From IMG/VR virus record IMGVR_UViG_3300010352_001127: a stretch of DNA of 64,000 nt. One strand, given 5' to 3'. Below, piece after piece: positions 1 through 64,000 of the stretch. The translations under genes and the position numbers were made by a program. The number at the start of each line of letters is the position of its first letter. Positions within the stretch are counted from its first letter, which is position 1. Source of the DNA: a virus. Taxonomy: Duplodnaviria; Heunggongvirae; Uroviricota; Caudoviricetes. The notes beneath the pieces are model-generated. The model did no database searches. It was not told where the DNA came from and worked only from the letters and a program-made list of their open reading frames with translations.

Positions 1-1028
1 GAACTTGAAGTTCCACTAGTTCCAGAAGTACCACCAGTTCCACTAGTTCCACTACTACCTTGTTTTCCAGAAGTACCACTTGTTCCACTAGTTCCATCGG
101 TACCACTTGTTCCACTACTACCAAGAAAACTTCCATCTTTTCCACTAGTTCCACTACTACCAAGAAAACTTCCATCTTTCCCAGATGAACCACTAGTGCC
201 GTCAGCACCAACTCCTCCTGTTCCGAAAGGAACATATGATATTAAATAACTTTCATTATTTGTTAGACTACCATTCGAGCTAATATCTGTAACTCCACTA
301 ATTTGATAAACATATAAATATGGAGTCGTGTTTATAGTAATACCACTTATTATATTATATAATCCAAATATTGAGGGGTTATTGTGCAATTCTATTTTTA
401 ACATGCCGCTTGTCCAAGTATCCAGCCAATTGCTTTGATCAACATTATCTGCATCAACTTGACTTATTCTAAAATATTCTGTAGCACTAAAGTGATCATT
501 TCCGCTGTAGAAATATTTTGAAATTGGTATTGGTTGTGTCGAATCATATACCCATCTTCTAGATGCTCCACCATATCCTGAGAATCCACTAGTTCCGCTA
601 CTACCAAAAAAATCTCCATCTACTCCCGAAGATCCACTTGTTCCAGTAAAACCACTAGACCCACTAGACCCACTAGTACCTTTTCCGCTAGTTCCACTGG
701 TTCCAGTTGTACCACTGGATCCTGTTTTTCCGCTAGTTCCACTAGTTCCTTCTTTTCCACTTGTTCCGCTCGATCCATCCTTTCCGCTACTTCCCGAGAA
801 ACCACTGGTTCCACTTGATCCGAAAAAACTTCCATTCAATCCATCCTTACCAGAAGATCCACTTGTTCCAGCCGTTCCACTTAAAGTAATACCAGATGCT
901 ATATAAGTTATAGTTCCATCGGATTCTTTTTGCCATAAACCATAGTCATCGTGACCTAGATAAATAAAACCAACCTCGGGATTACCAATAACTGTTGGAT
1001 CAATTAATTGTAATTTCTTAAAACTCAC
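1..1028 (-). CDS. Collagen-like fibre protein, paralog of the giant 7329..16070 gene; 5' part only (3' end lies upstream of window start); GTG start
   Basis: Reverse-complement translation from 1028 gives MSFKKLQLIDPTVIGNPEVGFIYLGHDDYGLWQK..., matching the giant ORF N-terminus (MSFKKIQRVDPKLIGNPDPGHIYLGQDF...) and its ~470-aa N-terminal domain (WVYD, SYLISY blocks), then (GTS)n G-X-Y repeats. Initiator codon is GTG at 1028-1026, with an in-frame TAA just upstream and no ATG. Missed by the ORF track because it is partial and non-ATG. Confidence 0.6.
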   Translation of the reverse strand, partial: MSFKKLQLIDPTVIGNPEVGFIYLGHDDYGLWQKESDGTITYIASGITLSGTAGTSGSSGKDGLNGSFFGSSGTSGFSGSSGKDGSSGTSGKEGTSGTSGKTGSSGTTGTSGTSGKGTSGSSGSSGFTGTSGSSGVDGDFFGSSGTSGFSGYGGASRRWVYDSTQPIPISKYFYSGNDHFSATEYFRISQVDADNVDQSNWLDTWTSGMLKIELHNNPSIFGLYNIISGITINTTPYLYVYQISGVTDISSNGSLTNNESYLISYVPFGTGGVGADGTSGSSGKDGSFLGSSGTSGKDGSFLGSSGTSGTDGTSGTSGTSGKQGSSGTSGTGGTSGTSGTSS

Positions 1029-1047
1029 CTCGCGGAGATATTTTTAT

Positions 1048-1062
1048 TCTATATATTAAAAA
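1048..1062 (-). promoter_or_regulatory. Promoter-like box TCTATATATTAAAAA (coding orientation TTTTTAATATATAGA), 20 nt upstream of the GTG start of the 1..1028 gene
   Basis: One member of a recurrent motif found about 15-38 nt upstream of start codons throughout the window. Confidence 0.45.
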
Positions 1063-1082
1063 TTAAAGGAAGAAAAATAAAA

Positions 1083-1823
1083 TTACATTGTCGATGATAT
1101 TATGTTACAAACAACATCCTCGTAAACTTCATAAAATATATAAACTAGCCCGTCTCCACCAGCTCCAGGAACAGAAGCGTTTCCTGTTGTACCGTAAGCG
1201 CCACCTCCACCTCCGCCAGCTTGACGTCCATTGCCACCGAATAAAATTCCAGATGCTCCATTACCACCATTGCCCCCATATTGATTTCCACCATTTCCAC
1301 CAGCACCACCTACTACTCCGCCATTTCCACCTTTACTACCATTTTGTTCTGTTCCGGCTCCGCCTCCGCCGCCACCTCCACGAAGACTGACTCCACCAGC
1401 GCCACCATCGCCTCCATTGTAAGTAGCGTTATTTTCACCCCCTGTGCCTCCTACAGATCCAACACCACCAGCTCCACCAGCAACAGCTCTATTAACTCCT
1501 GTACCACCTCCACCAACAACTAAATTTGATGAATAATCTCCAACTTGACTTAATGATACATAACTATCACCTCCATTAATAACACTATTATTACCACCAG
1601 TACCAACAACTATTTTCATAGTTGTTGGAAGATTTGATGTGTAAGAGAACATGGCACTTCCGCCGCCTCCACCTCCTCCGCCTCCAGTGCTTGCTGCTCC
1701 TAAGGATCCTCTACCACCTCCCCCGATAACGTAAATGGTTAATCCCGTAGTTCCTTGAGGGACCTGTCGATAATAAGTTCCAGGTGTATCATACGTTAAA
1801 GTATCAGCTGGGATTGAATTCAT
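1083..1823 (-). CDS. Glycine-rich (poly-Gly/Gly-Ser/Ala) putative fibre or virion protein; start revised to ATG 1823 (the ORF-track start at 1910 is TTG and overlaps the upstream gene by 73 nt)
   Basis: Long low-complexity Gly tracts (GGGGRGSLGAASTGGGGGGGGGS, GGGGTGVNRAVAGGAGG). The internal ATG at 1823 removes the overlap with the 1838..2677 gene. Confidence 0.45.
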   Translation of the reverse strand: MNSIPADTLTYDTPGTYYRQVPQGTTGLTIYVIGGGGRGSLGAASTGGGGGGGGGSAMFSYTSNLPTTMKIVVGTGGNNSVINGGDSYVSLSQVGDYSSNLVVGGGGTGVNRAVAGGAGGVGSVGGTGGENNATYNGGDGGAGGVSLRGGGGGGGAGTEQNGSKGGNGGVVGGAGGNGGNQYGGNGGNGASGILFGGNGRQAGGGGGGAYGTTGNASVPGAGGDGLVYIFYEVYEDVVCNIISSTM

Positions 1824-1837
1824 ATTAATTATTTTTT

Positions 1838-2677
1838 TTATGTTCCTGTCAAAGTAACGACTAATTGATTGACAGTCCCTGACGCAGAAGCTATATACAA
1901 GGCTAACCAATCCCCAGCAGAAACGCTAGATCCAGTTTTTCCGCTTGCTCCACCCGTTGTTGCTACTATATCCGATCCAAACAAACTCGATGTAGATCCA
2001 ATAGCTCCATAATATATATTAAAAGTGGCACTCGTATTATTTTGAACATAAGCGTTAGCTACAGTCGGAGCATAAGACGCATTTAATCTGGGGCCTAATA
2101 TAACTCCAGGTCCCGGCGAAGACACTACCCAAGTAAAACTTCTTTCGGGGTATGTGCCAGATGTGCCTGATGAACCAGGACTACCAACGCCAGATGTTCC
2201 TGATGAACCAGGACTACCAACGCCAGATGTGCCACTTGTTCCGCTTGTTCCAGTAGTTATATTAGTTACTTCTTTCACAACATTTCCATCCAATACCAAT
2301 TTTGTACCGTTATCAGCTACAGTATCAACATTTGTCATAGTGAGAGTCGAACCAGTCATCCATATATTAGGAATATAAGATGTATTTGTCGCTGAATCCC
2401 AATAAAAATCTGGATCTGTAGCAAATGAATTATCTATAGTCTGCCATGTTCCAACTCCATTAGCATCTGAAGTTAAAACATATCCATTGGATTGTGATCC
2501 GTCCACTATTCTAATAGTGCCGCCAGAAACAACAATTTTTTGGTCTATCGACCAAGCAGCAGATGTTACACCAACACCAATTCTTTTATTGGTTTTGTCA
2601 ATCATAACAACATCCTCTAACATTAAAGATGTGTTACCAGTTTGAGTATATTCTGTATAAAATTTGGTTTGTGACAT
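1838..2677 (-). CDS. Fibre-like protein with a short collagen-like segment (GTSGTSGTSGVGSPGSSG x2) and a C-terminal Thr/Ser-rich beta-rich domain
   Basis: G-X-Y run with a duplicated PDVPDEPGLPT-encoding segment. Promoter-like box CTATATATAATTTT at 2697-2710 upstream. Confidence 0.5.
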   Translation of the reverse strand: MSQTKFYTEYTQTGNTSLMLEDVVMIDKTNKRIGVGVTSAAWSIDQKIVVSGGTIRIVDGSQSNGYVLTSDANGVGTWQTIDNSFATDPDFYWDSATNTSYIPNIWMTGSTLTMTNVDTVADNGTKLVLDGNVVKEVTNITTGTSGTSGTSGVGSPGSSGTSGVGSPGSSGTSGTYPERSFTWVVSSPGPGVILGPRLNASYAPTVANAYVQNNTSATFNIYYGAIGSTSSLFGSDIVATTGGASGKTGSSVSAGDWLALYIASASGTVNQLVVTLTGT

Positions 2678-2715
2678 TTAAAAATTTCTATTTTTACTAT
2701 ATATAATTTTTTTTG

Positions 2716-3900
2716 TTATGGAAAACATACAGCAACCGGTGTGCTTTTATTTGTAACTGAATTTATTCCTAATTCTCCAAAAGTATTTTCCCCCCAAGAC
2801 CAAGCTTTATTATTTTTATCTAAAGCCAAAGTATTATAACCACCGCTTATGAAATTGAAAGTATGATTTCCACAGACAGCGACCGGAGTTGATACACTTC
2901 CAGACGACGTGTTCGCGCCTAACTGTCCGTCGTTATTCCATCCCCAACACCACGCTTTTCCGTGATTATCTATCGCCATAGAATGATAATTACCAGCTTC
3001 TATATCGCAAAATGTATGACCTCCACAAACAGCCACCGGCGTACTTCTATTAGTTGATGTATTATCTCCCAAAGTACCAACATTGAAATTTGACCCCCAT
3101 GCCCAAGCTTTTCCATGATTGTCTATCGCTAATACGTGATGTTGTCCACAAGATATTTGACAAAATGTATGCGCTCCGCAAACAGCCACTGGTGTACTTC
3201 TATCTGTGGAAATATTATTACCTAAACATCCATACCCATTGTATCCCCATCCCCAAGCTTTGCCATGATTGTCTACGGATGACGAATGACGTTGTCCGCA
3301 ATCTATTAGACAGAATGTATGAGTCCCGTAGACTGCAATTGGTGTGCTTTTACATACCACAGTGTTATCTCCCAATTGTCCATAATTATTATCCCCCCAT
3401 GACCACAATTTACCATTATATCCTAATCCTAAAGTGTTATGACCTTCACTAGTATATCTTCCTCCTACTTTTATATAACAAAAAGTATGATCCCCGCAAA
3501 CAGCCACTGGTATAGATTTTCCATTGGTAGTATTATCTCCCAATTGTCCATAACTATTATTCCCCCAAGTCCAAGCTTTCCCGTCGGTATCTATGGCTGC
3601 GCTGTGTATCCCAGTGTCTATGGCAATAAAATTGCGATTACCAAAAACGGCTCGTGGAATACATTTATCACCGTGTTCATTAATGCCTAATTGTCCATAA
3701 CTATTATCTCCCCAAGTCCAAGCTTTGTTATAAACATCTAAAGCTATGCTATTAAAAGTTCTACCAACAATACTTACAAAATAATCAGTTGATCCAGAAT
3801 CTGTTAAATAAATTAAACAAGGAGACGATATTTCATACGCTATTTTACTATTTCGTAAAACTATTCTATAAATGGCCATAAAAAACAGATTTTTTATCAT
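2716..3900 (-). CDS. RCC1-repeat (beta-propeller) protein, probable fibre / receptor-binding component
   Basis: About 7 repeats of the W(T/A/S)WG.N.YGQLG.N pattern typical of RCC1 / alpha-tubulin-suppressor blades. Start ATG sits in the loop of an inverted repeat. Confidence 0.6.
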   Translation of the reverse strand: MIKNLFFMAIYRIVLRNSKIAYEISSPCLIYLTDSGSTDYFVSIVGRTFNSIALDVYNKAWTWGDNSYGQLGINEHGDKCIPRAVFGNRNFIAIDTGIHSAAIDTDGKAWTWGNNSYGQLGDNTTNGKSIPVAVCGDHTFCYIKVGGRYTSEGHNTLGLGYNGKLWSWGDNNYGQLGDNTVVCKSTPIAVYGTHTFCLIDCGQRHSSSVDNHGKAWGWGYNGYGCLGNNISTDRSTPVAVCGAHTFCQISCGQHHVLAIDNHGKAWAWGSNFNVGTLGDNTSTNRSTPVAVCGGHTFCDIEAGNYHSMAIDNHGKAWCWGWNNDGQLGANTSSGSVSTPVAVCGNHTFNFISGGYNTLALDKNNKAWSWGENTFGELGINSVTNKSTPVAVCFP

Positions 3901-3926
3901 TTTTATATATAAAAAATCTGTTTTCT
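3880..3926 (-). promoter_or_regulatory. Inverted repeat (16-nt arms AAAAAACAGATTTTTT / AAAAAATCTGTTTT) whose loop carries a TATATATA promoter-like box and the ATG of the 2716..3900 gene
   Basis: Arms 3880-3895 and 3911-3924 are reverse complements (14/16). The loop is ATCATTTTTATATAT. The element is homologous to the one at 16077-16120. Confidence 0.5.
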
Positions 3927-3945
3927 TAAAAACGAAATAATAGGA

Positions 3946-4830
3946 TTATATTAGTTTTTTATAATATTCTGCTGTTTTTCGCAAACCTTCCTCCAAAATT
4001 GTTACGGGCGTCCAAGATAAAATGTCTGATGATTTTTTAAAATCAATATTAACAGATTCAAAATTTTTACCGTTTTCTTTGAATATTATTTTTGAATTTG
4101 TTTTTATAACTTTCAATGTGGTATTAGCTAATTCTTTTATTGATGTAAGTGTTTGATTTCCAATATTTAATACAGTTTCAGTAGTTTCTGTATTCATAAA
4201 TTTTATAAAAACATCCAAAAAGTCGTCTATGTAACAAAAAGAATCTATTTGATTACCATCTCCAAAAATTATTAAATCCTCATTTTTTAAAGATTTCATT
4301 ATAAATTGCGGTATAACTCGCGAATCTCCAACTGCCATATTCGGACCATATATACTTTTTAGTCTTGATATTTTTACTTTTGTTGAAAATTTCTTTCTAT
4401 ATTCACTACAAAGAGTTTCAGCTACTCTCTTTCCTTCTGTATAACAAGAATTTATGCCAGTGTGATCATATTCGAAAACTCTTACTGTTGAAGAATGCAT
4501 TATTGGAATATCCAATTTTGTAGCTAATTCTAACGCATTTCTTGTTCCATAAATATTGGTTTCTAATGTTTTTAGAGGATCTTTGCGATAATGATCTGGG
4601 GCGGCAGGGCTTGCCAAATTATATATTTGATTAATATCCGATATGTTTATTTCCTTACGTATATCATGATTTATTAAATGAAAATTTTCATTTTTTGTGA
4701 AATTGATGACATTATTTTTGGAACTGGTTGAAAAATCATCCAAGCAATAAACCGTGTTGCCTTGATATAACAAACTCTTACAAAGATTAGAACCTATAAA
4801 ACCGCTACCTCCTAAAACTAAAATTTTCAT
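3946..4830 (-). CDS. NAD(P)-dependent sugar epimerase/dehydratase (extended SDR family)
   Basis: N-terminal Rossmann motif MKILVLGGSGFIGSNL, 294 aa. Last gene of the 6442->3946 operon. Confidence 0.6.
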   Translation of the reverse strand: MKILVLGGSGFIGSNLCKSLLYQGNTVYCLDDFSTSSKNNVINFTKNENFHLINHDIRKEINISDINQIYNLASPAAPDHYRKDPLKTLETNIYGTRNALELATKLDIPIMHSSTVRVFEYDHTGINSCYTEGKRVAETLCSEYRKKFSTKVKISRLKSIYGPNMAVGDSRVIPQFIMKSLKNEDLIIFGDGNQIDSFCYIDDFLDVFIKFMNTETTETVLNIGNQTLTSIKELANTTLKVIKTNSKIIFKENGKNFESVNIDFKKSSDILSWTPVTILEEGLRKTAEYYKKLI

Positions 4831-4841
4831 AATTTAACAAC

Positions 4842-5759
4842 TCATATATTTTGACAATTTTTATCTTTGAATTTTCCATCCGGATCTTTATATAAATAAG
4901 GTGTCCAAAATCCAAATTCATTAACAATTAAAAACATACCATATCTTTTGGCTATATTATTTCTGTAACGAAAATCTTTATATGAAGCAAGACTTTCTGG
5001 ATTGCCCATATAAGGCTTTCCTTCATTTAAGACGTATCTATTCATCATTATTTTTCTAGATTTACCCTTCAATTTTTCTAAGTGATAAGAAGATATATCA
5101 TCTATTTTTTCTATGCTTAATCTGCGACGGAGCGGACAAGCCATTCCGCATTTTGGGCAGAATTGTTCCATCTGCTCACGATAATCTTTGCGTGTGCGTT
5201 TCCACCAACCATGTTCAACTTCCCAACCATCGGGTCCATCATACAACATAGCGAAAGCTGCGGCCATTTCGCAGAAATAAGCCCCCTTTGGATTAATAGA
5301 AGCACTCCAAGATTCCTGCGCCCAACAATGATCTATATAATACCACATATCATCTTTATCCTTAATCACTTCATCTATAGCCACAAGAGCTGGATGATGA
5401 TATATGTCATCGCGAGTGTGATCGTTTATAAAAATATGACCGAATGTTCTTACAATAACTTCACGATAATGTTCGTATCCTTTTGGAAGAGTTGTCCAAA
5501 GACCTAATTGTTCCTTTGGAAATTTTGATGCTGCATAATCACAAAATTTTTCAAACTCTGGATGAAGGATTGGTTCGCCTCCTTGAAAACCAACCATTTT
5601 TTTAAAACCTTCAAAAGAATCTATTGCTTCTTTGAATTTTTCAAATGAAAGATAGAAAACTTTTCCATGACCGACAAATCTCGTACAATTACTACATAAA
5701 TTACGACAACAATTTGTAATTTCGATTTGAATTGTATCTTGATCCCTCAAATTTATCAT
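4842..5759 (-). CDS. Radical SAM enzyme with a C-terminal Cys cluster (SPASM/twitch-like); start revised to ATG 5759 (ATGA overlap with upstream stop)
   Basis: CxxxCxxC motif in ITNCCRNLCSNCTRF. A second Cys cluster CPKCGMACP lies near the C-terminus. The ORF-track start at 5768 is TTG. Confidence 0.55.
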   Translation of the reverse strand: MINLRDQDTIQIEITNCCRNLCSNCTRFVGHGKVFYLSFEKFKEAIDSFEGFKKMVGFQGGEPILHPEFEKFCDYAASKFPKEQLGLWTTLPKGYEHYREVIVRTFGHIFINDHTRDDIYHHPALVAIDEVIKDKDDMWYYIDHCWAQESWSASINPKGAYFCEMAAAFAMLYDGPDGWEVEHGWWKRTRKDYREQMEQFCPKCGMACPLRRRLSIEKIDDISSYHLEKLKGKSRKIMMNRYVLNEGKPYMGNPESLASYKDFRYRNNIAKRYGMFLIVNEFGFWTPYLYKDPDGKFKDKNCQNI

Positions 5760-6442
5760 AATCCCCAAGATTTTTTTCTATCTATGAGTCTTACTACTTT
5801 TTCTTCGACTGGCATGGCATAATTATGATATAAGAAGCTGAGATAATCCATGTCATATTTAGCGAAGAAATCTTTAAACATCACGAATTTTAATCCAAAT
5901 TTTGCGATGTTTCTTGACAACACATAATCGTCAATAAGACTTCTTGGAGTTACTCCATTGTCCGATTCTGATTTTGTTGGGAATATATTATTAGCTGCTT
6001 CATCGGGAGTTAGATCATCTAAAGGTCTCCATAGATCTATGCACCAATCGCTGGCTATTGTAAACCAATTGCAACTTCCGATATTCCTACCATCTCTTAG
6101 AAAATATTCATCGTAACGCCAACGAAGTGATGCCATATCCATCGCTGAGTGAGCAACCGTGTCTTTTGACATTTGTGTAGTTATATCAAATATATCTGGA
6201 TGTATTAAAGCATCACAATCTACATAAATATTCCAATCATTTTTCATTTCTTTTCCGAGTTCGTATATTTGCATTTTTTCATATGTTATATACCACTCTG
6301 GAAATTTACGCTCTTTTATGACATAAAAATCAGCTCCTATTTTATGAGCGTATTTTTTTATATATGGATATGTAATATCTGTTATATCCTTTGAATATTC
6401 ATCGTTAATATTCAAAGTGAAAATTGTTTTCTTTAATCTCAC
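5756..6442 (-). CDS. GT-A-like nucleotide-sugar transferase candidate (DxD-type motif IYVDCDALI); GTG start
   Basis: Hydrophobic stretch + D-C-D + hydrophobic context resembles the DXD motif of GT-A fold transferases. No other family signature is visible. First gene of the operon. Confidence 0.3.
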   Translation of the reverse strand: MRLKKTIFTLNINDEYSKDITDITYPYIKKYAHKIGADFYVIKERKFPEWYITYEKMQIYELGKEMKNDWNIYVDCDALIHPDIFDITTQMSKDTVAHSAMDMASLRWRYDEYFLRDGRNIGSCNWFTIASDWCIDLWRPLDDLTPDEAANNIFPTKSESDNGVTPRSLIDDYVLSRNIAKFGLKFVMFKDFFAKYDMDYLSFLYHNYAMPVEEKVVRLIDRKKSWGL

Positions 6443-6541
6443 TGTAAAAGATTTTTTGATTTATATAAGAAAAAAAATTGAAAAGTTTTATTTTATATTT
6501 TGATTTTTAATATAATATGATTAATTATATTAATATCGATT

Positions 6542-6913
6542 TTATGCATAAGCATCGTCGTCAACAGTTATTAGTGTATTATCTACAGTAACATAAGTAG
6601 TATCTACTAGTACATGAAAACGAGCTTCACACGCACCGCCAAGTAAATTAATAAATTTATCTGTTGCTCCGAGTAAAGTATCACCCAGAGTAGTTCCACT
6701 CAAGCTTATTATTATTGTATCTCCATACAATGTTACACCGGTGTCCCCAGCCAAATCAGATATGAATTTTTGACCTATTAATGTTGTTGATTTATCAGCA
6801 TCTCCTATTAAGTCATCAATTTCTTTTTGACCGGAAAGAGAGCTTGTATATTTGGTACCACCCTCAATAACAATTTTATCTGCAGTAACATCATATAAAT
6901 TACAAGTAGCCAT
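6542..6913 (-). CDS. Hypothetical small fibre-associated protein (internal LIGD/LAGD repeats)
   Basis: ORF packed tandemly between fibre genes; Thr/Gly/Asp-rich with short internal repeats. Confidence 0.35.
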   Translation of the reverse strand: MATCNLYDVTADKIVIEGGTKYTSSLSGQKEIDDLIGDADKSTTLIGQKFISDLAGDTGVTLYGDTIIISLSGTTLGDTLLGATDKFINLLGGACEARFHVLVDTTYVTVDNTLITVDDDAYA

Positions 6914-6930
6914 ATACTTTATATTTTATT

Positions 6931-7269
6931 TTATGATGTTAATAAAACAGGCAAAATTGTAACCGTGCCGATAGCTGGTGTTGTTGGTTGACCAACAGTG
7001 TCAACAAGTCTTAACTCATGATAATAACTACCAGCTGTAATTCCAGTTGTATCAGCAGGTTCTAATGTCACTGTAACATTCTTACCAGACAATGTTATAC
7101 CAAAGCCACCAGACGTTTTTAAAATAGCCTGTGATCCAGTAGCTTCTTCTGTAGTGGACATAGCCCATTCGGCTGTTCCGCCAGTAACAGTAGATACATC
7201 CTCGATATAAAACACAATTTGTCTGTAGTTACCTTTCCATGTTGTAAAATCTTGATTTGTTTTTCCCAT
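6931..7269 (-). CDS. Hypothetical Thr/Gly-rich beta-rich (Ig-like?) small virion protein
   Basis: ORF directly downstream of the giant fibre gene; promoter-like box at 7291-7305. Confidence 0.35.
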   Translation of the reverse strand: MGKTNQDFTTWKGNYRQIVFYIEDVSTVTGGTAEWAMSTTEEATGSQAILKTSGGFGITLSGKNVTVTLEPADTTGITAGSYYHELRLVDTVGQPTTPAIGTVTILPVLLTS

Positions 7270-7290
7270 TTTATTTTTTATTTTTTATTT

Positions 7291-7305
7291 TTATATATTA
7301 AAAAA
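7291..7305 (-). promoter_or_regulatory. Promoter-like box TTATATATTAAAAA upstream of 6931..7269
   Basis: Motif family member. Confidence 0.4.
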
Positions 7306-7328
7306 TATATTTTTTTAATTCTATTCTA

Positions 7329-10300
7329 TTATATTTCAGTGTTGTTAGCAGAAACATAGGAGTATTCAATGACATCAACAGTATATTTCAATTGAAGTTT
7401 ATAACTTGGCGATGGATCCCATCCAGTAGCACTCCTTAAATTATTTTTTAATAATAGATACGGTTTACTGCTATATATTAGAGCTTCCGCATCTATATCA
7501 TTAGGACCTATTTGTCCTTGTGTATCTATCGATGCGTGACGACCCGGAGATGGTGTTTCTGAATTATACTTAACCCAATACCCAGAATGTTGAACTGTTT
7601 TAGTATCTGTTACATAATTAGTATAGCTACCAGTTTGATCTACAAAGACGTTGAAACGATATTCTCTCATCGCTGCCAATGAATAATCGATTGCTGTCAT
7701 TTGTGAAGTAGTGCCAGTATCCATTAAGTGATCCATATAGTAGTAACAATTAACCTTAACAGAGAATCCACTAGTTCCATTTCCACCTGTAACTCCGTGT
7801 GTTGTGGATAAGTCTATTTTACTTTGTGAAGCCCAAGCTGTGGCCCAACTAAACGGAGGTATATCATTTACATAATAATACGTTACTCCAATTCCAGAGG
7901 TTCCACTACTGCCTGTTATTCCTGATGTTCCACTAGTTCCTGAAGTGCCACTAACGCCACTAGTTCCACTGGTGCCATCATTTCCAGATGTTCCGCTTGT
8001 TCCTCTAGCTCCAGATGTTCCGCTAGTTCCACTACTGCCTTGTTTTCCAGATGTTCCACTAGTTCCACTAGTGCCACCTGTTCCACTGGTTCCTGATGTA
8101 CCTCCAGTTCCACTAGTTCCACTACTACCTGTTATTCCAGCGGTTCCGCTAGTTCCTGATGTACCGCCAGTGCCGCTAGTTCCACTACTGCCTTGTTTTC
8201 CAGATGTTCCACTAGTTCCACTTGTACCGCCTGTGCCTGAAGTACCACCAGTGCCATCATGTCCAGATGTTCCGCTTGTTCCACTACTACCATCATTTCC
8301 AGATGTTCCACTTGTACCGCCAGTACCATTTGTTCCTGATGTACCTCCAGTTCCACTAGTTCCACTACTACCTTGTCTTCCAGAAGTACCACTGGTTCCA
8401 CTTGTACCGCCTGTACCATTTGTTCCTGATGTACCTCCAGTTCCACTGGTTCCGCTACTACCATCATTTCCAGATGTGCCTGAAGTACCACCTGTTCCGC
8501 TAGTTCCAGAAGTACCACTACTACCATCATTACCAGATGTTCCACTGGTTCCGCTACTACCATCATTTCCAGATGTTCCGCTAGTTCCACTACTACCATC
8601 ATGTCCGGATGTTCCACTAGTTCCACTAGTTCCACCTGTGCCATTTGTTCCTGATGTACCACCAGTTCCACTAGTTCCACTACTGCCTTGTTTTCCAGAA
8701 GTACCACTTGTGCCACTAGTTCCACCCGTACCATTTGTTCCTGATGTACCACCAGTTCCACTGGTTCCACTACTTCCATCATGTCCTGATGTGCCTGAAG
8801 TTCCTCCAGTACCACTAGTTCCACTACTGCCATCATGTCCAGATGTTCCTGAAGTTCCACCCGTGCCTGAAGTACCGCTTGTACCACCAGTGCCATCATG
8901 TCCAGAAGTACCACTAGTTCCACTACTGCCATCGTGACCAGACGTACCTGAAGTACCACTTGTTCCACTAGTTCCTGATGTACCACTTGTTCCTGATGTA
9001 CCACTACTGCCATCGTGACCAGACGTACCTGAAGTACCACTTGTTCCGCTTGTACCACTACTTCCATCATGTCCTGATGTACCTGAAGTTCCTCCAGTAC
9101 CTGAAGTTCCACTACTTCCATCATGACCAGATGTGCCTGCTGTTCCTGAAGTACCACCAGTACCATTGGTTCCTGAAGTTCCGCCCGTTCCTGATGTACC
9201 ACTACTACCATCATTTCCAGATGTTCCACTAGTTCCACCAGTTCCGTTTGTTCCTGAAGTTCCACCAGTTCCACTAGTTCCACTACTCCCTGAAGTACCG
9301 TTTGTTCCAGAAGTGCCTGAAGTGCCTCCAGTTCCACTTGTACCACTACTACCTTGTTTTCCAGAAGTACCACTTGTACCACTACTACCAGAAGCACCTG
9401 AAGTGCCTGAAGTTCCTCCAGTTCCACTAGTTCCACCTGTTCCATTTGTTCCTGATGTCCCACCAGTTCCACTAGTCCCACTACTTCCTGTTAAACCTGA
9501 AGTTCCGCCAGTTCCTGAAGTTCCTCCTGTTCCCGAGGTACCACTACTACCTTGTTTTCCAGAAGTTCCGCTAGTTCCTGAAGTTCCTCCTGTTCCGCTG
9601 GTACCTGAAGTTCCACCAGTGCCACTAGTTCCACTACTACCATCGTGTCCAGATGTTCCACTTGTTCCACTAGTTCCACTACTTCCTGAAGTTCCTCCAG
9701 TTCCACTAGTTCCACTGCTTCCAGAAGTTCCACTAGTCCCAGAAGTACCACTAGTACCTCCAGTACCACTAGTTCCACTACTACCTTGTTTTCCAGAAGT
9801 TCCGCTGGTTCCTGAAGTACCGCTTGTGCCGCCTGTTCCGCTAGTACCTGAAGTACCACCTGTACCACTAGTTCCACTACTGCCATCGTGTCCCGAAGTA
9901 CCACTAGTACCTCCAGTTCCGCTAGTTCCACTACTACCATCATGTCCAGATGTTCCACTAGTTCCACTGCTACCTGAAGTTCCTGAAGTACCATTTGTTC
10001 CACTTGTACCTGAAGTTCCACTTGTACCACTACTACCTTGTTTTCCAGAAGTACCATTTGTACCACTTGTACCACTACTACCTGAAGTTCCACCAGTTCC
10101 AGAAGTACCGCCAGTTCCATTTGTTCCTGAAGTGCCTCCAGTTCCGCTAGTTCCACTAGTTCCACTAGTTCCATCATGACCCGATGTTCCCGAAGTTCCA
10201 CCTGTACCAGATGTTCCTGATGTCCCGCCTGTTCCGCTTGTTCCACTACTTCCATCATGACCCGATGTTCCTGAAGTGCCACCCGTGCCTGAAGTACCAC

Positions 10301-13300
10301 CTGTACCAGATGTTCCTGATGTCCCGCCTGTTCCGCTTGTTCCACTACTTCCATCATGACCCGATGTTCCTGAAGTGCCACCCGTGCCTGAAGTACCACC
10401 TGTGCCACCAGTTCCACTAGTTCCACTACTTCCAGAAGTTCCACTAGTTCCACTACTTCCAGAAGTTCCGCTTGTTCCACTACTACCATCGTGGCCAGAA
10501 GTTCCACTAGTTCCGCTTGTTCCACTACTACCATCGTGGCCAGAAGTTCCACTAGTTCCAGCAGTTCCACTTGTGCCAGAAGTGCCACCTGTTCCGCTTG
10601 TACCACTACTTCCATCATGTCCAGATGTACCTGATGTTCCACTTGTTCCGGAAGTACCACCTGTTCCACTTGTACCACTACTTCCATCATGTCCAGATGT
10701 ACCTGATGTTCCACTTGTTCCTGCTGTACCTGATGTTCCACTTGTACCGCCTGTACCTGAAGTTCCACTACTACCTGATGTTCCACTCGTGCCACTAGTT
10801 CCCGAAGTACCACTACTACCTTGTTTTCCAGAAGTACCACTTGTACCACTAGTTCCACTACTTCCTGAAGTTCCACCAGTTCCAGAAGTACCACCTGTTC
10901 CATTTGTACCTGATGTACCACTTGTCCCGCTAGTTCCGCTAGTCCCACTACTACCATCATGTCCAGATGTTCCAGAAGTTCCAGAAGTACCACCTGTTCC
11001 GTTAGTTCCTGAAGTACCACCTGCTCCACTAGTTCCACTACTTCCATCATGACCTGAAGTTCCAGAAGTACCACTTGTCCCGCTAGTTCCGCTAGTCCCA
11101 CTACTACCATCATGTCCAGATGTTCCTGAAGTTCCAGAAGTACCACCTGTTCCACTAGTTCCACTACTTCCATCACGACCTGAAGTTCCTGAAGTGCCGC
11201 CTGTTCCGTTAGTTCCTGAAGTACCACCTGTTCCACTAGTTCCACTAGTTCCGCTTGTTCCACTACTACCACTAGTACCGCCAGTTCCGCCTGTACCAGA
11301 AGTACCACTTGTTCCCGATGTGCCACTGCTACCATCATGACCGGAAGTTCCACTAGTTCCACTTGTTCCACTAGTTCCACTACTACCATCATGTCCAGAA
11401 GTACCACTAGTTCCTGAAGTACCACCTGTTCCACTAGTTCCTGAAGTGCCGCCTGTTCCACTTGTACCACTGCTACCATCAACGCCCGAAGTTCCAGAAG
11501 TTCCTCCTGTACCTGATGTTCCATTTGTCCCACTTGTGCCTCCAGTGCCTGAAGTACCACTACTACCAGATGTGCCTGAAGTTCCTCCAGTACCACTAGT
11601 TCCACTACTACCTTGTTTTCCAGAAGTACCACTAGTTCCACTACTTCCAGAAGTTCCTGAAGTGCCAGAAGTTCCCCCAGTGCCACTTGTTCCTCCAATA
11701 CCACTAGTTCCACTACTTCCAGAAGTTCCTGAAGTGCCAGAAGTTCCCCCAGTGCCACTTGTTCCTCCAATACCACTAGTTCCACTACTTCCATCATAAC
11801 CACTTGTTCCCGAAGTTCCTCCCGTACCTGATGTTCCTGAAGTACCACCTGTACCACTAGTTCCACTACTTCCATCATGACCACTTGTTCCAGAAGTGCC
11901 ACTGCTACCACTTGTACCGCTTGTTCCGCCAGTACCAGAAGTGCCACCTGTTCCACTAGTTCCACTAGTACCGCTACTACCATCGTGTCCTGATGTACCA
12001 CTTGTTCCTGAAGTTCCTCCAGTACCACTAGTTCCGCTAGTTCCTGAAGTTCCACTACTTCCATCGTGACCAGAAGTACCACTAGTTCCACTAGTTCCGT
12101 TTGTTCCTGAAGTTCCACCAGTTCCACTACTTCCTGTCGCACCTGATGTTCCAGAGGTTCCGCCGGCACCGCTAGTTCCTGATGTACCGCCAGTTCCACT
12201 AGTTCCACTACTTCCTCCTGTACCTGATGTGCCACTAGTTCCAGAAGTTCCACTCGTACCACCAGTTCCACTAGTTCCACTACTACCTTGTTTACCGGAA
12301 GTACCACTTGTACCACTACTTCCAGAAGTTCCCGAAGTGCCTGAAGTTCCTCCAGTACCACTTGTTCCTCCAGTACCACTAGTTCCACTACTTCCTGTTG
12401 CGCCAGAAGTTCCAGATGTTCCGCCTGTTCCAGATGTACCACTAGTTCCACCTGTTCCAGATGTACCGCTACTCCCATCGTGACCTGAAGTACCTGATGT
12501 ACCTGAAGTACCACTTGTTCCTCCTGTTCCTGAAGTTCCTCCAGTTCCGCTAGTCCCACTACTTCCTGAAGTTCCGCTAGTCCCACTTGTTCCTGAAGTT
12601 CCACCTGTGCCATTTGTTCCACTAGTACCACTTGATCCTGATACTCCACTTGTTCCACTAGTTCCTCCAGTTCCACTAGTTCCACCTGTTCCACTAGTTC
12701 CAGAAGAACCAGACGTACCACTTGTTCCGCTAGTTCCCGAAGTACCACTACTACCTTTTGCGCCCGAAGTTCCACTAGTTCCAGATATACCACTAGTTCC
12801 ACCTGTACCTGATGTACCGCTCGTGCCGCCAGTTCCGCTAGTCCCGCTACTTCCACTTGTACCACTACTACCAGATGTTCCATTAGTTCCTGAAGTACCA
12901 CCAGTGCCATTCGTGCCACTCGTACCTCCAGTTCCTGAAGTACCACTACTACCTGATGTTCCACTAGTTCCACTACTTCCAGAAGTTCCACTAGTTCCAC
13001 TAGTTCCAGAAGTGCCACTGCTACCTGATGTACCGCTAGATCCAGAAGTACCACTAGTTCCTGATGTACCTGAAGTTCCACTTGTTCCTGAAGTACCGCC
13101 TGTTCCACTAGTACCGCTACTTCCTTGGGCTCCACTAGTTCCACTGGTTCCACTTGTACCCCCAGTACCGCTTGTTCCTGATGTCCCGCCTGTTCCACTA
13201 GTTCCACTACTACCTTGAGCCCCACTAGTTCCTGAAGTACCACTGCTACCTTGTGCTCCGCTGGTTCCACTTGTACCACCAGTTCCGCTAGTTCCACTAC

Positions 13301-16070
13301 TACCTTGAGCCCCGCTTGTTCCTGAAGTACCACCAGTACCACTCGTACCACTTGTACCACTTGTTCCCCCAGTACCACTAGTTCCACTACTACCTGATGT
13401 TCCACTAGTTCCACTACTTCCAGAAGTGCCTGAAGTTCCACCAGTTCCGCTTGTTCCAGATGAACCAGAAGTACCACTACTGCCCTGAGCTCCTGAAGTT
13501 CCAGATGTACCACCAGTCCCAGATGTTCCACTAGTTCCGCCAGTTCCGCTAGTTCCACTACTTCCTGAAGTACCTGATGTTCCACTACTACCAGATGTTC
13601 CCCCCGTACCTGAAGTTCCGCTAGATCCAGATGTTCCTCCTGACCCGCTTGTACCAGATGTTCCACTTGTACCGCCAGTTCCGCTAGTTCCACTACTACC
13701 TTGAGCTCCACTAGTTCCACTCGTGCCACTAGTTCCTGAAGTTCCACTACTACCTTGAGCTCCACTAGTTCCACTTGTTCCGCTAGATCCGCTAGTTCCA
13801 CTAGTACCGCTTGTGCCCGATGTACCTGAAGTTCCACTAGAACCACTTGTACCGCTGGTTCCACTGATACCAGTCAATCCACTAGTTCCACTTGTTCCTG
13901 AGGTGCCCCCAGTTCCGCTCGTACCGCTAGATCCAGAAGTACCACTACTACCAGAAGTACCTGAAGAACCTGATGTTCCGCTAGTTCCACTACTACCTGA
14001 TGTTCCACTTGTTCCAGACGTACCACTAGTCCCGCTAGTACCTGAAGTTCCACTAGTTCCACTGGATCCTGAAGTTCCCCCAGTGCCACTAGTTCCACTA
14101 CTACCTTGAGCTCCACTAGTTCCAGAAGTCCCACTACTACCTGATGTTCCACTTGTTCCAGAAGTACCACTACTACCCGATGTTCCAGATGTACCACCAG
14201 TCCCAGATGTTCCACTACTTCCACTAGTCCCTGAAGTTCCTGATGTTCCAGACGAACCACTCGTTCCTGATGTTCCTCCTGTACCTGATGTTCCTCCGGT
14301 TCCACTACTTCCTTGTGCTCCACTAGTTCCACTGGTTCCTGAAGTTCCGCTACTACCTGTTAAACCACTGGTTCCACTAGAACCACTAGTACCACTACTA
14401 CCACTAGTTCCTGATGTTCCGCTTGTACCACTGCTGCCAGATGTTCCACTAGTACCACTACTTCCTGAAGTTCCACTAGTACCACTAGTTCCTGATGTTC
14501 CGCTTGTACCACTGCTGCCAGATGTTCCACTAGTACCACTACTTCCTGAAGTTCCACTAGTTCCGCTACTACCACTAGTTCCAGATGTACCACTACTACC
14601 TTGTGCTCCACTAGTTCCACTACTACCAGTTTCTCCTGATGTTCCGCTGGTTCCGCTTGTACCTGAAGTTCCACTGGAACCAAAACCACTAGTACCAGAT
14701 GTTCCTAAACCAGCATCAGTATAAGTAAAAACAATAGGTTCGTCTAATATAAAATTGTTATTTGAATCTATCGGTGTAACATCTAATGTCCACCAAGATC
14801 CATTATCTGTTTTAGCATCTAAATAAAAAGTTGCAAATTTAGTAGAATCGTATTCATCGAATATTCTGATTCTAGACATTCCATTGGCATTAAGACTACT
14901 TAACCAAGAACTTATATCAACACCATCTTTACTTGTCTGACTTATGTATATTTGAGTTACTGAACCGTATACAGTATTATCAAATTTTAAATATCCAGAT
15001 AGAGGATTTGATGCTGTTGTTCCTGTTAAGAAATAATATGGTTGGCTATCACCTCCAAATATTCCAGATAAACCAGAAGATCCAGGAGAACCCATACCTG
15101 ATGTTCCACTAGTTCCACTTACACCACTACTTCCATAAAACCATCCATCAACACCAGATGATCCTGAAGTCCCACTACTTCCAGTTCCACCTTGAATATA
15201 AGATATTAAATACGATTTCCCGTTTGTAGCTGAACCTCCTCCTGATGCGTAAACTGAAAATCCAGTTATTTCATAAAAATTGCCACCTAATCCAAGATTA
15301 ACACTATTAATGGGAACATTATATATGCCTACAACTGAAAGATTTTCTCTCTCTTCTATTTTTAATACGCCTTGAATATTCCACGAACTTAACCAATTAT
15401 TTACAAGATCTCCATTCGCGTCCCATTTATTTATTCTTATATTTGTTACAGCCCCTAAATTTGAATTATTTATGTAGAATTTTCCATTCCCAGGAGTTGA
15501 TGTACTATTATCATAAACCCATTTACGCGTAGCTCCACCATAACCACCATCTATACCGCTACTTCCACTAGTTCCACTACTACCTCCGAGTCCTGATGTA
15601 CCACTTGATCCACTAGAGCCTGATGTACCTGAAGATCCTGCTTCGCCGCTACTTCCACTTGTTCCGGATGTACCACTTGTGCCACTTGTTCCTCTACCGC
15701 TTGTTCCGCTTGTGCCACCTGTTCCACTCGTACCTCCAGTTCCACTGGTTCCGCCAGTTCCGTCTCTGCCGCTGCTACCACTTGATCCATCTCTACCACT
15801 ACTACCACTTGTTCCATCAGCTCCGCTTGATCCAAAGAAAACACCATCAACACCCGATGTACCGTCTTTTCCAGATGTGCCACTAGTTCCACCTCCACCA
15901 CTTCCTGAAGATGTCGCACCAGTACATGGCAAATAATAAATATTTCCCCACTCGTCCTTTTGCCAAAGGCCGCAAAAACCATCTATAAAATCTTGACCTA
16001 AGTATATATGCCCCGGATCTGGATTACCAATTAGTTTCGGGTCTACTCTTTGGATTTTTTTGAAACTCAT
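7329..16070 (-). CDS. Giant collagen-like fibre protein (2913 aa): N-terminal ~470-aa duplicated beta-rich domain, ~2250 aa of (G-T/S-S/G)n collagen triplets, C-terminal ~190-aa globular domain
   Basis: Uninterrupted G-X-Y periodicity over about 6.7 kb with no Pro and with periodic charged triplets (GHD, GKQ, GND, GAQ, GRD). The conserved N-terminus is shared with the paralog at 1..1028. Codons GGN-ACT-AGT dominate. Confidence 0.8.
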   Translation of the reverse strand: MSFKKIQRVDPKLIGNPDPGHIYLGQDFIDGFCGLWQKDEWGNIYYLPCTGATSSGSGGGGTSGTSGKDGTSGVDGVFFGSSGADGTSGSSGRDGSSGSSGRDGTGGTSGTGGTSGTGGTSGTSGRGTSGTSGTSGTSGSSGEAGSSGTSGSSGSSGTSGLGGSSGTSGSSGIDGGYGGATRKWVYDNSTSTPGNGKFYINNSNLGAVTNIRINKWDANGDLVNNWLSSWNIQGVLKIEERENLSVVGIYNVPINSVNLGLGGNFYEITGFSVYASGGGSATNGKSYLISYIQGGTGSSGTSGSSGVDGWFYGSSGVSGTSGTSGMGSPGSSGLSGIFGGDSQPYYFLTGTTASNPLSGYLKFDNTVYGSVTQIYISQTSKDGVDISSWLSSLNANGMSRIRIFDEYDSTKFATFYLDAKTDNGSWWTLDVTPIDSNNNFILDEPIVFTYTDAGLGTSGTSGFGSSGTSGTSGTSGTSGETGSSGTSGAQGSSGTSGTSGSSGTSGTSGSSGTSGTSGSSGTSGTSGTSGTSGTSGSSGTSGTSGSSGTSGTSGTSGSSGTSGSSGTSGLTGSSGTSGTSGTSGAQGSSGTGGTSGTGGTSGTSGSSGTSGTSGTSGSSGTSGTGGTSGTSGSSGTSGTSGTSGSSGTSGTSGAQGSSGTSGTGGTSGSSGTSGTSGTSGTSGTSGTSGTSGSSGTSGTSGSSGTSGSSGTSGSSGTSGTGGTSGTSGTSGLTGISGTSGTSGSSGTSGTSGTSGTSGTSGSSGTSGTSGAQGSSGTSGTSGTSGTSGAQGSSGTSGTGGTSGTSGTSGSGGTSGSSGTSGTGGTSGSSGTSGTSGSSGTSGTGGTSGTSGTGGTSGTSGAQGSSGTSGSSGTSGTGGTSGTSGSSGTSGTSGSSGTSGTGGTSGTSGTSGTGGTSGTSGAQGSSGTSGTGGTSGTSGAQGSSGTSGTSGAQGSSGTSGTGGTSGTSGTGGTSGTSGTSGAQGSSGTSGTGGTSGTSGTSGTSGTSGTSGSSGTSGSSGTSGTSGTSGTSGSSGTSGTSGSSGTSGTGGTSGTNGTGGTSGTNGTSGSSGTSGSSGTSGTGGTSGTSGTGGTSGISGTSGTSGAKGSSGTSGTSGTSGTSGSSGTSGTGGTSGTGGTSGTSGVSGSSGTSGTNGTGGTSGTSGTSGTSGSSGTSGTGGTSGTGGTSGTSGTSGTSGHDGSSGTSGTGGTSGTSGTGGTSGTSGATGSSGTSGTGGTSGTGGTSGTSGTSGSSGTSGTSGKQGSSGTSGTGGTSGTSGTSGTSGTGGSSGTSGTGGTSGTSGAGGTSGTSGATGSSGTGGTSGTNGTSGTSGTSGHDGSSGTSGTSGTSGTGGTSGTSGTSGHDGSSGTSGTSGTGGTSGTGGTSGTSGSSGTSGTSGHDGSSGTSGTGGTSGTSGTGGTSGTSGYDGSSGTSGIGGTSGTGGTSGTSGTSGSSGTSGIGGTSGTGGTSGTSGTSGSSGTSGTSGKQGSSGTSGTGGTSGTSGSSGTSGTGGTSGTNGTSGTGGTSGTSGVDGSSGTSGTGGTSGTSGTGGTSGTSGTSGHDGSSGTSGTSGTSGTSGHDGSSGTSGTSGTSGTGGTGGTSGSSGTSGTSGTSGTGGTSGTNGTGGTSGTSGRDGSSGTSGTGGTSGTSGTSGHDGSSGTSGTSGTSGTSGTSGHDGSSGTSGAGGTSGTNGTGGTSGTSGTSGHDGSSGTSGTSGTSGTSGTNGTGGTSGTGGTSGSSGTSGTSGTSGKQGSSGTSGTSGTSGTSGSSGTSGTGGTSGTSGTAGTSGTSGTSGHDGSSGTSGTGGTSGTSGTSGTSGHDGSSGTSGTGGTSGTSGTAGTSGTSGHDGSSGTSGTSGTSGHDGSSGTSGTSGSSGTSGTSGSSGTSGTGGTGGTSGTGGTSGTSGHDGSSGTSGTGGTSGTSGTGGTSGTGGTSGTSGHDGSSGTSGTGGTSGTSGTGGTSGTSGHDGTSGTSGTSGTGGTSGTNGTGGTSGTGGTSGSSGTSGTNGTSGKQGSSGTSGTSGTSGTNGTSGTSGSSGTSGTSGHDGSSGTSGTGGTSGTSGHDGSSGTSGTGGTSGTSGTGGTSGTSGTSGTSGKQGSSGTSGTGGTSGTSGTSGTSGSSGTSGTGGTSGSSGTSGTSGTSGHDGSSGTSGTGGTSGTSGTGGTSGTSGTSGKQGSSGTSGTGGTSGTGGTSGLTGSSGTSGTGGTSGTNGTGGTSGTGGTSGTSGASGSSGTSGTSGKQGSSGTSGTGGTSGTSGTNGTSGSSGTSGTGGTSGTNGTGGTSGTSGNDGSSGTSGTGGTSGTNGTGGTSGTAGTSGHDGSSGTSGTGGTSGTSGHDGSSGTSGTSGTSGTSGHDGSSGTSGTSGTSGTSGTSGTSGTSGHDGSSGTSGTSGHDGTGGTSGTSGTGGTSGTSGHDGSSGTSGTGGTSGTSGHDGSSGTSGTGGTSGTNGTGGTSGTSGTSGKQGSSGTSGTGGTSGTNGTGGTSGTSGTSGHDGSSGTSGTSGNDGSSGTSGTSGNDGSSGTSGTSGTGGTSGTSGNDGSSGTSGTGGTSGTNGTGGTSGTSGTSGRQGSSGTSGTGGTSGTNGTGGTSGTSGNDGSSGTSGTSGHDGTGGTSGTGGTSGTSGTSGKQGSSGTSGTGGTSGTSGTAGITGSSGTSGTGGTSGTSGTGGTSGTSGTSGKQGSSGTSGTSGARGTSGTSGNDGTSGTSGVSGTSGTSGTSGITGSSGTSGIGVTYYYVNDIPPFSWATAWASQSKIDLSTTHGVTGGNGTSGFSVKVNCYYYMDHLMDTGTTSQMTAIDYSLAAMREYRFNVFVDQTGSYTNYVTDTKTVQHSGYWVKYNSETPSPGRHASIDTQGQIGPNDIDAEALIYSSKPYLLLKNNLRSATGWDPSPSYKLQLKYTVDVIEYSYVSANNTEI
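7900..14700. repeat. Collagen-triplet nonamer-based repeat region containing perfect in-frame tandem duplications (99 bp at 10171-10403, 72 bp at 11627-11793, 81 bp at 14401-14562)
   Basis: Direct comparison of the sequence lines shows exact 99-, 72- and 81-nt units repeated 2-2.3 times. All are multiples of 9 nt, so Gly phase is preserved. Confidence 0.7.
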
Positions 16071-16076
16071 TTAAAA

Positions 16077-16120
16077 AGAAAAACGGTTTTTTATACCTAT
16101 ATATAAAAAACCGTTTTTCT
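16077..16120 (-). terminator. Perfect 16-bp-arm hairpin (AGAAAAACGGTTTTTT / AAAAAACCGTTTTTCT) followed by a U-run on the minus-strand transcript. Likely a terminator of the pncA-nadR operon; its loop carries the TATATATA promoter-like box for the giant fibre gene
   Basis: Arms 16077-16092 and 16105-16120 are exact reverse complements. Loop ATACCTATATAT. On the minus strand the hairpin is followed by TTTTTAA then ATG. Confidence 0.55.
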
Positions 16121-16147
16121 TTTTGGTGTGGAGTTGTTATGAAGTTA

Positions 16148-16738
16148 TTATCTTTGCATATCAAAGAAAATTTTATATTTAAATATTTCATCGTCAGATA
16201 GAAAAATATCCAGATCCATTGAATTTATAATCATAACGCCGTCTTTAGCCATATCTTCGACGATGGGAGTCATTTGATCGAAAAAACGTGTTGCATCTAC
16301 AATCAAAAAAGTTTTGAAAAATACAGAGCAATCTTTGGCCGTTTCTTTTACATTGAAATCTCCTGGAAGTCCAACTACATAAACTTCTTTTACATCGTTT
16401 TTATCTAAAAAATCATAAAGATTTAAACCATCTTCATTAACTCCAACAAAACCGCTCAAATCTATGGTTTTCTCACCTTTTGTGAAAATAGTAGTTTCTT
16501 TTAAATCTAAATCTGGATGAAAATCTGCGCCTTCAGTATTTTGAATACAATGAGGAGGAATTTCATCAGTGAAAGATTTATGATTGACTGGATGCCAATC
16601 TCTTGATGCTACAGTTAAATCAAATTTATCTTTGATTTCGTTAATTATAGGAATAATTCTATCTCCGAAAGGAACAGGATATGTTCCACCGGGCATAAAA
16701 TCCTTTTGAACATCAACAATAAATAAAGCTCTTTTCAT
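16148..16738 (-). CDS. pncA: PncA-like isochorismatase-family protein (nicotinamidase/pyrazinamidase homolog); the expected nucleophile Cys appears to be replaced by Asn
   Basis: Motifs ALFIVDVQKDFMPGG, DWHPVNH, PPHC, GADFHPDLD, SGFVGVNEDG and VYVVGLPGDFNVKETAKD are co-linear with PncA (…VVGIATDHCVRQTAED…); D and K of the triad and the metal-binding His/Asp residues are conserved. Confidence 0.6.
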   Translation of the reverse strand: MKRALFIVDVQKDFMPGGTYPVPFGDRIIPIINEIKDKFDLTVASRDWHPVNHKSFTDEIPPHCIQNTEGADFHPDLDLKETTIFTKGEKTIDLSGFVGVNEDGLNLYDFLDKNDVKEVYVVGLPGDFNVKETAKDCSVFFKTFLIVDATRFFDQMTPIVEDMAKDGVMIINSMDLDIFLSDDEIFKYKIFFDMQR

Positions 16739-16739
16739 A

Positions 16740-17105
16740 TTATTCTAATCTAATAACACCACTATCAACTTCAAATGTTTTCTTTTCTACCAGAGTGTCT
16801 GGCAAAACAAAAGTTTTTCCATCCTGTAAAACCATAACAGTTCCTTTCTTTGGAAAATGAACAGGATTTTTGCATGTTTCGCTATGGAATAAAAAGGAAT
16901 TAAATGCTGGTTTTAATGAAAGACGTCCATTGGTTTTCAAATAACCCATGTATTCGTGCCCTTCAATTTCATAAACATATAAGGTGATCCCATTCACGAC
17001 AACATGTCTTTTAGCATTCATTTCTTTATCAATATCAACTTTCTGTTTACAACCAGTAAACAGAAAAAGACACATTATTACTAATAATCCTAAAAATTTT
17101 TTCAT
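16740..17105 (-). CDS. Lipoprotein (signal peptide + lipobox LFTGC)
   Basis: MKKFLGLLVIMCLFLFTGCKQK N-terminus. Confidence 0.5.
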   Translation of the reverse strand: MKKFLGLLVIMCLFLFTGCKQKVDIDKEMNAKRHVVVNGITLYVYEIEGHEYMGYLKTNGRLSLKPAFNSFLFHSETCKNPVHFPKKGTVMVLQDGKTFVLPDTLVEKKTFEVDSGVIRLE

Positions 17106-17125
17106 TTTACAAATATATTAATTTT

Positions 17126-18106
17126 TTAATAGTTAAAAAAATTCTTTTTAACTATATCTATAGCTTTTTGTGTTCTTTCTTCCCAATCAGTTCCACTCAC
17201 AACCTCCATTTTTAAATTTTTAGATTTAAAAAAGTTGTATTGGAAATCACCAAGATCATCTCTTTTTTCTTTTGAAAGGCGAGTTCCATCTTGTATATAA
17301 GGGGCATCTTTATCTAAGAAAATGTATAAATCGAATTTGTTTGCTTCTTCAATCCAATTATCGAATACGGGTTCAAGATCGAAGAAAAATTTAGAATAAG
17401 ATTTTGTTGTATTTAAATTTGTGTCGCTAAATAATATCCTATTAGCGTGTTTTATTTCTTCGATTATGCCACTAGCATGAGCTTTTCCAACATTCATGAT
17501 ATCTTTTATAGTTGTATTGTCTGAATGTTCGATTATATCTCTACCCCACTCTTTTACATAAGATGTTTGAAAAACTTTTGACAATTTTTCTGTAAGAACT
17601 GTTTTTCCAGTACTTTCTGTTCCACACAGACATATTTTCTTAACAAAATAAGGTCTTGCTACAAGTGATATATAATCCCAATACTTGAAAGGATTTTCTC
17701 TTATCTGAGTGCCACTTATTGGAACAGTTTCACGTTTTTCGTCAAATATTACATATCCACAATTCATATACTCAGCAACATACTCTGCGTAAGGTTCTGA
17801 AGCAAACACAACATCTACATTATCTAAAGTTTTACTTATGTGATCAGCCCATAGTTTAGATACTTCCCTATCAGAAACAGAAGTATATGGAAGTTTTACA
17901 TCGGTATATCTTATAATAACTTTATAATCATCCCTATATTTATCCGTAAGCCAGTGAAGTCTCACGTAACCTGGTATGGTTTCTTTTTCGTCATTCATAC
18001 ATAAAAGAACATATAAGAGATCACATTTCTCTTTAGCAAAATTTATAAGTGCTTCGTGACCTAAAGAAATTGGTTCTGCTTTTAAAATTATCAGTCCTCT
18101 TATCAT
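17126..18106 (-). CDS. nadR: NadR-type bifunctional NMN adenylyltransferase / ribosylnicotinamide kinase (no HTH domain)
   Basis: Nucleotidyltransferase (H/T)xGH-type motif (GLIILKAEPISLGHEALI) near the N-terminus. Later P-loop LCGTESTGKT (GxESxGKS/T of the NadR RNK domain). 326 aa. Confidence 0.7.
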   Translation of the reverse strand: MIRGLIILKAEPISLGHEALINFAKEKCDLLYVLLCMNDEKETIPGYVRLHWLTDKYRDDYKVIIRYTDVKLPYTSVSDREVSKLWADHISKTLDNVDVVFASEPYAEYVAEYMNCGYVIFDEKRETVPISGTQIRENPFKYWDYISLVARPYFVKKICLCGTESTGKTVLTEKLSKVFQTSYVKEWGRDIIEHSDNTTIKDIMNVGKAHASGIIEEIKHANRILFSDTNLNTTKSYSKFFFDLEPVFDNWIEEANKFDLYIFLDKDAPYIQDGTRLSKEKRDDLGDFQYNFFKSKNLKMEVVSGTDWEERTQKAIDIVKKNFFNY

Positions 18107-18942
18107 TCAAATATTTTTTTTATATTTTTGAAGTTGTTATTTATAATCAGATTATAATCATAATATTTCTTGGATTCATTCATTTTAATTTCATTAATAT
18201 TTCTTTTCTTATTCCACAAATAACTTGATTTTATTTCAAAGACTATGTTTGTATTTTTTATTCTATAGTCTATATAATAATTATGTTCTTTTCCGCTATC
18301 ATCAAAATAACTTATACGAGGTCCTCTTTCAATCAAATCAAATTTACCGATGGATTCAACAAATTTTAAAAATTTTAATTCATAACTGCTTTGATAATCT
18401 ATGCCATTATATTGTTTTATTCTTATTCTTCCCCATCCACTATTAGGTTTTCTTCTCCCTTCTTTAAAAGCTTTAATGGCTGCATCACTCATTCTTTTTT
18501 TAATATCATCAGATAGTTTAGTCCCCTTTCTTTTTTCTGCCATTTTTATCCATCCTTGTTTTTCTTTTATTTTTTGTTTAGAAGATTCCCAAGTAAAAGG
18601 GTTTCCGTTCTCATTCAACCATTTTTTAAGCCCTATTTTAGCATTATTGTTTGGTTTTCCAAAATTTCCGTTTCTATCTCCTTTATTTTGACATTTGGTA
18701 CAAAAATGTTCATTTTTATCTGGTTTTAGATCTCTTATTCTTCTTTCGAATATTACACCACAATCATCACATTTTACTTTTATAAATTTTATTCTATAAT
18801 CTCTTTTTGATTTTAGTAATGACCAATGAACTAAAAAAGGTTCGTTTATATTTGGTCTATAACCGAGTGTTTTTTTCCATCTGTCGGGTTGAGTGTAATG
18901 TGTTAAGACAACTTCAACGTTTTCATATTCTTTTATATACAT
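18103..18942 (-). CDS. Freestanding homing-endonuclease-like protein: N-terminal Zn-ribbon (KVKCDDCG…CTKCQ) + C-terminal PD-(D/E)XK-like domain
   Basis: The N-terminal CxxC…CxxC segment is paralogous to those of 42922..44574 and 46691..47581. C-terminal …IDYRIKNTNIVFEIKSSY… resembles a D…E.K nuclease core. ATGA overlap with nadR. Confidence 0.4.
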   Translation of the reverse strand: MYIKEYENVEVVLTHYTQPDRWKKTLGYRPNINEPFLVHWSLLKSKRDYRIKFIKVKCDDCGVIFERRIRDLKPDKNEHFCTKCQNKGDRNGNFGKPNNNAKIGLKKWLNENGNPFTWESSKQKIKEKQGWIKMAEKRKGTKLSDDIKKRMSDAAIKAFKEGRRKPNSGWGRIRIKQYNGIDYQSSYELKFLKFVESIGKFDLIERGPRISYFDDSGKEHNYYIDYRIKNTNIVFEIKSSYLWNKKRNINEIKMNESKKYYDYNLIINNNFKNIKKIFE

Positions 18943-18956
18943 AAGAACTTTTTATT

Positions 18957-18971
18957 CTTATATATTAAAAA
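18957..18971 (-). promoter_or_regulatory. Promoter-like box CTTATATATTAAAAA upstream of 18103..18942
   Basis: Motif family member, 15 nt upstream of the ATG. Confidence 0.45.
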
Positions 18972-19008
18972 CTAAAAATCACTTTTAACCTTTTCATTGT
19001 GGTCATTT

Positions 19009-19434
19009 TCATTCACTCCAATCTTCTTCACCATACGGATCCAAATCATTAATTATTCTTTTATTGAGTTTATATTCTCTTTTATGTTCTCTCTTTTTTT
19101 CTTTCCATTCACTATAACTTCCACAATGATGATGTCTTATCATATTACATATATCTGGGAAACTTCTAACTACTTTAGTTGGCAAACTATATATATTTAT
19201 ATCTGATGATGCACAATTATCTAATAGATGTAATATATAATCAATAACATAATCTTCATTTTGATCTTTATAATGTTTTAAAAATTTTATAATGTCATCG
19301 ACATTCTTCCAGCTTAACTCGATTTTTTTTAAATCTAATATAGCTTGTGCGGCTTCTTCGCGTGTTAAATCTGTTCGATAACCATATTTATCGAAATCTT
19401 TAAAATCTTCAAATTTAGATAAATTACTTATCAT
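19009..19434 (-). CDS. Hypothetical protein ending in the DPYGEEDW motif
   Basis: C-terminus …NDLDPYGEEDWSE* (motif at 19018-19041). Confidence 0.45.
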   Translation of the reverse strand: MISNLSKFEDFKDFDKYGYRTDLTREEAAQAILDLKKIELSWKNVDDIIKFLKHYKDQNEDYVIDYILHLLDNCASSDINIYSLPTKVVRSFPDICNMIRHHHCGSYSEWKEKKREHKREYKLNKRIINDLDPYGEEDWSE

Positions 19435-19437
19435 ATG

Positions 19438-19758
19438 TCATTTAACTTTTTTAGTTTCATAAATATAACACTCATACCATCTTGAAGATACTCCATATTC
19501 ACATAATACATTTTCAAGAGATTGTTTGGGGAATTTAGTAAAAGATCCTTTTATTTCCAAGAACCAAGAATCTGGCACATATTTTTCTTTTATCCATTCT
19601 CTTGGATCTTTTTCCCATCCATTTAATATATTATACCAACCTTCACTTTTATATTTATTTGTGAGTTCTCCAACGAGAATTTCTTCGCCATTATTATGTT
19701 TAAGAATTATAATATCTTCAATTTCAATTTCGTCAAAACTTACTTTTTTCAATTTCAT
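19438..19758 (-). CDS. Hypothetical protein
   Basis: ORF in an operon context, with 4-nt overlaps on both sides. Confidence 0.4.
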   Translation of the reverse strand: MKLKKVSFDEIEIEDIIILKHNNGEEILVGELTNKYKSEGWYNILNGWEKDPREWIKEKYVPDSWFLEIKGSFTKFPKQSLENVLCEYGVSSRWYECYIYETKKVK

Positions 19759-20324
19759 TGTTGTTTTTTATATATTTTTGTCCAATTAATTAACCCGTAG
19801 ACGGCTACAAAAGTTATCACAATATATTCTAAAGATACTAAATATATTCCTTTTGAATAGAATAACCACACGCTTAACATATCCAATAATATCCATAGAA
19901 ACCATCCATATAAATATTTTTTAGATAGAAATACCACAGCAAATATACTCATTGTTGTGACAATAGCATCTAGTAAAGCAAATTGTGGTTGAAAGAATCC
20001 CAATACATAACCTCCTAATAAACAAAGAATTAGTATAACAATTCCAGTTATTATTACATTTTTTAATGAAGATATTTTTATCTTTTTACCTATATCTCTT
20101 CCCCAATATGTCCAACCGTATATTGAAACAATCGTAAAAAAGACTTGAAGCGCAACTTGTCCAAACAATTGATTTTTTAAAAAAAGTATAAAGAAAAATA
20201 TCTGTCCGATTATACCAACAGGCCAATTCCAAATTTTGTTTCTAGCAGCCAAAACTACTGCAGCAAAAGAAAACAATGTTCCAAATAATTCTAAATAAGA
20301 AAGTGTATATCCTAGTAATACCAT
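19755..20324 (-). CDS. pnuC: PnuC-family nicotinamide riboside transporter
   Basis: 189-aa polytopic membrane protein with Trp-rich TM helices typical of PnuC. Genomic association with nadR and pncA. Confidence 0.6.
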   Translation of the reverse strand: MVLLGYTLSYLELFGTLFSFAAVVLAARNKIWNWPVGIIGQIFFFILFLKNQLFGQVALQVFFTIVSIYGWTYWGRDIGKKIKISSLKNVIITGIVILILCLLGGYVLGFFQPQFALLDAIVTTMSIFAVVFLSKKYLYGWFLWILLDMLSVWLFYSKGIYLVSLEYIVITFVAVYGLINWTKIYKKQQ

Positions 20325-20779
20325 TATTTATTTATCTTAATATACTTACCAATAATAGCTGATTTATCCAACACATGTCCATCAATTTCTTTCAAAAGTT
20401 CGGCTTTAGTATATCCTTCTTTGTTCAAAAAACAATCTAAAGCAAATATCTTAAAGAAATATCTATGAACACCATTTGGAGGGCATGGACCTTTATAATC
20501 AAATTGTTTATAGTCATTTTTTCCAAATAAAATTGGTGGTTGTGAATCTCCTTTTGTAAAGTGTTCATTAAACATAGTTGTAGTTGGTGGAATATTATAT
20601 ACAATCCAATGTACCCAATCTCCAACTGGAGCGTCGGGATCATCAACTAATAAAGCTAGACTAACAGTCGCTTTTGGAAAACCACTCCATTCTAGCTGAG
20701 GTGATACATTTACTCCCTCGCAAGTAAATTTGGAAGGAATAAATTCACCATGTCTAAACGCGTTACTTCTTATTTCCAT
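20324..20779 (-). CDS. PEBP-family protein (YbhB/YbcL-like)
   Basis: LVDDPDAP…W.HW and GPCPP.G.HRY motifs of bacterial phosphatidylethanolamine-binding proteins. Confidence 0.7.
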   Translation of the reverse strand: MEIRSNAFRHGEFIPSKFTCEGVNVSPQLEWSGFPKATVSLALLVDDPDAPVGDWVHWIVYNIPPTTTMFNEHFTKGDSQPPILFGKNDYKQFDYKGPCPPNGVHRYFFKIFALDCFLNKEGYTKAELLKEIDGHVLDKSAIIGKYIKINK

Positions 20780-22847
20780 CTTTTTCTTTTAACATTATTT
20801 TTAATTGAGCAAAACAATTAAATGGTACTCCTACAAAATAAAGTGGTTGATCTCCACTCCAATTTAATTGACCGCTCGCGAAATATTTTTGATTTGTTAT
20901 ATTATTAAAATAGATATTAAAATCTATCCAGTTCCAACTAACACCCAATTTTCCATTTAAAGTGTAATAAGAATCAATAGTTTCGGCTAAATCCGTCCCC
21001 AACCATTTTGTATATCCGATGATACTTCCATCTTGATATCTACAAGATAAACCTACTACAAACCATTTATATTTATAATGACCTTCTATGTTACCTATCC
21101 ATTTTGGAGATAATATTGGTTTATTTATTTGATTATTAGATTGTTTTATACCACAATCATTATACGAACCATTTACACCAATTCCTAAACCAAAATCCCA
21201 TTTGTATTTGAAATCTGCTTCAATTCCTCTTCTATAACTCTGTTTTACGTTATCGTGTAATGGAACTCCACTCATACCTATTTTACCATTTAAAACAATT
21301 TCATTACTAAAATTCATATGGAAAAAATTGAAATTTATATAAAAATTTTTTTCTACTACACGAATACCAAGTTCATTATCTCGCGATTGTTCGGAATTAA
21401 GATTGTTATAAACAGCGTTACCAAGAGTATCACATGGTAAGTAGTTATACCCATTTAATACATCATTTCTTGATGGTTCACGATTATTTACACCATAACT
21501 ATAATAAAACACAGTTCTATTTAAATTGTAATCTATTCCTAAATCATAATTTATAAAATTCCAATGTAAATCTGGCATAACAACATTATAATGAGGAGTA
21601 AAGTTCTCATCATAAGAAACATCGCCTTTATATTTAAAATCTGTATATCTATATTGAACATCGCCAAAAAGATTCAGATCTTTCCAAACATTATATTTAA
21701 CTTTCAAATAACTACTTATTTCATTTCTATATCCAGTGTTTGTGTATTGATATCCATAAATATCATTATTCCCTATATGTTCTCTATCATATGTAAAACC
21801 GTGAGTTCCTAAATCGAAATAAAATCCTTTTATATTTTTTGAAAAATTTAAATATCCACCATACCAATTAGATTTAAAAGTATATTTGTCTATACCATAA
21901 TTAATATTATTCTGTAAGAAATTCTGTAAATCAAAAGTATAATAGCCGTGAAGATAATTATAATAAAGAGCATAATTCAATTTCGTTTCTTTATTGAAAT
22001 TTATTATGTGGTGAAATTGAACGTGTGTCTGAGCAAAATTATCTTGTTCTTTGTCTGTCGCACCGTTTGTTTTCCTATCTTCTCGAACTTTTTCCAACGG
22101 AACGCCCAACCACGCTAACTGATTATTTTGGGCTCCTATAAAAGATACTATTTTGAATGTATGTTTTTTTACATTAAAATATGAATTTAAAAATAAACTC
22201 TGTCCTTTATTACTGGAATGATATTTATATCCTTTTGTTTCTATATCTGATAATTGAAAGTAATAACCGCCACGTTTAAAATTTTGATCGACCTCTGCTC
22301 CAATATTAAAACTATTGAAAGATCCGTATCCAAATTTAGCCGTCGCTTTATCATAAGTAGGGAAATGGGAATCAAAATTTAAACCACCTCCAAAACAAGA
22401 TGATCCATTTTTTGTTAAACTATTACCTCTTTGTATTTGAATCAAATCTAATGAATTAAAGAAATCTGGATAGTTTGAAAAATACAATCCTTGATCTTCG
22501 GGCTCATTCATTGGCACTCCGTTTAGAGTGAAATTAATACGAGTTTGATCAATTCCTCTCATACGAATATAAGAATATCCATAGGGGCTACCAGCATCAG
22601 AATAAGATGTGATAGAGGGTGTTGTAATAAGAATATCAGAAGGCTCTTGCCCGTGATATTTAAAATTTATTTCGTTCTTATTTAAATTTGTAAAAGTAAT
22701 AGGAGTAAGATGATTCGCCTTGTATGGCGCTGTAATATTAACCTCTTTTAATTCTATCGTGTCCTTACCAATATGATAAATAGTGTCTTGACTATAACCC
22801 CCGATAGCGAAGATAAATAGAATAATAATAAATAATGTTCTTTTCAT
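20763..22847 (-). CDS. TonB-dependent outer-membrane receptor (signal peptide, plug, ~22-strand barrel; 694 aa)
   Basis: N-terminal signal peptide plus TonB-box/plug region (LKEVNITA…, SYIRMRGIDQTRINFTLNGVPMNEPEDQGLYFSNYPDF). Long Tyr/Asn/Gly-rich beta-barrel body. Overlaps the PEBP gene by 17 nt (operon). Confidence 0.65.
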   Translation of the reverse strand: MKRTLFIIILFIFAIGGYSQDTIYHIGKDTIELKEVNITAPYKANHLTPITFTNLNKNEINFKYHGQEPSDILITTPSITSYSDAGSPYGYSYIRMRGIDQTRINFTLNGVPMNEPEDQGLYFSNYPDFFNSLDLIQIQRGNSLTKNGSSCFGGGLNFDSHFPTYDKATAKFGYGSFNSFNIGAEVDQNFKRGGYYFQLSDIETKGYKYHSSNKGQSLFLNSYFNVKKHTFKIVSFIGAQNNQLAWLGVPLEKVREDRKTNGATDKEQDNFAQTHVQFHHIINFNKETKLNYALYYNYLHGYYTFDLQNFLQNNINYGIDKYTFKSNWYGGYLNFSKNIKGFYFDLGTHGFTYDREHIGNNDIYGYQYTNTGYRNEISSYLKVKYNVWKDLNLFGDVQYRYTDFKYKGDVSYDENFTPHYNVVMPDLHWNFINYDLGIDYNLNRTVFYYSYGVNNREPSRNDVLNGYNYLPCDTLGNAVYNNLNSEQSRDNELGIRVVEKNFYINFNFFHMNFSNEIVLNGKIGMSGVPLHDNVKQSYRRGIEADFKYKWDFGLGIGVNGSYNDCGIKQSNNQINKPILSPKWIGNIEGHYKYKWFVVGLSCRYQDGSIIGYTKWLGTDLAETIDSYYTLNGKLGVSWNWIDFNIYFNNITNQKYFASGQLNWSGDQPLYFVGVPFNCFAQLKIMLKEKDGNKK

Positions 22848-23362
22848 TTGTGATATTTTTCGTTAAATTTAAAACTCCATTCTGGATTTGGCCTGTATTT
22901 AGTGTTTAGAAAATATTTATATACATATTTCCAATCCTTTTTTGGATTAAATCCAGCCTTGTCTTCCCAAAGAGAATTGAAATATGGTTTTTTGTCATAA
23001 AATCCAAAACTTCCTTTAGCGTCAGAAATTTCTGGATTATCATTCACGTACTTAAAATATATACCATCTTCTTCGAATTGTTTCATATACTTTTCAATCT
23101 CGTTTTTATAAGAAGATGTGAATATAAACAATATCATATCACGGCGGTTCTTTGTAAGATATTGTAAAGTTTCTTTGGCATAAGGATAGTAATTTATTCT
23201 AAATTCACCTTCACCTTTTTCAGATTTACGATAATCTGGCTCGGATATAACTCCATGAATATCAAAGCAATGATAGGTTTCATACCACTGCCTTTCTTTG
23301 GCGTGTTTAAACATTTTATCCATCCAAACAAGTAAAGATGGTTTATAGCAAGGATTTAGCAT
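22844..23362 (-). CDS. Hypothetical protein, possibly HAD-like 5'(3')-deoxyribonucleotidase-like with an altered motif I (FDIHGVI instead of DxDG)
   Basis: Weak resemblance only. First gene of the TonB-receptor operon; TATATA box at about 23374-23388. Confidence 0.3.
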   Translation of the reverse strand: MLNPCYKPSLLVWMDKMFKHAKERQWYETYHCFDIHGVISEPDYRKSEKGEGEFRINYYPYAKETLQYLTKNRRDMILFIFTSSYKNEIEKYMKQFEEDGIYFKYVNDNPEISDAKGSFGFYDKKPYFNSLWEDKAGFNPKKDWKYVYKYFLNTKYRPNPEWSFKFNEKYHK

Positions 23363-23499
23363 ATAAATATTTTTTTATATAACTTTTTTATTTTTAAGCC
23401 ATATAATTCGAACAAAATTAAATATTTTTTTATTAATAAAAAAATTTTGTAACCGATAAGAAAAATTAGCGTCTAATCTAGAAAATAAAAACATAAAAT

Positions 23500-23793
23500 A
23501 TGAACAGATTGTATAGAGCATCTAAAGATCGCATTTTCGGTGGAGTTTGCGGAGGAATTGGGAAGTATTTCGATATTGATCCAGTTATTATAAGACTTAT
23601 TTGGCTATTGTTTGCCCTTTGTGCTGGCTTTGCTATTTTCATTTATATTATAGCATGGATAATAATTCCAAATGAACCTTTGGAAATAAAACCAGAAAAA
23701 CCTATTAAAGAAAAGGAAGTTAAAGAAGACCCAATAGAAGAGCAGACCTTTGAAAAGCCAAGAGCTAGAAAAAAGGGAAATAATACAAAATAA
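23500..23793 (+). CDS. PspC-domain membrane protein
   Basis: LYRS.DRIFGGVCGGIGKYFDIDPVIIRLIWLL followed by a TM helix. Confidence 0.65.
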   Translation: MNRLYRASKDRIFGGVCGGIGKYFDIDPVIIRLIWLLFALCAGFAIFIYIIAWIIIPNEPLEIKPEKPIKEKEVKEDPIEEQTFEKPRARKKGNNTK

Positions 23794-23802
23794 TTCTTCT
23801 GT

Positions 23803-25257
23803 TTAAGCTGCAGGCGTAGCTGGTGCTGGAGGTTGATCTTCTTTAAATCCGTAAGTCACCTCAGTCTTCGTTTTACCAGGAGTTTTACCTGGCACTTTCT
23901 TAGAATCTATAGCATATAAAAGATCTATGTCATAGTAATCCTCACCAACTTTACCTATAGTTTTATTTAACTCAAATCTGTGTGTGACATCAGGAGGTGT
24001 TCGTTTATTCTTATCGTGATAAACATCAACAGCATATTTTTTCCAAATCCATGTATTTAAAGGTTTTGAGAAAACCGAATCTTCTTTAGCATACCATTTC
24101 TTTGTATATTCACACCAAACGATGTGTGGGGATCGTGGGAAAGCATATTCATTATTGTAAGAAAGTCTTATCACGTCTTCTGTGGCACAATAAGCATTAT
24201 CATACCTACACCAAGTAGCTCTACTTTCGGGAATATCTTCATCGTTATAACCATCGTGAACAATTGGATCATAATCATCGTCGTCTCTCCATTGTTCATA
24301 ATGCCCTTCGGTGTCAGTTAAAGTATAATATTCTCCCTCAAGATCATCGACACTCGATAGTTTCTTTTGTTCATGATAAAAATATCTTAAAGTATCCACA
24401 TAAGGAAATAAATCAAAGTTCGTATTTTCTAAAATAACTTCCATCTCAATATCCTGAGATCCTTTACCAGGAACAATTATATAAGTTCCACCATATTTTT
24501 GTTCGTCTTTACAATACCATCCTTCACGTTTAGCATAATTGGTGAATAATATTTCATCTTCGTCTTTATTAGTATAAACTCTATCCATAAAAATAGCTCC
24601 TTCCGGTTTTGATAATTTCCAAACTAACGCTCTTCCTCTAATCTTATTACCATCGCTATTTTTAAGTATGAACAATTTACATTGTTTTGGATTGTTTCTA
24701 TAGATGTTTAAAAATCTTCCACAATCCTCGTGTGACATACAAGAAGCTCCCATAGTACCGCGTAGACTATCATAATTTCTTGCATCATACCAATAAACAA
24801 TGTTGTCTCCATCAACCAATTCAAAATTACCAGATTCTTCAGTTTCTTTTACTATGGTTTTAAACTTCTTCACGAACTTTTGGACAGAATCCTCACTAAA
24901 TTTTGGAAGATTTTGAATGATGAATCTTCCAATTTTTTGAGTAGTTCTCATTTTAGAAGTCCAAAATTCTTCCTTGGGCTTACCTTCTTTTTTGAGTCTT
25001 TCTATTCTAGAAGATTGTAAAAAAGAAACACTCTCACCGTCATCTTCTACATCAACGTAAGAGAAATCAAAGAGACGATCGACTTCTTCGAGTTCTAAAA
25101 TACGTTTTGATATATTACTTTGTTTTATGTTCTGAATAGAAATTAAAACATCTTTAAATCTATCAGATAATATCATTTTTTGATCGGGCTGCTTTACTTT
25201 TTTCTCTCCTTTTTCGGCAGCTTCTTTCAAATAATCAAAATATTTATTAATACTCAT
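23803..25257 (-). CDS. Family-X paralog A (unknown function; conserved R…SC(M/A)…NPD…GRA..W…FMDRVY…YPYVDTL core) with C-terminal aromatic WCxYD repeats
   Basis: Core aligns with 27098.., 28342.., 29344.., 40330.. and 41404... C-terminal repeats TWCRYDNAYCATEDVIRL / VWCEYTKKWYAKEDSVFS / TWIWKKYAVDVY. Confidence 0.55.
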   Translation of the reverse strand: MSINKYFDYLKEAAEKGEKKVKQPDQKMILSDRFKDVLISIQNIKQSNISKRILELEEVDRLFDFSYVDVEDDGESVSFLQSSRIERLKKEGKPKEEFWTSKMRTTQKIGRFIIQNLPKFSEDSVQKFVKKFKTIVKETEESGNFELVDGDNIVYWYDARNYDSLRGTMGASCMSHEDCGRFLNIYRNNPKQCKLFILKNSDGNKIRGRALVWKLSKPEGAIFMDRVYTNKDEDEILFTNYAKREGWYCKDEQKYGGTYIIVPGKGSQDIEMEVILENTNFDLFPYVDTLRYFYHEQKKLSSVDDLEGEYYTLTDTEGHYEQWRDDDDYDPIVHDGYNDEDIPESRATWCRYDNAYCATEDVIRLSYNNEYAFPRSPHIVWCEYTKKWYAKEDSVFSKPLNTWIWKKYAVDVYHDKNKRTPPDVTHRFELNKTIGKVGEDYYDIDLLYAIDSKKVPGKTPGKTKTEVTYGFKEDQPPAPATPAA

Positions 25258-25276
25258 TTTCTATACAAAATATTTT

Positions 25277-26773
25277 TTAGAATTTCATGTCACCGACATC
25301 AACTCTTATGTCTTTTTCTCCTTTATTCTTAAATGAAATTTTAATGATCAGTTTGTCTGGTCGAATTCCAATAATTTTTCCTTCACCAAAAATGGGGTGG
25401 AAAATTACTAATCCTTCTTTCAAATCTTTTTCTGTGAGTTTCCTACTACCACCGGATTCAGATTTTTTCTTAAAATCGTACTTTGAGAATTTATCTGGTG
25501 GAAGAATGAATTTGCTATTCATAGTGGTTGTTATAATCACTTTTGGATGAGGTCCTTCATTATCCACTTCTGTTATTGTTCCAAAAAGTTCACCTGTTTT
25601 ACTATAAATTTCCATATCCTTTTTGGCTTCATCGAAAGTAACAGGACTCATTCCCTTACTATCAACAACTTCTTCTCTCTTAACTTTCGTAGGATCAAAA
25701 TCTGGTGTTGTGTAGAATCCTACGTAATCAACCCAAATAGCGTCTTTCTTTAGACACCATTGTTTGTCGTGTTCGCACCATTGAGCATCGGCCACCTTAA
25801 CGGTATTTCCGAGATAGTCTTTGACCTCTGTTTGACCCGGTGCTAATTGTCCTGGTCCTGTTGTTGTAGATCTTGCGGATGTAGTTTGTCCGTAACCTCC
25901 GCCTTCCCACCAACGATCATCACGTTCCCAATCTGAATAATATTTACCACGACGTGAGTAAGAATATTGATGCTCAACTTTAGTTGGATCTCTTTTCACT
26001 GGAAGAGTTTCCCAATCTACTTTACAACAAGCTTCTGCTAACTTTTCCAAAAAAACTATATTTTGTTTTTCGCGAACTGAGTGTTGATCATCATAACCAA
26101 CACTAAGATTTGTACACTCGGGGAATTTTTCAGCAACTTGATGTGAATCTGTTACAGCTCCTGTTGGATCTTGTTTATATTTAAATCCACCAGCTTCATT
26201 TAACCTTTTAGCTAATTCATCTGCAAATTCAGCCGAACAACATCTTTCACCCATTTGGAAAGTAATAACACTATCATAATCTCTACGGTCTAATGAAATT
26301 ACTTTATTTATTTTTTTATATAATTCGTCATCTTTATTGCTACCCAAATATGTATTTAGAGCTCTAGATCCAACGCAACCATGTTCTTCACCATGAAAGA
26401 AATAATAAAGACCTTGAATACCTTTCCCTATCATATATATCATAATAGTAGCGCCAGCTTTATCGTCCGCACCAAGTAGGGTTTTTCCGTCTGTTTCGAT
26501 GTAATCTCCTTTGATGACATGCTTAACTTCTTTTGGTTGTCCGCTGTCTGCTGTATCCATATGGCAAGCAAACATAACGGTAGGATCTCCAATTTTGAAA
26601 TAATAATTTCCATTGGCATCCTTTTTCCACCCGCTAGGCAAATAAGGTTCTATCAACTTTTCGTTGCCTCCTGGCATTGTGGTACTTGTTAATTTTAAAA
26701 ATAGGTCTTTGATTGTGGACATTTTATTTATGCTTATTTTTTTATCTTCTTTATTTTCAACAAAATCTTTCAT
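25277..26773 (-). CDS. M20/M28-type co-catalytic zinc metallopeptidase-like protein with a C-terminal aromatic WCxHD module shared with family X
   Basis: HMDTA…DGKTLLGADDKAG…HGEEHG…DSH…DDQH pattern (the H, D, EE, D, H ligand set of M20/M28 peptidases). Paralog of 30891..32039. C-terminal AQWCEHDKQWCLKKDAIWVDY resembles the repeats in 23803... Confidence 0.5.
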   Translation of the reverse strand: MKDFVENKEDKKISINKMSTIKDLFLKLTSTTMPGGNEKLIEPYLPSGWKKDANGNYYFKIGDPTVMFACHMDTADSGQPKEVKHVIKGDYIETDGKTLLGADDKAGATIMIYMIGKGIQGLYYFFHGEEHGCVGSRALNTYLGSNKDDELYKKINKVISLDRRDYDSVITFQMGERCCSAEFADELAKRLNEAGGFKYKQDPTGAVTDSHQVAEKFPECTNLSVGYDDQHSVREKQNIVFLEKLAEACCKVDWETLPVKRDPTKVEHQYSYSRRGKYYSDWERDDRWWEGGGYGQTTSARSTTTGPGQLAPGQTEVKDYLGNTVKVADAQWCEHDKQWCLKKDAIWVDYVGFYTTPDFDPTKVKREEVVDSKGMSPVTFDEAKKDMEIYSKTGELFGTITEVDNEGPHPKVIITTTMNSKFILPPDKFSKYDFKKKSESGGSRKLTEKDLKEGLVIFHPIFGEGKIIGIRPDKLIIKISFKNKGEKDIRVDVGDMKF

Positions 26774-26837
26774 TTTAGTAGATAATTTTGTTGTTGGTTC
26801 TTTCTTTTTATATCGCGTTTCCTTTTCCTCTTCTTCT

Positions 26838-27068
26838 TCAATTTCTTTGGTACATTTGATTTCTATACGGCGTGAAATCTTTATCTGATAAAAAATTTTC
26901 TACTCTTTTGTTCGATTCACTTTTACCGCCTAATTTATATTCGTCATCTAAAACTCTGCTTAAAAATTTAGCAACTTCTTTTGCACTGGAATTTAACAAT
27001 TGTTTTTTGAGTTCCCCCAATTCACTTTCAGATAGATCTCCTACTTTAGTTTTTGACAAATCGAACAT
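26838..27068 (-). CDS. Small hypothetical protein (76 aa)
   Basis: CTATATATTAAAAA box at 27091-27104, 23 nt upstream of the ATG. Confidence 0.4.
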   Translation of the reverse strand: MFDLSKTKVGDLSESELGELKKQLLNSSAKEVAKFLSRVLDDEYKLGGKSESNKRVENFLSDKDFTPYRNQMYQRN

Positions 27069-27090
27069 TTATATTCTATTATTTTTTATT

Positions 27091-27104
27091 CTATATATTA
27101 AAAA
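27091..27104 (-). promoter_or_regulatory. Promoter-like box CTATATATTAAAAA upstream of 26838..27068 (overlaps the stop codon of the 27098 gene)
   Basis: Motif family member. Confidence 0.45.
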
Positions 27105-28303
27105 TTTTTTTTGAGTATGTACTCACCAGTTTCTTCGTCTTTCATCATATCGTCTTTCAAATATATTTTTGAACCCAATCTGACAAATTCGTGTTCGGGT
27201 GTTACATAATCATCTCTATATTTTAATGGAACAGCATCATTTTTGTGTACATAGACATTATCATATTCCGACCAAATCAGAAAATCACGATAAACCATTC
27301 TACCCAAATAATCTATTCCGAAATTATAATTACTATCTACTAGTGGTTCTCCGTTAGCCATAACCAAAGCTAACCAACCAGTTTTATTAAATTTTTCAAC
27401 GTCACTTGTAAGAATCGCTTCTTCTGGATTATAAAATTGTAAAGTATCTACATATGGATAATGTTCGTGATTAATTTTATTCAGATTTACTGTCATTATA
27501 ATTTTTTCTTCTTTCCCTTTATTCACAACTGGAATAACACTTCCTCCATACATTTGTTTACTTTTATAAATATAATCATTTCTTATTGCATAATCTATAA
27601 AAAGTTTAATTTGCCAATCATAAGTGGTGTATATCCTATCCATAAAAATTCTTCCAGCCGGCTCATCCAGATACCATAAATTGGCTCTTCCGTATATCTT
27701 ATCTTCATTTGGATCTTTCAGTATTAACATTTTCATTTTATCGGGATTCTTCTCGTATAAAGAAAAGAATATTTTAGAATCATCATATCTCATACAAGAT
27801 CTCTGTAGTTGACCCGTGGCTTCCCCACTATACATTCTCCCACTATAATATTTAATAATTTCTTTTCCTTCAATTACAGAAAAATTTTCTACCTCACCTT
27901 TTAAAGCTACTTTATAATTCTTTATAAATTCTTCTATTTGCTGTTGAGTGAATTTATTTCCAAAAATTCTAGTTATAAACCTAGACAATCTCTGTTTTTG
28001 ACGATAATGCACCCAGCAATAATTTATACCTTCTTGATCTTTTCCTATAGATTTATATTTATCTAATATTTGTTTTGCTTTATTTGATGCTGTATAAGAA
28101 ACAAAATCATCCTTTTCTTCTTCCACATCCACAAAAGAAATATCATATTTTTTATTATCATATTGAATATTCATTAGTTCATCTAGAATGGGATCTTCTG
28201 GCATATCGGCCAAAACTTCCTTAAAAGTGTGAGAAAAAATCATGGGTAGATTATTCTCATCTTTCGATTCATTCAAAAATGATTTAAAACCGTATAATAT
28301 CAT
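27098..28303 (-). CDS. Family-X paralog B; start revised to ATG 28303 (the ORF-track start at 28315 is TTG)
   Basis: RSCMRYDD…KNPDKMKMLILK…GRANLWYLDEPAGRIFMDRIYT…YPYVDTLQFY; promoter-like box 28329-28340. Confidence 0.55.
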   Translation of the reverse strand: MILYGFKSFLNESKDENNLPMIFSHTFKEVLADMPEDPILDELMNIQYDNKKYDISFVDVEEEKDDFVSYTASNKAKQILDKYKSIGKDQEGINYCWVHYRQKQRLSRFITRIFGNKFTQQQIEEFIKNYKVALKGEVENFSVIEGKEIIKYYSGRMYSGEATGQLQRSCMRYDDSKIFFSLYEKNPDKMKMLILKDPNEDKIYGRANLWYLDEPAGRIFMDRIYTTYDWQIKLFIDYAIRNDYIYKSKQMYGGSVIPVVNKGKEEKIIMTVNLNKINHEHYPYVDTLQFYNPEEAILTSDVEKFNKTGWLALVMANGEPLVDSNYNFGIDYLGRMVYRDFLIWSEYDNVYVHKNDAVPLKYRDDYVTPEHEFVRLGSKIYLKDDMMKDEETGEYILKKNF

Positions 28304-28341
28304 TAATAAAATCAATTATTTTCTGTTTCTATATATAAAAT

Positions 28342-29298
28342 TTAAAATTCAAAATCACTTCTTAATTCATAACTGCCTGTATGATCACAAAGATCGTAAA
28401 ATTGTTTACATCCTATGCTTTTTAAGAATCTCGGATCGTTTGTCAAACTGCCACTTTTTGGATCATAGAAACCTAGATTGTCAACAAAAGGATAAAATTC
28501 ATAATCTTTTGGGTTTATTTTTACAACCATAGTTTCTTTGATAATTTTATTATTAGATACAACTTGCAATACGTTATCCATACTCTCGAGTTTATACAGC
28601 CAATTATTTTTTATTGCGAAATTTATAAACATATTTAGTATGAAGTCATCAGAGAAATATACTCTATCCATGAATGTTTTGTCGGGTCGATCCAAATTCC
28701 ATAATAAAGCTCTACCAAGAATTTTCTGTTTATCATCATCCAATAAAATTAATAATTTGATTTTATCTGGATTTTCTGCGTAGATATTTAAAAAAGCTTG
28801 ACAAAATCTATATCTCATACAAGAATTTTTGAGATTTCCACCACCAACAGCATAATTTTCTTGACGATACCAATTCTTTATTTCATCTCCGATTACAGTT
28901 TTAAAATTTCTGTTTAAATGTTTTGCTTTTATAATAGATTTATATTTATTTATAAAATTCTCTATTTCTTGCGGTTGAACTTTATCACCAACCAATCTAA
29001 CAATCAATCTTCCGATTCTTATTTCAATTCTTTGGGGATTGGACCAGCATTCTGATTCAATATCAGTCACTTTATCTTCTATCATTTTATTTACTTTATC
29101 GCCAGTGATAAAAGTGACAGTATCTTCTTTTTCTGTTCTATCTATGAATGTTTCTTTTGATAAAAATCTTTGAGTCGCCAATTTAAATAGTTCTCTTGAT
29201 ACATTATCGTCTATTCTATTTAAAATTTTAGAAATTCTCTTAGACAAAACGAGTGGAAACAAGTCTGGATTTGAGATGTTGTACTTATCAAAGTTCAT
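28342..29298 (-). CDS. Family-X paralog C (shortest; lacks the C-terminal aromatic module)
   Basis: NSCMRYRF…ENPDKIKLLILL…GRALLWNLDRPDKTFMDRVYF…YPFVDNLGFY. Confidence 0.55.
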   Translation of the reverse strand: MNFDKYNISNPDLFPLVLSKRISKILNRIDDNVSRELFKLATQRFLSKETFIDRTEKEDTVTFITGDKVNKMIEDKVTDIESECWSNPQRIEIRIGRLIVRLVGDKVQPQEIENFINKYKSIIKAKHLNRNFKTVIGDEIKNWYRQENYAVGGGNLKNSCMRYRFCQAFLNIYAENPDKIKLLILLDDDKQKILGRALLWNLDRPDKTFMDRVYFSDDFILNMFINFAIKNNWLYKLESMDNVLQVVSNNKIIKETMVVKINPKDYEFYPFVDNLGFYDPKSGSLTNDPRFLKSIGCKQFYDLCDHTGSYELRSDFEF

Positions 29299-29343
29299 TT
29301 CAAATAATCATTTTCGCGTATATATTTTATTTTGTATCTGGTT

Positions 29344-30762
29344 TTATATTGACTTTCTTTTTTTCTTTTTTTCTTTATTACTTCCCATCATTTCTCTTAC
29401 GAAGCTATTCTTTTTTATCAGTTCTTCTAACGCTTTTTTGTCATTGTTATTGATTTCAATTATTTTATTTTCATCATATTCATCTTTAAAATAGTATTCA
29501 TCATCGATTCCTTTTATTAGAAGATCCATTATATAAAATTTACCATCAACATATTCATATTCTTTATTTATATCGTTTCTTAAAAGATAATCAAAGGTTT
29601 TCCTATCCTTGTCAAAATAAACTCTATACACATCGCCTTCCATCATAAAAGAACCAATCTTTTTAGAATAAACACTAGATTGTGAGGTTAGAAACCTTTT
29701 ATGATGAGTAGAATATCTTAATTCTGATGGATAAGAATATTCGTCAAATTCTTTTATAAAGAAAGCGTTGTTTTTATGCGTATAACCATCACCATAATAA
29801 CAGAATATAGAATCTTCTATGTTGATAAATTCTTTATTTAAAACATCGTAAACAAAATTTTCGTTTCCAGAATCCGCTCCGTTTGTTTCACGAAGCTTTA
29901 CAATATTAGAAATCTCTTCATATTCCTTATCTATATTTGTTAGATATTTTTCTTTCGCGTTATAATAAAATAAAGTATCCATATAAGGAAAGTATTTAAA
30001 ATCTCCCTTAACATGAACTTTCATATCAATATTGATTTCAAAACCATCTTTTACGACTTTTACGGCATCAAATGTCTGGGCTGCTTTATACAACCATCCT
30101 TGTTTTTCAGCGTGTTTCTTGAAAAGAATAGCGTCAGAATCTTCCTTAACGTATATTCTATCTAAAAGCCAAGTATCACTTGGTTCGTCTAATTTCCAAA
30201 GAATGGCTCTTCCACCAATAAGATCTCTACTTTCCTGAAGAATTAACATTTTTATTTTATCTGGATTCTTTGTATATAAATCCATATATTGCTCACATTG
30301 ATCGTAACGCATGCAAGACTTATTCAGTGAACCATTGCCTCTTGAATATCTTTTACCGTTATAGTATTTTGCAATTTCACAGCCTTCAACAATCTTAAAT
30401 TTAATATTTTTTAAAGCATTCTTATATTCAGCTTTAAATGAATTTACCCATCTTTCAATTTCTGATGGTGTATAAAAAGGAGCAATTTTGTTTATTAATC
30501 TACCAACTCGAATTTCGTTTCTAGAACCGCACGACCATACCATATCACCGTTTCCTCTCACTTGAGGAATTTCTTGGTATTTATTAGCTTGAATAAAAGA
30601 TACTGTAGATTCATCATCCGTTATATCGAAAAAAGAATACTGGAAAGCGTAGTCTTGATTGTTCTCCATAGAAAGAATGAAAATAGATATATTGTCATTG
30701 ATTCTCGTGAGAATATCTCTAAATCTTGATGATAAAATTACTGGTAAATATACATTTTCCAT
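29344..30762 (-). CDS. Family-X paralog D
   Basis: KSCMRYDQ…KNPDKIKMLILQ…GRAILWKLDEP…LDRIYV…FPYMDTLFYY; C-terminal Tyr/Asp-rich extension with a degenerate aromatic repeat. Confidence 0.55.
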   Translation of the reverse strand: MENVYLPVILSSRFRDILTRINDNISIFILSMENNQDYAFQYSFFDITDDESTVSFIQANKYQEIPQVRGNGDMVWSCGSRNEIRVGRLINKIAPFYTPSEIERWVNSFKAEYKNALKNIKFKIVEGCEIAKYYNGKRYSRGNGSLNKSCMRYDQCEQYMDLYTKNPDKIKMLILQESRDLIGGRAILWKLDEPSDTWLLDRIYVKEDSDAILFKKHAEKQGWLYKAAQTFDAVKVVKDGFEINIDMKVHVKGDFKYFPYMDTLFYYNAKEKYLTNIDKEYEEISNIVKLRETNGADSGNENFVYDVLNKEFINIEDSIFCYYGDGYTHKNNAFFIKEFDEYSYPSELRYSTHHKRFLTSQSSVYSKKIGSFMMEGDVYRVYFDKDRKTFDYLLRNDINKEYEYVDGKFYIMDLLIKGIDDEYYFKDEYDENKIIEINNNDKKALEELIKKNSFVREMMGSNKEKKKKRKSI

Positions 30763-30890
30763 AAATGAAAATTAATTTTTAATATATAATGCAAATTGCG
30801 GATTATAAATTGTTTTACAAAATTAATAAATTTAATTTAGATATTAAAAAATTTTATTAATTTTGTAAAAATAAAAGAATAAAAATATTT

Positions 30891-32039
30891 ATGGACATTA
30901 GAGCGAAGTTTTTAGAATTGACATCAAAAACATATCCTATGGGGAAAGAAAAGGAAGTATATAAATTTTTACCAGACGATTTTATTAAGGACCCATTTGA
31001 TAATTTATATTGGATAATAGGACATCCAGACACTTTATTCTGTGCTCATCTTGATACTGTCGGCGAGTCATCTGAAGTTGTACATGTTTTTGATGGAAAT
31101 GTGGTCAAAACAAATGGGAAAACCGTTCTTGGAGCAGATGATAAAGCGGGAGTTGTTATTATGCTAAATATGATAGAAAAAAACATCCCTGGTTTTTATT
31201 TATTCACTGTGGGCGAAGAAAAGGGGTGTCAAGGTTCGGCTAAATTATCTCAAAAATTACAGACAAAAGGAGACGATAAATTCAAAGGTATCAAAAAAAT
31301 AATAGCCTTCGATAGAAGTGGATATAGTAGTATTATTACACACCAAATGGAACAAAGATGTTGTAGTGATGAATTTGCAAATGCCTTAATTAGAGAATTT
31401 GGAAAAGTAGGTCTCCAATACACATTAGACACGGGTGGTGTATATTGTGATTCTGCTGAGTTTGCGGATCTAATTCCCGAATGCACTAATATTTCTGTTG
31501 GTTATTTCGATCAACACAACGTAGTGGAAAAACAAGACATGGCTTTTTTGGAAAGGTTATCAGATGCTTGTTGTAAAGTAGATTGGAAATCATTACCAGT
31601 AAAAAGAGATCCTAAAAAAGTAGAATATATTGATAGTTATTATACTAGTAGAAAGAAAAGAACTATTGTAGGTGAAGATGAATCCGAATTTGATGATTAT
31701 GATTTTCATCCAATGGCAGTTGAAGATAATAAAGATGTGGAAGTTTTCTATTTCGAAGATAAAAGATATAATTATATATCTGATATATCTTATCTAAATG
31801 GTGAAATTGTAGATATTACTTTAAGTCAAAAACGCATTGAGCATGAATTAGAGGCAATAACAAAATATATAGAAGATAGTGGAATAATATATGATTTCGC
31901 TGTTTGGGATGGACTCATTTTGGTCGTCGAACACGACAAACACGAAACAAAAATATCAAGAAACGATCTCATCAAATACGTACCAATTCTCGATATAGAA
32001 TTTATCAAGAAAGAGGTAAGACCAATTAGAAAATTTTAA
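30891..32039 (+). CDS. M20/M28-type metallopeptidase-like protein (short paralog of 25277..26773)
   Basis: AHLDTV…NGKTVLGADDKAG…TVGEEKGCQGS…YCDSAEF…FDQHN…CCKVDWKSLPVKRDPKKVE, co-linear with 25277... Confidence 0.5.
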   Translation: MDIRAKFLELTSKTYPMGKEKEVYKFLPDDFIKDPFDNLYWIIGHPDTLFCAHLDTVGESSEVVHVFDGNVVKTNGKTVLGADDKAGVVIMLNMIEKNIPGFYLFTVGEEKGCQGSAKLSQKLQTKGDDKFKGIKKIIAFDRSGYSSIITHQMEQRCCSDEFANALIREFGKVGLQYTLDTGGVYCDSAEFADLIPECTNISVGYFDQHNVVEKQDMAFLERLSDACCKVDWKSLPVKRDPKKVEYIDSYYTSRKKRTIVGEDESEFDDYDFHPMAVEDNKDVEVFYFEDKRYNYISDISYLNGEIVDITLSQKRIEHELEAITKYIEDSGIIYDFAVWDGLILVVEHDKHETKISRNDLIKYVPILDIEFIKKEVRPIRKF

Positions 32040-32083
32040 ACAAGACTGACCTTCTTTAATATATAAAGAAAAAAGGAAGTGTT

Positions 32084-32545
32084 ATGTTTGTGTATCAACT
32101 AGTAAACGCTAAAAAAGCGTTAGATAATGTATCTCATTATCAAGGTTTAGAATTTGCTTATGCTGTATTTAAGAATAAACAATTAATTGATAATAAATTA
32201 ATGGAAGTTGATTTCATTAAAAATGTATCACCTGAAGTTGTTGAATATGAAAATCAAAGAATAAAACTCTGTGAAGATTATTCTAAGAAGAATAATGAAG
32301 GCGTGCCTATAATAGAGAACGATCTTTATCTCATTGAAAATCAAGATGAATTTAAAGAAAAAATGAAAGATTTAGTGGAAAAATATAAACCTTTCGTTGA
32401 AGAAAGACAAAAACAAATTGAAATTTTTAATGAAAAAATGAATAATCAAGCTAATATTGATTGGATAAAGATTAAAAAAGATCAAATTCCGCCAGATATT
32501 AAAACAGCGAACGAACTTCAAGAAATATCATTTATGATAGACTAA
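32084..32545 (+). CDS. Hypothetical protein
   Basis: Preceded by TTAATATATAAAGAAAAAAGGAAG (box + SD-like). Confidence 0.4.
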   Translation: MFVYQLVNAKKALDNVSHYQGLEFAYAVFKNKQLIDNKLMEVDFIKNVSPEVVEYENQRIKLCEDYSKKNNEGVPIIENDLYLIENQDEFKEKMKDLVEKYKPFVEERQKQIEIFNEKMNNQANIDWIKIKKDQIPPDIKTANELQEISFMID

Positions 32546-32558
32546 TTTTCATTAGTGA

Positions 32559-33227
32559 TTAATTCATATTTAATTCTTTTAACAGATTGTCTATGTTATA
32601 CTGAGCTTCTTCTAAAAGTTTGACCTCCGGTATAATGATATTATTACCAACTTTTCTTACGCTATCAAATAAGATTTTTTCCTGATTGGTATAAATGGAA
32701 GCTGACGCTGTATATAAAACAGCTGATATTTCAGGATTAGATTTTTCTACTTGACTGGCTAAAAAATTTAACTTCTCAATCAACTTGTCCTTCTTCATAT
32801 TTATCTGCTTTTTAGTGTTGCAATTATAACAAAGAGTTTGATAATTATCAATATTATTTTCTCCGCCCTTACTTTTTGGTTTTACATGATCTTTTGTGAG
32901 CATTACTTCATCTCCGTTCTCATTGTATCCATATAAATTAAAGTGCCATTTGTAATTTTCTTTTACTTCGTTGGCGTGTCTTTCCAAAGCGAAGAATTTT
33001 CCTTCTAGACCACATTCAACGCAGGATACACCACTTTTTTTAAATGTTTGATATCTGTGAGATGCCAAACTAACTAAATTACCCAAATATTCTTTTACTG
33101 TTTTGGGCACTCTTTCTTTTCCTTTTTGATTTCCTTTTTTAATCACAATAGGATCTGGAACAAAATCCAAAACTTCATTTATGGAAAAAGTTCCAATTCT
33201 TATATACCGGTTGTTTTTATTTTTCAT
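32559..33227 (-). CDS. HNH endonuclease (freestanding, homing-type)
   Basis: LTKDHVKPKSKGGENNIDNYQTLCYNCNTKK HNH motif; CVECG Zn-finger upstream. Confidence 0.7.
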   Translation of the reverse strand: MKNKNNRYIRIGTFSINEVLDFVPDPIVIKKGNQKGKERVPKTVKEYLGNLVSLASHRYQTFKKSGVSCVECGLEGKFFALERHANEVKENYKWHFNLYGYNENGDEVMLTKDHVKPKSKGGENNIDNYQTLCYNCNTKKQINMKKDKLIEKLNFLASQVEKSNPEISAVLYTASASIYTNQEKILFDSVRKVGNNIIIPEVKLLEEAQYNIDNLLKELNMN

Positions 33228-33856
33228 TAATAACTATAATTTTTTGTTGACTTGCGAACCTTGAGTTGTGAGTGGGTGTTATTTTTTTCAGTAAGTCCAG
33301 GCTCCAATCCAGCTTCTTTTCTTTTTAAGACTAATCCTTCAATCATATCAATCTTAGTAAGACTATCCCAAATTTCTCCAAATCCTTTGTAAAAAGTTTT
33401 TGTCATGTATATATTATCAGTTATTTTATAAGAATATTCATTTTCATCGACGAATTTAAACATATCTGTTAAAATATCCAATCTTTGCTGAAAAGTTTTT
33501 CCAATAAGATGATCATTATCTAATACAAGAATATCAAAGATAACAAGTTTGTGATTAAAAATTTTTCCAAACTCATCTTTCTTCGATTTATTCATATATT
33601 CACCAACTATGAGATTTGAGCCGGTGTTTGGAATTAACTTTTTAATTTCTTCCCTAGAAATTTTAAAACCGCTAAGTTCGGCTTTGTGACGATTCATCAC
33701 TCTCCAAAGATCATTTCCGATGTAAACTTCTGCGCACGAACCATTAAATTTAGGTTGTGCTAAAAAAGTTCCATCATCAAATTTATCCATTCCAGATCTT
33801 GGAAAGGTGTTCTCTGGGCGAGGAGGATAAACGTATTTTGAATCTTTATAAATCAT
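33227..33856 (-). CDS. Rnl2-like RNA ligase / nucleotidyltransferase-domain protein (minimal, no C-terminal domain); start revised to ATG 33856
   Basis: Motif I-like KFNGSCAEVY (cf. Rnl2 KIHGTNFS) and motif IV-like IEGLVLKRKE (cf. EGYVLK). The ORF-track N-terminal 38 aa derive from a TTG start and overlap the 33846..34031 ORF. Confidence 0.4.
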   Translation of the reverse strand: MIYKDSKYVYPPRPENTFPRSGMDKFDDGTFLAQPKFNGSCAEVYIGNDLWRVMNRHKAELSGFKISREEIKKLIPNTGSNLIVGEYMNKSKKDEFGKIFNHKLVIFDILVLDNDHLIGKTFQQRLDILTDMFKFVDENEYSYKITDNIYMTKTFYKGFGEIWDSLTKIDMIEGLVLKRKEAGLEPGLTEKNNTHSQLKVRKSTKNYSY

Positions 33857-34031
33857 TAGAATCTTTACTGTTATTTTTGTTCTTTTTTGAGGTTTGAGAT
33901 GAAGGTACAACAGTGGTAATGACAGCAGCAAATACAACCCAACCCCAACCTGGTTTTCCCCAATAAGCAAGCAATCCAGCTAAAACTACAAAACTTATTG
34001 ATACAATATTGTAAAATAAATATCTAAACAT
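33846..34031 (-). CDS. Small membrane protein (61 aa, one or two TM helices)
   Basis: Hydrophobic segments ISFVVLAGLLAYW and WVVFAAVITTVV; translationally coupled to the ligase-like gene. Confidence 0.3.
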   Translation of the reverse strand: MFRYLFYNIVSISFVVLAGLLAYWGKPGWGWVVFAAVITTVVPSSQTSKKNKNNSKDSNDL

Positions 34032-34043
34032 TTTTCTTATTTT

Positions 34044-34080
34044 TTTAAAAAAGTCCCTCAGTGTTTTCTGAGGGACTTTT
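34044..34080 (-). terminator. Rho-independent terminator (AAAGTCCCTCAG-tgttttc-CTGAGGGACTTT + U-run) downstream of 34092..34706
   Basis: 12-bp GC-containing stem at 34048-34060 / 34068-34079 followed by T6 on the minus strand. Confidence 0.65.
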
Positions 34081-34091
34081 GGTTAAATTTA

Positions 34092-34706
34092 TTACTTAAC
34101 TTTAGCGCCCTTAGTCGCGAAGATGGGCTGAATATCCCTGATAAAGTCAGCGACTTTACCCTTACCCCAAGTGAAAGCCTTTTCAATTGCTCCCTTGCTT
34201 ACAGAGTAAGCGACCCTTGCCTGAATGAGTTCACCTTTATCGTCGTCGGTGATATCGGGGCAATTTTCAATCATTGTGGAAAGAACTTCACCGTATTTGT
34301 CAACCAATGCTGCATTGAGAACAAACTCAGTCTTTTCGGTAACAACATCATCACCATAAGTATCTTTGAGTTCGTTGAAGCGATTTTCATCACACTTGAT
34401 ATATCGATCGGATGGCACGAACATGACGGAAGAGTTGGTATCAGAAGTGAGAATGAAAGAACCAGGATATCCACCAGTCTTGGTATAGACATCTTCGAAA
34501 GCCTTGATGCCCATATCCTTCACTACGCCTTTAGCCATTTCAAGTTCAGCGGTGAGCTGATCAATCTGAGCTTCGAGCTGAGCCATTTTGGTAAGATTCT
34601 GATCGAATTCTTTACCAGCAATGTTGATGCTAAGCTTGTCATTCTTTTTGTCAGCTTTTGCAGCCCCTTTTTCTTTTGCTTTGTTGAAAAGATTACCTTT
34701 TGTCAT
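34092..34706 (-). CDS. Hypothetical Lys-rich coiled-coil protein, probably highly expressed (locally elevated GC, strong terminator, 180-nt leader)
   Basis: Codon/GC composition differs from neighbours. N-terminal K-rich + heptad region QLEAQIDQLTAELEMAK. Confidence 0.5.
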   Translation of the reverse strand: MTKGNLFNKAKEKGAAKADKKNDKLSINIAGKEFDQNLTKMAQLEAQIDQLTAELEMAKGVVKDMGIKAFEDVYTKTGGYPGSFILTSDTNSSVMFVPSDRYIKCDENRFNELKDTYGDDVVTEKTEFVLNAALVDKYGEVLSTMIENCPDITDDDKGELIQARVAYSVSKGAIEKAFTWGKGKVADFIRDIQPIFATKGAKVK

Positions 34707-34885
34707 TTTCTTTAAATATTAGGTTGTTTGACTTCGATTTTGATAATACGAAGATACGCCAATGTCCCGACATAAAAAAATCATACCGAAAATTTTTTTA
34801 CCAATAAAATCAATATTTTCAGAATTATTTTTCAGTATAAAAGGAACTTGGAAGTATCTTTTATACTTATTTCTTAAATACCCCG

Positions 34886-35314
34886 TTATAAATTGGGTTC
34901 ATCATATATTATTTTAGCCTTGACATTTTGTTTCTTACCATTCTTGAAGTAAAATCTACTACAATTAGGATCTCCATCGCCATCACTAAAACCACTATCC
35001 CAGTCTATGTCAAGTCTAAAAACAAGTTCTGGAAACTTTTTAGAGAATTTTTGTATGTCGTTTTCGATATCATATCCACTACAACCTTCATTAGCTTTTC
35101 CACTATCTTTCAAAGCAACATAACAATCTTCACTTTCCTGTCTTAATTGTTTTATGATTTCTTCACTTTTAAATGGAACTTGTTCCACAACTAGTTTTGT
35201 ACCACAATCAGCACAGAAATTCCCAATTCTTTCTTCGTTACATGTTTTACAAAACATTACGGGTTTTGTCATCTCGCCAGCTATTTTCAAACTAAATGTA
35301 TTATCGTACCCCAT
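34886..35314 (-). CDS. Zn-ribbon protein (CKTCN…CADCG)
   Basis: CxxC-x10-CxxC near the N-terminus; acidic C-terminal part. Confidence 0.4.
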   Translation of the reverse strand: MGYDNTFSLKIAGEMTKPVMFCKTCNEERIGNFCADCGTKLVVEQVPFKSEEIIKQLRQESEDCYVALKDSGKANEGCSGYDIENDIQKFSKKFPELVFRLDIDWDSGFSDGDGDPNCSRFYFKNGKKQNVKAKIIYDEPNL

Positions 35315-35452
35315 GGCTTTTTATTTTAGTTCATTATCTAATCTTTCTTTCAATTCACTTAATGCCTTTGTGGTAGTATGTCCTTAACATACTTAGCGTC
35401 ACCTGTTCGATTAGTTAATATCGCTCTTAATCTGATTTCTTCTCTGTCCATA

Positions 35453-35803
35453 TTATTCTAATTTTCCTTTATTATACCATTTAACTATCGTTTTTTCTTC
35501 TTCAACTTGTTTGTATCCCATTCTTCGCTTAAAATCCTCATGCCATATTTCACAATATTCATCAAGAGTTACTTCTTTTCCTCTATAATACCATTTAGTA
35601 TTAATAAGATCATTATTATCAAGATCTTTATAATATTCTTCTAATTTTTTCAATCTACTCAAATCTTTTACAAAAACTTTACGCCATTGGGGATCGCTTA
35701 CAATAACCGCAGATCCTGGTCCTTTTGATGTTACAACTCCAGGAAAAGATATGGTTACTCCTTTATAAAATACTTTATCTCCTATTTCAAAATTACTTTT
35801 CAT
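35453..35803 (-). CDS. Hypothetical protein
   Basis: ORF; overlaps the ppk2 end by 11 nt. Confidence 0.4.
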   Translation of the reverse strand: MKSNFEIGDKVFYKGVTISFPGVVTSKGPGSAVIVSDPQWRKVFVKDLSRLKKLEEYYKDLDNNDLINTKWYYRGKEVTLDEYCEIWHEDFKRRMGYKQVEEEKTIVKWYNKGKLE

Positions 35804-36653
35804 TAATTAATTGATGTTTGTAAGTTAATAACATATCTTCCTTTTCTTTTGGAAGAACTGGATAAGCTAAATCCAATGCTTTCATTCTTTCAATCAAAAT
35901 CTTAGAAACCAAAAGACGAGACAGTTTCTTTTTGTCAGCTGGAATAACATACCAGGGACTCTTTTCAGTTGAAGTATTGTTGATCATATCTTCATATGCT
36001 TCCATATAATCATTCCAATAACAACGCTCTTTTAAATCCGCTTCTGAAAATTTCCAATTTTTAGCTTCATCTTCAATTCTTTCAAGAAGACGATTCTTCT
36101 GCTCTTCTTTTGAAATATTTAAAAATATTTTAACTACTTCAATTCCATTACGATTTAAATGTTTTTCAAAGTTACGAATATCATCATAACGCTCTTCCCA
36201 AACTTTATCTGTGATAAGATCTGATGGTATCTTCTGTTTAGTTAATAAATTGTGAACTTTTACCACTAAAACCTCTTCATAATAAGAGCGATTGAATATT
36301 GCAATATTTCCTTTATTTGGAGCAAAAACTTGAGCCTTCCAAAGCCATGTGTGATCAAGTTGCTCGGGCCCGGGTTGTTTAAAACTCATAACTTGTGTAG
36401 CTTGCGGATTCAATCCGCTCATAACATGCTTTATGATTCCATCTTTACCGCACGTATCCATCCCCTGAATTATCATCAGCATACCATATTTATCTTGTGC
36501 ATAAAGCATGTCCTGCATAAGAGCAAGTTCTTTAATATGATCTACAAGATTTTGCTCAATATCTTCTTTGCTAAGATCAGATTTAATGGAAGTATCAAAA
36601 TTTTTAATTTTGAATTTATCTCTACCGTCAACAGTGTAATCTTTGATTTTCAT
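35793..36653 (-). CDS. ppk2: Polyphosphate kinase 2 (PPK2) family protein
   Basis: Walker A-like MIIQGMDTCGKDGII (PPK2 GxDAAGKGG pattern) plus the downstream conserved lid region; 286 aa. Confidence 0.7.
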   Translation of the reverse strand: MKIKDYTVDGRDKFKIKNFDTSIKSDLSKEDIEQNLVDHIKELALMQDMLYAQDKYGMLMIIQGMDTCGKDGIIKHVMSGLNPQATQVMSFKQPGPEQLDHTWLWKAQVFAPNKGNIAIFNRSYYEEVLVVKVHNLLTKQKIPSDLITDKVWEERYDDIRNFEKHLNRNGIEVVKIFLNISKEEQKNRLLERIEDEAKNWKFSEADLKERCYWNDYMEAYEDMINNTSTEKSPWYVIPADKKKLSRLLVSKILIERMKALDLAYPVLPKEKEDMLLTYKHQLINEK

Positions 36654-36655
36654 TA

Positions 36656-37597
36656 TTATTTGTTGTTAATGAATAACTTACTCAATGATTTATGATTTAC
36701 TATGTTGCGAATAGCTCTTGATAAAAGAGTTGATGCAGAAACCACCGTAATCTTACTGCTATTCTCTTTTAACGGAACGGTATCTGTTACAACTAGCTCG
36801 GTTAAAGCTGATTTATTTACGTTATCATAAGCGTCTCCACTTAAAATAGGATGAGTAACAACCGCTCTTACGCTGTTTGCTCCTCTTTCCATCATCAATT
36901 TGGCTGATCTACAGAGAGTTCCACCTGTATCTATAATATCATCAACAATCACAACATCCTTGCCTTTGACATCACCTATGAGAATCATTTCATCTATTTT
37001 ATTTTCTTTTGGTCTGTGTTTGTAACAAAGAACCATTTCGCATCCAAGACTTTCTGATAAATATTTTGCCTTTTTTGTTCCACCAGTATCAGGAGCTGCT
37101 ACTACAAGATTTTGAAGACCCAATTCTTTTAGATAAGGAACAAACATATAAGAAGCTAGGAGCATATCTACAGGAATGTTGAAGAATCCACCAATTTGAT
37201 CGGCGTGAAGGTCAATAGTAACGATTCTAGTCGCGCCGGCGGTTTCTAAAAAGTTGGCAACTAATTTAGCTCCAATGCCGCATCTTGGTTTATCTTTTCT
37301 ATCCTGTCTTCCATAACCGAAGTATGGAACAACAGCAATGATTCTTGCAGCGGACGCTTTCTTTGCAGCATCAATCATCTGGAACAACTCCCAATAATTA
37401 TCAATAGGAGCATATCCCGACTGAATGATGAACACTGAACGTCCTCTAATATTTTCTTTGAAAACTGGTTGGAATTCGCCGTCAGAAAACTTTGTAAGTT
37501 CTACCTGACCCAATCCCATTTTAAGATTTTTGGCTACATTTTCAGCAAGCGCTTTACTAGCTGAGCCAGCGAAGATCTTTACTTCACTTTTATCCAT
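36656..37597 (-). CDS. prs: Ribose-phosphate pyrophosphokinase (PRPP synthetase)
   Basis: VPYFGYGRQDRK, DLHADQIGGFFNIPVD and VVDDIIDTGGTLCRSA motifs; 313 aa. Confidence 0.85.
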   Translation of the reverse strand: MDKSEVKIFAGSASKALAENVAKNLKMGLGQVELTKFSDGEFQPVFKENIRGRSVFIIQSGYAPIDNYWELFQMIDAAKKASAARIIAVVPYFGYGRQDRKDKPRCGIGAKLVANFLETAGATRIVTIDLHADQIGGFFNIPVDMLLASYMFVPYLKELGLQNLVVAAPDTGGTKKAKYLSESLGCEMVLCYKHRPKENKIDEMILIGDVKGKDVVIVDDIIDTGGTLCRSAKLMMERGANSVRAVVTHPILSGDAYDNVNKSALTELVVTDTVPLKENSSKITVVSASTLLSRAIRNIVNHKSLSKLFINNK

Positions 37598-37700
37598 AAT
37601 GAGTTTTTTTGAGTTATATTAAAAAAACGTATTCTTGTTTTCTTTTACAAAATTAAAAAATATTTCATTAAATAAAAAATTTAATTAAGCTTATATTATT

Positions 37701-37714
37701 TTAATATATAAATA
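37701..37714 (+). promoter_or_regulatory. Promoter-like box TTAATATATAAATA (contains the exact T4 late consensus TATAAATA) upstream of 37732..38880
   Basis: Motif family member, 18 nt upstream of the ATG. Confidence 0.5.
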
Positions 37715-37731
37715 GAAACAACATTTCATCA

Positions 37732-38880
37732 ATGGGACAAGTTGAAACATTAATAAAAAACATAGATTCATTAACAGCTACTATTTACAAATTAAAAGAA
37801 AAGACTTTTCTAACTCCTTCTATTCCACAAATAGATATTACTAGTATGGTTATGACTCCGCGTCAAATAGCAAAAAGAGTTTTATTAGTTGGAAGTGGTG
37901 TTGTGAACACATCGGGTCAAATTGTTGAAACACTAACGTCAACGGGAATATATACCGCGCAATCATTGGGGGCTGATACAACTTTAGCCCAAGAGGCTTT
38001 GAACTCACCCGAGGCTCTTACAGCACTAACAGCGATTAAAATATCAGGTATGGTCACGACAGAAGAAGAAGCTCATTTGATAGTCTATGGAAAAATAATG
38101 AGAGACGCCAACGGAAAAATAATAGACAATGAAAAATTATATCCCGAATGTGTTGATGATCGTTTAGGAATGCCTAAAATTCATCCAACATTGACCGAAG
38201 TTAAAAAATATGTAACTTTAGCCACAAAAGCCGTTAAAATGATAGGAATTAAAGAACAGGATTTATTAGATGATATAATGCAAGCTGCAATTTCAATACC
38301 GGCAAACATAACAGCGATGGTTTCTGCGACAGCTATAATGCCACCGGGCTCAGGTCTTCCAGTCGCTTTCGCGGCTTTTCAATCTATGGTCGCTACAATA
38401 ATGGGGTTAACGTCTAAAATAGCCGACATTACAGGAATATTACCAGACCTAGAATATGTTCCTTTAATACTACCGAAAGAAATGGTTGATGCCGTACTTA
38501 TTCCAGTAAATGCTATTCTTACAGCATTGATTACTGTTATGGGTACAATAGAAGGTATAACGAGTCTTATTCCAAGCACGTCATCATTATCGTCAATGTC
38601 TGGTGGAGCCGTAATACCCCCAGCGGCTTATGTTGGCGGAACAGTCACTGGGACAGTTAAAAGAAGTTCGGATAATGTTTCTATACCTAACGCTACTGTA
38701 ACTGTTGGAAATAAACCAGAAGTAAAGACAGACGCAGCTGGAAAATATACAGTTGAAAAAGTAGATACAGGAAAACAAAATATAACAGTATATCACGCCT
38801 CTTTCCAAGGATATACTAGTTCGGTGGATGTTCAAAACGATCAAACAATAACAGTAGATGTTCTGTTACTTCCTTTATGA
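37732..38880 (+). CDS. Putative virion/surface protein with a C-terminal carboxypeptidase-regulatory-like (transthyretin-fold) beta-sandwich domain
   Basis: C-terminal GGTVTGTVKRSSDNVSIPNATVTVGNKPEVKTDAAGKYTVEKVDTGKQNITVYHASFQGYTS. A TATAAATA box at 37707-37714 is 18 nt upstream. Confidence 0.4.
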   Translation: MGQVETLIKNIDSLTATIYKLKEKTFLTPSIPQIDITSMVMTPRQIAKRVLLVGSGVVNTSGQIVETLTSTGIYTAQSLGADTTLAQEALNSPEALTALTAIKISGMVTTEEEAHLIVYGKIMRDANGKIIDNEKLYPECVDDRLGMPKIHPTLTEVKKYVTLATKAVKMIGIKEQDLLDDIMQAAISIPANITAMVSATAIMPPGSGLPVAFAAFQSMVATIMGLTSKIADITGILPDLEYVPLILPKEMVDAVLIPVNAILTALITVMGTIEGITSLIPSTSSLSSMSGGAVIPPAAYVGGTVTGTVKRSSDNVSIPNATVTVGNKPEVKTDAAGKYTVEKVDTGKQNITVYHASFQGYTSSVDVQNDQTITVDVLLLPL

Positions 38881-38934
38881 AAACAACCAGAAATAGGACC
38901 TCATCAAATTAATTTATATTAATAAAAAAATAAT

Positions 38935-39504
38935 ATGAAATATAATAACGAAGAGGACGAATTTCTAATAAAGAATTATGAAAATAAAGGACTTTCTTGG
39001 TGTTCTAAAGAATTAAATAGAACAAAATATTCAATCAAAAACAGAGCTAAAATTCTTAAATTGAAAGTCGATAGAAGAGTCGCCAATTCGAATTTTACAA
39101 AAGAAGATATAGATTTTTTATGCAATAATTATTCTACTATGGGAACTGAAATCATTTCGGTAAAATTAAATAAATCTAAAAGACAAATTAGAAGGAAAAT
39201 CAATGAATTAAAACTAAGAGTAAACAAAGATTATATTAGTGAAATTCATAGAAAAGTAACGCAAAATTATTGGAATAATTTTGAAAAACCATTTAATAAA
39301 TTTAAAGTCAACCCTGAAAATTTCATGAAACCATCAACACCAGAAGTATCCTATATACTAGGAATTTTATGGGCGGACGGTTTTATTAAAAACAGCGGGA
39401 AAGGAAAGGAGAATTCAGTCGGAATTGAAAATTTAACTGACGATGTACTCGATATTAAATGGATTTTTGATAAAACCGGAATTATCTTTTACTGGAAATT
39501 ATGA
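38935..39504 (+). CDS. LAGLIDADG-like homing endonuclease remnant with two N-terminal Myb/SANT-like HTH repeats (single LAGLIDADG-like motif, C-terminally short)
   Basis: Repeats EDEFLIKNYENKGLSWCSKELNRTKYSIKNRAKILKL / KEDIDFLCNNYSTMGTEIISVKLNKSKRQIRRKINELKL; then SYILGILWADGFIKNSG (cf. LAGLIDADG). Confidence 0.35.
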   Translation: MKYNNEEDEFLIKNYENKGLSWCSKELNRTKYSIKNRAKILKLKVDRRVANSNFTKEDIDFLCNNYSTMGTEIISVKLNKSKRQIRRKINELKLRVNKDYISEIHRKVTQNYWNNFEKPFNKFKVNPENFMKPSTPEVSYILGILWADGFIKNSGKGKENSVGIENLTDDVLDIKWIFDKTGIIFYWKL

Positions 39505-39530
39505 GCAAGATTGGAAATGAAATTTTATAA

Positions 39531-40280
39531 TTATATGTCCATTTTATGAAATTCCGTTTTCACACCTAAACAATCGCAAAAAGTCAATTTGGTTAAATCA
39601 TGAAAATCGTATGTTTTTATTTCAGGTACAGGGTTGTGACCTATTAGCTGATGATAACCAGGTAAAGGCTTTGTATAGATTTCTTGTTTACCAGCCCAAA
39701 GTGGTCCTCCAACTTTATCATGTCCTCCGCGTAAATGACCTACCATAAAAATAGGATCATAATTAAATTCAAACATCAAATTTAAAATATCAGCGATGTT
39801 CTTACAATCATCTAAATATGGAGTAAAACGATTGTTAGTTTTTCTGTCTAAAACAGGTTGAACAAAATATTGCCACCAACCACGATGAATTCCAGCGTGA
39901 GTCCAGATATTATATCCTTCTTGATAAGCTAACTGAAATAAATTACGATTTTCACGAAATAATTCATTTAAGTCGTGATACATCTCGGGGCGAAATCCGC
40001 TAATATTTTCATTTCTTACATAAGCTATTTCATGATTTCCCCACAGCAAAACAACATTATCTGGATAATCTTTTTTTAATTGAATGATTTCCAATAAATT
40101 ATCTAAAATTTGATCGTTTGTTCTCTCATAAGCATCAACATAATCACCCAAGAAAACAACTTTATCTATAGCCATTCCTAGACGGCAATACATGATTTCA
40201 TCAGTATCTTCATTGATACGATAAACCGCGTTTTTCCATCTATCGCGACCATGAACGTCACCTATTGTAACAATTCGCAT
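39531..40280 (-). CDS. Calcineurin-like metallophosphoesterase (Ser/Thr phosphatase-like)
   Basis: GDVHG…GDYVD…GNHE motif series. Confidence 0.7.
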   Translation of the reverse strand: MRIVTIGDVHGRDRWKNAVYRINEDTDEIMYCRLGMAIDKVVFLGDYVDAYERTNDQILDNLLEIIQLKKDYPDNVVLLWGNHEIAYVRNENISGFRPEMYHDLNELFRENRNLFQLAYQEGYNIWTHAGIHRGWWQYFVQPVLDRKTNNRFTPYLDDCKNIADILNLMFEFNYDPIFMVGHLRGGHDKVGGPLWAGKQEIYTKPLPGYHQLIGHNPVPEIKTYDFHDLTKLTFCDCLGVKTEFHKMDI

Positions 40281-40329
40281 ATTATTAGAGATTTAAGCAA
40301 ATTTAAGAAAAATATTGAAATCTAAAAAA

Positions 40330-41385
40330 TTATTCTTGTTTTATTTCCACTTCTTTAGATTCAGCTTTAGTTTTTTCTTCGTCTTCTCTTTCTGTAACAT
40401 ATTTTCTGGGGCATTCTGCATGATAGGTATTATTCCATTGATAATTTCTATAAGGCTGTGGTAATCTTGTATAGTTGTCTGTTAATAAATTATGCTCGAA
40501 ATTAACATACATCGAATCAAACGGACAATAATTCAGGAATCTGGTTTCTAATGATATTAAGAGGGTAGAGTAGTTTGGAGCGGTTGATTTTTCAATAGCG
40601 TTATATTTATTTCTTAAATATTCTCTTATCATAATATCATATTTTCCCCCCACTCCATAAGCATTACCCCACACTGTATGAACTTCGCCCTTTTTCCAAT
40701 CTCCAACGGTTTCTACTTGTGGACCTTGTTGGAACGATCTACGTGCTACTATAACATCATTATCCCAAACAACAGCGACTCCACAATTATCTGGATTTTT
40801 TGTATAAATGTGAAATTGTGCTAAAGTTGGTTCTGGATAATTTCCAAACGCATTCTCGGCTTGTTTGAAATTAGCACAACTATAACCAAAATTTTTTATA
40901 AGTTCGTTGTTGTAATTGTAACCTCTGAGAAGTTCTTCGCCTCTATATTCTACAACTCGAGCGGATTTGTTTTTTATTTCAATGTTCCATTTATTTATAA
41001 AAGACTCTAAATCAACTGGTTTAATATAACTGTTTAAATAAGCTTCATTATACACTTCACGTAAAACTTTTGTTGATTTCATTTTAACTCTGCGCGGTGA
41101 TGTCCATAAATTTCCTTCGCTGAAAAAACGCGGTTTAATAAAAGAGATATTTCCTTCAGCGTCAACATCAAAATAATCTGGAGGTTCTTTTGTTGAATAT
41201 TTTCTTTCAATACCTTCTTTTAATCTCAAATAAAATTCAGCCACTTTATATTCGTTTTTCATTGGCATTAAAATTTTCAAAAGTTTATTGGATATTTGAA
41301 AGAATATCTTTTCATCTGGATCTTTTGGAGGAAGATCAGATTGAATTTGCTCATTAAGAAAATCTAAATAGTGTTTTATTATCAT
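40330..41385 (-). CDS. Family-X paralog E (divergent subfamily: YSCANF…KNPDNCGV…GRRSFQQG…YCPFDSM)
   Basis: Co-linear with 41404.. (about 55% identity by eye) and more distantly with A-D (R…SC, NPD, GR, YP.D.M blocks). Confidence 0.5.
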   Translation of the reverse strand: MIIKHYLDFLNEQIQSDLPPKDPDEKIFFQISNKLLKILMPMKNEYKVAEFYLRLKEGIERKYSTKEPPDYFDVDAEGNISFIKPRFFSEGNLWTSPRRVKMKSTKVLREVYNEAYLNSYIKPVDLESFINKWNIEIKNKSARVVEYRGEELLRGYNYNNELIKNFGYSCANFKQAENAFGNYPEPTLAQFHIYTKNPDNCGVAVVWDNDVIVARRSFQQGPQVETVGDWKKGEVHTVWGNAYGVGGKYDIMIREYLRNKYNAIEKSTAPNYSTLLISLETRFLNYCPFDSMYVNFEHNLLTDNYTRLPQPYRNYQWNNTYHAECPRKYVTEREDEEKTKAESKEVEIKQE

Positions 41386-41403
41386 TTCATTATTATTGTT
41401 TTT

Positions 41404-42432
41404 TTACCCCATACTTAATCCTCTTGTAAAATAATATGGATCTCTTTCAAAATTTAAATCTGGTTCTGGTTTTGGTTCGTTTAGATGTTTTTCTTCTTCT
41501 ATTCTTTTTTTAACAAGTTTTGTAGGACAACTTGCTCCATAAGCTCTTGTCCATTTATGATTTCCTCCTCCACCATCGGATAATAAATTATCTTCAAAAC
41601 ACACTTCCATTCCATCGAAAGGAGGGTATGTAAGAAATCTGGTTTCAAATTTAATAATAAAAGATCCATCTTTTGTATGCATTCCATTGGCGTTGTATTC
41701 TTCCCTTAAATAATCTCTTATCATAACGTCATACACACCACCACATCCATAATGATTTCCATAAACAGTATAATATTGTCCTTTTTTATAATATCCTCTA
41801 TTTTCAACTTGAATTCCTTGTTGATAAGTTCTTCTTCCCATTATTTTTCCTTTATCGACAACTACCACAACTCCACAATTATCTGGATTTTTAACATAAA
41901 CATCATAAATATTGGTGTTTCTACCTTTATACCAATTAGCGCAAGAAAGACCGAAATTAGAAGATAACTCTCCTGTTACACCATAAGCTCTAAGAACATC
42001 TTCACCTCTTAGATCTTCTATGTGAGGTTTGTTATCTTCTTTTCTGTGTAATATCGACCACTTATTTACAAAAGCTTCGATATCAGTTTGCTTTATCTGA
42101 CTATTTATATAAGACTCGTTGTATATGTCGCGTAATATTTTTGAAGCTTTAGATTTTTGTCTTCTTTGTGAAGAAAATTCATTTCCTTTAAATTCTTCAA
42201 AATATCTAGATTTTAAAAAACTTATATTTCCTTCTGTGTCAACATCTAAAAAATCAACTGGATCTGTCACCAAATATTTCCTATCTACTCCTTCTTTCAA
42301 GCTAATAAGAAGCATGGCTACTTTATATTCATCCATCATTTTTGTGAGATCTTTCACTAAATTTTGAGATAAATTAAAGACTCTTCTATCTTCAACTTGC
42401 TCATTTATAAATCTATCAAATCTAGTTATCAT
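41404..42432 (-). CDS. Family-X paralog F (divergent subfamily)
   Basis: LSCANW…KNPDNCGVVVVV…GRRTYQQG…YPPFDGM; C-terminus …ERDPYYF. Confidence 0.5.
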   Translation of the reverse strand: MITRFDRFINEQVEDRRVFNLSQNLVKDLTKMMDEYKVAMLLISLKEGVDRKYLVTDPVDFLDVDTEGNISFLKSRYFEEFKGNEFSSQRRQKSKASKILRDIYNESYINSQIKQTDIEAFVNKWSILHRKEDNKPHIEDLRGEDVLRAYGVTGELSSNFGLSCANWYKGRNTNIYDVYVKNPDNCGVVVVVDKGKIMGRRTYQQGIQVENRGYYKKGQYYTVYGNHYGCGGVYDVMIRDYLREEYNANGMHTKDGSFIIKFETRFLTYPPFDGMEVCFEDNLLSDGGGGNHKWTRAYGASCPTKLVKKRIEEEKHLNEPKPEPDLNFERDPYYFTRGLSMG

Positions 42433-42441
42433 ATTTAATTC

Positions 42442-42681
42442 TTATCTTTTTGCTAGTCCATACAAATATCCATTAACAAAAGTACTGATTATTAATGGAG
42501 ATTCACTTCCCCTGGTCGTAAATACGACTTTTCCCTCAATAGACACACTTCCGTTGGGACCATTCACATTCACGTTAAAACTTGGAACTCTTCTTTGTAT
42601 CAATCTACACATCAGAGTTAAATTTTCAGTGTCTTGTTGAGACCATTCTTCATTTACTTTAAAATCTTCAAAATTTTTCAT
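42442..42681 (-). CDS. Small hypothetical protein; start revised to ATG 42681 (ORF-track start 42726 is GTG and would place the promoter-like box inside the CDS)
   Basis: TATATATATTAAAAAAA box at 42703-42719 lies 22 nt upstream of the ATG at 42681. Confidence 0.35.
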   Translation of the reverse strand: MKNFEDFKVNEEWSQQDTENLTLMCRLIQRRVPSFNVNVNGPNGSVSIEGKVVFTTRGSESPLIISTFVNGYLYGLAKR

Positions 42682-42781
42682 TAGTTCTTTTATTTTCTTA
42701 GTATATATATTAAAAAAATTAAACACATTTTATAAAAGGTAATATAAATAAGAAAATTATGATTTTTATAAAATAATATAT

Positions 42782-42925
42782 ATGAATATGATAAACAAAG
42801 AAAAAATAACTATTTCCTTAGATAAAGAAATTATAGAAAAATTGGAAAAAATATCTGATGAACAATGCGTTAATAAAAGCAAATTCATAAATAAAATATT
42901 AAAAGAACATTTTAAAAAATTATGA
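42782..42925 (+). CDS. Ribbon-helix-helix (CopG/Arc-like) small DNA-binding protein, 47 aa; not in the ORF track; ATGA-coupled to 42922..44574
   Basis: MNMINKEKITISLDKEIIEKLEKISDEQCVNKSKFINKILKEHFKKL: beta-strand KITISL, helix, N-capped second helix. Paralogous to 47562..47702. Confidence 0.45.
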   Translation: MNMINKEKITISLDKEIIEKLEKISDEQCVNKSKFINKILKEHFKKL

Positions 42926-44574
42926 TATTGTCAGAAAAAATTGATATAACGATATCAGCCAATAATAAAAAACATTATTTACAATGGTTTGATGATATCA
43001 AAGTAGGTGATAAGAAACAAGTATCTATCGAAATGATTCCTACGGGAAGTCATAAAATAATTACTTGTAAATGTGATATTTGTGGCGATGAAAAAAATAT
43101 TCCATATCGAGATTACATTAAGAGTTTAAATAATGGTAATATTTTTACATGCAATAAATGTAAAGATTTTAAAGTCAAAAAAACTAATCTGGAAAAATAT
43201 GGAGCAAAAAATTATTATAACAAAGAAAAAAGTAAAAGAACATGTTTAGAAAAATATGGTGTCGAAAACGTTTTTCAAAATGAGGGCATAAAGAAAAGAA
43301 TAAAGGAAAATAATTTGGAAAAATATGGAGTTGAATATACTTCACAAACAGAACATAATAAAAAGAAGTCGAAAGAAACTTGTATAGAGAAATATGGCGT
43401 AGAGCATCATTTAAAAAACAAAGATATTTTAGATAAGCAACATCAAACTAATTTGGAGAGATATGGAGTCGAACACACTTCTCAAAATAAAGAGGTGATG
43501 AAAAAAATAATAGAAAATTCAAAAAAGACAAGAAAAGAAACATTTTTAAATAAATATAAAAATAATCCAAATATTTTAGAAATAGATTACGAGAATAAAA
43601 TTTTTAAAATGACATGTAACAAAGGTCATGTCTTTGAAATAAATTTTGGTCTATTTCATAATAGAAAAGTCTTGAAAAACGAATTTTGTGTCGTTTGTAA
43701 TCCAATAGATTCATCAACGAGTGATCTAGAAAATCAATTATTAAAATTCATCGGAGAAAATTATAATGGAACAATTAAAAAAAATAAAAAAATTCTAGAA
43801 GATTTCGAAATAGATATTTATCTGCCAGATTTAAAACTTGGATTTGAATTTAACGGATTATACTGGCATAGCGAATTGTTCAAAGATAAAAAATATCATC
43901 TAAATAAAACCGAAGAATCTGAAAGAAACGGAATAAAATTGATTCACATTTATGAGGACGACTGGTTATATAAACAAGAAATAGTAAAATCTAGAATATT
44001 AAATCTTTTGGGCAAATCCGAAAAAATTCACGCTAGAAAATGTGAAATTAAAGAAATAGAAAACAATGATTTGATTAGAGAATTTCTCAATAAGAATCAT
44101 TTACAAGGATTCGTTGGGTCAAAAGTAAAAATAGGACTATTTTATAACGATGAGTTAGTTTCTTTGATGACGTTTGGTGCTCTTAGAAAATCCTTGGGAC
44201 AATCAAAAGTAAAAGATGTTTATGAAATGATAAGATTTTGTAATAAATTAAATACCAATGTAATAGGAGGGGCTGGTCGCATGTTTAAATATTTTATAGA
44301 AAAATATAATCCCAAAGAAATTATAAGTTATGCAGATAGAAGTTGGTCATCCGGTGGTTTATATGAGAAACTAGAATTTAAATTGGTGCATAAAACGAGG
44401 CCAAATTATTATTATTTTAAAAATAAAAACAAATATCATAGATTTAACTTTAGAAAAGATATTTTAATAAAAAACGGAGCTGATCCAAATAAAACAGAGT
44501 ACGATATAATTGTTGAGAAAGGATATTATAGAATATATGACTCTGGAAATCTAAAATTTATCTGGACATCTTAA
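42922..44574 (+). CDS. Homing-endonuclease-like protein: N-terminal Zn-ribbon, five tandem ~30-aa (L)EKYGVE..SQ..KKK..ET repeats (NUMOD3-like DNA-binding modules), C-terminal Vsr/DUF559-like PD-(D/E)XK nuclease domain
   Basis: Repeats LEKYGAKNYYNKEKSKRTC / LEKYGVENVFQNEGIKKRIKENN / LEKYGVEYTSQTEHNKKKSKETC / IEKYGVEHHLKNKDILDKQHQTN / LERYGVEHTSQNKEVMKK. Nuclease block IDIYLPDLKLGFEFNGLYWHSE…ERNGIKLIHIYEDDW. Confidence 0.5.
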   Translation: MILSEKIDITISANNKKHYLQWFDDIKVGDKKQVSIEMIPTGSHKIITCKCDICGDEKNIPYRDYIKSLNNGNIFTCNKCKDFKVKKTNLEKYGAKNYYNKEKSKRTCLEKYGVENVFQNEGIKKRIKENNLEKYGVEYTSQTEHNKKKSKETCIEKYGVEHHLKNKDILDKQHQTNLERYGVEHTSQNKEVMKKIIENSKKTRKETFLNKYKNNPNILEIDYENKIFKMTCNKGHVFEINFGLFHNRKVLKNEFCVVCNPIDSSTSDLENQLLKFIGENYNGTIKKNKKILEDFEIDIYLPDLKLGFEFNGLYWHSELFKDKKYHLNKTEESERNGIKLIHIYEDDWLYKQEIVKSRILNLLGKSEKIHARKCEIKEIENNDLIREFLNKNHLQGFVGSKVKIGLFYNDELVSLMTFGALRKSLGQSKVKDVYEMIRFCNKLNTNVIGGAGRMFKYFIEKYNPKEIISYADRSWSSGGLYEKLEFKLVHKTRPNYYYFKNKNKYHRFNFRKDILIKNGADPNKTEYDIIVEKGYYRIYDSGNLKFIWTS

Positions 44575-45319
44575 ACCAAGATACGGTGCTTTGTTCCTTT
44601 ATATAAGTTTTTACTTCTTCTACCATTTCTTTTCCTTGTGTGATAATATCATTAGCGTTATAAGTAAAGTTACCTGGCATGTTGAAATTAAAACGACCAA
44701 TCAATTCGCCCATTCTGCTTCTACACATTCCAATAACAAATCTTTTAAACATTTCAAAATCAAATAATTCTTCTTCTTGAATTCTTACCCAGCATTCCAA
44801 CATTAAATTGGATTGATCTTTAATTTCTGATAAAAAGTGCAATCTTTTGTTTATGTGATTGTAGTTATGAGCTATGGTGTTTTTTGTAAGTTTATTAATT
44901 TCATCAGCAAAATAACTAATAGTAGATCTATAAAGCGCCAAATCACCAGCTGTAGTTACAAAAGAAGTCAAGAATGGTTGATTGGTTACACCAAGATTGA
45001 TGGATAGATTTGGCGCTTGAATACCTAATCTGAACAAAGATGTATCTTCCATTTTCACTATCTTTGTTATATTTTCAACTTCCTCGGGTAATTGAAAATA
45101 TTGAAACATCGCATATGTTTCTCTCGCCAGTTTGTCATATTTTAGAAAATAATAAAATTTTTGAACTGCGTATTGATAATTCTTATAAAACCACTCCAGA
45201 GCAATTTCTTTAATAACACGTCTAACTTCTTGATCGGGAAGAACTTTTGGAAGTGATCCAGAGAATGTTAAATCCTGTTGTACAATATCTATTAACTGCT
45301 CAAATGTTATTGAAGCCAT
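44558..45319 (-). CDS. Hypothetical protein (possible structural/assembly protein)
   Basis: ORF with promoter-like box TCTATATATTAATT at 45338-45350. Confidence 0.4.
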   Translation of the reverse strand: MASITFEQLIDIVQQDLTFSGSLPKVLPDQEVRRVIKEIALEWFYKNYQYAVQKFYYFLKYDKLARETYAMFQYFQLPEEVENITKIVKMEDTSLFRLGIQAPNLSINLGVTNQPFLTSFVTTAGDLALYRSTISYFADEINKLTKNTIAHNYNHINKRLHFLSEIKDQSNLMLECWVRIQEEELFDFEMFKRFVIGMCRSRMGELIGRFNFNMPGNFTYNANDIITQGKEMVEEVKTYIKEQSTVSWFKMSR

Positions 45320-45344
45320 GTAATAATGTCTTTTTTTCTATATA

Positions 45345-45788
45345 TTAATTTTTATTATCTAAATATTTTTTAATTACAAAATCAAATAAATCTTTGTGTT
45401 TATTAAAATAATCATGTATTGGAATTAATAGAATATCTAGAACAATACGATATATATTGTCATCGTCTATTTTTTTAATGTTACCTTTTTTTATATTATA
45501 AGAAGGTCTGAATTCGAAATCCGATATCATATCCCACTCTCCGATTGTTCCAAAATAAACATATTCATTATCTCGTATTTTTAAATAAATTTCAAAAGAT
45601 GCTGATGTTAGAACAATTCGCGTTTTAGAAGTTTTTTTTACATATAAAGAGTTATCTAATTCTTTAAAATCAATTTCATCCCAGTCTTCCTCGCCATAAG
45701 GATCTAATGGATTATATGCGATAATTCGTTTTTTATTTCCAATAAATTTCAATTCTTCTGATATAACAAATTCTTCAAAAGTTACCAT
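45345..45788 (-). CDS. Hypothetical protein with an N-terminal DPYGEEDW motif
   Basis: …AYNPLDPYGEEDWDEIDF… (motif 45681-45704). Confidence 0.45.
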   Translation of the reverse strand: MVTFEEFVISEELKFIGNKKRIIAYNPLDPYGEEDWDEIDFKELDNSLYVKKTSKTRIVLTSASFEIYLKIRDNEYVYFGTIGEWDMISDFEFRPSYNIKKGNIKKIDDDNIYRIVLDILLIPIHDYFNKHKDLFDFVIKKYLDNKN

Positions 45789-45804
45789 TTCTTCTAATTT
45801 GCCT

Positions 45805-46053
45805 TTATTCCACCATCTTATTTTGGGAGTAAAAAATTCTTTTTTTTAATTCAAAATGACCGAGAGTCATTCTCATGTCTTTTTGTACATCATTTTCAAA
45901 TTTTATCGTAGCAATATGTCCACCTGGACGAATTTTTACTATTTCCCCTATTCCAGGATCATCTTGATATCCTACAAGACCCGTGTATCTTACAATATCC
46001 CCAACTTGTAATAAATCGACATTATCTACTGTTATTCTAATCCATCTTTTCAT
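45805..46053 (-). CDS. Small hypothetical protein (ATG at 46053; the ORF-track start at 46056 is TTG)
   Basis: Promoter-like box CTTTATATATTAAA at 46057-46070. Confidence 0.35.
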   Translation of the reverse strand: MKRWIRITVDNVDLLQVGDIVRYTGLVGYQDDPGIGEIVKIRPGGHIATIKFENDVQKDMRMTLGHFELKKRIFYSQNKMVE

Positions 46054-46112
46054 CAACTTTATATATTAAATTTTGAAAAATTTTTTTTAATATATAAAAC
46101 TAAAACTCGTAA

Positions 46113-46712
46113 ATGAAAATGATAAGATTTTCTGACTACATAAAAGAAGCAGCAAACATAAAAAGCAACGACGGGATACTTGTTATAGTTGATGTTCAAA
46201 AACAATTTGATAAGTTTACTCCACAGAATTTTGAAGGAAATATTTCAAAATATTGCAAAGAATTTCCAAAAGATGATAACTCGGGCAAAGGAGTCTATCA
46301 AATATGGGACGCTAACAAAGCTCAAAATTTTAGTTACAACTTCCCAAACACTTTACAAGTTATTAAAAAAAATTATGGAACTAAATTTGATAATAGAATA
46401 AGGAAAATAGCAGAAAATTTATCCAAAAAATATCCAAATGCTAAAGAAGGACAACAATTCAAATTAAAAGATAGCAATTCATTTTTGGTTAGAGTTAACA
46501 ACAATCACAAATGGTTTTATGTCAACGAAGATTTATATAATCTTTATTTGAAATTAAAAGGAAAAACTATTATATTGGTTGGTGGAGCCTCGGAAGAATG
46601 TCTCTCAGATTTATATGTCTCCATGAAATCCTTCGGGATTAATCCAATCTACAACCACGATTATATTTATAGTGCTCAAACCAACGATAATCAGGTAGCT
46701 GCCCCCAAATAA
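46113..46712 (+). CDS. Hypothetical protein
   Basis: ORF preceded by TTAATATATAAAAC at 46096-46109. Confidence 0.4.
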   Translation: MKMIRFSDYIKEAANIKSNDGILVIVDVQKQFDKFTPQNFEGNISKYCKEFPKDDNSGKGVYQIWDANKAQNFSYNFPNTLQVIKKNYGTKFDNRIRKIAENLSKKYPNAKEGQQFKLKDSNSFLVRVNNNHKWFYVNEDLYNLYLKLKGKTIILVGGASEECLSDLYVSMKSFGINPIYNHDYIYSAQTNDNQVAAPK

Positions 46713-47581
46713 TCTTCATAATTTCTATTATATTTCTTAGAATTAATACGTCTCTTTGTTAAACACAAATTTTTAATGTCTGCTATATCTTCAGCATTAA
46801 TTTTATTTTTAAATCCCTCAAAAATTGTTATTTTATGATCGATCGTTGGATAATTCCCATCGTGATATGGTAAACTAAAATTATCTCTTATATATTCACC
46901 GTCATAATAATCTAATCCGTTCCAATTTTCTAATAATTTATTTTTGACTTTTTTTGTCAACGAATAAACTTTACTTTTATATAAATCGAACTCGTTTGTT
47001 AAAATATTATATCCCATTTTTTTGTGATATTCAAGTCTTTTCTCCGCCATTTCTTTCGACATTTGCGGATGTGGAACACCATAATTTTTCATACTAGTTT
47101 CTTCACTTTTTCCTTTAAAATCTTTATTTAACACATAATATTCAACACCATGTTTCTCCAACATCGTTTTCTTTCTCTTCTTTTTAATATTTTCACATTT
47201 AGAAGGATTATCCACTCCATAGTTTTTGATATTAGTTTCTTTGACTCTTTTTTTAGATTCTTCTGTTTTAGAATAATATTCCACTCCAAATTTATTCAAA
47301 GAGGTCAATTTAGCTTTCATTCTACCACATTTTGATCCACAAACATAAATGTTGTGTTTATTGAAACTTTTTAGGTAGTGTCTATACATCAAATCTTTTT
47401 CTTTTCCACAGACATCACATTTAACTTTAACTATACTATGACTTCCTTTGTTTAAATGCTCTACCGGAACTATCAATTTTTCTCCCTTTTTTAGATTTGA
47501 ATATCCAAGTGATATAAAATGTTTAAAATTGGCTGAATTTAAAGTCACCTCAGCTTCTTTACTTATTATCATTTTTATCAT
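46691..47581 (-). CDS. Homing-endonuclease-like paralog (Zn-ribbon + KYGVE/NYGV repeats; no Vsr-like domain)
   Basis: VKVKCDVCGKEKD…CGSKCG; repeats LNKFGVEYYSKTEESKKRVKETN / IKNYGVDNPSKCENIKKKRKKTM / LEKHGVEYY… / MKNYGVPHPQMSKEM. Confidence 0.45.
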   Translation of the reverse strand: MIKMIISKEAEVTLNSANFKHFISLGYSNLKKGEKLIVPVEHLNKGSHSIVKVKCDVCGKEKDLMYRHYLKSFNKHNIYVCGSKCGRMKAKLTSLNKFGVEYYSKTEESKKRVKETNIKNYGVDNPSKCENIKKKRKKTMLEKHGVEYYVLNKDFKGKSEETSMKNYGVPHPQMSKEMAEKRLEYHKKMGYNILTNEFDLYKSKVYSLTKKVKNKLLENWNGLDYYDGEYIRDNFSLPYHDGNYPTIDHKITIFEGFKNKINAEDIADIKNLCLTKRRINSKKYNRNYEDYLGAAT

Positions 47582-47702
47582 TTTTATTTTTTAAAAATTC
47601 TTTTATCAATATTTCTGTTAATTTATTAATTTGATATCCATTTTCTTTACAAAAGATTTTGAATTCTTCGTGGGTTTCATTTTCAATGTGTAGAGTTTTC
47701 AT
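47559..47702 (-). CDS. Ribbon-helix-helix-like small protein (47 aa), not in the ORF track; overlaps the start of 46691..47581
   Basis: MKTLHIENETHEEFKIFCKENGYQINKLTEILIKEFLKNKNDKNDNK; same beta-helix-helix layout and length as 42782..42925. Confidence 0.4.
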   Translation of the reverse strand: MKTLHIENETHEEFKIFCKENGYQINKLTEILIKEFLKNKNDKNDNK

Positions 47703-47765
47703 ATGACGATATTTTATTATTATATATTAAAATAAAAAGTCAAAAAATACCAATTTTGATAGCAT

Positions 47766-47797
47766 AAAAAAGGGAACCAAAATTTGGTTCCCTTTTT
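47766..47797 (-). terminator. Symmetric rho-independent terminator AAAAAGGGAACCAAAATTTGGTTCCCTTTTT (bidirectional in form), downstream of the SPFH gene
   Basis: 9-bp stem GGGAACCAA/TTGGTTCCC with a 3-nt loop, flanked by A5 and T5. Confidence 0.65.
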
Positions 47798-47816
47798 AAT
47801 TGAGGACTTCTAATTA

Positions 47817-48452
47817 TTACTGGATTGGCATCATCATTGTCATGTTTGTTCCCTGCCCCATCATATAATTTGGAAGCTGTCCATCCCATTTATTAATCCA
47901 TTCGAGAGTAATAATCTTTGGATTTTTATTAATAGCATCTCCCTTGATCTGAAGAGCTTTAGCTTCACCTTCGGCTGTCTGAATGACAATTTCCTTATCA
48001 ATCTTAGCCTGAATTAGGAGTTCCGACTTTTGTTTGGTCACTTCAATAAGAGTGAGAGCTTTCTGTTCCTGAACCTTTTTATTCTTGATTTCCTCTTCGT
48101 ATTTTGGATCGTAATAAACTTCACGAATGTCTATCTGTTCAAGAATGATACGCCAAGATGCCAATTCTTGCTTCATTTTGGCAAGAACCTTATCCTGAAT
48201 TTCCTTACGTTTCATAGAATAAGTTTGAATAGGAGTATACTCAGAAACAGTCAAAGCGAGACAAGATTTCAGTTTAGCTCTAATAACATTCTCTTCCAAC
48301 CAAAGATAACGACTCGATTCATTTCCATCTTGGGGAGTTACGTTCTGATAAATCCAGGGAGCTTGATTAGCATCGATCTTCCATGATGCAGAAATGTCAA
48401 ATCCCATTTTAATACCTTCTGATGTTGGAGCCCAAATAGCATCGTCATTCAT
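47817..48452 (-). CDS. SPFH/band-7 (prohibitin/HflC-like) domain protein without a TM anchor
   Basis: C-terminal …QTAEGEAKALQIKGDAINKNPKIITLEWINKWDG… typical of the SPFH C-terminal helical region; ATGA overlap with 48449... Confidence 0.5.
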   Translation of the reverse strand: MNDDAIWAPTSEGIKMGFDISASWKIDANQAPWIYQNVTPQDGNESSRYLWLEENVIRAKLKSCLALTVSEYTPIQTYSMKRKEIQDKVLAKMKQELASWRIILEQIDIREVYYDPKYEEEIKNKKVQEQKALTLIEVTKQKSELLIQAKIDKEIVIQTAEGEAKALQIKGDAINKNPKIITLEWINKWDGQLPNYMMGQGTNMTMMMPIQ

Positions 48453-49489
48453 TGTGAATAAATTTTGTCATAAAATCTTGTTATAATATCAATCAATTTT
48501 TTAATTTTTCCTTCTTTTCTTAATTTCTTAAAAACAAGATTTTCTATTGAAAATTCTCCTTCCTCGGTAAGACCTTCTTTTCTAGATTTCATTATTTTAG
48601 CTTTCAAATCTCTAGATCCATTATAATATTCATCGCTTTCCTCGGGAGTGAGATTCATTTTGGATAATTTTTCAAATTTATTTATGTCATAAACTCTAGC
48701 TTCATATTTAATATTAACATCTTTGGTATCTACATCAGGTGGATTATAAACGGGTTTGATTATCCATTTATCATTCATCAATGAATATAAACCAGATGCG
48801 CAATGCTCTTCTTTTTCATCTTGTATATAAAGCTCAACATCGTGACCTTTTATAGTTATATTGTGTCTTAAATTCCATATAAATCTTTGACCATCAATAG
48901 CCTTTTTAACAAGCTCGGTATCTTCATTAACATCAGAGTAATCTATAACTACATGAACATCTATGTCAGATTCATCATTATAATTATAATTAGCCATCGA
49001 CCCTGTTAAATAAATATCTTTTATCTCTGTTTCTAATTCAACATCATTGTAGAAATCTTTGGCTATTTTTATTAATTTGATTTTGATTCTTTCAATTATA
49101 ACTCCACTTTCCCAAATGTCAGGACATAAAGTTTTTTTATATGGTATGCGTCTTTCTAGAACTTGGTCGTTTTTTCTTTTACACATTAAATCTATGGTTC
49201 TATAATTACGGGTATTGCCATTATCGAATCTAACATCCCATTCAAATGCTTCGGGCCATGTTCTCTTTTTTGGTTTATTTAAGATAAATCCAGCTCTTCC
49301 GACTAATCCAGCGTTTATTCCACCTCTATTAGCATAAAAACCTTCCGGTCTTAATCTTATCTCTTCACCTTGTTGAAATTTATAATCGTCAGGAGCATTT
49401 ATCCAAATATTATCGTAATCCCATTCTTCTTCACCGTAAGGATCGATTTCTGATGTGTTTTCTTTTATGAATTTACCGTATTTCAACAT
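48449..49489 (-). CDS. Pol-beta-superfamily nucleotidyltransferase-domain protein with an N-terminal DPYGEEEW motif
   Basis: LTGSMANYNYNDESDIDVHVVID matches GS…(9-13)…DxD…h; N-terminal …EIDPYGEEEWDYDNIW (49421-49444). Confidence 0.5.
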   Translation of the reverse strand: MLKYGKFIKENTSEIDPYGEEEWDYDNIWINAPDDYKFQQGEEIRLRPEGFYANRGGINAGLVGRAGFILNKPKKRTWPEAFEWDVRFDNGNTRNYRTIDLMCKRKNDQVLERRIPYKKTLCPDIWESGVIIERIKIKLIKIAKDFYNDVELETEIKDIYLTGSMANYNYNDESDIDVHVVIDYSDVNEDTELVKKAIDGQRFIWNLRHNITIKGHDVELYIQDEKEEHCASGLYSLMNDKWIIKPVYNPPDVDTKDVNIKYEARVYDINKFEKLSKMNLTPEESDEYYNGSRDLKAKIMKSRKEGLTEEGEFSIENLVFKKLRKEGKIKKLIDIITRFYDKIYSQ

Positions 49490-49545
49490 GAGTCTATATA
49501 TAAAAAACAGATATTAAAAAAAATAAAAACCAATTTGATTTTATT

Positions 49546-49559
49546 CTATATATAAAAGA
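49546..49559 (+). promoter_or_regulatory. Promoter-like box TCTATATATAAAAG upstream of the AAA+ gene; the divergent partner box GTCTATATATAAAAAA at 49494-49509 serves 48449..49489
   Basis: Motif family members in a divergent intergenic region. Confidence 0.45.
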
Positions 49560-49578
49560 AAAAGAAAATTCATAATCT

Positions 49579-50853
49579 ATGACAAGAAACAATGATATCA
49601 TTTCAACTCTTAAAACTATAGTAGATAAAAGCTATTTTAGAGATATGACTTCAGCTCTGCGATCTAATGGAAAAAGTAAGGCTGTAGAAGATTTTAATAT
49701 TTTAGAAGCCTATCAAACATACTTCGATGAAACTCCAAGTCTATTAAAAATAACTCACGACGATTGTGATATTTTTTTATACGAAAAATTAAAAGCTCAA
49801 ATAAAGAAGGAATTTAAAAATTCGAAAGTTCTTTTTAACGATACTGAATATAATTTAAAAAGAGATAAGTATATTCCAAATCGTGAAGTCTGGTATTTGG
49901 ATGAAGGTTATTTATTAAATATATGGACAAGTGAATCTTTAAATATTTACGCCGAACCCGAGATTGATATTCGTATGAGTAAACACGATCAACTCGTCGA
50001 AGGAAATACACTTTTAGTGCCACCGAAGGAATCAGCAAAAGAAAATAAAGAAATAGAAAAGAAAATTATTGATACCTTTAAAAACACTACTATCAAAGAA
50101 TATGAAAGAAACACAATCGGTATGATGAGTGTAGATGGTGGTGGTGAGCTCTTCGTTAAAGAATTTACATTGGATAAAAAATTTAAGATTCAAGATTTGG
50201 ATGTTCATTATGGTGAAGGATTCAAAGAATTTGATGCAGCTCTTCAAAAGAAATTAAGAAGCGATACAAAGGGTCTTATTCTTCTTCATGGAGAGCCAGG
50301 TGTTGGCAAAACTTATTATATAAGATATTTACTTCAAAAATTATCCAAAACGAAAAAGAAGGTTTTATACTTCCCGCCAAGCATGGTTGAATCTGTAACA
50401 GATCCGGCCTTCTTTAATTTTATTACAAATTGGACAATGGATAATGGAAAAAATTCTGTTTTATTAATTGAAGATGCCGAGCCTCTTCTCGTGTCAAGAG
50501 ATTCTGGTAGAAACATGGGCATTACGAATCTTTTAAATCTAACAGATGGTATATTAAATGACATACTATCCATACAAATCATAGCCACTTTCAATACAAA
50601 ATTCGAAGAATTGGACGGAGCTTTACTTCGCCCGGAAAGACTTATAGCAAGAAAAGAATTTAAAAAATTGAGCATAGAAAATTCTAAAAAATTAGTAGAA
50701 TTATTGAAAATGGATCCATCAAAAGTCACAAAAGAAATGTCATTAGCTGAAATTTATTCCATAAAAAATGACAATGGAATTCTTTTACATGGAGTAGATA
50801 AATCAAATCCTAATGGAGAGAGAAAGAAAATAGGTTTCACAAATAAAGAATAA
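49579..50853 (+). CDS. AAA+ ATPase
   Basis: Walker A LLHGEPGVGKTY, Walker B SVLLIEDAEPLL, then an arginine-finger region; 424 aa. Confidence 0.6.
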   Translation: MTRNNDIISTLKTIVDKSYFRDMTSALRSNGKSKAVEDFNILEAYQTYFDETPSLLKITHDDCDIFLYEKLKAQIKKEFKNSKVLFNDTEYNLKRDKYIPNREVWYLDEGYLLNIWTSESLNIYAEPEIDIRMSKHDQLVEGNTLLVPPKESAKENKEIEKKIIDTFKNTTIKEYERNTIGMMSVDGGGELFVKEFTLDKKFKIQDLDVHYGEGFKEFDAALQKKLRSDTKGLILLHGEPGVGKTYYIRYLLQKLSKTKKKVLYFPPSMVESVTDPAFFNFITNWTMDNGKNSVLLIEDAEPLLVSRDSGRNMGITNLLNLTDGILNDILSIQIIATFNTKFEELDGALLRPERLIARKEFKKLSIENSKKLVELLKMDPSKVTKEMSLAEIYSIKNDNGILLHGVDKSNPNGERKKIGFTNKE

Positions 50854-50939
50854 ACTGACAAAATGACATAATTTTTCATTTATTTTTCAACGGCATAAAA
50901 TTTGATAATTAACTGAAAAAATAATAAAAGGAGGTTAAT

Positions 50940-51413
50940 ATGAAATATGCGTTAAAAAAGTACAAAGAACCATTTAATTCAATTTTCGACAATTTTGGAG
51001 AAGATATAGGAAGATTTGGAGAAGATATAGGAAAAATACTTGAAGATTTTCGCCCCTTTGAGTATCCATATTACAAAACAGTAAAAAATGTCGGTTATGT
51101 TAATATGGAATCCACTGATAAAGAATATAAAATCGAAATTGCTGCTCCTGGTTTTTCTAAAGAAGAATTGAGCGTTAGTCTTGAAGATGGTGTTATGACT
51201 ATAAAGGGAGAACGCGCCAATGAAACAAAAGAAGAAAAGAAAAATTATACAAGACGTGAATTCTCGAAAAGTTCGTTTAAGAGATCTTTCAGTATTCCTG
51301 ATGACGCTTCAGATGATATCAAAGCTCAATTTGAAAATGGAATCCTATTAGTTTCTCTAAATAAAAAGGCTCTTCCTCCAAAAGAAGAACCAAAGAAAAT
51401 TGATATTAAATAA
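50940..51413 (+). CDS. Small heat-shock protein (Hsp20/alpha-crystallin domain)
   Basis: KEYKIEIAAPGFSKEELSVSLEDGVMTIKGER…FSRSFSIPDD…ENGILLVSL; strong SD AAAGGAGGT 7 nt upstream; no TATATA box. Confidence 0.8.
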   Translation: MKYALKKYKEPFNSIFDNFGEDIGRFGEDIGKILEDFRPFEYPYYKTVKNVGYVNMESTDKEYKIEIAAPGFSKEELSVSLEDGVMTIKGERANETKEEKKNYTRREFSKSSFKRSFSIPDDASDDIKAQFENGILLVSLNKKALPPKEEPKKIDIK

Positions 51414-51414
51414 A

Positions 51415-51445
51415 AAAGGGGAGTTAAACTCCCCTTTTTTTATTA
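51415..51445 (+). terminator. Rho-independent terminator AAAAAGGGGAGTTaaACTCCCCTTTTTTT after hsp20
   Basis: 8-bp GC-rich stem plus T7. Confidence 0.75.
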
Positions 51446-51483
51446 GAAAAACAACTACATCTTTGGTGTTGATTGAGTCTGAG

Positions 51484-51600
51484 TCATTGGAATTGAATAT
51501 ATGCTCCAGCTCCCAAAACAATTGGAACAGCGGCTGTAAGAAGAGATTTCCTACTTATTTCTTCATTAACAAATTCGTCGTATTTTGAAAGATTATCCAT
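51484..51600 (-). CDS. Possible 38-aa membrane peptide (MDNLSKYDEFVNEEISRKSLLTAAVPIVLGAGAYIQFQ), TAATG-coupled to 51600..52631
   Basis: ATG shares one nt with the upstream stop; one TM-like segment. Not in the ORF track. Confidence 0.25.
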   Translation of the reverse strand: MDNLSKYDEFVNEEISRKSLLTAAVPIVLGAGAYIQFQ

Positions 51601-52631
51601 TAGAATCCTCCTATTTCTTCTTTAAATTTAGCTGGATCTTTTCCTTGGGCTGTTGCTATAGCATCTCTTACTTTAGCTAAAGCATCTTTATCTGGAAGAT
51701 TTACTATATTTCTTAAAAGTTTGGATAAATTTTGTGTGTTTGTAGTAGCTTTTGTGTTTTTTGCTACAGCGTCAAATGGATCTGCTCCACCTGCTCCTGC
51801 TGCTGGCGGTTTAACTTCTTTCAATTTCTTCAACGAATAACCATATAGATTGTTTGTCATCCATTCATTTCCACTTTGCTTTAGTTTATTAACATCTCCT
51901 TGTGGAGCTCCACCTTGATTTGTCGTGGTTGGATCGGCCGTTGTAGTTTTAGTTGTGTCTGTTTTTGGAGGATTTGGAGTATTCGGTTGAGCGGGATTAC
52001 GATTTGGCTCGTTCGCAGCCAGTTGTTCAAAAAGTTTACTAGAAAATTTTTGAGTGTAATTATCAAAAGTTGCCGCTGTTGTTGGAGCGGTTTCAACTTT
52101 ACTCACATCAACATTGGCTTTCAAATATTTGTCTAATTCATCGTTTTTATAAGCCTGTGTTTGTTTATTTATTTCCATTATTTTCGCATTTACAGCGTTT
52201 AAAGCGTTCTTTGTGAAATCTTCGGCTTTATCAAAATTAAACATTTGCTCTTCGGGTTGCCCCTTGAATATAGTTTTTGCCATTAAAGCTGGTGTTTGAT
52301 ATTTATTAGACATTTCCTGCAATTCAACAAAAACAACAGACGCGTTGTCGTGAAGAACTTTTCTAAGACCTAGTGGTCCTGTTACTCCCTGCATCTGTTG
52401 AGCGGCTATAGCTTGTCTATCCTTTGTGGATTGCTCGAATATTCTAACAGAATCGTTCCAATCTTTTGAAGCATCCAACTTTTTTGTAAAATTTGCTACA
52501 GCGTCAGCTAATTTTTTATCAATTTTTCCAAATAATTTGCTAAATAAATTTTTAACAGCACCCCATAATAATTCTTCATTCAAAGCGTCTTTGAATTCTT
52601 CAAAATGTCTAATATTTTTTAATTCTTCCAT
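51600..52631 (-). CDS. Hypothetical protein with a Pro/Thr/Asn-rich low-complexity linker
   Basis: ORF; the linker reads NEPNRNPAQPNTPNPPKTDTTKTTTADPTTTNQ. Confidence 0.4.
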   Translation of the reverse strand: MEELKNIRHFEEFKDALNEELLWGAVKNLFSKLFGKIDKKLADAVANFTKKLDASKDWNDSVRIFEQSTKDRQAIAAQQMQGVTGPLGLRKVLHDNASVVFVELQEMSNKYQTPALMAKTIFKGQPEEQMFNFDKAEDFTKNALNAVNAKIMEINKQTQAYKNDELDKYLKANVDVSKVETAPTTAATFDNYTQKFSSKLFEQLAANEPNRNPAQPNTPNPPKTDTTKTTTADPTTTNQGGAPQGDVNKLKQSGNEWMTNNLYGYSLKKLKEVKPPAAGAGGADPFDAVAKNTKATTNTQNLSKLLRNIVNLPDKDALAKVRDAIATAQGKDPAKFKEEIGGF

Positions 52632-52641
52632 ATCTTTTTAA

Positions 52642-52776
52642 TTATTTTTCTTTTGCTTCTTCTTCATCTTTTTCGAGTTTTTCTTTCTCCTCTTTAGATT
52701 TGGTTTTCTTAGTTTTTTTATATATTACTTTGCCTTTTGAATAGGTAAATCCTTCAAACGTTTTTAAGTGTTTCAT
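52642..52776 (-). CDS. Possible 44-aa Lys/Glu-rich protein (MKHLKTFEGFTYSKGKVIYKK…), not in the ORF track
   Basis: Promoter-like box ACTATATATTAATT at about 52800-52814, 24 nt upstream. Stop lies 10 nt before the next ATG. Confidence 0.3.
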   Translation of the reverse strand: MKHLKTFEGFTYSKGKVIYKKTKKTKSKEEKEKLEKDEEEAKEK

Positions 52777-52886
52777 GACATTTAATTTTTTTTCTTGTAA
52801 CTATATATTAATTTAATTTTATCGATTTTTTTGTTGAAAAGAGGTCTCCATTTTTAATATATACAAATAAAAAGAAATTAAAAGAG

Positions 52887-55800
52887 ATGGAATCTGTAAA
52901 TTCGTTCATAACTCTAGCGGAGAAAATAACAAGGTTAAACGCTAATTGCGTTGAAATTTTAACAAAAACAAATGATTTAGTATCCAGTGAAAGCGATTCT
53001 GTTAAAATAGCTTATGATAATAATGGGGCTGTTAACACTTATTCACAACCAACTGTGGGATACTTAAAAAATCAAATAGACATTCTTAATCAGAATATGA
53101 AAAGAATGGCTTCTATTGAAGGATATACATATATAAGAGATGGTCAATCGTATAAGAGAATAATGACTTCCGACTTAAATAAAGAGCCAGCCCCTATCTC
53201 TGGCGTGGCTCAAGTCACTACATTCACCCCAATAAATAATCACTTTTTTGAGTCTCTTATGAATCCAATGTTGGCTGTTACTATAGATCTAACAGACAAA
53301 GTTGAGGAGGCTGTAAGAAAAATATTATCACGTAGATATATAGTAAGATTTGAAAAAAATGCTGATGGGAGTTTAACAGAAGCAGGATTAAGATCATTCA
53401 ACAGTTTCGCATCCACCTTTTTAAATAGAAGCGACATAAACATTACAGATTTCTTAGCTTGGTATAATAATCCAACAAATGACGGATTGGTTGTTGACAC
53501 TGTTGAACCTTATGACGAGCAAATATACGATCTTAAATTAAAGGAATTGAATTATTATGGAGTCTTTTCTGTTATTAAAGTTGAAATAGATGATATTAAT
53601 AATAAAATGTGGTATCACGTTAATGACATAAAATATTATGGAAAAGACGGTACAATAAAATCATTAGTCATTGGAGATGAATTAATTGTAAACAAATTAA
53701 ATGCAGGAACAAGGTATAGAGTAGTGGAAGTAAATACAGACTCTTCAAATACTAAAATAAGATTAGAAAATATAGAAGGATACGATCCAGTGGTTGTTGG
53801 TACTAATGTTTTAAAATATTATAGTGATATATCCAATCAGAAAAGTGTACAAATTGATATAGGTTTTGATGAATATATTGTTCAATTTGTTAAACCAATT
53901 AATACGGATGACAATATTATGGGAAGCCTTTGGAGTAATGGTATAAGTTTTTATACAAATGATTTGTTATTAGATACAAATAATAATATCAATTTATCTA
54001 ATTATTATATTCAAGCTGTTTATGATTATGGAACATGGCTTAGAGATAAACTCACTAAAAGCATGCCAACTGTTTACGGCACAACTCCTAATATTCCTGT
54101 TTTAGATGCCGATAATTTTAAAGTTGTTCAAATAAATAAACATTTGACAGATGATACAGATCAAGACACTTTGAAAAAATTACATTCTGACAAGTCTTCT
54201 GTTAAAACTAAGATATCTCAATTAAACTCTTCCATTGTTCAAAAAACTTCAAAATTAAATGCAGGCGGATTAACGACCAATGAAAAACAAACATACTTAA
54301 GTGAAATTAATAAATTGAAGACAGATTTGAGTGTTTCATCCAGTAATCTTTCTTCTTTATTAACTCAAATAAACGATCTTAATGTTGGAACTACTTCATC
54401 TACTGTATCTCCTAAATATAGAGTAAGAGGATTTTGGCGTATGCCCGAACCAATCATATCTGATAAAACATCACCACAACACGTTGTTCAATTTAGAATT
54501 CAATATAGATATAGCTCAAAGAGTGGCAATTCAAATAATATTCAAACTTTCAATTATGCGAAAGTTCAATCAACTTCAACTGTTTCTGTGACGCCAACAT
54601 CAACTTCAACAAATACAAATCTAAGTTCTAAAATTAGTGGTTCGGCTGCGGTCGCCGCGACTTCGACTGAAAATGTAGGCAAAACTGTTCCTGTTGCATC
54701 AACACAAGTTTCTACAACAACAGAAAATCCAGACAACGGACCTCAATATGCTAACTTCTCTAACTGGGTTGAAATTCTATCAGATGTTCGTAAACGTTAT
54801 TATGATGAAACCACTAAACAATGGTATTGGAAAATTGAAGACGTGTCTGATGCGGAAACTCCAAATATCAATCAATTAGATATCCCAATATCTGCAAATG
54901 AAAAAGTAGAAATCAGAGTTAAATCCATATCAGAAGTTGGATGGCCTGATTCTTTGATAGAATCAGACTGGAGTAATGTCTTAGCAGTAGATTTTCCAGA
55001 TGACTTAAAAGATGTTCTAAACGACAATCAATTCATTTTGGCGGAAGCTTCTCAAGATTCAACGACAGTAGCTTTGGAAACCACTTTAAGTAGTAAGGGT
55101 GTTGATAAACATGTCGCAGATAGTTATAATGTGAATCAAGATTATGTCGCTCATAAAGACACTAGTATAGCGGTAAGTATTAAATCAGATAATAGTCAAA
55201 ATATGAATTTATTCCAATATTTAACATATTTAACTAATAGAGTAGCTGCATTAGAGCAACAAATTGCTGGAACTCGTGGTACGCTTAACATCACACTTTA
55301 CAAAAAATCCACACTTCTTAAAAATATTACAAATAATACTACAACTAATATAAATATTGAGTGTGAAGATTATGGTACACAGTTAACTGGAACTGGTAGA
55401 ACTTATGTAAATTCCGTCTATGTTGTAGATGATTATGTAGTTTCTTTTGAAAATACAAATCAAAGCGGAAATCTCGGATTCTTATCAGCCAGATCGTATA
55501 CTAGTGGTGGAACAAATGCTTTCTATACAGATAACTTACATAAGATTTTGTTGGTTGATTACAATAGTAATTTATACACACAAAAAGATAATCAATTTAT
55601 ATGGTTTGCCGACAGGGATAGTAACGATTGGTTATCTAGTGGAGCAACAAATTTAAATCAAATTCAATATTATTTATCACATTCAACTTATAATATAGGA
55701 ACTTCCGGCTCATCTTCAACTGCGTTATATAATGTAAATAATTTATTCGTTGGTGGAGCGCCTCAAGTAAACGATCTTTTGTGTGCGGTATTTCCATATC

Positions 55801-56096
55801 TACCTGATTTGAGCACTTTTGTAGAAAATGGTCAAGATAAAACAAAGATTATAAAACCGCAGACTAAATTTAGTGTAGGTTTGAAAATATTCTTCAAATT
55901 CCAAGGAAATAAAACATCTTCAGAAACATTTTTAGTTGATGGAGCGACAAATAGCACTAAATCAAGAAAAATAAAATTCTGGTTTGAAACAAATGATAAT
56001 ACTACTTATCAATTTGTTATCAATTTCAATTTAAATAGATTTAGAACTTATTTAAAACCAAAAACTGATGTAAGTGCTGTTACTGACATTGTTTAA
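52887..56096 (+). CDS. Large virion structural protein candidate (1069 aa; baseplate or fibre class)
   Basis: Size, Thr/Ser/Asn-rich beta composition, and tandem position with 56113..60162 next to uvsW; no enzymatic motifs. Confidence 0.45.
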   Translation: MESVNSFITLAEKITRLNANCVEILTKTNDLVSSESDSVKIAYDNNGAVNTYSQPTVGYLKNQIDILNQNMKRMASIEGYTYIRDGQSYKRIMTSDLNKEPAPISGVAQVTTFTPINNHFFESLMNPMLAVTIDLTDKVEEAVRKILSRRYIVRFEKNADGSLTEAGLRSFNSFASTFLNRSDINITDFLAWYNNPTNDGLVVDTVEPYDEQIYDLKLKELNYYGVFSVIKVEIDDINNKMWYHVNDIKYYGKDGTIKSLVIGDELIVNKLNAGTRYRVVEVNTDSSNTKIRLENIEGYDPVVVGTNVLKYYSDISNQKSVQIDIGFDEYIVQFVKPINTDDNIMGSLWSNGISFYTNDLLLDTNNNINLSNYYIQAVYDYGTWLRDKLTKSMPTVYGTTPNIPVLDADNFKVVQINKHLTDDTDQDTLKKLHSDKSSVKTKISQLNSSIVQKTSKLNAGGLTTNEKQTYLSEINKLKTDLSVSSSNLSSLLTQINDLNVGTTSSTVSPKYRVRGFWRMPEPIISDKTSPQHVVQFRIQYRYSSKSGNSNNIQTFNYAKVQSTSTVSVTPTSTSTNTNLSSKISGSAAVAATSTENVGKTVPVASTQVSTTTENPDNGPQYANFSNWVEILSDVRKRYYDETTKQWYWKIEDVSDAETPNINQLDIPISANEKVEIRVKSISEVGWPDSLIESDWSNVLAVDFPDDLKDVLNDNQFILAEASQDSTTVALETTLSSKGVDKHVADSYNVNQDYVAHKDTSIAVSIKSDNSQNMNLFQYLTYLTNRVAALEQQIAGTRGTLNITLYKKSTLLKNITNNTTTNINIECEDYGTQLTGTGRTYVNSVYVVDDYVVSFENTNQSGNLGFLSARSYTSGGTNAFYTDNLHKILLVDYNSNLYTQKDNQFIWFADRDSNDWLSSGATNLNQIQYYLSHSTYNIGTSGSSSTALYNVNNLFVGGAPQVNDLLCAVFPYLPDLSTFVENGQDKTKIIKPQTKFSVGLKIFFKFQGNKTSSETFLVDGATNSTKSRKIKFWFETNDNTTYQFVINFNLNRFRTYLKPKTDVSAVTDIV

Positions 56097-56112
56097 AAAT
56101 TAAAATAACTTA

Positions 56113-59100
56113 ATGATAAATAAGAGTTTTCAGTTAATTAGAACAAATCCGTTATTAACATCAAATTTAAAAGTTGTTGTTGATTCTAATTATAAATTAT
56201 ACTTAGAAAGTTTTAATTCTAACAGTGATCTTAGCAATGTTAAATTCAAACATATGACTATGACTAAAACAGAATATTTGGAAGATAAAATTCCGAAATT
56301 CTATAAAGGTCTTCCGATAGATTTGGCTTTCGATGTTAAATACGATAACGATAATAAGGTTATTCAAAGTAAATACGATCATCAATTTGACACCACTTAT
56401 TTCTCGGGTGGAGCTTACGTTGAAGATCAATGGTATTCAGAAGAATTCGATTATTTGGCCCCTCTTTATATAAGAAAAGATTCTCTTCCAAAGGGATTTG
56501 TGATATTAAGAGTGGATGATCCTTCGGGATATAATCTTAATGTTAATAATTATTTTGAACTAAATAGTCTTTCATCTAGTAATTTTAAAGAAATAGTTGA
56601 TAACTGGAAATGTATAAAATTCTTTGATATGTCATATTCTTCTGATTTGGGATCGTGGTTAACTAATAATTACACCAACAACGCAAGATTTCCAAAGACT
56701 GCTTTTGAATATCATCCCGAACGCGCTGAATTTTCATATTGGTATGGAATGGATTATAAAACAGGTATTTATACATCACACCCAATATTTATGGATGATC
56801 GTGATGAAATTGAAACTCCTCATTTTAGATGGGAGAAATATATTACTGAGGGATACAAACAGAGTGGTATTATTTTCCCATTTATTTTAAATTTAAAATT
56901 TCTTTTTGATGACACACCAGCTACACCAGATACTCTTAGAAAATATTCTATGAATAGATATTTTGGTTTTTATGTTGATAGTATGGATTATGTTGGAAGT
57001 GTAACTTCATATAGAAGTCCTGCGATGATAGAGAATACTTATTTGGTTAATAATATTATAGTTTCTGGTTTCACTGGAATGACAACTGATCAAATATGTA
57101 GATTAGATTATTATGATATTCCAACGGTAAATCCTTTTACTGGAACATGGGATGATAGTAAACAATATTACGTTTTTGTTGACAATACTTCTGATTTTGA
57201 TCGAACAAAAACAATTTCTGGTTTATATCAAGTTCAAAGAGTTATGCAAAACAACAAATATGTCTATAAAGTTATTAGTGATGAAATATTAGATCCATAT
57301 TGGAACACTGGTTATACGAACATAAAAACAGTAGATATTAATTATACTGGAAATTATAACATAATAAGTGGAATCACAGACGATTTCTTCGTCGACAAAT
57401 ATATTGATTGTAATGGCTATGAAAAATATATGTATGGAGATCTTTATTTAATTGAAATAGGTGATAAATATCATGTTTTAAAATATAGTTCTGGAATGAC
57501 AGAAGAAAACGAACTGACTGTAGATCCATTAACGGGCGATCTTGAAGATTGGAAATACTATATTCAAACAGATTACGCTATAAATTTAGACTCTAAAAAT
57601 CTAGAATATTGGATATTAGGAAAAAATTCTGATTATTATAAACAAGTTCCTGTAGAAACGACTGTTGCTCCTCCTCTAACTTTTCCAATTTATAGAGTAA
57701 AATTTTCTGATATAAAAGATTTTGATTTTGAAAGAATTCATACTGGATATTCTGATTTCGATTATGAAAAATCTGAATATGTAGATACTACCGAAGAAAA
57801 ATTATGGGCTTTTGATTATAATGATCCGAGCATTCCACCAAGCAAACGCGTGGAAGAACCTGGTACTCCAGCCCAATATAAAATTAGTAACATTTCTTCC
57901 GAATACATCGCAGACGACGAGCTTTATGAAGTTTTTGACTTGGGGCAACAAAATACTTTTGCTGGAAGTAATAATACTGAAAATAAATTATACGAATTAA
58001 CAGACATATGGCGTAAAAATCAATCTATTTGTAAGTGGGGATTTATGGGGTCAATATCTCATTCTGACTACCCATATAAACTTAATAACAATTATGAAGT
58101 TGGTGGTCCTTATAATCGCACCTGTGATCCATTCTATACCATTCCCGATCCAGTATCAAAAAATATGGATTATTTTTACAGGCTTGGCAATTTTTATGAT
58201 GGAACAAGTGGAAGTACTGTTTATTATAAAAACCAAACGACCAATATTCAATATGATTTTGTAACAGGTCAAATAGGAAGCGGTTTTGATTTAGATGCGT
58301 ATTTTACTTTGAATTTTGACTATTTTACTTACTGGTTTAAAAACAAAGAATATTATGAAGAAAATGCTCAATTATATACAAGAAGTTATGACAAATATTC
58401 TGTATTTAATTATGGCGATGATAATGTTCCTTCTGTTACTTTATTTAAAGGGTTGAAAATCAAACTAAATGAAGTTCAAAATATTTATACAACAGAAGAC
58501 GGGAAAACAATAAACAAAATTCTTTTTGGAACCAAGTCCTATAATAATTATAAATTATCTATAATTTTTAATGAAAATTATGCGGGATTAAATACAGGTT
58601 TGTTGAATAACAAATATATTGATACTTCTAGAAATAGTATTAGTGTTATATTAAATGAAAAATATCAAAATGTATTAATCATATTAAATGCTATGATGTC
58701 GGGTGACACTATTGATAGTGGCACATTGAATGACACTAGTTTATTTAATGAAAAAGACGGATTATATTATGGAAAAAAATTAGATGGAAGTTTTATAACT
58801 GGAAATAATAGTTATAATCCTAATATATTTACAGCTTCTAATTTTATTAATGCTATAAATGATTACAATGTAGATTATGGATTATCAGTCAAATACTATT
58901 GGATAAAGGAATCAGATGAGATAATCTATACTGGAAACACAACAGCCAATAATTTTGGAAACTCTTCGATGTCTAATATTCCAGAATGGCCTTATAATTT
59001 TATGCCTTTTATTCTAACAATAGAAACTCCCGTACCGATGAGTTTGAATAATAACTGTTACACAACATATCCCTATTATGTGAATAGTGTTCAAGATGAT

Positions 59101-60162
59101 TATGTTGCTACATTACTAACATTTAACGAAAATAGAAACGAAAAAACTTTAATATACAGATTTTCTGGTCCATACGAACCAGTTTTCAAAGACATAAGTT
59201 TATTTGAAGGTGGATATTTTTGTTATAATAATATACAAGCTACAACGGGAGTTACAATGAGTGGCGCAACTCAATCAAACGCTTCAGCTTCTTTTGAATT
59301 TCCATCAACTCCGCCCGCTCAATGGGAAGGATTTGAAAAAATATGTAGCGTTGATGGTGGATACATTCAAATTAACTTTCCTCCCACAGGAGGCGATACT
59401 ACTTCAAAATTCTTATGTATAAGAGGTTTTGATTTTTCAATAATTCCTCCAGATGCTATAATAAATGGAATAGAAATGTCATTGACAAGAAAATCCTTTG
59501 CTTATGTGCCTCAAAACGATCCACTTGGAATTTATGTTCAAGATAGTGTTGTATGCCTAGCAAGAACTTGTTATGATACTACTTTATTATCGGACAACAA
59601 AGCTAATCAGGGATCTATTTTAGATAATCCATTAATTCCATATTGGTCGACAACACAGCAAACAGTAAAATATGGTAGTCCTACAGACTTTTGGGGCGAT
59701 GGTCCGACTCCACCAGGAACTCCCGGTGCTTGGAGTGGATCGACTTTAAAAGGAATAGATGTGAGCAATCCTTTATTTGGAATAGTTATGGCTGTTAGTA
59801 TGAGAAATAGTGGAACTACTGATAAGAGTATGATATTGCCACAAATACAATGTGCCCAATTGAAAATATATTACTCATGGAATACGGTTGTTTATACTGC
59901 AACGGACACAGTTTATTTTGATAATAACTATAAATTCGATACAAACTTAAATGATTTTGGTGAAATAGATGAGTTAATTTATTCAAAAGTGAATGAAAAT
60001 TCTGATATATTGAAAGATTCACCAGATATATATCATATATATCCATCGATAGACGAGTTTGGATATGAATATGGTGAAAGATTTATATTCAAATCTTCGT
60101 GGGATAAAGAATTCTTTACTAAAACCAATAACAGTTTAAAAGAGGATTCAGGACATGTGTGA
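56113..60162 (+). CDS. Large virion structural protein candidate (1349 aa)
   Basis: As above; 16-nt spacing implies co-transcription. Confidence 0.45.
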   Translation: MINKSFQLIRTNPLLTSNLKVVVDSNYKLYLESFNSNSDLSNVKFKHMTMTKTEYLEDKIPKFYKGLPIDLAFDVKYDNDNKVIQSKYDHQFDTTYFSGGAYVEDQWYSEEFDYLAPLYIRKDSLPKGFVILRVDDPSGYNLNVNNYFELNSLSSSNFKEIVDNWKCIKFFDMSYSSDLGSWLTNNYTNNARFPKTAFEYHPERAEFSYWYGMDYKTGIYTSHPIFMDDRDEIETPHFRWEKYITEGYKQSGIIFPFILNLKFLFDDTPATPDTLRKYSMNRYFGFYVDSMDYVGSVTSYRSPAMIENTYLVNNIIVSGFTGMTTDQICRLDYYDIPTVNPFTGTWDDSKQYYVFVDNTSDFDRTKTISGLYQVQRVMQNNKYVYKVISDEILDPYWNTGYTNIKTVDINYTGNYNIISGITDDFFVDKYIDCNGYEKYMYGDLYLIEIGDKYHVLKYSSGMTEENELTVDPLTGDLEDWKYYIQTDYAINLDSKNLEYWILGKNSDYYKQVPVETTVAPPLTFPIYRVKFSDIKDFDFERIHTGYSDFDYEKSEYVDTTEEKLWAFDYNDPSIPPSKRVEEPGTPAQYKISNISSEYIADDELYEVFDLGQQNTFAGSNNTENKLYELTDIWRKNQSICKWGFMGSISHSDYPYKLNNNYEVGGPYNRTCDPFYTIPDPVSKNMDYFYRLGNFYDGTSGSTVYYKNQTTNIQYDFVTGQIGSGFDLDAYFTLNFDYFTYWFKNKEYYEENAQLYTRSYDKYSVFNYGDDNVPSVTLFKGLKIKLNEVQNIYTTEDGKTINKILFGTKSYNNYKLSIIFNENYAGLNTGLLNNKYIDTSRNSISVILNEKYQNVLIILNAMMSGDTIDSGTLNDTSLFNEKDGLYYGKKLDGSFITGNNSYNPNIFTASNFINAINDYNVDYGLSVKYYWIKESDEIIYTGNTTANNFGNSSMSNIPEWPYNFMPFILTIETPVPMSLNNNCYTTYPYYVNSVQDDYVATLLTFNENRNEKTLIYRFSGPYEPVFKDISLFEGGYFCYNNIQATTGVTMSGATQSNASASFEFPSTPPAQWEGFEKICSVDGGYIQINFPPTGGDTTSKFLCIRGFDFSIIPPDAIINGIEMSLTRKSFAYVPQNDPLGIYVQDSVVCLARTCYDTTLLSDNKANQGSILDNPLIPYWSTTQQTVKYGSPTDFWGDGPTPPGTPGAWSGSTLKGIDVSNPLFGIVMAVSMRNSGTTDKSMILPQIQCAQLKIYYSWNTVVYTATDTVYFDNNYKFDTNLNDFGEIDELIYSKVNENSDILKDSPDIYHIYPSIDEFGYEYGERFIFKSSWDKEFFTKTNNSLKEDSGHV

Positions 60163-60615
60163 TCACTCGAGATCGGTTAACTGATATAGAGTTATTTTAT
60201 TTTTAACCGCAAAATTCAAATTATCTATATTTTTGAGAGTTTCTCTCAAGAACTCTATATGATTATCTAATATGTCCTTTTTATGATCATGAGACGCTAA
60301 TTCCCACTCAATCAATTTCATTCTTTCGGAAGCGTTTGTGATATATGGAGCTTGATTTCCAATATAATATTCAAATCTTTGCTTTCTAAAAGATTTGATT
60401 TTCGGCATCATTTTATATATCTGATAAGACATATTTTTTATTTGCTCTGATACTTGTTGGCGAAGACTTATAATCTCAGCCTGAAGTGGAACAACTTCTT
60501 TTGCACTACAAACCATTTTCTTTGTCAGAGATTCAACTGTAGCATTCCAATAATTTTCAGATTCTTCTAATTTTGATATTAATTTATCGACACCTTCTTC
60601 TTCGAGTTCGGCCAT
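60163..60615 (-). CDS. Hypothetical coiled-coil protein
   Basis: Heptad-rich sequence; convergent with the structural genes. Confidence 0.4.
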   Translation of the reverse strand: MAELEEEGVDKLISKLEESENYWNATVESLTKKMVCSAKEVVPLQAEIISLRQQVSEQIKNMSYQIYKMMPKIKSFRKQRFEYYIGNQAPYITNASERMKLIEWELASHDHKKDILDNHIEFLRETLKNIDNLNFAVKNKITLYQLTDLE

Positions 60616-60657
60616 ATTGATTTTTTTATTTTTATAGGACTTTAATATAAAATTGTT

Positions 60658-61401
60658 TTATATTTTCTTATAAGAAATTGTAAAATAGTAATCAAACTTA
60701 AATTGACTAACATCTTTTGTTTGATTATAAATTATTTTAACTGTGTCCAAATTGCTTAGATAATCTGGAGTTATTATGTTAACGTTCGGAATTCTATATT
60801 TAACACTAAAAACAGATTTATTAAAATTTGGGCGCTTTAAAGCTTGATTCTTATCGAAAATAGTAGCACTATTAACAACATCGAAATAATTCGCATAGAA
60901 TACTAATTCTGATATATTATATCTGTTTAGCATATTAACATCAATATAATTATTGATATAGGTGTCTATATTTCTTTCCACCAAATCTTCACTTCTAACA
61001 GTCTTAAACACTCTGTTTTCTTTTAATCTTAAAAATAAATATTCTCTTAATATATTTTTAGCGTTAATGATTATTATCCATTCAAAATTTAGATTCTTAT
61101 CTGAAGTAGTTTCGTTTTGACTATAAATATCAATTGAATGATTTTCATATTTAATATCATCCAACCCTCTTGTTATATTAATTTCTGGATGTAAAATATT
61201 GGTATCATAATATTGATAATGATCGTTTTGAATATTTACTTTATCAACTATTTCTGAATATTGTATAGACATATCATTAATATAAATTTGATCTTCGATA
61301 TCAATAAGTTTACTTCCAAAGAAACTTTTTATTTCTGTAGCTGAGCGAGTGCCGTTTGTTGGAACGGTTTCATATTTTCTTATTATTAAATTACTTTTCA
61401 T
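60658..61401 (-). CDS. Hypothetical protein; start revised to ATG 61401 (ATGA overlap with upstream stop; ORF-track start is TTG)
   Basis: MKSNLIIRKYETV… after the revision. Confidence 0.4.
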   Translation of the reverse strand: MKSNLIIRKYETVPTNGTRSATEIKSFFGSKLIDIEDQIYINDMSIQYSEIVDKVNIQNDHYQYYDTNILHPEINITRGLDDIKYENHSIDIYSQNETTSDKNLNFEWIIIINAKNILREYLFLRLKENRVFKTVRSEDLVERNIDTYINNYIDVNMLNRYNISELVFYANYFDVVNSATIFDKNQALKRPNFNKSVFSVKYRIPNVNIITPDYLSNLDTVKIIYNQTKDVSQFKFDYYFTISYKKI

Positions 61402-61733
61402 CTCCAAATTTCCTCTCCATAAGGATCTATATTATATTGTTCGTAATTTTTTACTAAATTCACTTTTTCGTTTGTTAATTCTACATCACCGTTATCATAA
61501 AGTGTAAATACTCCATATTGATAACTCATCCAGTCATAATTAAAAGCCATATCCTTTATCGCGTTTACATCTTTATCATGAATCTTGGGATTATTTTTTT
61601 CTAAATAATCTTTCGGATCTTTTTTTTTAGCTACAAAATATCCAACGATTTTTCTATTCGGATCTTCCCATTTCTCTTCGCTGTAAGGATCTAATTCATT
61701 AGTTTCGTTTAAAAATCTCTTCACGTGTTTCAT
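61398..61733 (-). CDS. Hypothetical protein carrying the DPY(G/S)EE.W motif at both termini
   Basis: N-terminal …NELDPYSEEKWEDP (61668-61691) and C-terminal …NIDPYGEEIWR* (61404-61427). Confidence 0.45.
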   Translation of the reverse strand: MKHVKRFLNETNELDPYSEEKWEDPNRKIVGYFVAKKKDPKDYLEKNNPKIHDKDVNAIKDMAFNYDWMSYQYGVFTLYDNGDVELTNEKVNLVKNYEQYNIDPYGEEIWR

Positions 61734-61757
61734 TTCTTCTATCGATATCTTTTCTTC

Positions 61758-61771
61758 TATATATTAAAATG
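61758..61771 (-). promoter_or_regulatory. Promoter-like box TTCTATATATTAAAATG upstream of 61398..61733; partner box TTAATATATATATTTT at 61808-61823 lies directly upstream of uvsW
   Basis: Motif family members. Confidence 0.45.
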
Positions 61772-61827
61772 TCAAAAGCTAATTTCAAAAAATAAACATT
61801 TGGCTCATAATTTAATATATATATTTT

Positions 61828-62865
61828 ATGAAATTTAAACTCAACGAAAATAATACCAAACTTCAATTAATAGAAGCGAATAGAGACGAGTATGCTCAAC
61901 TCAAATTAAGCCTGAGCAAGTACGTGAAAAATTATTTCTTTCAGGCTAAATACAAAATGACCAAGTGGGACGGGAAAATAGAATTCATGAAAATGGATAA
62001 GATTAACTTTGGTCTTTGGTATGAAGTTTATAAGGTTTGTAAAGAATATGGTTATCCATTTCAAATAGTTAATAAAGAGCAATTTCCGATAGATAAGAAT
62101 ATTAAAAGAGAAGAAGTTGAAAAATTTTGTTTAGAATTCTTTAAAGATCATAAGTCTAAAGAAGATATTAACAAATCATTCAATCTTTATGAACATCAAA
62201 TTGAAGCGATATATAAAATTCTAAAACATAAATATGGTTTAGTTGAAGTGGCGACAGCTGGCGGAAAGTCCCTCGTTTTCGGGACTTTAATTTTTTATTA
62301 TCTTAATAATATTAATCCAGACGCTAAATTTTTACTTATTGTCCCGAGCATTGGTCTGGTTACTCAATTTTATAATGATTTAATGGACTACAATCTTGGA
62401 TTTCATATGGAAAATAAAACCCCGTCTAATATAAAAATAGATGAGATTATGAGTGAAAGACCAAGAAAACATTTCGACGGAGAACCAAATATATATATTG
62501 GTACATATCAGAGTTTGGAGAAATGGCCAGATGAATTTTTCAAACAATTTGACGTCGTTGCAGTAGACGAATGCCTTCACCCAGACACTTTAATAGAAAC
62601 AACATCAGGAAAAAAGAAAATATGCGATATTAAAAAAGGAGAATCGGTATTTACTTTAAATGAAAAAACAGGCAATAAAGAAATAAAAGAAGTGGATTTT
62701 ATATATAGAAATATAAGTAAAAATGAGCAGATGTTTGAGTTGGAATTTGAGAATGACAATAAAATAAAAATCACTGGGAATCATCAAGTTATTTTAAAAA
62801 ATAAAAAAAGAAAAAGAGTTGATCAGTTAACGGAAGAAGATGAAATTTTTGACATCAATATATGA
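61828..62865 (+). CDS. uvsW: UvsW-type SF2 DNA helicase N-extein (to …VVAVDE, 61828-62571) fused to an N-terminal split-intein half (CLHPDTLIETTSG…ITGNHQVIL…, 62572-62865)
   Basis: WDGKIEF, GLWYEVYKVCKEYGYPF, Walker A VATAGGKSLVFG and LLIVPSIGLVTQF blocks co-linear with T4 UvsW. Intein block A (C-L-x-x-D-T-x-I) begins right after DE of motif II. Block B is TGNHQV. A stop follows 98 intein residues. Confidence 0.65.
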   Translation: MKFKLNENNTKLQLIEANRDEYAQLKLSLSKYVKNYFFQAKYKMTKWDGKIEFMKMDKINFGLWYEVYKVCKEYGYPFQIVNKEQFPIDKNIKREEVEKFCLEFFKDHKSKEDINKSFNLYEHQIEAIYKILKHKYGLVEVATAGGKSLVFGTLIFYYLNNINPDAKFLLIVPSIGLVTQFYNDLMDYNLGFHMENKTPSNIKIDEIMSERPRKHFDGEPNIYIGTYQSLEKWPDEFFKQFDVVAVDECLHPDTLIETTSGKKKICDIKKGESVFTLNEKTGNKEIKEVDFIYRNISKNEQMFELEFENDNKIKITGNHQVILKNKKRKRVDQLTEEDEIFDINI

Positions 62866-63310
62866 ATTTAATAATCAGAATGTAATCGTTCTTGATGATA
62901 ATTCCGATAAAAATGATAAGGAAGAGGTATTTAATTTTTTAAAGAAGAATGTTTTTAGATTTATGAATAGGAAAAACACTGATGAATCTATAAATAGATT
63001 TTTGAAAAAAAATAATATAGTTATAGATATAAATAGGAACTTAACATACAAAAATATATTCGATTTTCTCAATAATACTACTTACGATAATTGTCATTGT
63101 GACAATATAAATTGTGATAATGAAACTAAATTCACTGGATTTTATTCACTTAAATATTTTCCTAGTGGATATCATAAATTTTGTTCTAAAAAATGTATGA
63201 ATGAATGGTTTAGTGATAAACAAAAAGGAGAGAACAATACTTTTCATAGAATGAACAAAGACAGAATTATGAAAAATTTAAAACGTTATGAAAATAAAAA
63301 AAATATCTAA
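62840..63310 (+). CDS. Freestanding ORF between the split-intein halves (frame 2); Cys/His-rich (DNCHCDNINCDNE…GYHKFCSKKCMNEW). Possible small endonuclease/Zn-binding protein or a degenerated HEN domain
   Basis: ATG with the GGAAGAAG SD-like sequence; overlaps both flanking ORFs by ~25 nt; no clear GIY-YIG/HNH/EDxHD signature. Confidence 0.3.
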   Translation: MKFLTSIYEFNNQNVIVLDDNSDKNDKEEVFNFLKKNVFRFMNRKNTDESINRFLKKNNIVIDINRNLTYKNIFDFLNNTTYDNCHCDNINCDNETKFTGFYSLKYFPSGYHKFCSKKCMNEWFSDKQKGENNTFHRMNKDRIMKNLKRYENKKNI

Positions 63311-64000
63311 AATTGATTATGACGGTGACGTATATAATCTTAGAATAAAAGACGACGACGGGTATAACCATAATTATTTTGCTAATGATTTGTGTGTGTC
63401 TAATTGTCATATAGCAAAGGCTAAAACCGTAATATCTATTATGGATAGAACATTTGAATCATCTAAAATTCGTTTTGGTATGAGTGGTAGTTATCCGTCG
63501 GAAGGGAGCGCTGAGCTTTTCACAATAGAATCTTTAACTGGTCCAAAACTCATAAACATTAAGGCTAAAGATTTAATGGAAAAAGGTATCATATCAAAAG
63601 TAAAAATAAAAGGATTGATATTAAATCATAATGAAAAAAGTTTTGCCGAGAACGTTTATGCTATAAAAAGATCTGGTAATGGTAAAAAGGCGTGGGAGTT
63701 GGAGCGCAATTTTGCTCAAGCATCACTTCCTAGAAAAATCTTTTTAGCCAAACTAGTGTCCAAATTTAAGCAAAATTCCATAGTTTTGTTTCAGAATATA
63801 AATTATGGAACAGAGTTATATAATTATTTTAGAGATAATATACCAGGAAAAGATTTCTTCTATATTGATGGAAGCACTTCAAAAGATAAACGTGAGGCTA
63901 TTCGCAAAGAACTAGAGAAGACTGATGGAAATGTAAAGATATTGGTTGGTTCGTTTGGAACAATGAGCACAGGCATAAACATTAAAGCTATTGTAAATCT
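63288..64000 (+). CDS. uvsW: C-terminal split-intein half (63288-63404: MKIKKISKIDYDGDVYNLRIKDDDGYNHNYFANDLCVSN) fused to the UvsW C-extein (from CHIAKAKT…, 63405 onward; runs off the window end)
   Basis: Intein blocks F/G (VYNL…DGYNHNYFANDL…SN|C). The extein restores motif II DE|CH and continues co-linear with T4 UvsW (CHIAKAKTVISIM…FGMSGS…). Confidence 0.65.
   Translation, partial: MKIKKISKIDYDGDVYNLRIKDDDGYNHNYFANDLCVSNCHIAKAKTVISIMDRTFESSKIRFGMSGSYPSEGSAELFTIESLTGPKLINIKAKDLMEKGIISKVKIKGLILNHNEKSFAENVYAIKRSGNGKKAWELERNFAQASLPRKIFLAKLVSKFKQNSIVLFQNINYGTELYNYFRDNIPGKDFFYIDGSTSKDKREAIRKELEKTDGNVKILVGSFGTMSTGINIKAIVN

Follow-up and report, generated by a model that had tools for sequence, protein, structure and literature searches.

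DPYGEExW, a peptide motif recurring in unrelated proteins of one narrow clade of giant phages, as a possible docking label

Four open reading frames (ORFs) in the 64-kb window, by which we mean the whole stretch of DNA that was analyzed, carry a peptide of the form DPYGEExW, and with the motif masked BLASTP finds no similarity among the four proteins (best E = 1.2). Why do the same few residues recur in unrelated viral proteins? The original prediction had placed five copies in these mutually unrelated ORFs, and we recovered all five at the same coordinates and all on the minus strand, each preceded by L or I. By chance, only 2.4e-6 matches to [LI]DPY[GS]EE.W are expected in the six-frame translation of the window, and a degenerate DNA pattern (GAYCCNTAYGGNGARGARNNNTGG) returned 4 matches in the window and 0 in 100 shuffles. 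No further copies with one mismatch or less were found in the six frames. The window shares synteny with LR756501, an uncultured megaphage of 735 kb, and has a gp13-like neck protein, the product of a T4-type head gene. The carrier genes and their motif copies are the following:

19009 to 19434, minus strand: carrier of 141 residues, an ORFan, inserted with respect to the LR756501 synteny
19018 to 19044, minus strand: motif copy L-DPYGEEDW in the C-terminal tail of the 141-residue protein (DPYGEEDW at 19018-19041, residues 132-139), followed by SE and the stop codon
45345 to 45788, minus strand: carrier of 147 residues, between the gp13-like neck gene and a small SH3-like gene
45681 to 45707, minus strand: motif copy L-DPYGEEDW, residues 28-36 of the 147-residue protein (DPYGEEDW at 45681-45704, residues 29-36)
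48449 to 49489, minus strand: Pol-beta-type nucleotidyltransferase of 346 residues, composed of a 244-residue core family and an N-terminal extension of ~100 residues with the motif
49421 to 49447, minus strand: motif copy I-DPYGEEEW, residues 15-23, in the N-terminal tail of the nucleotidyltransferase (DPYGEEEW at 49421-49444, residues 16-23)
61398 to 61733, minus strand: carrier of 111 residues with the motif at both termini, between a conserved gene of 249 residues and a UvsW-like helicase gene
61404 to 61430, minus strand: motif copy I-DPYGEEIW in the C-terminal tail of the 111-residue protein (DPYGEEIW at 61404-61427, residues 103-110), followed by R and the stop codon
61668 to 61694, minus strand: motif copy L-DPYSEEKW, a G-to-S variant, residues 14-22 of the 111-residue protein (DPYSEEKW at 61668-61691, residues 15-22), after the leader MKHVKRFLNETNE

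Three of the four carriers are inserted into conserved synteny. The 141-residue protein has no homolog in LR756501 and, among 5.8 billion proteins searched, none except itself; the 147-residue carrier has no family match and is missing from the syntenic LR756501 site. Nothing is present in LR756501 at the site equivalent to that of the 111-residue gene, for which the homolog search returned one ortholog (P0002) with the N-terminal copy, as I-DPYGEEIW, and without the C-terminal one. The nucleotidyltransferase is the sole window carrier with an ortholog in LR756501, and the motif, which the original prediction expected to persist in orthologs, lies there at the same place. An AAA ATPase gene adjoins the nucleotidyltransferase gene. 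Upstream of the 19018 copy is NKRIIND, which matches an extended consensus ([KR]-[IV]-[IFY]-x-x-x), and the 45681 copy comes after a leader, MVTFEEFVISE, and the stretch KKRIIAYNP.

A motif this short could be frequent by accident, an objection that the original prediction itself named as grounds for refutation. We counted it in the whole LR756501 proteome and searched related phages. LR756501 contains 103 strict copies against 1.3e-4 expected by chance, which disposes of the objection. These copies lie in 87 of approximately 1,000 genes (~9% of the proteome), and the 87 carriers form 84 unrelated protein clusters. DPYGEE is the 6-mer shared most widely in this proteome, occurring in 88 clusters, while the next unrelated 6-mer occurs in 7. 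Most carriers have a single copy (80 out of 88). In same-clade contigs from IMG/VR, we detected 273 copies in 120 loci, with 190 complete carriers grouped in at least 124 clusters.

Selection acts strongly on the sequence at the level of the peptide. Seven of its eight residues (D-P-Y-G-E-E-x-W) are fixed and the seventh residue varies freely; 261 exact copies compare with only ~55 one-mismatch variants. The fuller consensus is [KR]-[IV]-[FY]-[ST]-x-[EL]-D-P-Y-G-E-E-x-W-[DEN]-[DEN], and a 17-mer containing the motif is KRVFSELDPYGEEDWEE. Tyrosine is replaced by phenylalanine in roughly 5-10% of the copies, which indicates that the aromatic ring, and not the hydroxyl, matters.

The motif is also restricted to one narrow clade of uncultured giant phages. 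A tblastn search of 50,697 phage records found it only in LR756501 and LR756503. The phage is T4-like, and its predicted host belongs to the Bacteroidetes (PMC7162821). When the surroundings of the capsid gene are compared, 14 copies are found in ~205 kb where the capsid protein is at least 78% identical to that of LR756501, and 0 in ~800 kb of sister-clade megaphages, where it is at most 77% identical. The motif clade includes the contigs IMGVR_UViG_3300025858_000010 and 3300042261_000976/000762, while IMGVR_UViG_3300037067_007156 (640 kb) and 3300035208_009193 (676 kb) are examples of sister megaphages without the motif. An analogous, different motif was not seen in these ~800 kb of sister-clade sequence, which cover the head regions only. 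Scanning bacterial and archaeal genomes that total 596 Gb gave 72 single matches, against ~70 estimated by chance. They correspond to a Lactobacillaceae enolase (IISIE-DPYGEEDW), to scattered unrelated proteins and to four or five small phage-like contigs that were mis-binned into MAGs. Since cellular genomes are at the chance level, we rejected the possibility that the phages mimic a motif of the host. In the literature searched we found no description of the motif in a phage context, and the 50,697 phage records yielded no cultured-phage relatives with proteomic data. The restriction to the clade implies that whatever reads the motif is co-restricted to the same clade. Comparing the gene content around the capsid gene between near and far clades did not pick out any receptor.

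The motif had been described as terminal. This is true for the five copies in the window, two of which are C-terminal, but it does not extend to the wider clade, in which ~40% of the copies are internal and sit in inter-domain linkers. In LR756501, 21 of 102 copies lie within 45 residues of the start, 41 are C-terminal and 40 are internal. Approximately 40% of the copies are 0-4 residues before the stop codon, and several are 4-8 residues after the start, as in MKDV-DPYGEEDW and MNLNEL-DPYGEENW.

The motif behaves as a module that is gained and lost. Nucleotidyltransferases reduced to the 244-residue core do not have it, whereas nearly all those with an N-terminal extension carry one to three copies just before the core; one of them (P0014) consists of the core and MKDV-DPYGEEDW. 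In the window nucleotidyltransferase, the Pfam Polbeta/NTP_transf_2 and phrog_36119 families cover only residues 114-344, and the AF2 model has a pLDDT of 31-36 over residues 1-34, so that the motif tail is predicted to be unstructured. In two proteins with confident domains, AF2 assigns the motif a pLDDT below 50 and no secondary structure, although disorder predicted by AF2 for so short a motif counts as weak evidence. With seven fixed residues, a location in termini and linkers, this low pLDDT in both models, unrelated carriers, and gain and loss that are independent of the domains, the motif has several properties of a short linear motif (SLiM), which would also be expected to bind a defined globular domain of a partner.

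The carriers are mostly small, fast-evolving accessory genes of mixed functions. They include LRR proteins, the nucleotidyltransferase, a PRTase-like protein, a TPM phosphatase, a deaminase fused to a tRNA CCA-adding enzyme, a DnaJ-zinc-finger protein and pseudo-protease paralogs. Predicted integral membrane proteins are represented at the background rate (10 of the 87 carriers and 93 of the other 913 proteins in LR756501), and they bear the motif on K/R-rich tails.

Our preferred explanation, to which we assign a probability of roughly 0.55, is that DPYGEExW is a portable and position-independent docking or address label for one common, clade-specific partner, which is most likely encoded by the phage. 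A docking epitope for a common partner had been part of the original prediction, and it holds as the best reading of the data. In this mechanism, a short hydrophobic strand (R-V-F-S) would lead into an acidic-aromatic turn, whose tyrosine and tryptophan would insert into a fixed pocket of the receptor. This would gather the carriers at a shared site or machine within the infected cell. In several proteins, tandem copies are spaced by 14-26 residues, a layout that would suit avid binding to an oligomeric partner, and those with two to six copies may bind avidly or act as scaffolds. Some points count against docking. A receptor for the motif was not found; the seven fixed positions out of eight are stricter than in most known hub-binding motifs and nearer to what is seen for site-specific proteases or modifying enzymes; and internal copies at domain boundaries fit a polyprotein cleavage site equally well.

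Several known systems resemble such a label in part. Sorting signals such as NLS and PTS1/PTS2 are position-independent, can be multiple, remain uncleaved and occur on both soluble and membrane proteins. They are the closest match in logic, although they are basic or SKL and DPYGEExW is acidic-aromatic, and we know of no compartment or import receptor in these phages. Hub-binding motifs, including the beta-clamp QL[SD]LF, the PIP box and the SSB tip DDDIPF, lie in disordered tails and bind one pocket on a common hub. They share with DPYGEExW the acidic-aromatic character and the location at either terminus or internally, but DPYGEExW has another consensus and far more clients, is not centred on replication, is absent from the host and is much more invariant. 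The carriers that could be identified (nucleotidyltransferase, LRR, CCA-adding enzyme and membrane proteins) are not parts of the replisome, as clients of a sliding clamp or SSB should be. W-acidic and Y-acidic cargo motifs bind the TPR domains of kinesin light chains and are used by vaccinia A36. They are reminiscent of DPYGEExW in their E-[DN]-W-[DE] core, upstream aromatic residue and tandem pairs in disordered regions; the kinesin system is eukaryotic whereas the phage here is T4-like, and the likeness is one of sequence only. Encapsulin cargo-loading peptides and the encapsulation peptides of microcompartments are short terminal peptides on flexible linkers that bind the inside of the shell. 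Like DPYGEExW, they are attached to unrelated enzymes; their sequences are unrelated to it and, unlike them, the motif is often internal and is found on membrane proteins. No encapsulin or microcompartment shell gene was seen among the neighboring genes of the window contig, and the motif has neither an adjacent shell gene nor a GSL-type C-terminal consensus.

Capsid targeting, processing by a protease and a role as degron are possible but less favored readings. The best surviving alternative, which we nevertheless hold to be doubtful, is that the motif binds the scaffold or the capsid interior and that its carriers are packaged into the prohead core and injected with the DNA. The capsid-targeting sequence (CTS) of T4 is MKTYQEFIAE. 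T4-type head genes are indeed present: the window has the gp13-like gene, and relatives encode a gp23-like capsid protein as well as an S77 protease-scaffold fusion. The T4 internal proteins offer a precedent for diverse proteins sharing only a targeting peptide, since the CTS of IPI-III and Alt is, like our motif, a short address peptide on unrelated, fast-evolving accessory proteins of a T4-type phage (PMC3012670). However, the CTS is found strictly at the N-terminus of a handful of proteins, from which the prohead protease removes it, and differs in sequence from DPYGEExW, which may be N-terminal, C-terminal or internal, can be multi-copy and occurs in ~9% of the genes, membrane proteins included. 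With about one fifth of its copies near the start, the motif is not confined to the extreme N-terminus, nor does it look like MKTYQEFIAE with an (L/I)-x-E site.

A second leader at the N-terminus, M..[YF]..F[IL].E, is over-represented among the carriers (odds ratio 3.6, p = 2e-5). It does resemble the T4 CTS and ends in an (I/L)-x-E protease-type site; this leader occurs in 8-9.5% of the LR756501 genes and is an element separate from DPYGEExW. The motif is also found on a gp23-like fragment and on two small paralogs of the S77 prohead protease. As judged by eye, these paralogs (161 and 168 residues) appear to have lost a catalytic residue, His in one and Ser in the other, while the genuine protease-scaffold fusion and the capsid protein are free of the motif. 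We therefore discarded the idea that the prohead protease carries the tag, and the short paralogs give weak support to capsid targeting. Against this reading are also the membrane proteins and the cytoplasmic enzymes with the motif, such as the CCA-adding enzyme-deaminase fusion, together with the DnaJ-like protein. Furthermore, a putative late promoter, TTAATATATA(G), which precedes the capsid and scaffold genes, lies upstream of 14 of the 87 carriers and 135 of the 913 other genes of LR756501. This shows no bias of the carriers towards a temporal class. To our knowledge, the packaging of 87 different proteins would lack precedent. Capsid targeting, as exemplified in the original prediction, is hard to reconcile with these results and is not supported in that form.

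It is unlikely that the motif is the cleavage site of a sequence-specific protease, with the multi-domain carriers being polyproteins and the N-terminal leaders propeptides. The fixation of seven out of eight positions recalls TEV/3C-type sites, and TEV-type polyprotein sites (ENLYFQ/G) likewise have seven to eight nearly fixed residues at domain junctions. Internal copies of DPYGEExW fall exactly at domain boundaries, and the segments between motifs exist as stand-alone genes (the nucleotidyltransferase core and the SH3-like units), but gene fusion accounts equally for the internal copies. The consensus of T4-type and phiKZ-type prohead proteases is hydrophobic-x-Glu or small-x-Glu, to which Y-G-E and G-E-E bear some resemblance. 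The SPN3US motif has been discussed (PMC10052503). Unlike TEV-type sites, many copies of DPYGEExW are at the extreme ends of proteins, where cutting would remove almost nothing and be pointless, and no dedicated, cognate protease was identified.

We regard as improbable a role that involves no separate receptor, in which the motif would be a self-contained structural unit such as a helix cap or linker, or else a homotypic sticker, self-associating with the preceding basic helix or strand into multivalent condensates. The acidic motif does regularly follow a K/R/E-rich helix or a basic strand. Proteins with the arrangement [SH3-like barrel - long helix - motif] repeated two to six times exist, and the SH3-like signature is 14 times more frequent after the motif than in the background. 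LR756501 also encodes a protein of 1,013 residues with seven barrels (377493-380531), a candidate receptor or scaffold. However, over 80 unrelated folds carry the motif with seven invariant residues, a constancy for which a pure structural cap would have no need; AF2 folds the motif onto nothing, the great majority of carriers have the single copy noted above, and only 6 of the 24 SH3-like barrel proteins have it at all. In the AF2 model of a [barrel - helix - motif] x 2 - nucleotidyltransferase protein both motifs are unstructured. This prediction does not support the SH3-like barrel as an intramolecular receptor for the motif, and neither supports nor excludes binding in trans.

It also seems improbable that the motif is a degron or stability tag by which an AAA+ protease of the host or the phage (FtsH, Lon or ClpXP type) would schedule the removal of accessory proteins. 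Such a tag would agree with the exposed terminal positions on soluble and membrane proteins, which FtsH-type proteases handle, with the small and fast-evolving carriers, and with the AAA ATPase gene next to that of the nucleotidyltransferase. Nevertheless, 40% of the copies are internal, and scaffolds with four to six copies are unexpected for a degron. Host proteins do not use the motif in the 596-Gb scan, hence a host protease has no native reason to read it, and the clade restriction points to a clade-specific reader.

Finally, a repeated DNA element (recombination joint, regulatory site or mobile mini-cassette) that is translated incidentally is effectively refuted by codon diversity: although the codons CCT (66% in the motif, 35% in the genome) and TAC (74% and 36%) are over-represented and the 24-mers of LR756501 have a mean pairwise identity of 83%, the 103 copies comprise 81 distinct 24-mers with every synonymous codon used, and the motif is invariably in frame within ORFs on both strands. 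This bears out the claim, first made because third-codon positions differ among copies, that conservation is at the level of the peptide; four codon strings in the window do differ at synonymous sites. The excess of CCT and TAC suggests that recent common descent of the copies adds to their uniformity.

Returning to the docking label, we tentatively propose a history for it. The motif system may be a recent invention of the clade in which capsid proteins share at least 78% identity, and the shuffling of cassettes may then have carried it across the accessory genome. Either a receptor specific to the clade or a multivalent scaffold (for example, [SH3-like barrel - helix - motif] x N) would gather ~90 accessory proteins, both soluble and membrane-bound, into one compartment, condensate or machine. 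This would constitute an unrecognized sorting or scaffolding system of Mahaphage-type megaphages.

Huge phages have hundreds of genes whose function is unknown, and the intracellular organization of their proteins is barely understood. An invariant peptide on ~9% of the proteome of a 735-kb phage and in its relatives offers a direct experimental handle, since ORFs bearing the motif can be assigned to a common pathway without knowing their fold. The sharp phylogenetic boundary of the motif provides a natural experiment for finding the co-evolved receptor, and a compact, portable tag could be reused in engineering. Should the label turn out to direct packaging, it would mark out the 'starter kit' that a megaphage injects. 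Should it instead send proteins to a cytoplasmic hub, a bacterial virus would be using a sorting signal on the scale of its proteome, for which we know of no precedent.

The motif (L/I)DPY(G/S)EExW, hereafter DPYGEExW, occurs exactly five times in the six-frame translation of the window. All copies lie on the minus strand within long ORFs, at the positions of the original prediction:

Residues 131-139 of a 141-aa protein (ORF 19009-19434, minus strand), two residues ahead of the stop
Residues 28-36 of a 147-aa protein (ORF 45345-45788, minus strand)
Residues 15-23 of a 346-aa Pol-beta-type nucleotidyltransferase (ORF 48449-49489, minus strand)
Residues 14-22 and 102-110 of a 111-aa protein (ORF 61398-61733, minus strand), two copies

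The product of ORF 48449-49489 matches Pfam Polbeta/NTP_transf_2. No additional copy with up to one mismatch was found in any of the six frames, where 2.4e-6 matches to the pattern are expected. The degenerate DNA pattern of the motif matches the window four times versus never in 100 shuffles, and synonymous sites vary between the codon strings of the copies. The four proteins bearing the motif (carriers) had been described as otherwise unrelated, and indeed share no similarity once the motif is masked (best E = 1.2).

The G+C content of the window is 33%, and its genes include those for a neck protein resembling T4 gp13, proteins of UvsW and UvsY type, a TonB-dependent receptor, PnuC, a nicotinamidase, HSP20 and AAA ATPases. 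A nucleotide comparison with 50,697 phage records gives a single relative, the uncultured LR756501/LR756503 (735,411 bp). The window is collinear with positions 417.9-472.4 kb of LR756501, where 36 of its 59 genes have a homolog. We infer that LR756501 is the 735-kb Mahaphage-clade genome, for which Bacteroidetes are the predicted host (PMC7162821). On the minus strand at 16148-22847, host-like genes for metabolism and transport are clustered (isochorismatase/nicotinamidase, NadR-like AAA_28, PnuC NMN transporter, a PBP-family protein and a full TonB-dependent receptor with plug and barrel), which suggests that the phage salvages NAD and remodels the outer membrane. The 2913-aa ORF at 7329-16070 (minus strand), of which no more than a stretch of 113 aa matches LR756501, probably specifies a hypervariable protein, either a fibre or one for host recognition. 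The UvsW-like helicase gene (61828-63310, plus strand; UvsW_N, ResIII/DEAD) enters a Hint/intein domain from around residue 246, changes reading frame near 62840 and is probably interrupted by an intein; its LR756501 ortholog is an uninterrupted protein of 520 aa.

Over the whole LR756501 genome, 103 strict copies of the motif lie in 87 of about 1,000 genes (8.7%; crude gene calls, taken as longest ATG ORFs with greedy removal of overlaps), which form 84 clusters. Since only 1.3e-4 copies are expected from amino-acid composition, chance does not explain the motif. DPYGEE is also the 6-mer most widely shared across unrelated proteins of this genome (88 clusters versus 7 for the next unrelated 6-mer). 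A degenerate-pattern scan of IMG/VR returned at least 120 loci with the motif and at least 273 copies among the loci listed, whose 190 complete carriers, with the motif masked, represent at least 124 unrelated clusters. Conversely, 596 Gb of bacterial and archaeal genomes returned 72 single matches versus a chance estimate of about 70, mostly in unrelated proteins, a Lactobacillaceae enolase paralog and a few mis-binned phage contigs, and tblastn against all phage records retrieved LR756501/LR756503 only. Across 68 loci located by their capsid gene, 14 copies were detected in about 205 kb, only where the capsid is at least 78% identical to that of LR756501; none occurs in about 800 kb around capsid genes of 46-77% identity, including regions of 640- and 676-kb contigs. 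The motif is a hallmark across its clade and is restricted outside it. Moreover, the LR756501 ortholog of the nucleotidyltransferase (80% identity) retains the copy ahead of 'DYD(D/N)IW' and has two others. The original prediction named chance frequency and a lack of the motif in orthologs as grounds for doubt; on both points the results favour the finding. The Lactobacillaceae protein, which we take to be an enolase from its SIEDP motif, carries IISIE-DPYGEEDW (L130, L143-L145, L149 and other loci), in which the phage motif is matched exactly after a beta-strand. This match is a coincidence, and shows that the peptide is able to follow a strand inside a folded protein.

Seven of the eight motif positions are nearly invariant (261 exact copies versus about 55 one-mismatch variants), the most frequent substitutions being G to S, N, D or E and Y to F or L. 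The extended consensus is [KR]-[IV]-[FY]-[ST]-x-[EL]-DPYGEExW-[DEN][DEN]; two further contexts are a long K/R/E-rich helix ending in ...RLKHMDI-DPYGEExW and the N-terminal leader MIKKFKIFEQLNxxDI-DPYGEExW. In LR756501, 21 copies are N-terminal, 40 internal and 41 C-terminal, the latter followed by 0-4 mostly acidic residues and the stop. Internal copies lie at domain junctions. Four copies of the motif are found in a 1179-aa protein composed of a deaminase, three small barrels and a CCA-adding enzyme, a 673-aa protein consists of six [SH3-like barrel - helix - motif] units, and several proteins have tandem copies spaced by 14-26 residues. The 103 LR756501 copies are encoded by 81 distinct 24-mers with all synonymous codons in use, which excludes a DNA-level element and shows that selection acts on the peptide, in line with the peptide-level conservation originally proposed. 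CCT (66% versus 35% genome-wide) and TAC (74% versus 36%) are over-used, either because the copies of the cassette share an ancestor or because accuracy favours certain codons at residues that are critical.

The majority of the 1,418 nucleotidyltransferase homologs are 244-aa cores devoid of the motif, whereas nearly all N-terminally extended ones have one to three copies directly upstream of the core. One homolog (P0014) is made of 'MKDV-DPYGEEDW' and the core, with nothing more. In P0002, the sole ortholog of the 111-aa protein, the N-terminal copy is conserved and the C-terminal one is missing; apart from P0002, no relatives of the 141-, 147- and 111-aa carriers were found, and their genes are insertions into otherwise conserved synteny with LR756501. 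The motif has therefore been gained and lost independently of protein folds, and is especially common on young accessory genes. In AlphaFold2 models of the window nucleotidyltransferase, residues 1-34 (leader and motif) have pLDDT of 31-36 and no secondary structure, compared with more than 85 for the catalytic core. The homolog P0005 has the order barrel - helix - motif - barrel - helix - motif - core. Its first barrel and its helices are modelled with confidence, pLDDT is below 50 in the segments that hold the two motifs, and no docking of the motif on the adjacent barrel is predicted. The motif is thus predicted to be an exposed flexible segment outside any fold.

These data fit a short linear motif (SLiM) that may serve as a common docking or address label: it is accessible and portable, has no fixed position, is multivalent in some proteins, is strictly conserved and is present in one clade only. 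Because of this restriction, its reader would be confined to the same clade and would most simply be a phage protein. The tolerated change of Y to F argues that the aromatic ring counts more than a modifiable hydroxyl. The hydrophobic strand and the acidic-aromatic turn would bind a fixed pocket, which would thereby co-localise about 90 proteins. LR756501 also encodes, at 377493-380531 (L218:27493-30531 in our locus numbering) and behind a putative late promoter, a 1013-aa protein of about seven SH3-like barrel units, without the motif and with no Pfam match, which is a possible multivalent scaffold or reader.

The rivals to this reading, in decreasing order of favour, are capsid targeting, a protease site and a degron. 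Capsid targeting, the example given in the original prediction, is disfavoured but keeps some support from the presence of T4-type head genes and from the tagging of protease and capsid paralogs. Pfam recognises few carriers: LRR proteins (21 out of 150), the nucleotidyltransferase, the deaminase/CCA-adding enzyme fusion, PRTase-like proteins, a TPM phosphatase, a DnaJ-zinc-finger protein, two short paralogs of the S77 prohead-protease family and a gp23-like fragment. A mini-module (L202:1086-2803, in IMGVR_UViG_3300042261_000916) encodes a 139-aa protein, a 161-aa S77-like protein and a 237-aa gp23-like C-terminal fragment, all with the motif; the second S77 paralog lies at L201:6001-6504. 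Judged by eye, the catalytic His of one paralog (GQIGFP) and the catalytic Ser of the other (FRPRA) have apparently been lost, so that both look like pseudo-proteases. Within L201:8428-12418, the DnaJ-zinc-finger carrier (697 aa, motif at residue 123; also in LR756501 at 7454-9517) adjoins a phage-encoded 622-aa Hsp70/DnaK-like protein, the latter identified by eye from its N-terminus MNKNKCVGIDLGTTNS.

Further support comes from a second recurrent peptide, the leader M..[YF]..F[IL].E, which starts many unrelated proteins (MIIKHYLDFLNE, MITRFDRFINE, MKHVKRFLNE). It is found in 8-9.5% of LR756501 genes versus an interior background of 1.8%, and significantly co-occurs with DPYGEExW (odds ratio 3.6, P-value = 2e-5). 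The capsid targeting sequence of T4 is MKTYQEFIAE, which the leader resembles, ending in an (I/L)-x-E protease-type site. A third peptide, (K/R)WY(K/N)KGKL, recurs in seven unrelated LR756501 clusters and ends an SH3-like protein of the window (...VKWYNKGKLE, 35453-35500, minus strand, ORF 35453-35803). Upstream of genes, TTAATATATA(G) precedes 149 of 1,000 LR756501 genes versus about 12 expected, 10-35 nt ahead of the start codon and including capsid and protease-scaffold genes. This clade probably uses it as its late promoter, a counterpart of TATAAATA in T4. In the window these elements are found at:

40330-41385, 41404-42432, 23803-25257, 46113-46712 and 51600-52631, ORFs with the leader at the 5' gene end
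52642-52776, 48449-49489, 61398-61733 and 45345-45788, further ORFs with the leader at the 5' gene end
49490-49515, 46057-46080 and 18943-18967, examples of TTAATATATA(G) upstream of genes

Against capsid targeting, LR756501 carriers show no bias for TTAATATATA(G) (14 out of 87, versus 135 out of 913 other genes) and hence no late-gene bias. In addition, they include cytoplasmic enzymes and, according to a simple hydropathy scan, membrane proteins at the frequency of the other genes (10 out of 87 versus 93 out of 913), with the motif on K/R-rich terminal tails, and their sheer number is high. A protease site fits in part, given the invariance of the motif and its junction positions, but many copies lie a few residues from either protein end. 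A degron also fits in part, as protein termini are exposed, but not the internal and multi-copy cases.

The known systems closest in logic to a docking label are the T4 capsid targeting sequence, the targeting peptides of encapsulins and microcompartments, hub-binding motifs such as clamp- or SSB-binding tails, and position-independent sorting signals. DPYGEExW lacks the defining features (position, consensus, neighbouring genes) of every specific family for which these were testable, and agrees with the general definition of a SLiM; our literature search found no paper mentioning it. We rate it as a putative portable targeting or docking peptide, unusual in its invariance and in its coverage of about 9% of a viral proteome.

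Follow-up and report, generated by a model that had tools for sequence, protein, structure and literature searches.

A UvsW helicase gene divided at motif II

At the end of the 64,000-nt stretch of the IMG/VR virus record IMGVR_UViG_3300010352_001127 analyzed here (hereafter referred to as the window), a helicase gene lies in two pieces, in different reading frames and on either side of a third open reading frame, raising the question of how a functional UvsW helicase could be produced from this locus. The original prediction, made from the letters of the sequence, was that of a split intein inserted at helicase motif II, with its halves in separate frames and a freestanding ORF between them, and such an arrangement is indeed present essentially where it had been placed. 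The evidence presented below indicates that the locus is very probably a fractured UvsW gene, the products of which would be joined by a trans-splicing split intein, with a decayed endonuclease gene separating the two halves.

The N-half ORF (61828-62865, plus strand, frame 1) encodes a protein of 345 aa. Residues 1-248 (61828..62571) constitute the N-extein of a UvsW-type SF2 helicase, identified through Pfam and PDB sequence matches, encompassing the N-terminal domain and the RecA-like domain 1 as far as the DE of motif II and ending in FDVVAVDE. Pfam UvsW_N scored 33.4 bits on this segment (cut-off 25.3), and the DEAD and ResIII models were above their thresholds on the helicase. The frame runs directly from the DE into a 97-aa N-terminal intein fragment (IntN, C249-I345; 62572..62865, plus strand), which opens with CLHPDTLIETTSG and contains block A (CLHPDTL) and block B (TGNH, within ITGNHQVIL). 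This fragment was detected by Pfam Intein_splicing and by NCBIfam intein_Nterm (TIGR01445), whose cut-off of 24.5 was exceeded with 31.5 bits (E 2.6e-7), and a PDB sequence search with IntN matched the NrdJ-1 and Npu DnaB inteins. The direct run into the intein, block B and the stop at 62865 agree with the initial description, in which only the length (about 98 residues) was slightly off. A TGA at 62863-62865 terminates the ORF and is followed by 36 further stop codons in frame 1, so that no read-through path exists.

The C-half ORF starts in frame 3, 422 nt past the N-half stop, at ATG 63288, the sole start codon past the last upstream stop (63279), and continues beyond the window end (64000). 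It encodes a 39-aa C-terminal intein fragment (IntC; 63288..63404, plus strand) comprising blocks F and G and a terminal Asn, with sequence MKIKKISKIDYDGDVYNLRIKDDDGYNHNYFANDLCVSN followed by |CHIAKAKT (the bar marks the junction with the extein), its end reading …NHNYFANDLCVSN|C. The C-extein (63405..64000, plus strand; partial) begins with Cys+1-His, which completes the DECH box, and proceeds into helicase domain 2. Pfam Helicase_C fell marginally under its threshold (23.2 vs 23.5) on this C-half truncated by the window; across the window part, a complete C-half of 310 aa (P0131) shows 100% identity. A frame-3 C-half about 420 nt downstream, with blocks F/G followed by Cys and His, had been anticipated, and the match of IntC to positions 122-155 of Pfam Intein_splicing is in line with this.

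The two fragments are complementary on the 155-position Intein_splicing model (PF14890), with IntN covering positions 7-92 and IntC positions 122-155, and the joined IntN and IntC matched it in two stretches with 41.8 bits (gathering score 35.8, E 1.3e-10). The resemblance to inteins exceeds chance, and the alignment to blocks A/B and F/G on which the original prediction had been staked is found, clearly for blocks A/B and on the Pfam model for blocks F/G. Joining the exteins in silico yields a protein of 519 aa that aligns end to end and gap-free, with 80% identity, to the 520-aa uninterrupted helicase of LR756501, the closest relative used for comparison, in which the insertion site reads …GTAGACGAAGGTCAT…. 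The best PDB sequence match of the joined protein is T4 UvsW (PDB 2oca; E 2.7e-47, residues 19-485), with no gap at DE|CH; DECH is native in motif II of T4 UvsW. The proposal that removal of the intein restores the DE-CH box and a helicase co-linear with T4 UvsW is therefore corroborated by both alignments. An AlphaFold2 single-sequence model of fused IntN and IntC, intended as a check of the HINT fold, reached a pLDDT of only 37 and was unusable, and no charge complementarity between the halves was found (net charge -1 for both IntN and IntC). A UvsY-like gene, recognized through a weak match, is a neighbor of the helicase locus.

Taken at face value, these features suggest that a low-GC huge phage encodes its UvsW-family recombination/repair helicase in two parts, one polypeptide consisting of the N-extein and the 97-aa IntN and the other of the 39-aa IntC and the C-extein. 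IntN and IntC would associate into a HINT fold and undergo class-1 protein trans-splicing mediated by Cys1, the block-B Thr and His, the terminal Asn and Cys+1, with a 519-aa helicase carrying an intact DECH motif II as the expected product.

Recurrence of the split and conservation of splicing residues

A megablast search of the region against phage records returned no match, and only protein-level searches were informative. These revealed the same split in independent assemblies, with ~58 clusters of N-half and ~115 of C-half proteins. Metagenomes contribute over 100 distinct homologous halves with this layout, which is also found in Lak megaphages, in Salmonella phage S16 and in PM2, a phage of Proteus. 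The three ORFs of the window are set apart by just two +1 frame changes in an AT-rich region with homopolymer runs, and sequencing or assembly indels could in principle have produced this pattern from an unbroken intein containing a decayed endonuclease domain, a concern that accompanied the original prediction. Comparison among relatives makes such an origin extremely improbable. Identical N-half and middle proteins were recovered from JGI, ENA and Logan assemblies, where they lie on 5-8 contigs, and the split is found in more than 100 diverged clusters as well as in finished genomes of cultured phages. Frame relations, moreover, differ by lineage (L010, L011, L012, L013 and S16), yet every C-half starts at a conserved Met (MKIKK), with its own ATG directly past a stop. 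The longest of the 120 N-half homologues listed does not exceed 526 aa, and no contiguous intein-bearing allele is found among them.

The residues expected to carry out splicing are strongly conserved across these homologues. Cys1, His3 and TGNH are present in 100% of the N-halves (n=54, identity down to 48%), and Asn|Cys+1-His, as [S/A]N|CH, in 115 of 120 homologous C-halves. Uninterrupted homologues, in contrast, have DE(A/G/S)H at this position in 61 of 62 cases, and Cys+1 in just one of the 62. Cys+1 is thus almost exclusive to intein-bearing alleles, an association that provides in silico evidence of selection on splicing chemistry. Divergence of IntN roughly keeps pace with that of the exteins, and that of IntC is slower. 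On the N-extein tree, intein presence is patchy: no fewer than 12 changes are needed, compared with 38 on average for the shuffled trait.

Two residues of IntC depart from the canonical pattern and are nonetheless conserved in homologues: an Asn at block F position 4 and a penultimate Ser, where inteins usually have Asp and His, respectively. The C-terminal fragment also scored 10.1 bits with NCBIfam intein_Cterm (TIGR01443), below the cut-off of 15.6. Both observations would fit intein halves that have lost splicing and persist as a non-covalent dimerization module holding together a two-chain helicase, although splicing is known for inteins without a penultimate His. A precedent for assembly of this sort is Aeh1 NrdA, which is split by mobE and is reported to assemble without splicing (PMC3045599). 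Dimerization alone, however, would not select for an invariant Cys1 and TxxH, for the nearly invariant Asn and Cys+1 over more than 100 diverged homologues, or for the confinement of Cys+1 to intein-bearing alleles, and we consider it an unlikely account of the locus compared with trans-splicing.

An endonuclease-gene remnant between the intein halves

The middle ORF (62840-63310, plus strand, frame 2) encodes 156 aa and has 26 nt in common with IntN and 23 nt with IntC. Its product is 66% identical to that of the intact 307-aa ORF found in relative L010, and retains the helical region, a region of clustered Cys residues resembling a zinc finger, and a GENN motif of NUMOD3-like type, while the N-terminal zinc ribbon and the entire PD-(D/E)xK nuclease domain are absent. 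Alignment by blastn places window positions 61784-63267 on L010 3959-5437 and 63257-64000 on L010 5874-6617, with the 11 nt 63257..63267 (plus strand) aligning at both L010 sites; the two sites have in common GATAAAGAAA, which is the core of a direct repeat of greater length. As judged from this alignment, the nuclease domain was removed by a 447-nt (149-codon) in-frame deletion with its junction at these 11 nt. The ORF and its Cys cluster had been correctly described beforehand, but the nuclease domain expected of a homing-endonuclease gene is missing, and the SD-like sequence noted upstream, which amounts to GGAAGAAG inside coding sequence, carries little weight.

Searches with the middle ORF against Pfam, PHROGs and NCBIfam returned nothing meaningful, and a direct BLASTP comparison with S16 gp114.1 was not significant; the homology between these two proteins is evident only through the intermediates L004 and L010. 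The endonuclease matched S16 gp114.1 by tblastn with an E-value of 2e-18. Other relatives do carry the nuclease domain; P0123 scored above the Pfam Tn7_TnsA-like_N threshold (33 bits), and a PDB-sequence profile search with the nuclease gave T7 endonuclease I as best match. Sequence similarity therefore places the endonuclease in the TnsA-like (endonuclease-I-like) PD-(D/E)xK family, and not in the Vsr/EDxHD, HNH or GIY-YIG families that had been put forward as candidates. The E…D…ExK catalytic pattern that characterizes the core of such a restriction-endonuclease fold was not found. Membership in the Vsr-like/EDxHD family, typified by I-Bth0305I, was considered separately and rejected.

The state of this gene varies widely among relatives. 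Intact homologues are found at the corresponding place in L010, S16 and Lak-B2; L011 has ORFs of 329 aa and 51 aa; the gene is frameshifted into three ORFs in L003, L004 and L007, representing three independent assemblies; L012 retains a 77-aa C-terminal stub, and L013 has no separate ORF. In the window the remnant ORF is still open, with a dN/dS of ~0.2 relative to L010 that is uninformative on its present state, given that dS approaches saturation and that the period compared includes the time when the gene was intact. The remnant may retain a non-nuclease role.

A gene that is interrupted by an insertion, with the inserted endonuclease itself degenerate, might also be read as a decaying helicase pseudogene leaving the phage without a functional UvsW. 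Both exteins are nevertheless intact, with a dN of ~0.10 relative to L010 that is below the dN of the intein; the helicase motifs are kept, and the split state persists in lineages that are just 48-50% identical, rendering this reading very unlikely. The chances are slimmer still for the 422 nt between the two helicase ORFs being an ORF-carrying self-splicing intron whose RNA splicing would restore a contiguous mini-intein. Endonuclease ORFs are frequent in phage introns, and a coincidence of intein and intron has been reported for the terminase of Campylobacter phage IBB_35 (PMC3322345). No Rfam family was detected across 61700-64000 at E-values up to 1, however, and the RNA fold of the region was not stabler than that of shuffled sequences (z -1.23). 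With overlapping ORFs and a conserved start codon belonging to IntC itself, the probability of an intron is close to negligible. Scans of transcription signals identified 15 promoter-like sites, against 18 expected from shuffled background, and a single terminator-like hairpin, located within the N-extein, with neither kind of signal above shuffled background.

Under the favored reading of a fractured gene with a trans-splicing intein, the middle gene would descend from a free-standing homing endonuclease in which a zinc ribbon, a zinc finger and NUMOD3-like DNA-binding parts preceded a TnsA/endonuclease-I-like PD-(D/E)xK nuclease. In the order of events that we infer, this enzyme, presumably active as its intact relatives may still be, would have carried the element into helicase alleles lacking the intein, and its nuclease domain would later have been lost when the 447-nt segment between short direct repeats was deleted in frame. 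Since both the nuclease domain and the N-terminal zinc ribbon have been lost, the element is probably immobile in this phage, while selection would maintain the split intein owing to the dependence of the helicase on it. The fractured-gene architecture originally proposed holds as regards the insertion at DE|CH, the three frames and the intervening ORF, but this ORF is an internally deleted remnant and not an intact homing-endonuclease gene.

Relationship to known fractured genes

Fractured genes, such as those hosting gp41-1, NrdJ-1, IMPDH-1 and NrdA-2, were described from ocean metagenome fragments by Dassa et al. (2009; PMC2677866). The UvsW locus belongs to this known kind and is widespread. 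It shares with those loci the order and strand of N-extein-IntN, endonuclease gene and IntC-C-extein, host genes of phage DNA metabolism and intein fragments similar in size to the 97 and 39 aa observed here; gp41-7 lacks an endonuclease, as does L013. UvsW is not among the host types listed by Dassa et al. (gp41, IMPDH, DnaE, NrdA, NrdJ, ligase and terminase). The endonucleases of their loci are GIY-YIG or Vsr-like, as opposed to the TnsA/endonuclease-I-like PD-(D/E)xK family here, and their ORFs lie 27-51 nt apart, whereas those of the window overlap. The window locus further differs in its Cys+1, block F position 4 Asn, penultimate Ser and internally deleted endonuclease.

A cultured counterpart is found in Salmonella phage S16, where gp114, gp114.1 and gp115 (NC_020416; also in STP4-a, SEA1 and PM2) share the identical insertion site (…MMNDE|C…AHN|CH…), with a homologous IntN (42.6% identity) and uvsY close by. 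The homologous S16 middle gene, encoding a NUMOD3 motif and a TnsA-like nuclease, is intact (291 aa), unlike that of the window, and the S16 intein has the canonical penultimate His instead of Ser. S16 is a cultured 160-kb T4-like phage, in contrast to the huge phage studied here, and the annotation of the three pieces goes no further than 'DNA helicase', 'hypothetical protein' and, for the last, 'DNA helicase' or uvsW_1. In Lak-B megaphages of Prevotella (MK250021 and others), whose records lack annotation, the helicase is fractured in the same manner, with an IntN that is 51% identical, a nearly identical IntC (…DVYNLRIKSENE-NHNYYANDLCISN|CH) and an endonuclease of the same family that appears intact, since its ORF is open only when TAG is read as a sense codon.

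The cyanobacterial DnaE inteins (Ssp and Npu) are naturally split class-1 inteins with Cys1 and Cys+1, whose trans-splicing produces an essential DNA enzyme; their halves, however, are encoded at distant loci with no intervening endonuclease gene, and they belong to an unrelated sequence family. In gp41-1 and NrdJ-1 the +1 nucleophile is Ser. The fractured PolB locus of Pseudomonas jumbo phage MIJ3 (PMC6892783), likewise a large phage in culture, shows the same arrangement of three ORFs, but it differs in host gene, in its HNH endonuclease and in its unrelated intein, the first residue of which is Ser.

Novelty and implications

A literature search found no description of a split intein in UvsW. 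The same arrangement is present, unrecognized, in deposited genomes (S16, PM2 and Lak-B) and in PHROG families 16259 and 9690. The UvsW split intein is therefore undescribed rather than unseen: the original prediction, for which such a split intein was not known to be described, stands as regards the papers searched, but deposited genomes already contained the arrangement.

Members of the fractured UvsW family are found in phages as different as the cultured ones of Salmonella and Proteus and megaphages (550-735 kb). Together they display every stage of endonuclease decay (intact, frameshifted, domain-deleted, stub and absent) and thereby document in nature a homing cycle whose engine of mobility is lost before the intein. 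A tentative extension, to which we assign a little less than even likelihood, is that these loci represent a large undescribed split-intein family at UvsW motif II, including S16, PM2, Lak and the largest phages, with its own undescribed TnsA-like free-standing endonucleases and an unusual splicing chemistry involving the block F Asn and penultimate Ser. If so, S16 would offer a genetically tractable system for fractured genes and the homing cycle, and the family could furnish a new orthogonal Cys1/Cys+1 trans-splicing tool. Split inteins from fractured loci, such as gp41-1 and NrdJ-1, are now widely used for protein ligation, and the UvsW family provides more than 100 natural variants with unusual block F and G residues. 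In a bolder version, splicing might be conditional and gate recombination-dependent replication, or the nuclease-less remnant might keep a DNA-binding role. Annotation also needs correcting, since what is listed for S16-like genomes as two helicases and a hypothetical protein is a single gene.

Anatomy of the split helicase locus

Three ORFs on the + strand, no two in the same frame, make up the UvsW helicase locus. The first (ORF-N, 61828-62865, 345 aa) gives Pfam UvsW_N, ResIII and DEAD matches up to residue 248, where the helicase sequence ends as …FDVVAVDE, and continues into a 97-residue N-terminal intein fragment (IntN, CLHPDTLIETTSG…ITGNHQVIL…DINI) terminated by TGA at 62863-62865, beyond which frame 1 contains 36 stop codons. 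The third ORF, in frame 3, starts at ATG 63288, the sole start codon after the final upstream stop at 63279; it encodes the C-terminal intein fragment (IntC, MKIKKISKIDYDGDVYNLRIKDDDGYNHNYFANDLCVSN) directly followed by CHIAKAKT… and helicase domain 2, and continues past the window end, the complete C-half being supplied by an identical 310-aa metagenome protein (P0131). Between them, ORF-M (62840-63310, 156 aa) shares 26 nt with ORF-N and 23 nt with the C-half ORF. The original prediction had proposed these same elements, namely a helicase reading through …VVAVDE into an intein N-block with ITGNHQVIL and a stop at 62865, a frame-3 ORF opening with an intein C-terminal block and Cys-His, and a third-frame ORF between the halves, and all are borne out.

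Fusing the C-half in silico, from its Cys40 onwards, to residue 248 of ORF-N yields a 519-aa protein. The closest public relative, the uncultured 735-kb phage LR756501, has an uninterrupted helicase of 520 aa, to which the joined protein aligns end to end, gapless at the junction and with 80% identity; the site there reads …DIISVDEGHYMKAKS…. Its alignment with T4 UvsW (2oca, E 2.7e-47), where motif II natively reads DECH, agrees with the earlier claim that the helicase is co-linear with T4 UvsW and its DECH box restored. The genes upstream of the helicase are conserved between the window and LR756501. A weak UvsY-like ORF (150 aa, 60163-60615, - strand; E 7.8e-4, below the gathering score) lies 1.2 kb upstream; uvsY is near uvsW in Salmonella phage S16, and the two genes would likewise be neighbours in the window if this weak match is real.

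The split is genuine and widespread

JGI, ENA and Logan assemblies contain exact copies of the N-half and middle proteins on 5-8 contigs, and one of these contigs (L009) is identical to the window along 11,161 nt. The best 120 ORF-N homologues comprise ~58 N-halves of 341-387 aa with Hint or Intein_splicing domains and ~60 helicases of ~519 aa, with no protein longer than 526 aa, and the best 120 C-half homologues are almost all separate proteins of ~260-340 aa beginning MKIKK. PHROG 16259 (330 positions) covers ORF-N end to end, including IntN, and PHROG 9690 matches the C-half starting at residue 3. How the three ORFs are framed relative to one another varies by lineage (L010, L011, L012, L013 and S16), and the split layout recurs in Lak-B megaphages as well as in cultured phages with finished genomes (Salmonella S16, STP4-a, SEA1 and CF-SP2; Proteus PM2). 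This recurrence in independent assemblies, diverged homologues and finished genomes, with differing frames, rules out sequencing indels as the cause of the frame changes, the scenario that the original prediction had named as refuting it, and leaves an assembly artefact extremely improbable. The split-intein layout at the window UvsW locus is hence confirmed, and the UvsW split intein is widespread, already lying unrecognised in public genomes.

Intein identity and evidence for splicing

The N fragment passes the NCBIfam intein_Nterm model (31.5 bits vs 24.5). IntN and IntC match complementary parts of the 155-position Pfam Intein_splicing model (7-92 and 122-155, respectively), and the joined fragments pass its gathering score (41.8 bits vs 35.8). 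The anticipated match to intein block profiles was thus found for the N fragment and for the joined fragments, with IntC falling below the cut-off of the C-terminal NCBIfam model (10.1 bits vs 15.6). In a PDB sequence search, every fragment match at E < 0.1 is an intein (NrdJ-1, Npu DnaB, PI-PkoII); weaker ones include Pho RadA and Mja KlbA, alongside a few non-intein matches at E > 0.2. We regard an intron as a highly improbable explanation of the interruption. Weaker IntN relatives, at 34-38% identity, are inteins interrupting NrdA genes of Campylobacter phages (CPt10, CP20, IBB_35 and others), the CPt10 gene being annotated as "disrupted".

Inteins usually carry Asp at block F position 4 and a penultimate His. 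The window IntC has Asn and Ser at these positions, and both are nearly invariant across the UvsW split-intein family, which identifies them as family features and not as decay. These unusual block F and G residues favour the sole serious rival, non-covalent assembly of the halves without splicing, which we nevertheless consider improbable given the pattern of Cys1, Asn and Cys+1. Cys1, His3 and the block B Thr-Gly-Asn-His are invariant in 54 N-halves (down to 48% identity), whose IntN measures 95-101 aa except for one of 140 aa, and 115 of 120 C-halves have Ser-Asn or Ala-Asn at the intein end followed by Cys-His. Among 62 uninterrupted homologues, 40 have Ala directly after DE, 15 have Gly, 6 have Ser and a single one (P0107) has Cys, the residue that all intein-bearing alleles carry there. 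Since a +1 nucleophile is required for splicing and not for association alone, this pattern speaks for genuine trans-splicing, a conclusion tempered by the phylogenetic relatedness of the sequences.

IntN diverges at about the rate of the exteins, and IntC more slowly. Relative to L010, dN is 0.21 for IntN, 0.15 for IntC and 0.10 for the exteins, so that the intein fragments exceed the exteins yet stay far from neutral. A decaying pseudogene is judged very unlikely. Mapped onto a rough NJ tree built from 115 N-exteins, the presence of the intein takes a minimum of 12 changes, compared with an average of 38 for shuffled labels, which fits vertical descent with repeated gain or loss. The 526-aa P0107, the sole uninterrupted close homologue among the 62 with DECH at the insertion site, has a flanking C-extein (CHTAKAKTVQSVL) similar to intein-bearing alleles and is a candidate case of precise intein loss.

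The middle ORF is an endonuclease remnant

Family searches (Pfam, PHROG, NCBIfam) with the window ORF-M returned no match, and a search of 1.8 billion representative proteins found just 9 relatives. In L010, whose N-half is 79% identical, an intact 307-aa ORF occupies the same place (66% identity to ORF-M), and blastn comparison shows that 447 nt (149 codons, in frame) are missing from the window; in L010 a short direct repeat, both copies of which contain GATAAAGAAA, flanks the corresponding stretch. The missing part includes …RSSWEA…YE…IPY…H-YIVDF…LYEIKP…, which constitutes the core (E…D…ExK) of a nuclease of the PD-(D/E)xK type. This region is homologous to S16 gp114.1 (tblastn E 2e-18), the middle gene between helicase halves gp114 and gp115, whose Pfam matches to TnsA-like_N and NUMOD3 are weak and fall short of the threshold; another family member, P0123, exceeds the TnsA-like_N threshold (33 bits), and a profile search of PDB sequences gave T7 endonuclease I as a weak best match (E 0.11). 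An N-terminal zinc ribbon present in P0002 and P0123 is also absent from the window ORF, and the residual helices, Cys cluster and GENN motif presumably represent a DNA-binding part. An ORF does lie where the original prediction placed a free-standing endonuclease gene; it is intact in L010 and S16, and its nuclease domain is deleted in the window. GC content drops to 21-23% across the remnant (62850-63300), compared with ~30% for the exteins, a difference that foreign origin or relaxed constraint could explain.

Taken together, the relatives display this gene at every stage of its decay. It is intact in L010 and S16, and in Lak-B2 given TAG as a sense codon; it consists of a 329-aa and a 51-aa ORF in L011, is broken by frameshifts into three ORFs in L003, L004 and L007, each from a separate assembly, lacks the nuclease domain in the window, is a 77-aa C-terminal stub in L012, and survives in L013 solely as a zinc ribbon joined to IntN, the middle ORF being absent. 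In this last locus (4001-6097 on a 421-kb contig, JGI 3300037067), the Cys-rich remnant lies in frame at the IntN end (140 aa in total), with one stop codon immediately before the IntC ATG in the same frame. The Lak-B2 endonuclease gene (MK250021, ~3792-5046) has 8 in-frame TAG codons and a TAA end, and IntC has one in-frame TAG; being intact only with TAG as sense, this mobile gene seems adapted to a recoded genetic code.

A fractured gene and its proposed cycle

The locus has the same layout as the fractured genes of Dassa et al. (2009; PMC2677866), found in gp41, IMPDH, DnaE, NrdA, NrdJ, ligase and terminase with GIY-YIG or Vsr-like endonucleases (one locus lacking any), and later in MIJ3 PolB with an HNH endonuclease (PMC6892783). 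It differs from the 2009 set in host gene, endonuclease family and unusual intein residues; the fractured-gene interpretation is supported, and the UvsW case introduces no new principle. The original prediction took a split intein in UvsW as not known to have been described; likewise, no description of one, or of the S16 or Lak arrangement, was found in the literature searched, which excludes most subscription journals, so that we provisionally regard it as undescribed.

The three ORFs, between which a scan found no terminator-like sites, are probably co-transcribed. The two helicase halves would be translated separately, and association of IntN with IntC followed by extein ligation would produce the 519-aa DECH helicase. 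In relatives, the endonuclease presumably cleaves intein-less alleles during co-infection, and repair would copy in the whole element, including the Cys+1 codon. In the window the endonuclease is dead, and the split intein is retained because only precise deletion would restore the gene. The locus and its relatives document the homing cycle cleanly in nature and offer a possible new trans-splicing tool, with cultured phage S16 as a tractable system.

Additional features

In S16, a GIY-YIG SegE-like endonuclease gene (L001, 2321-2956) lies directly upstream of the uvsW N-half, so that S16 uvsW has one homing endonuclease gene beside it and a different one within it. Downstream of the helicase, L010 and L011 carry T5orf172/MUG113 ORFs, and L013 a 616-aa ORF with repeated NUMOD-like motifs (DUF7487). 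A 111-aa window ORF (61398-61733, - strand) contains the motif DPYSEEKWEDP, and five tandem paralogues with DPYGEE-W lie just downstream of the LR756501 helicase (L002, 5913-7920), forming a putative multi-copy small-protein family. Elsewhere in the window, collagen triple-helix repeats make up most of a giant 2913-aa ORF (7329-16070, - strand; Pfam Collagen, E 8e-189). Several long ORFs overlap in the other frames and on the opposite strand, as is typical of repeat sequence.
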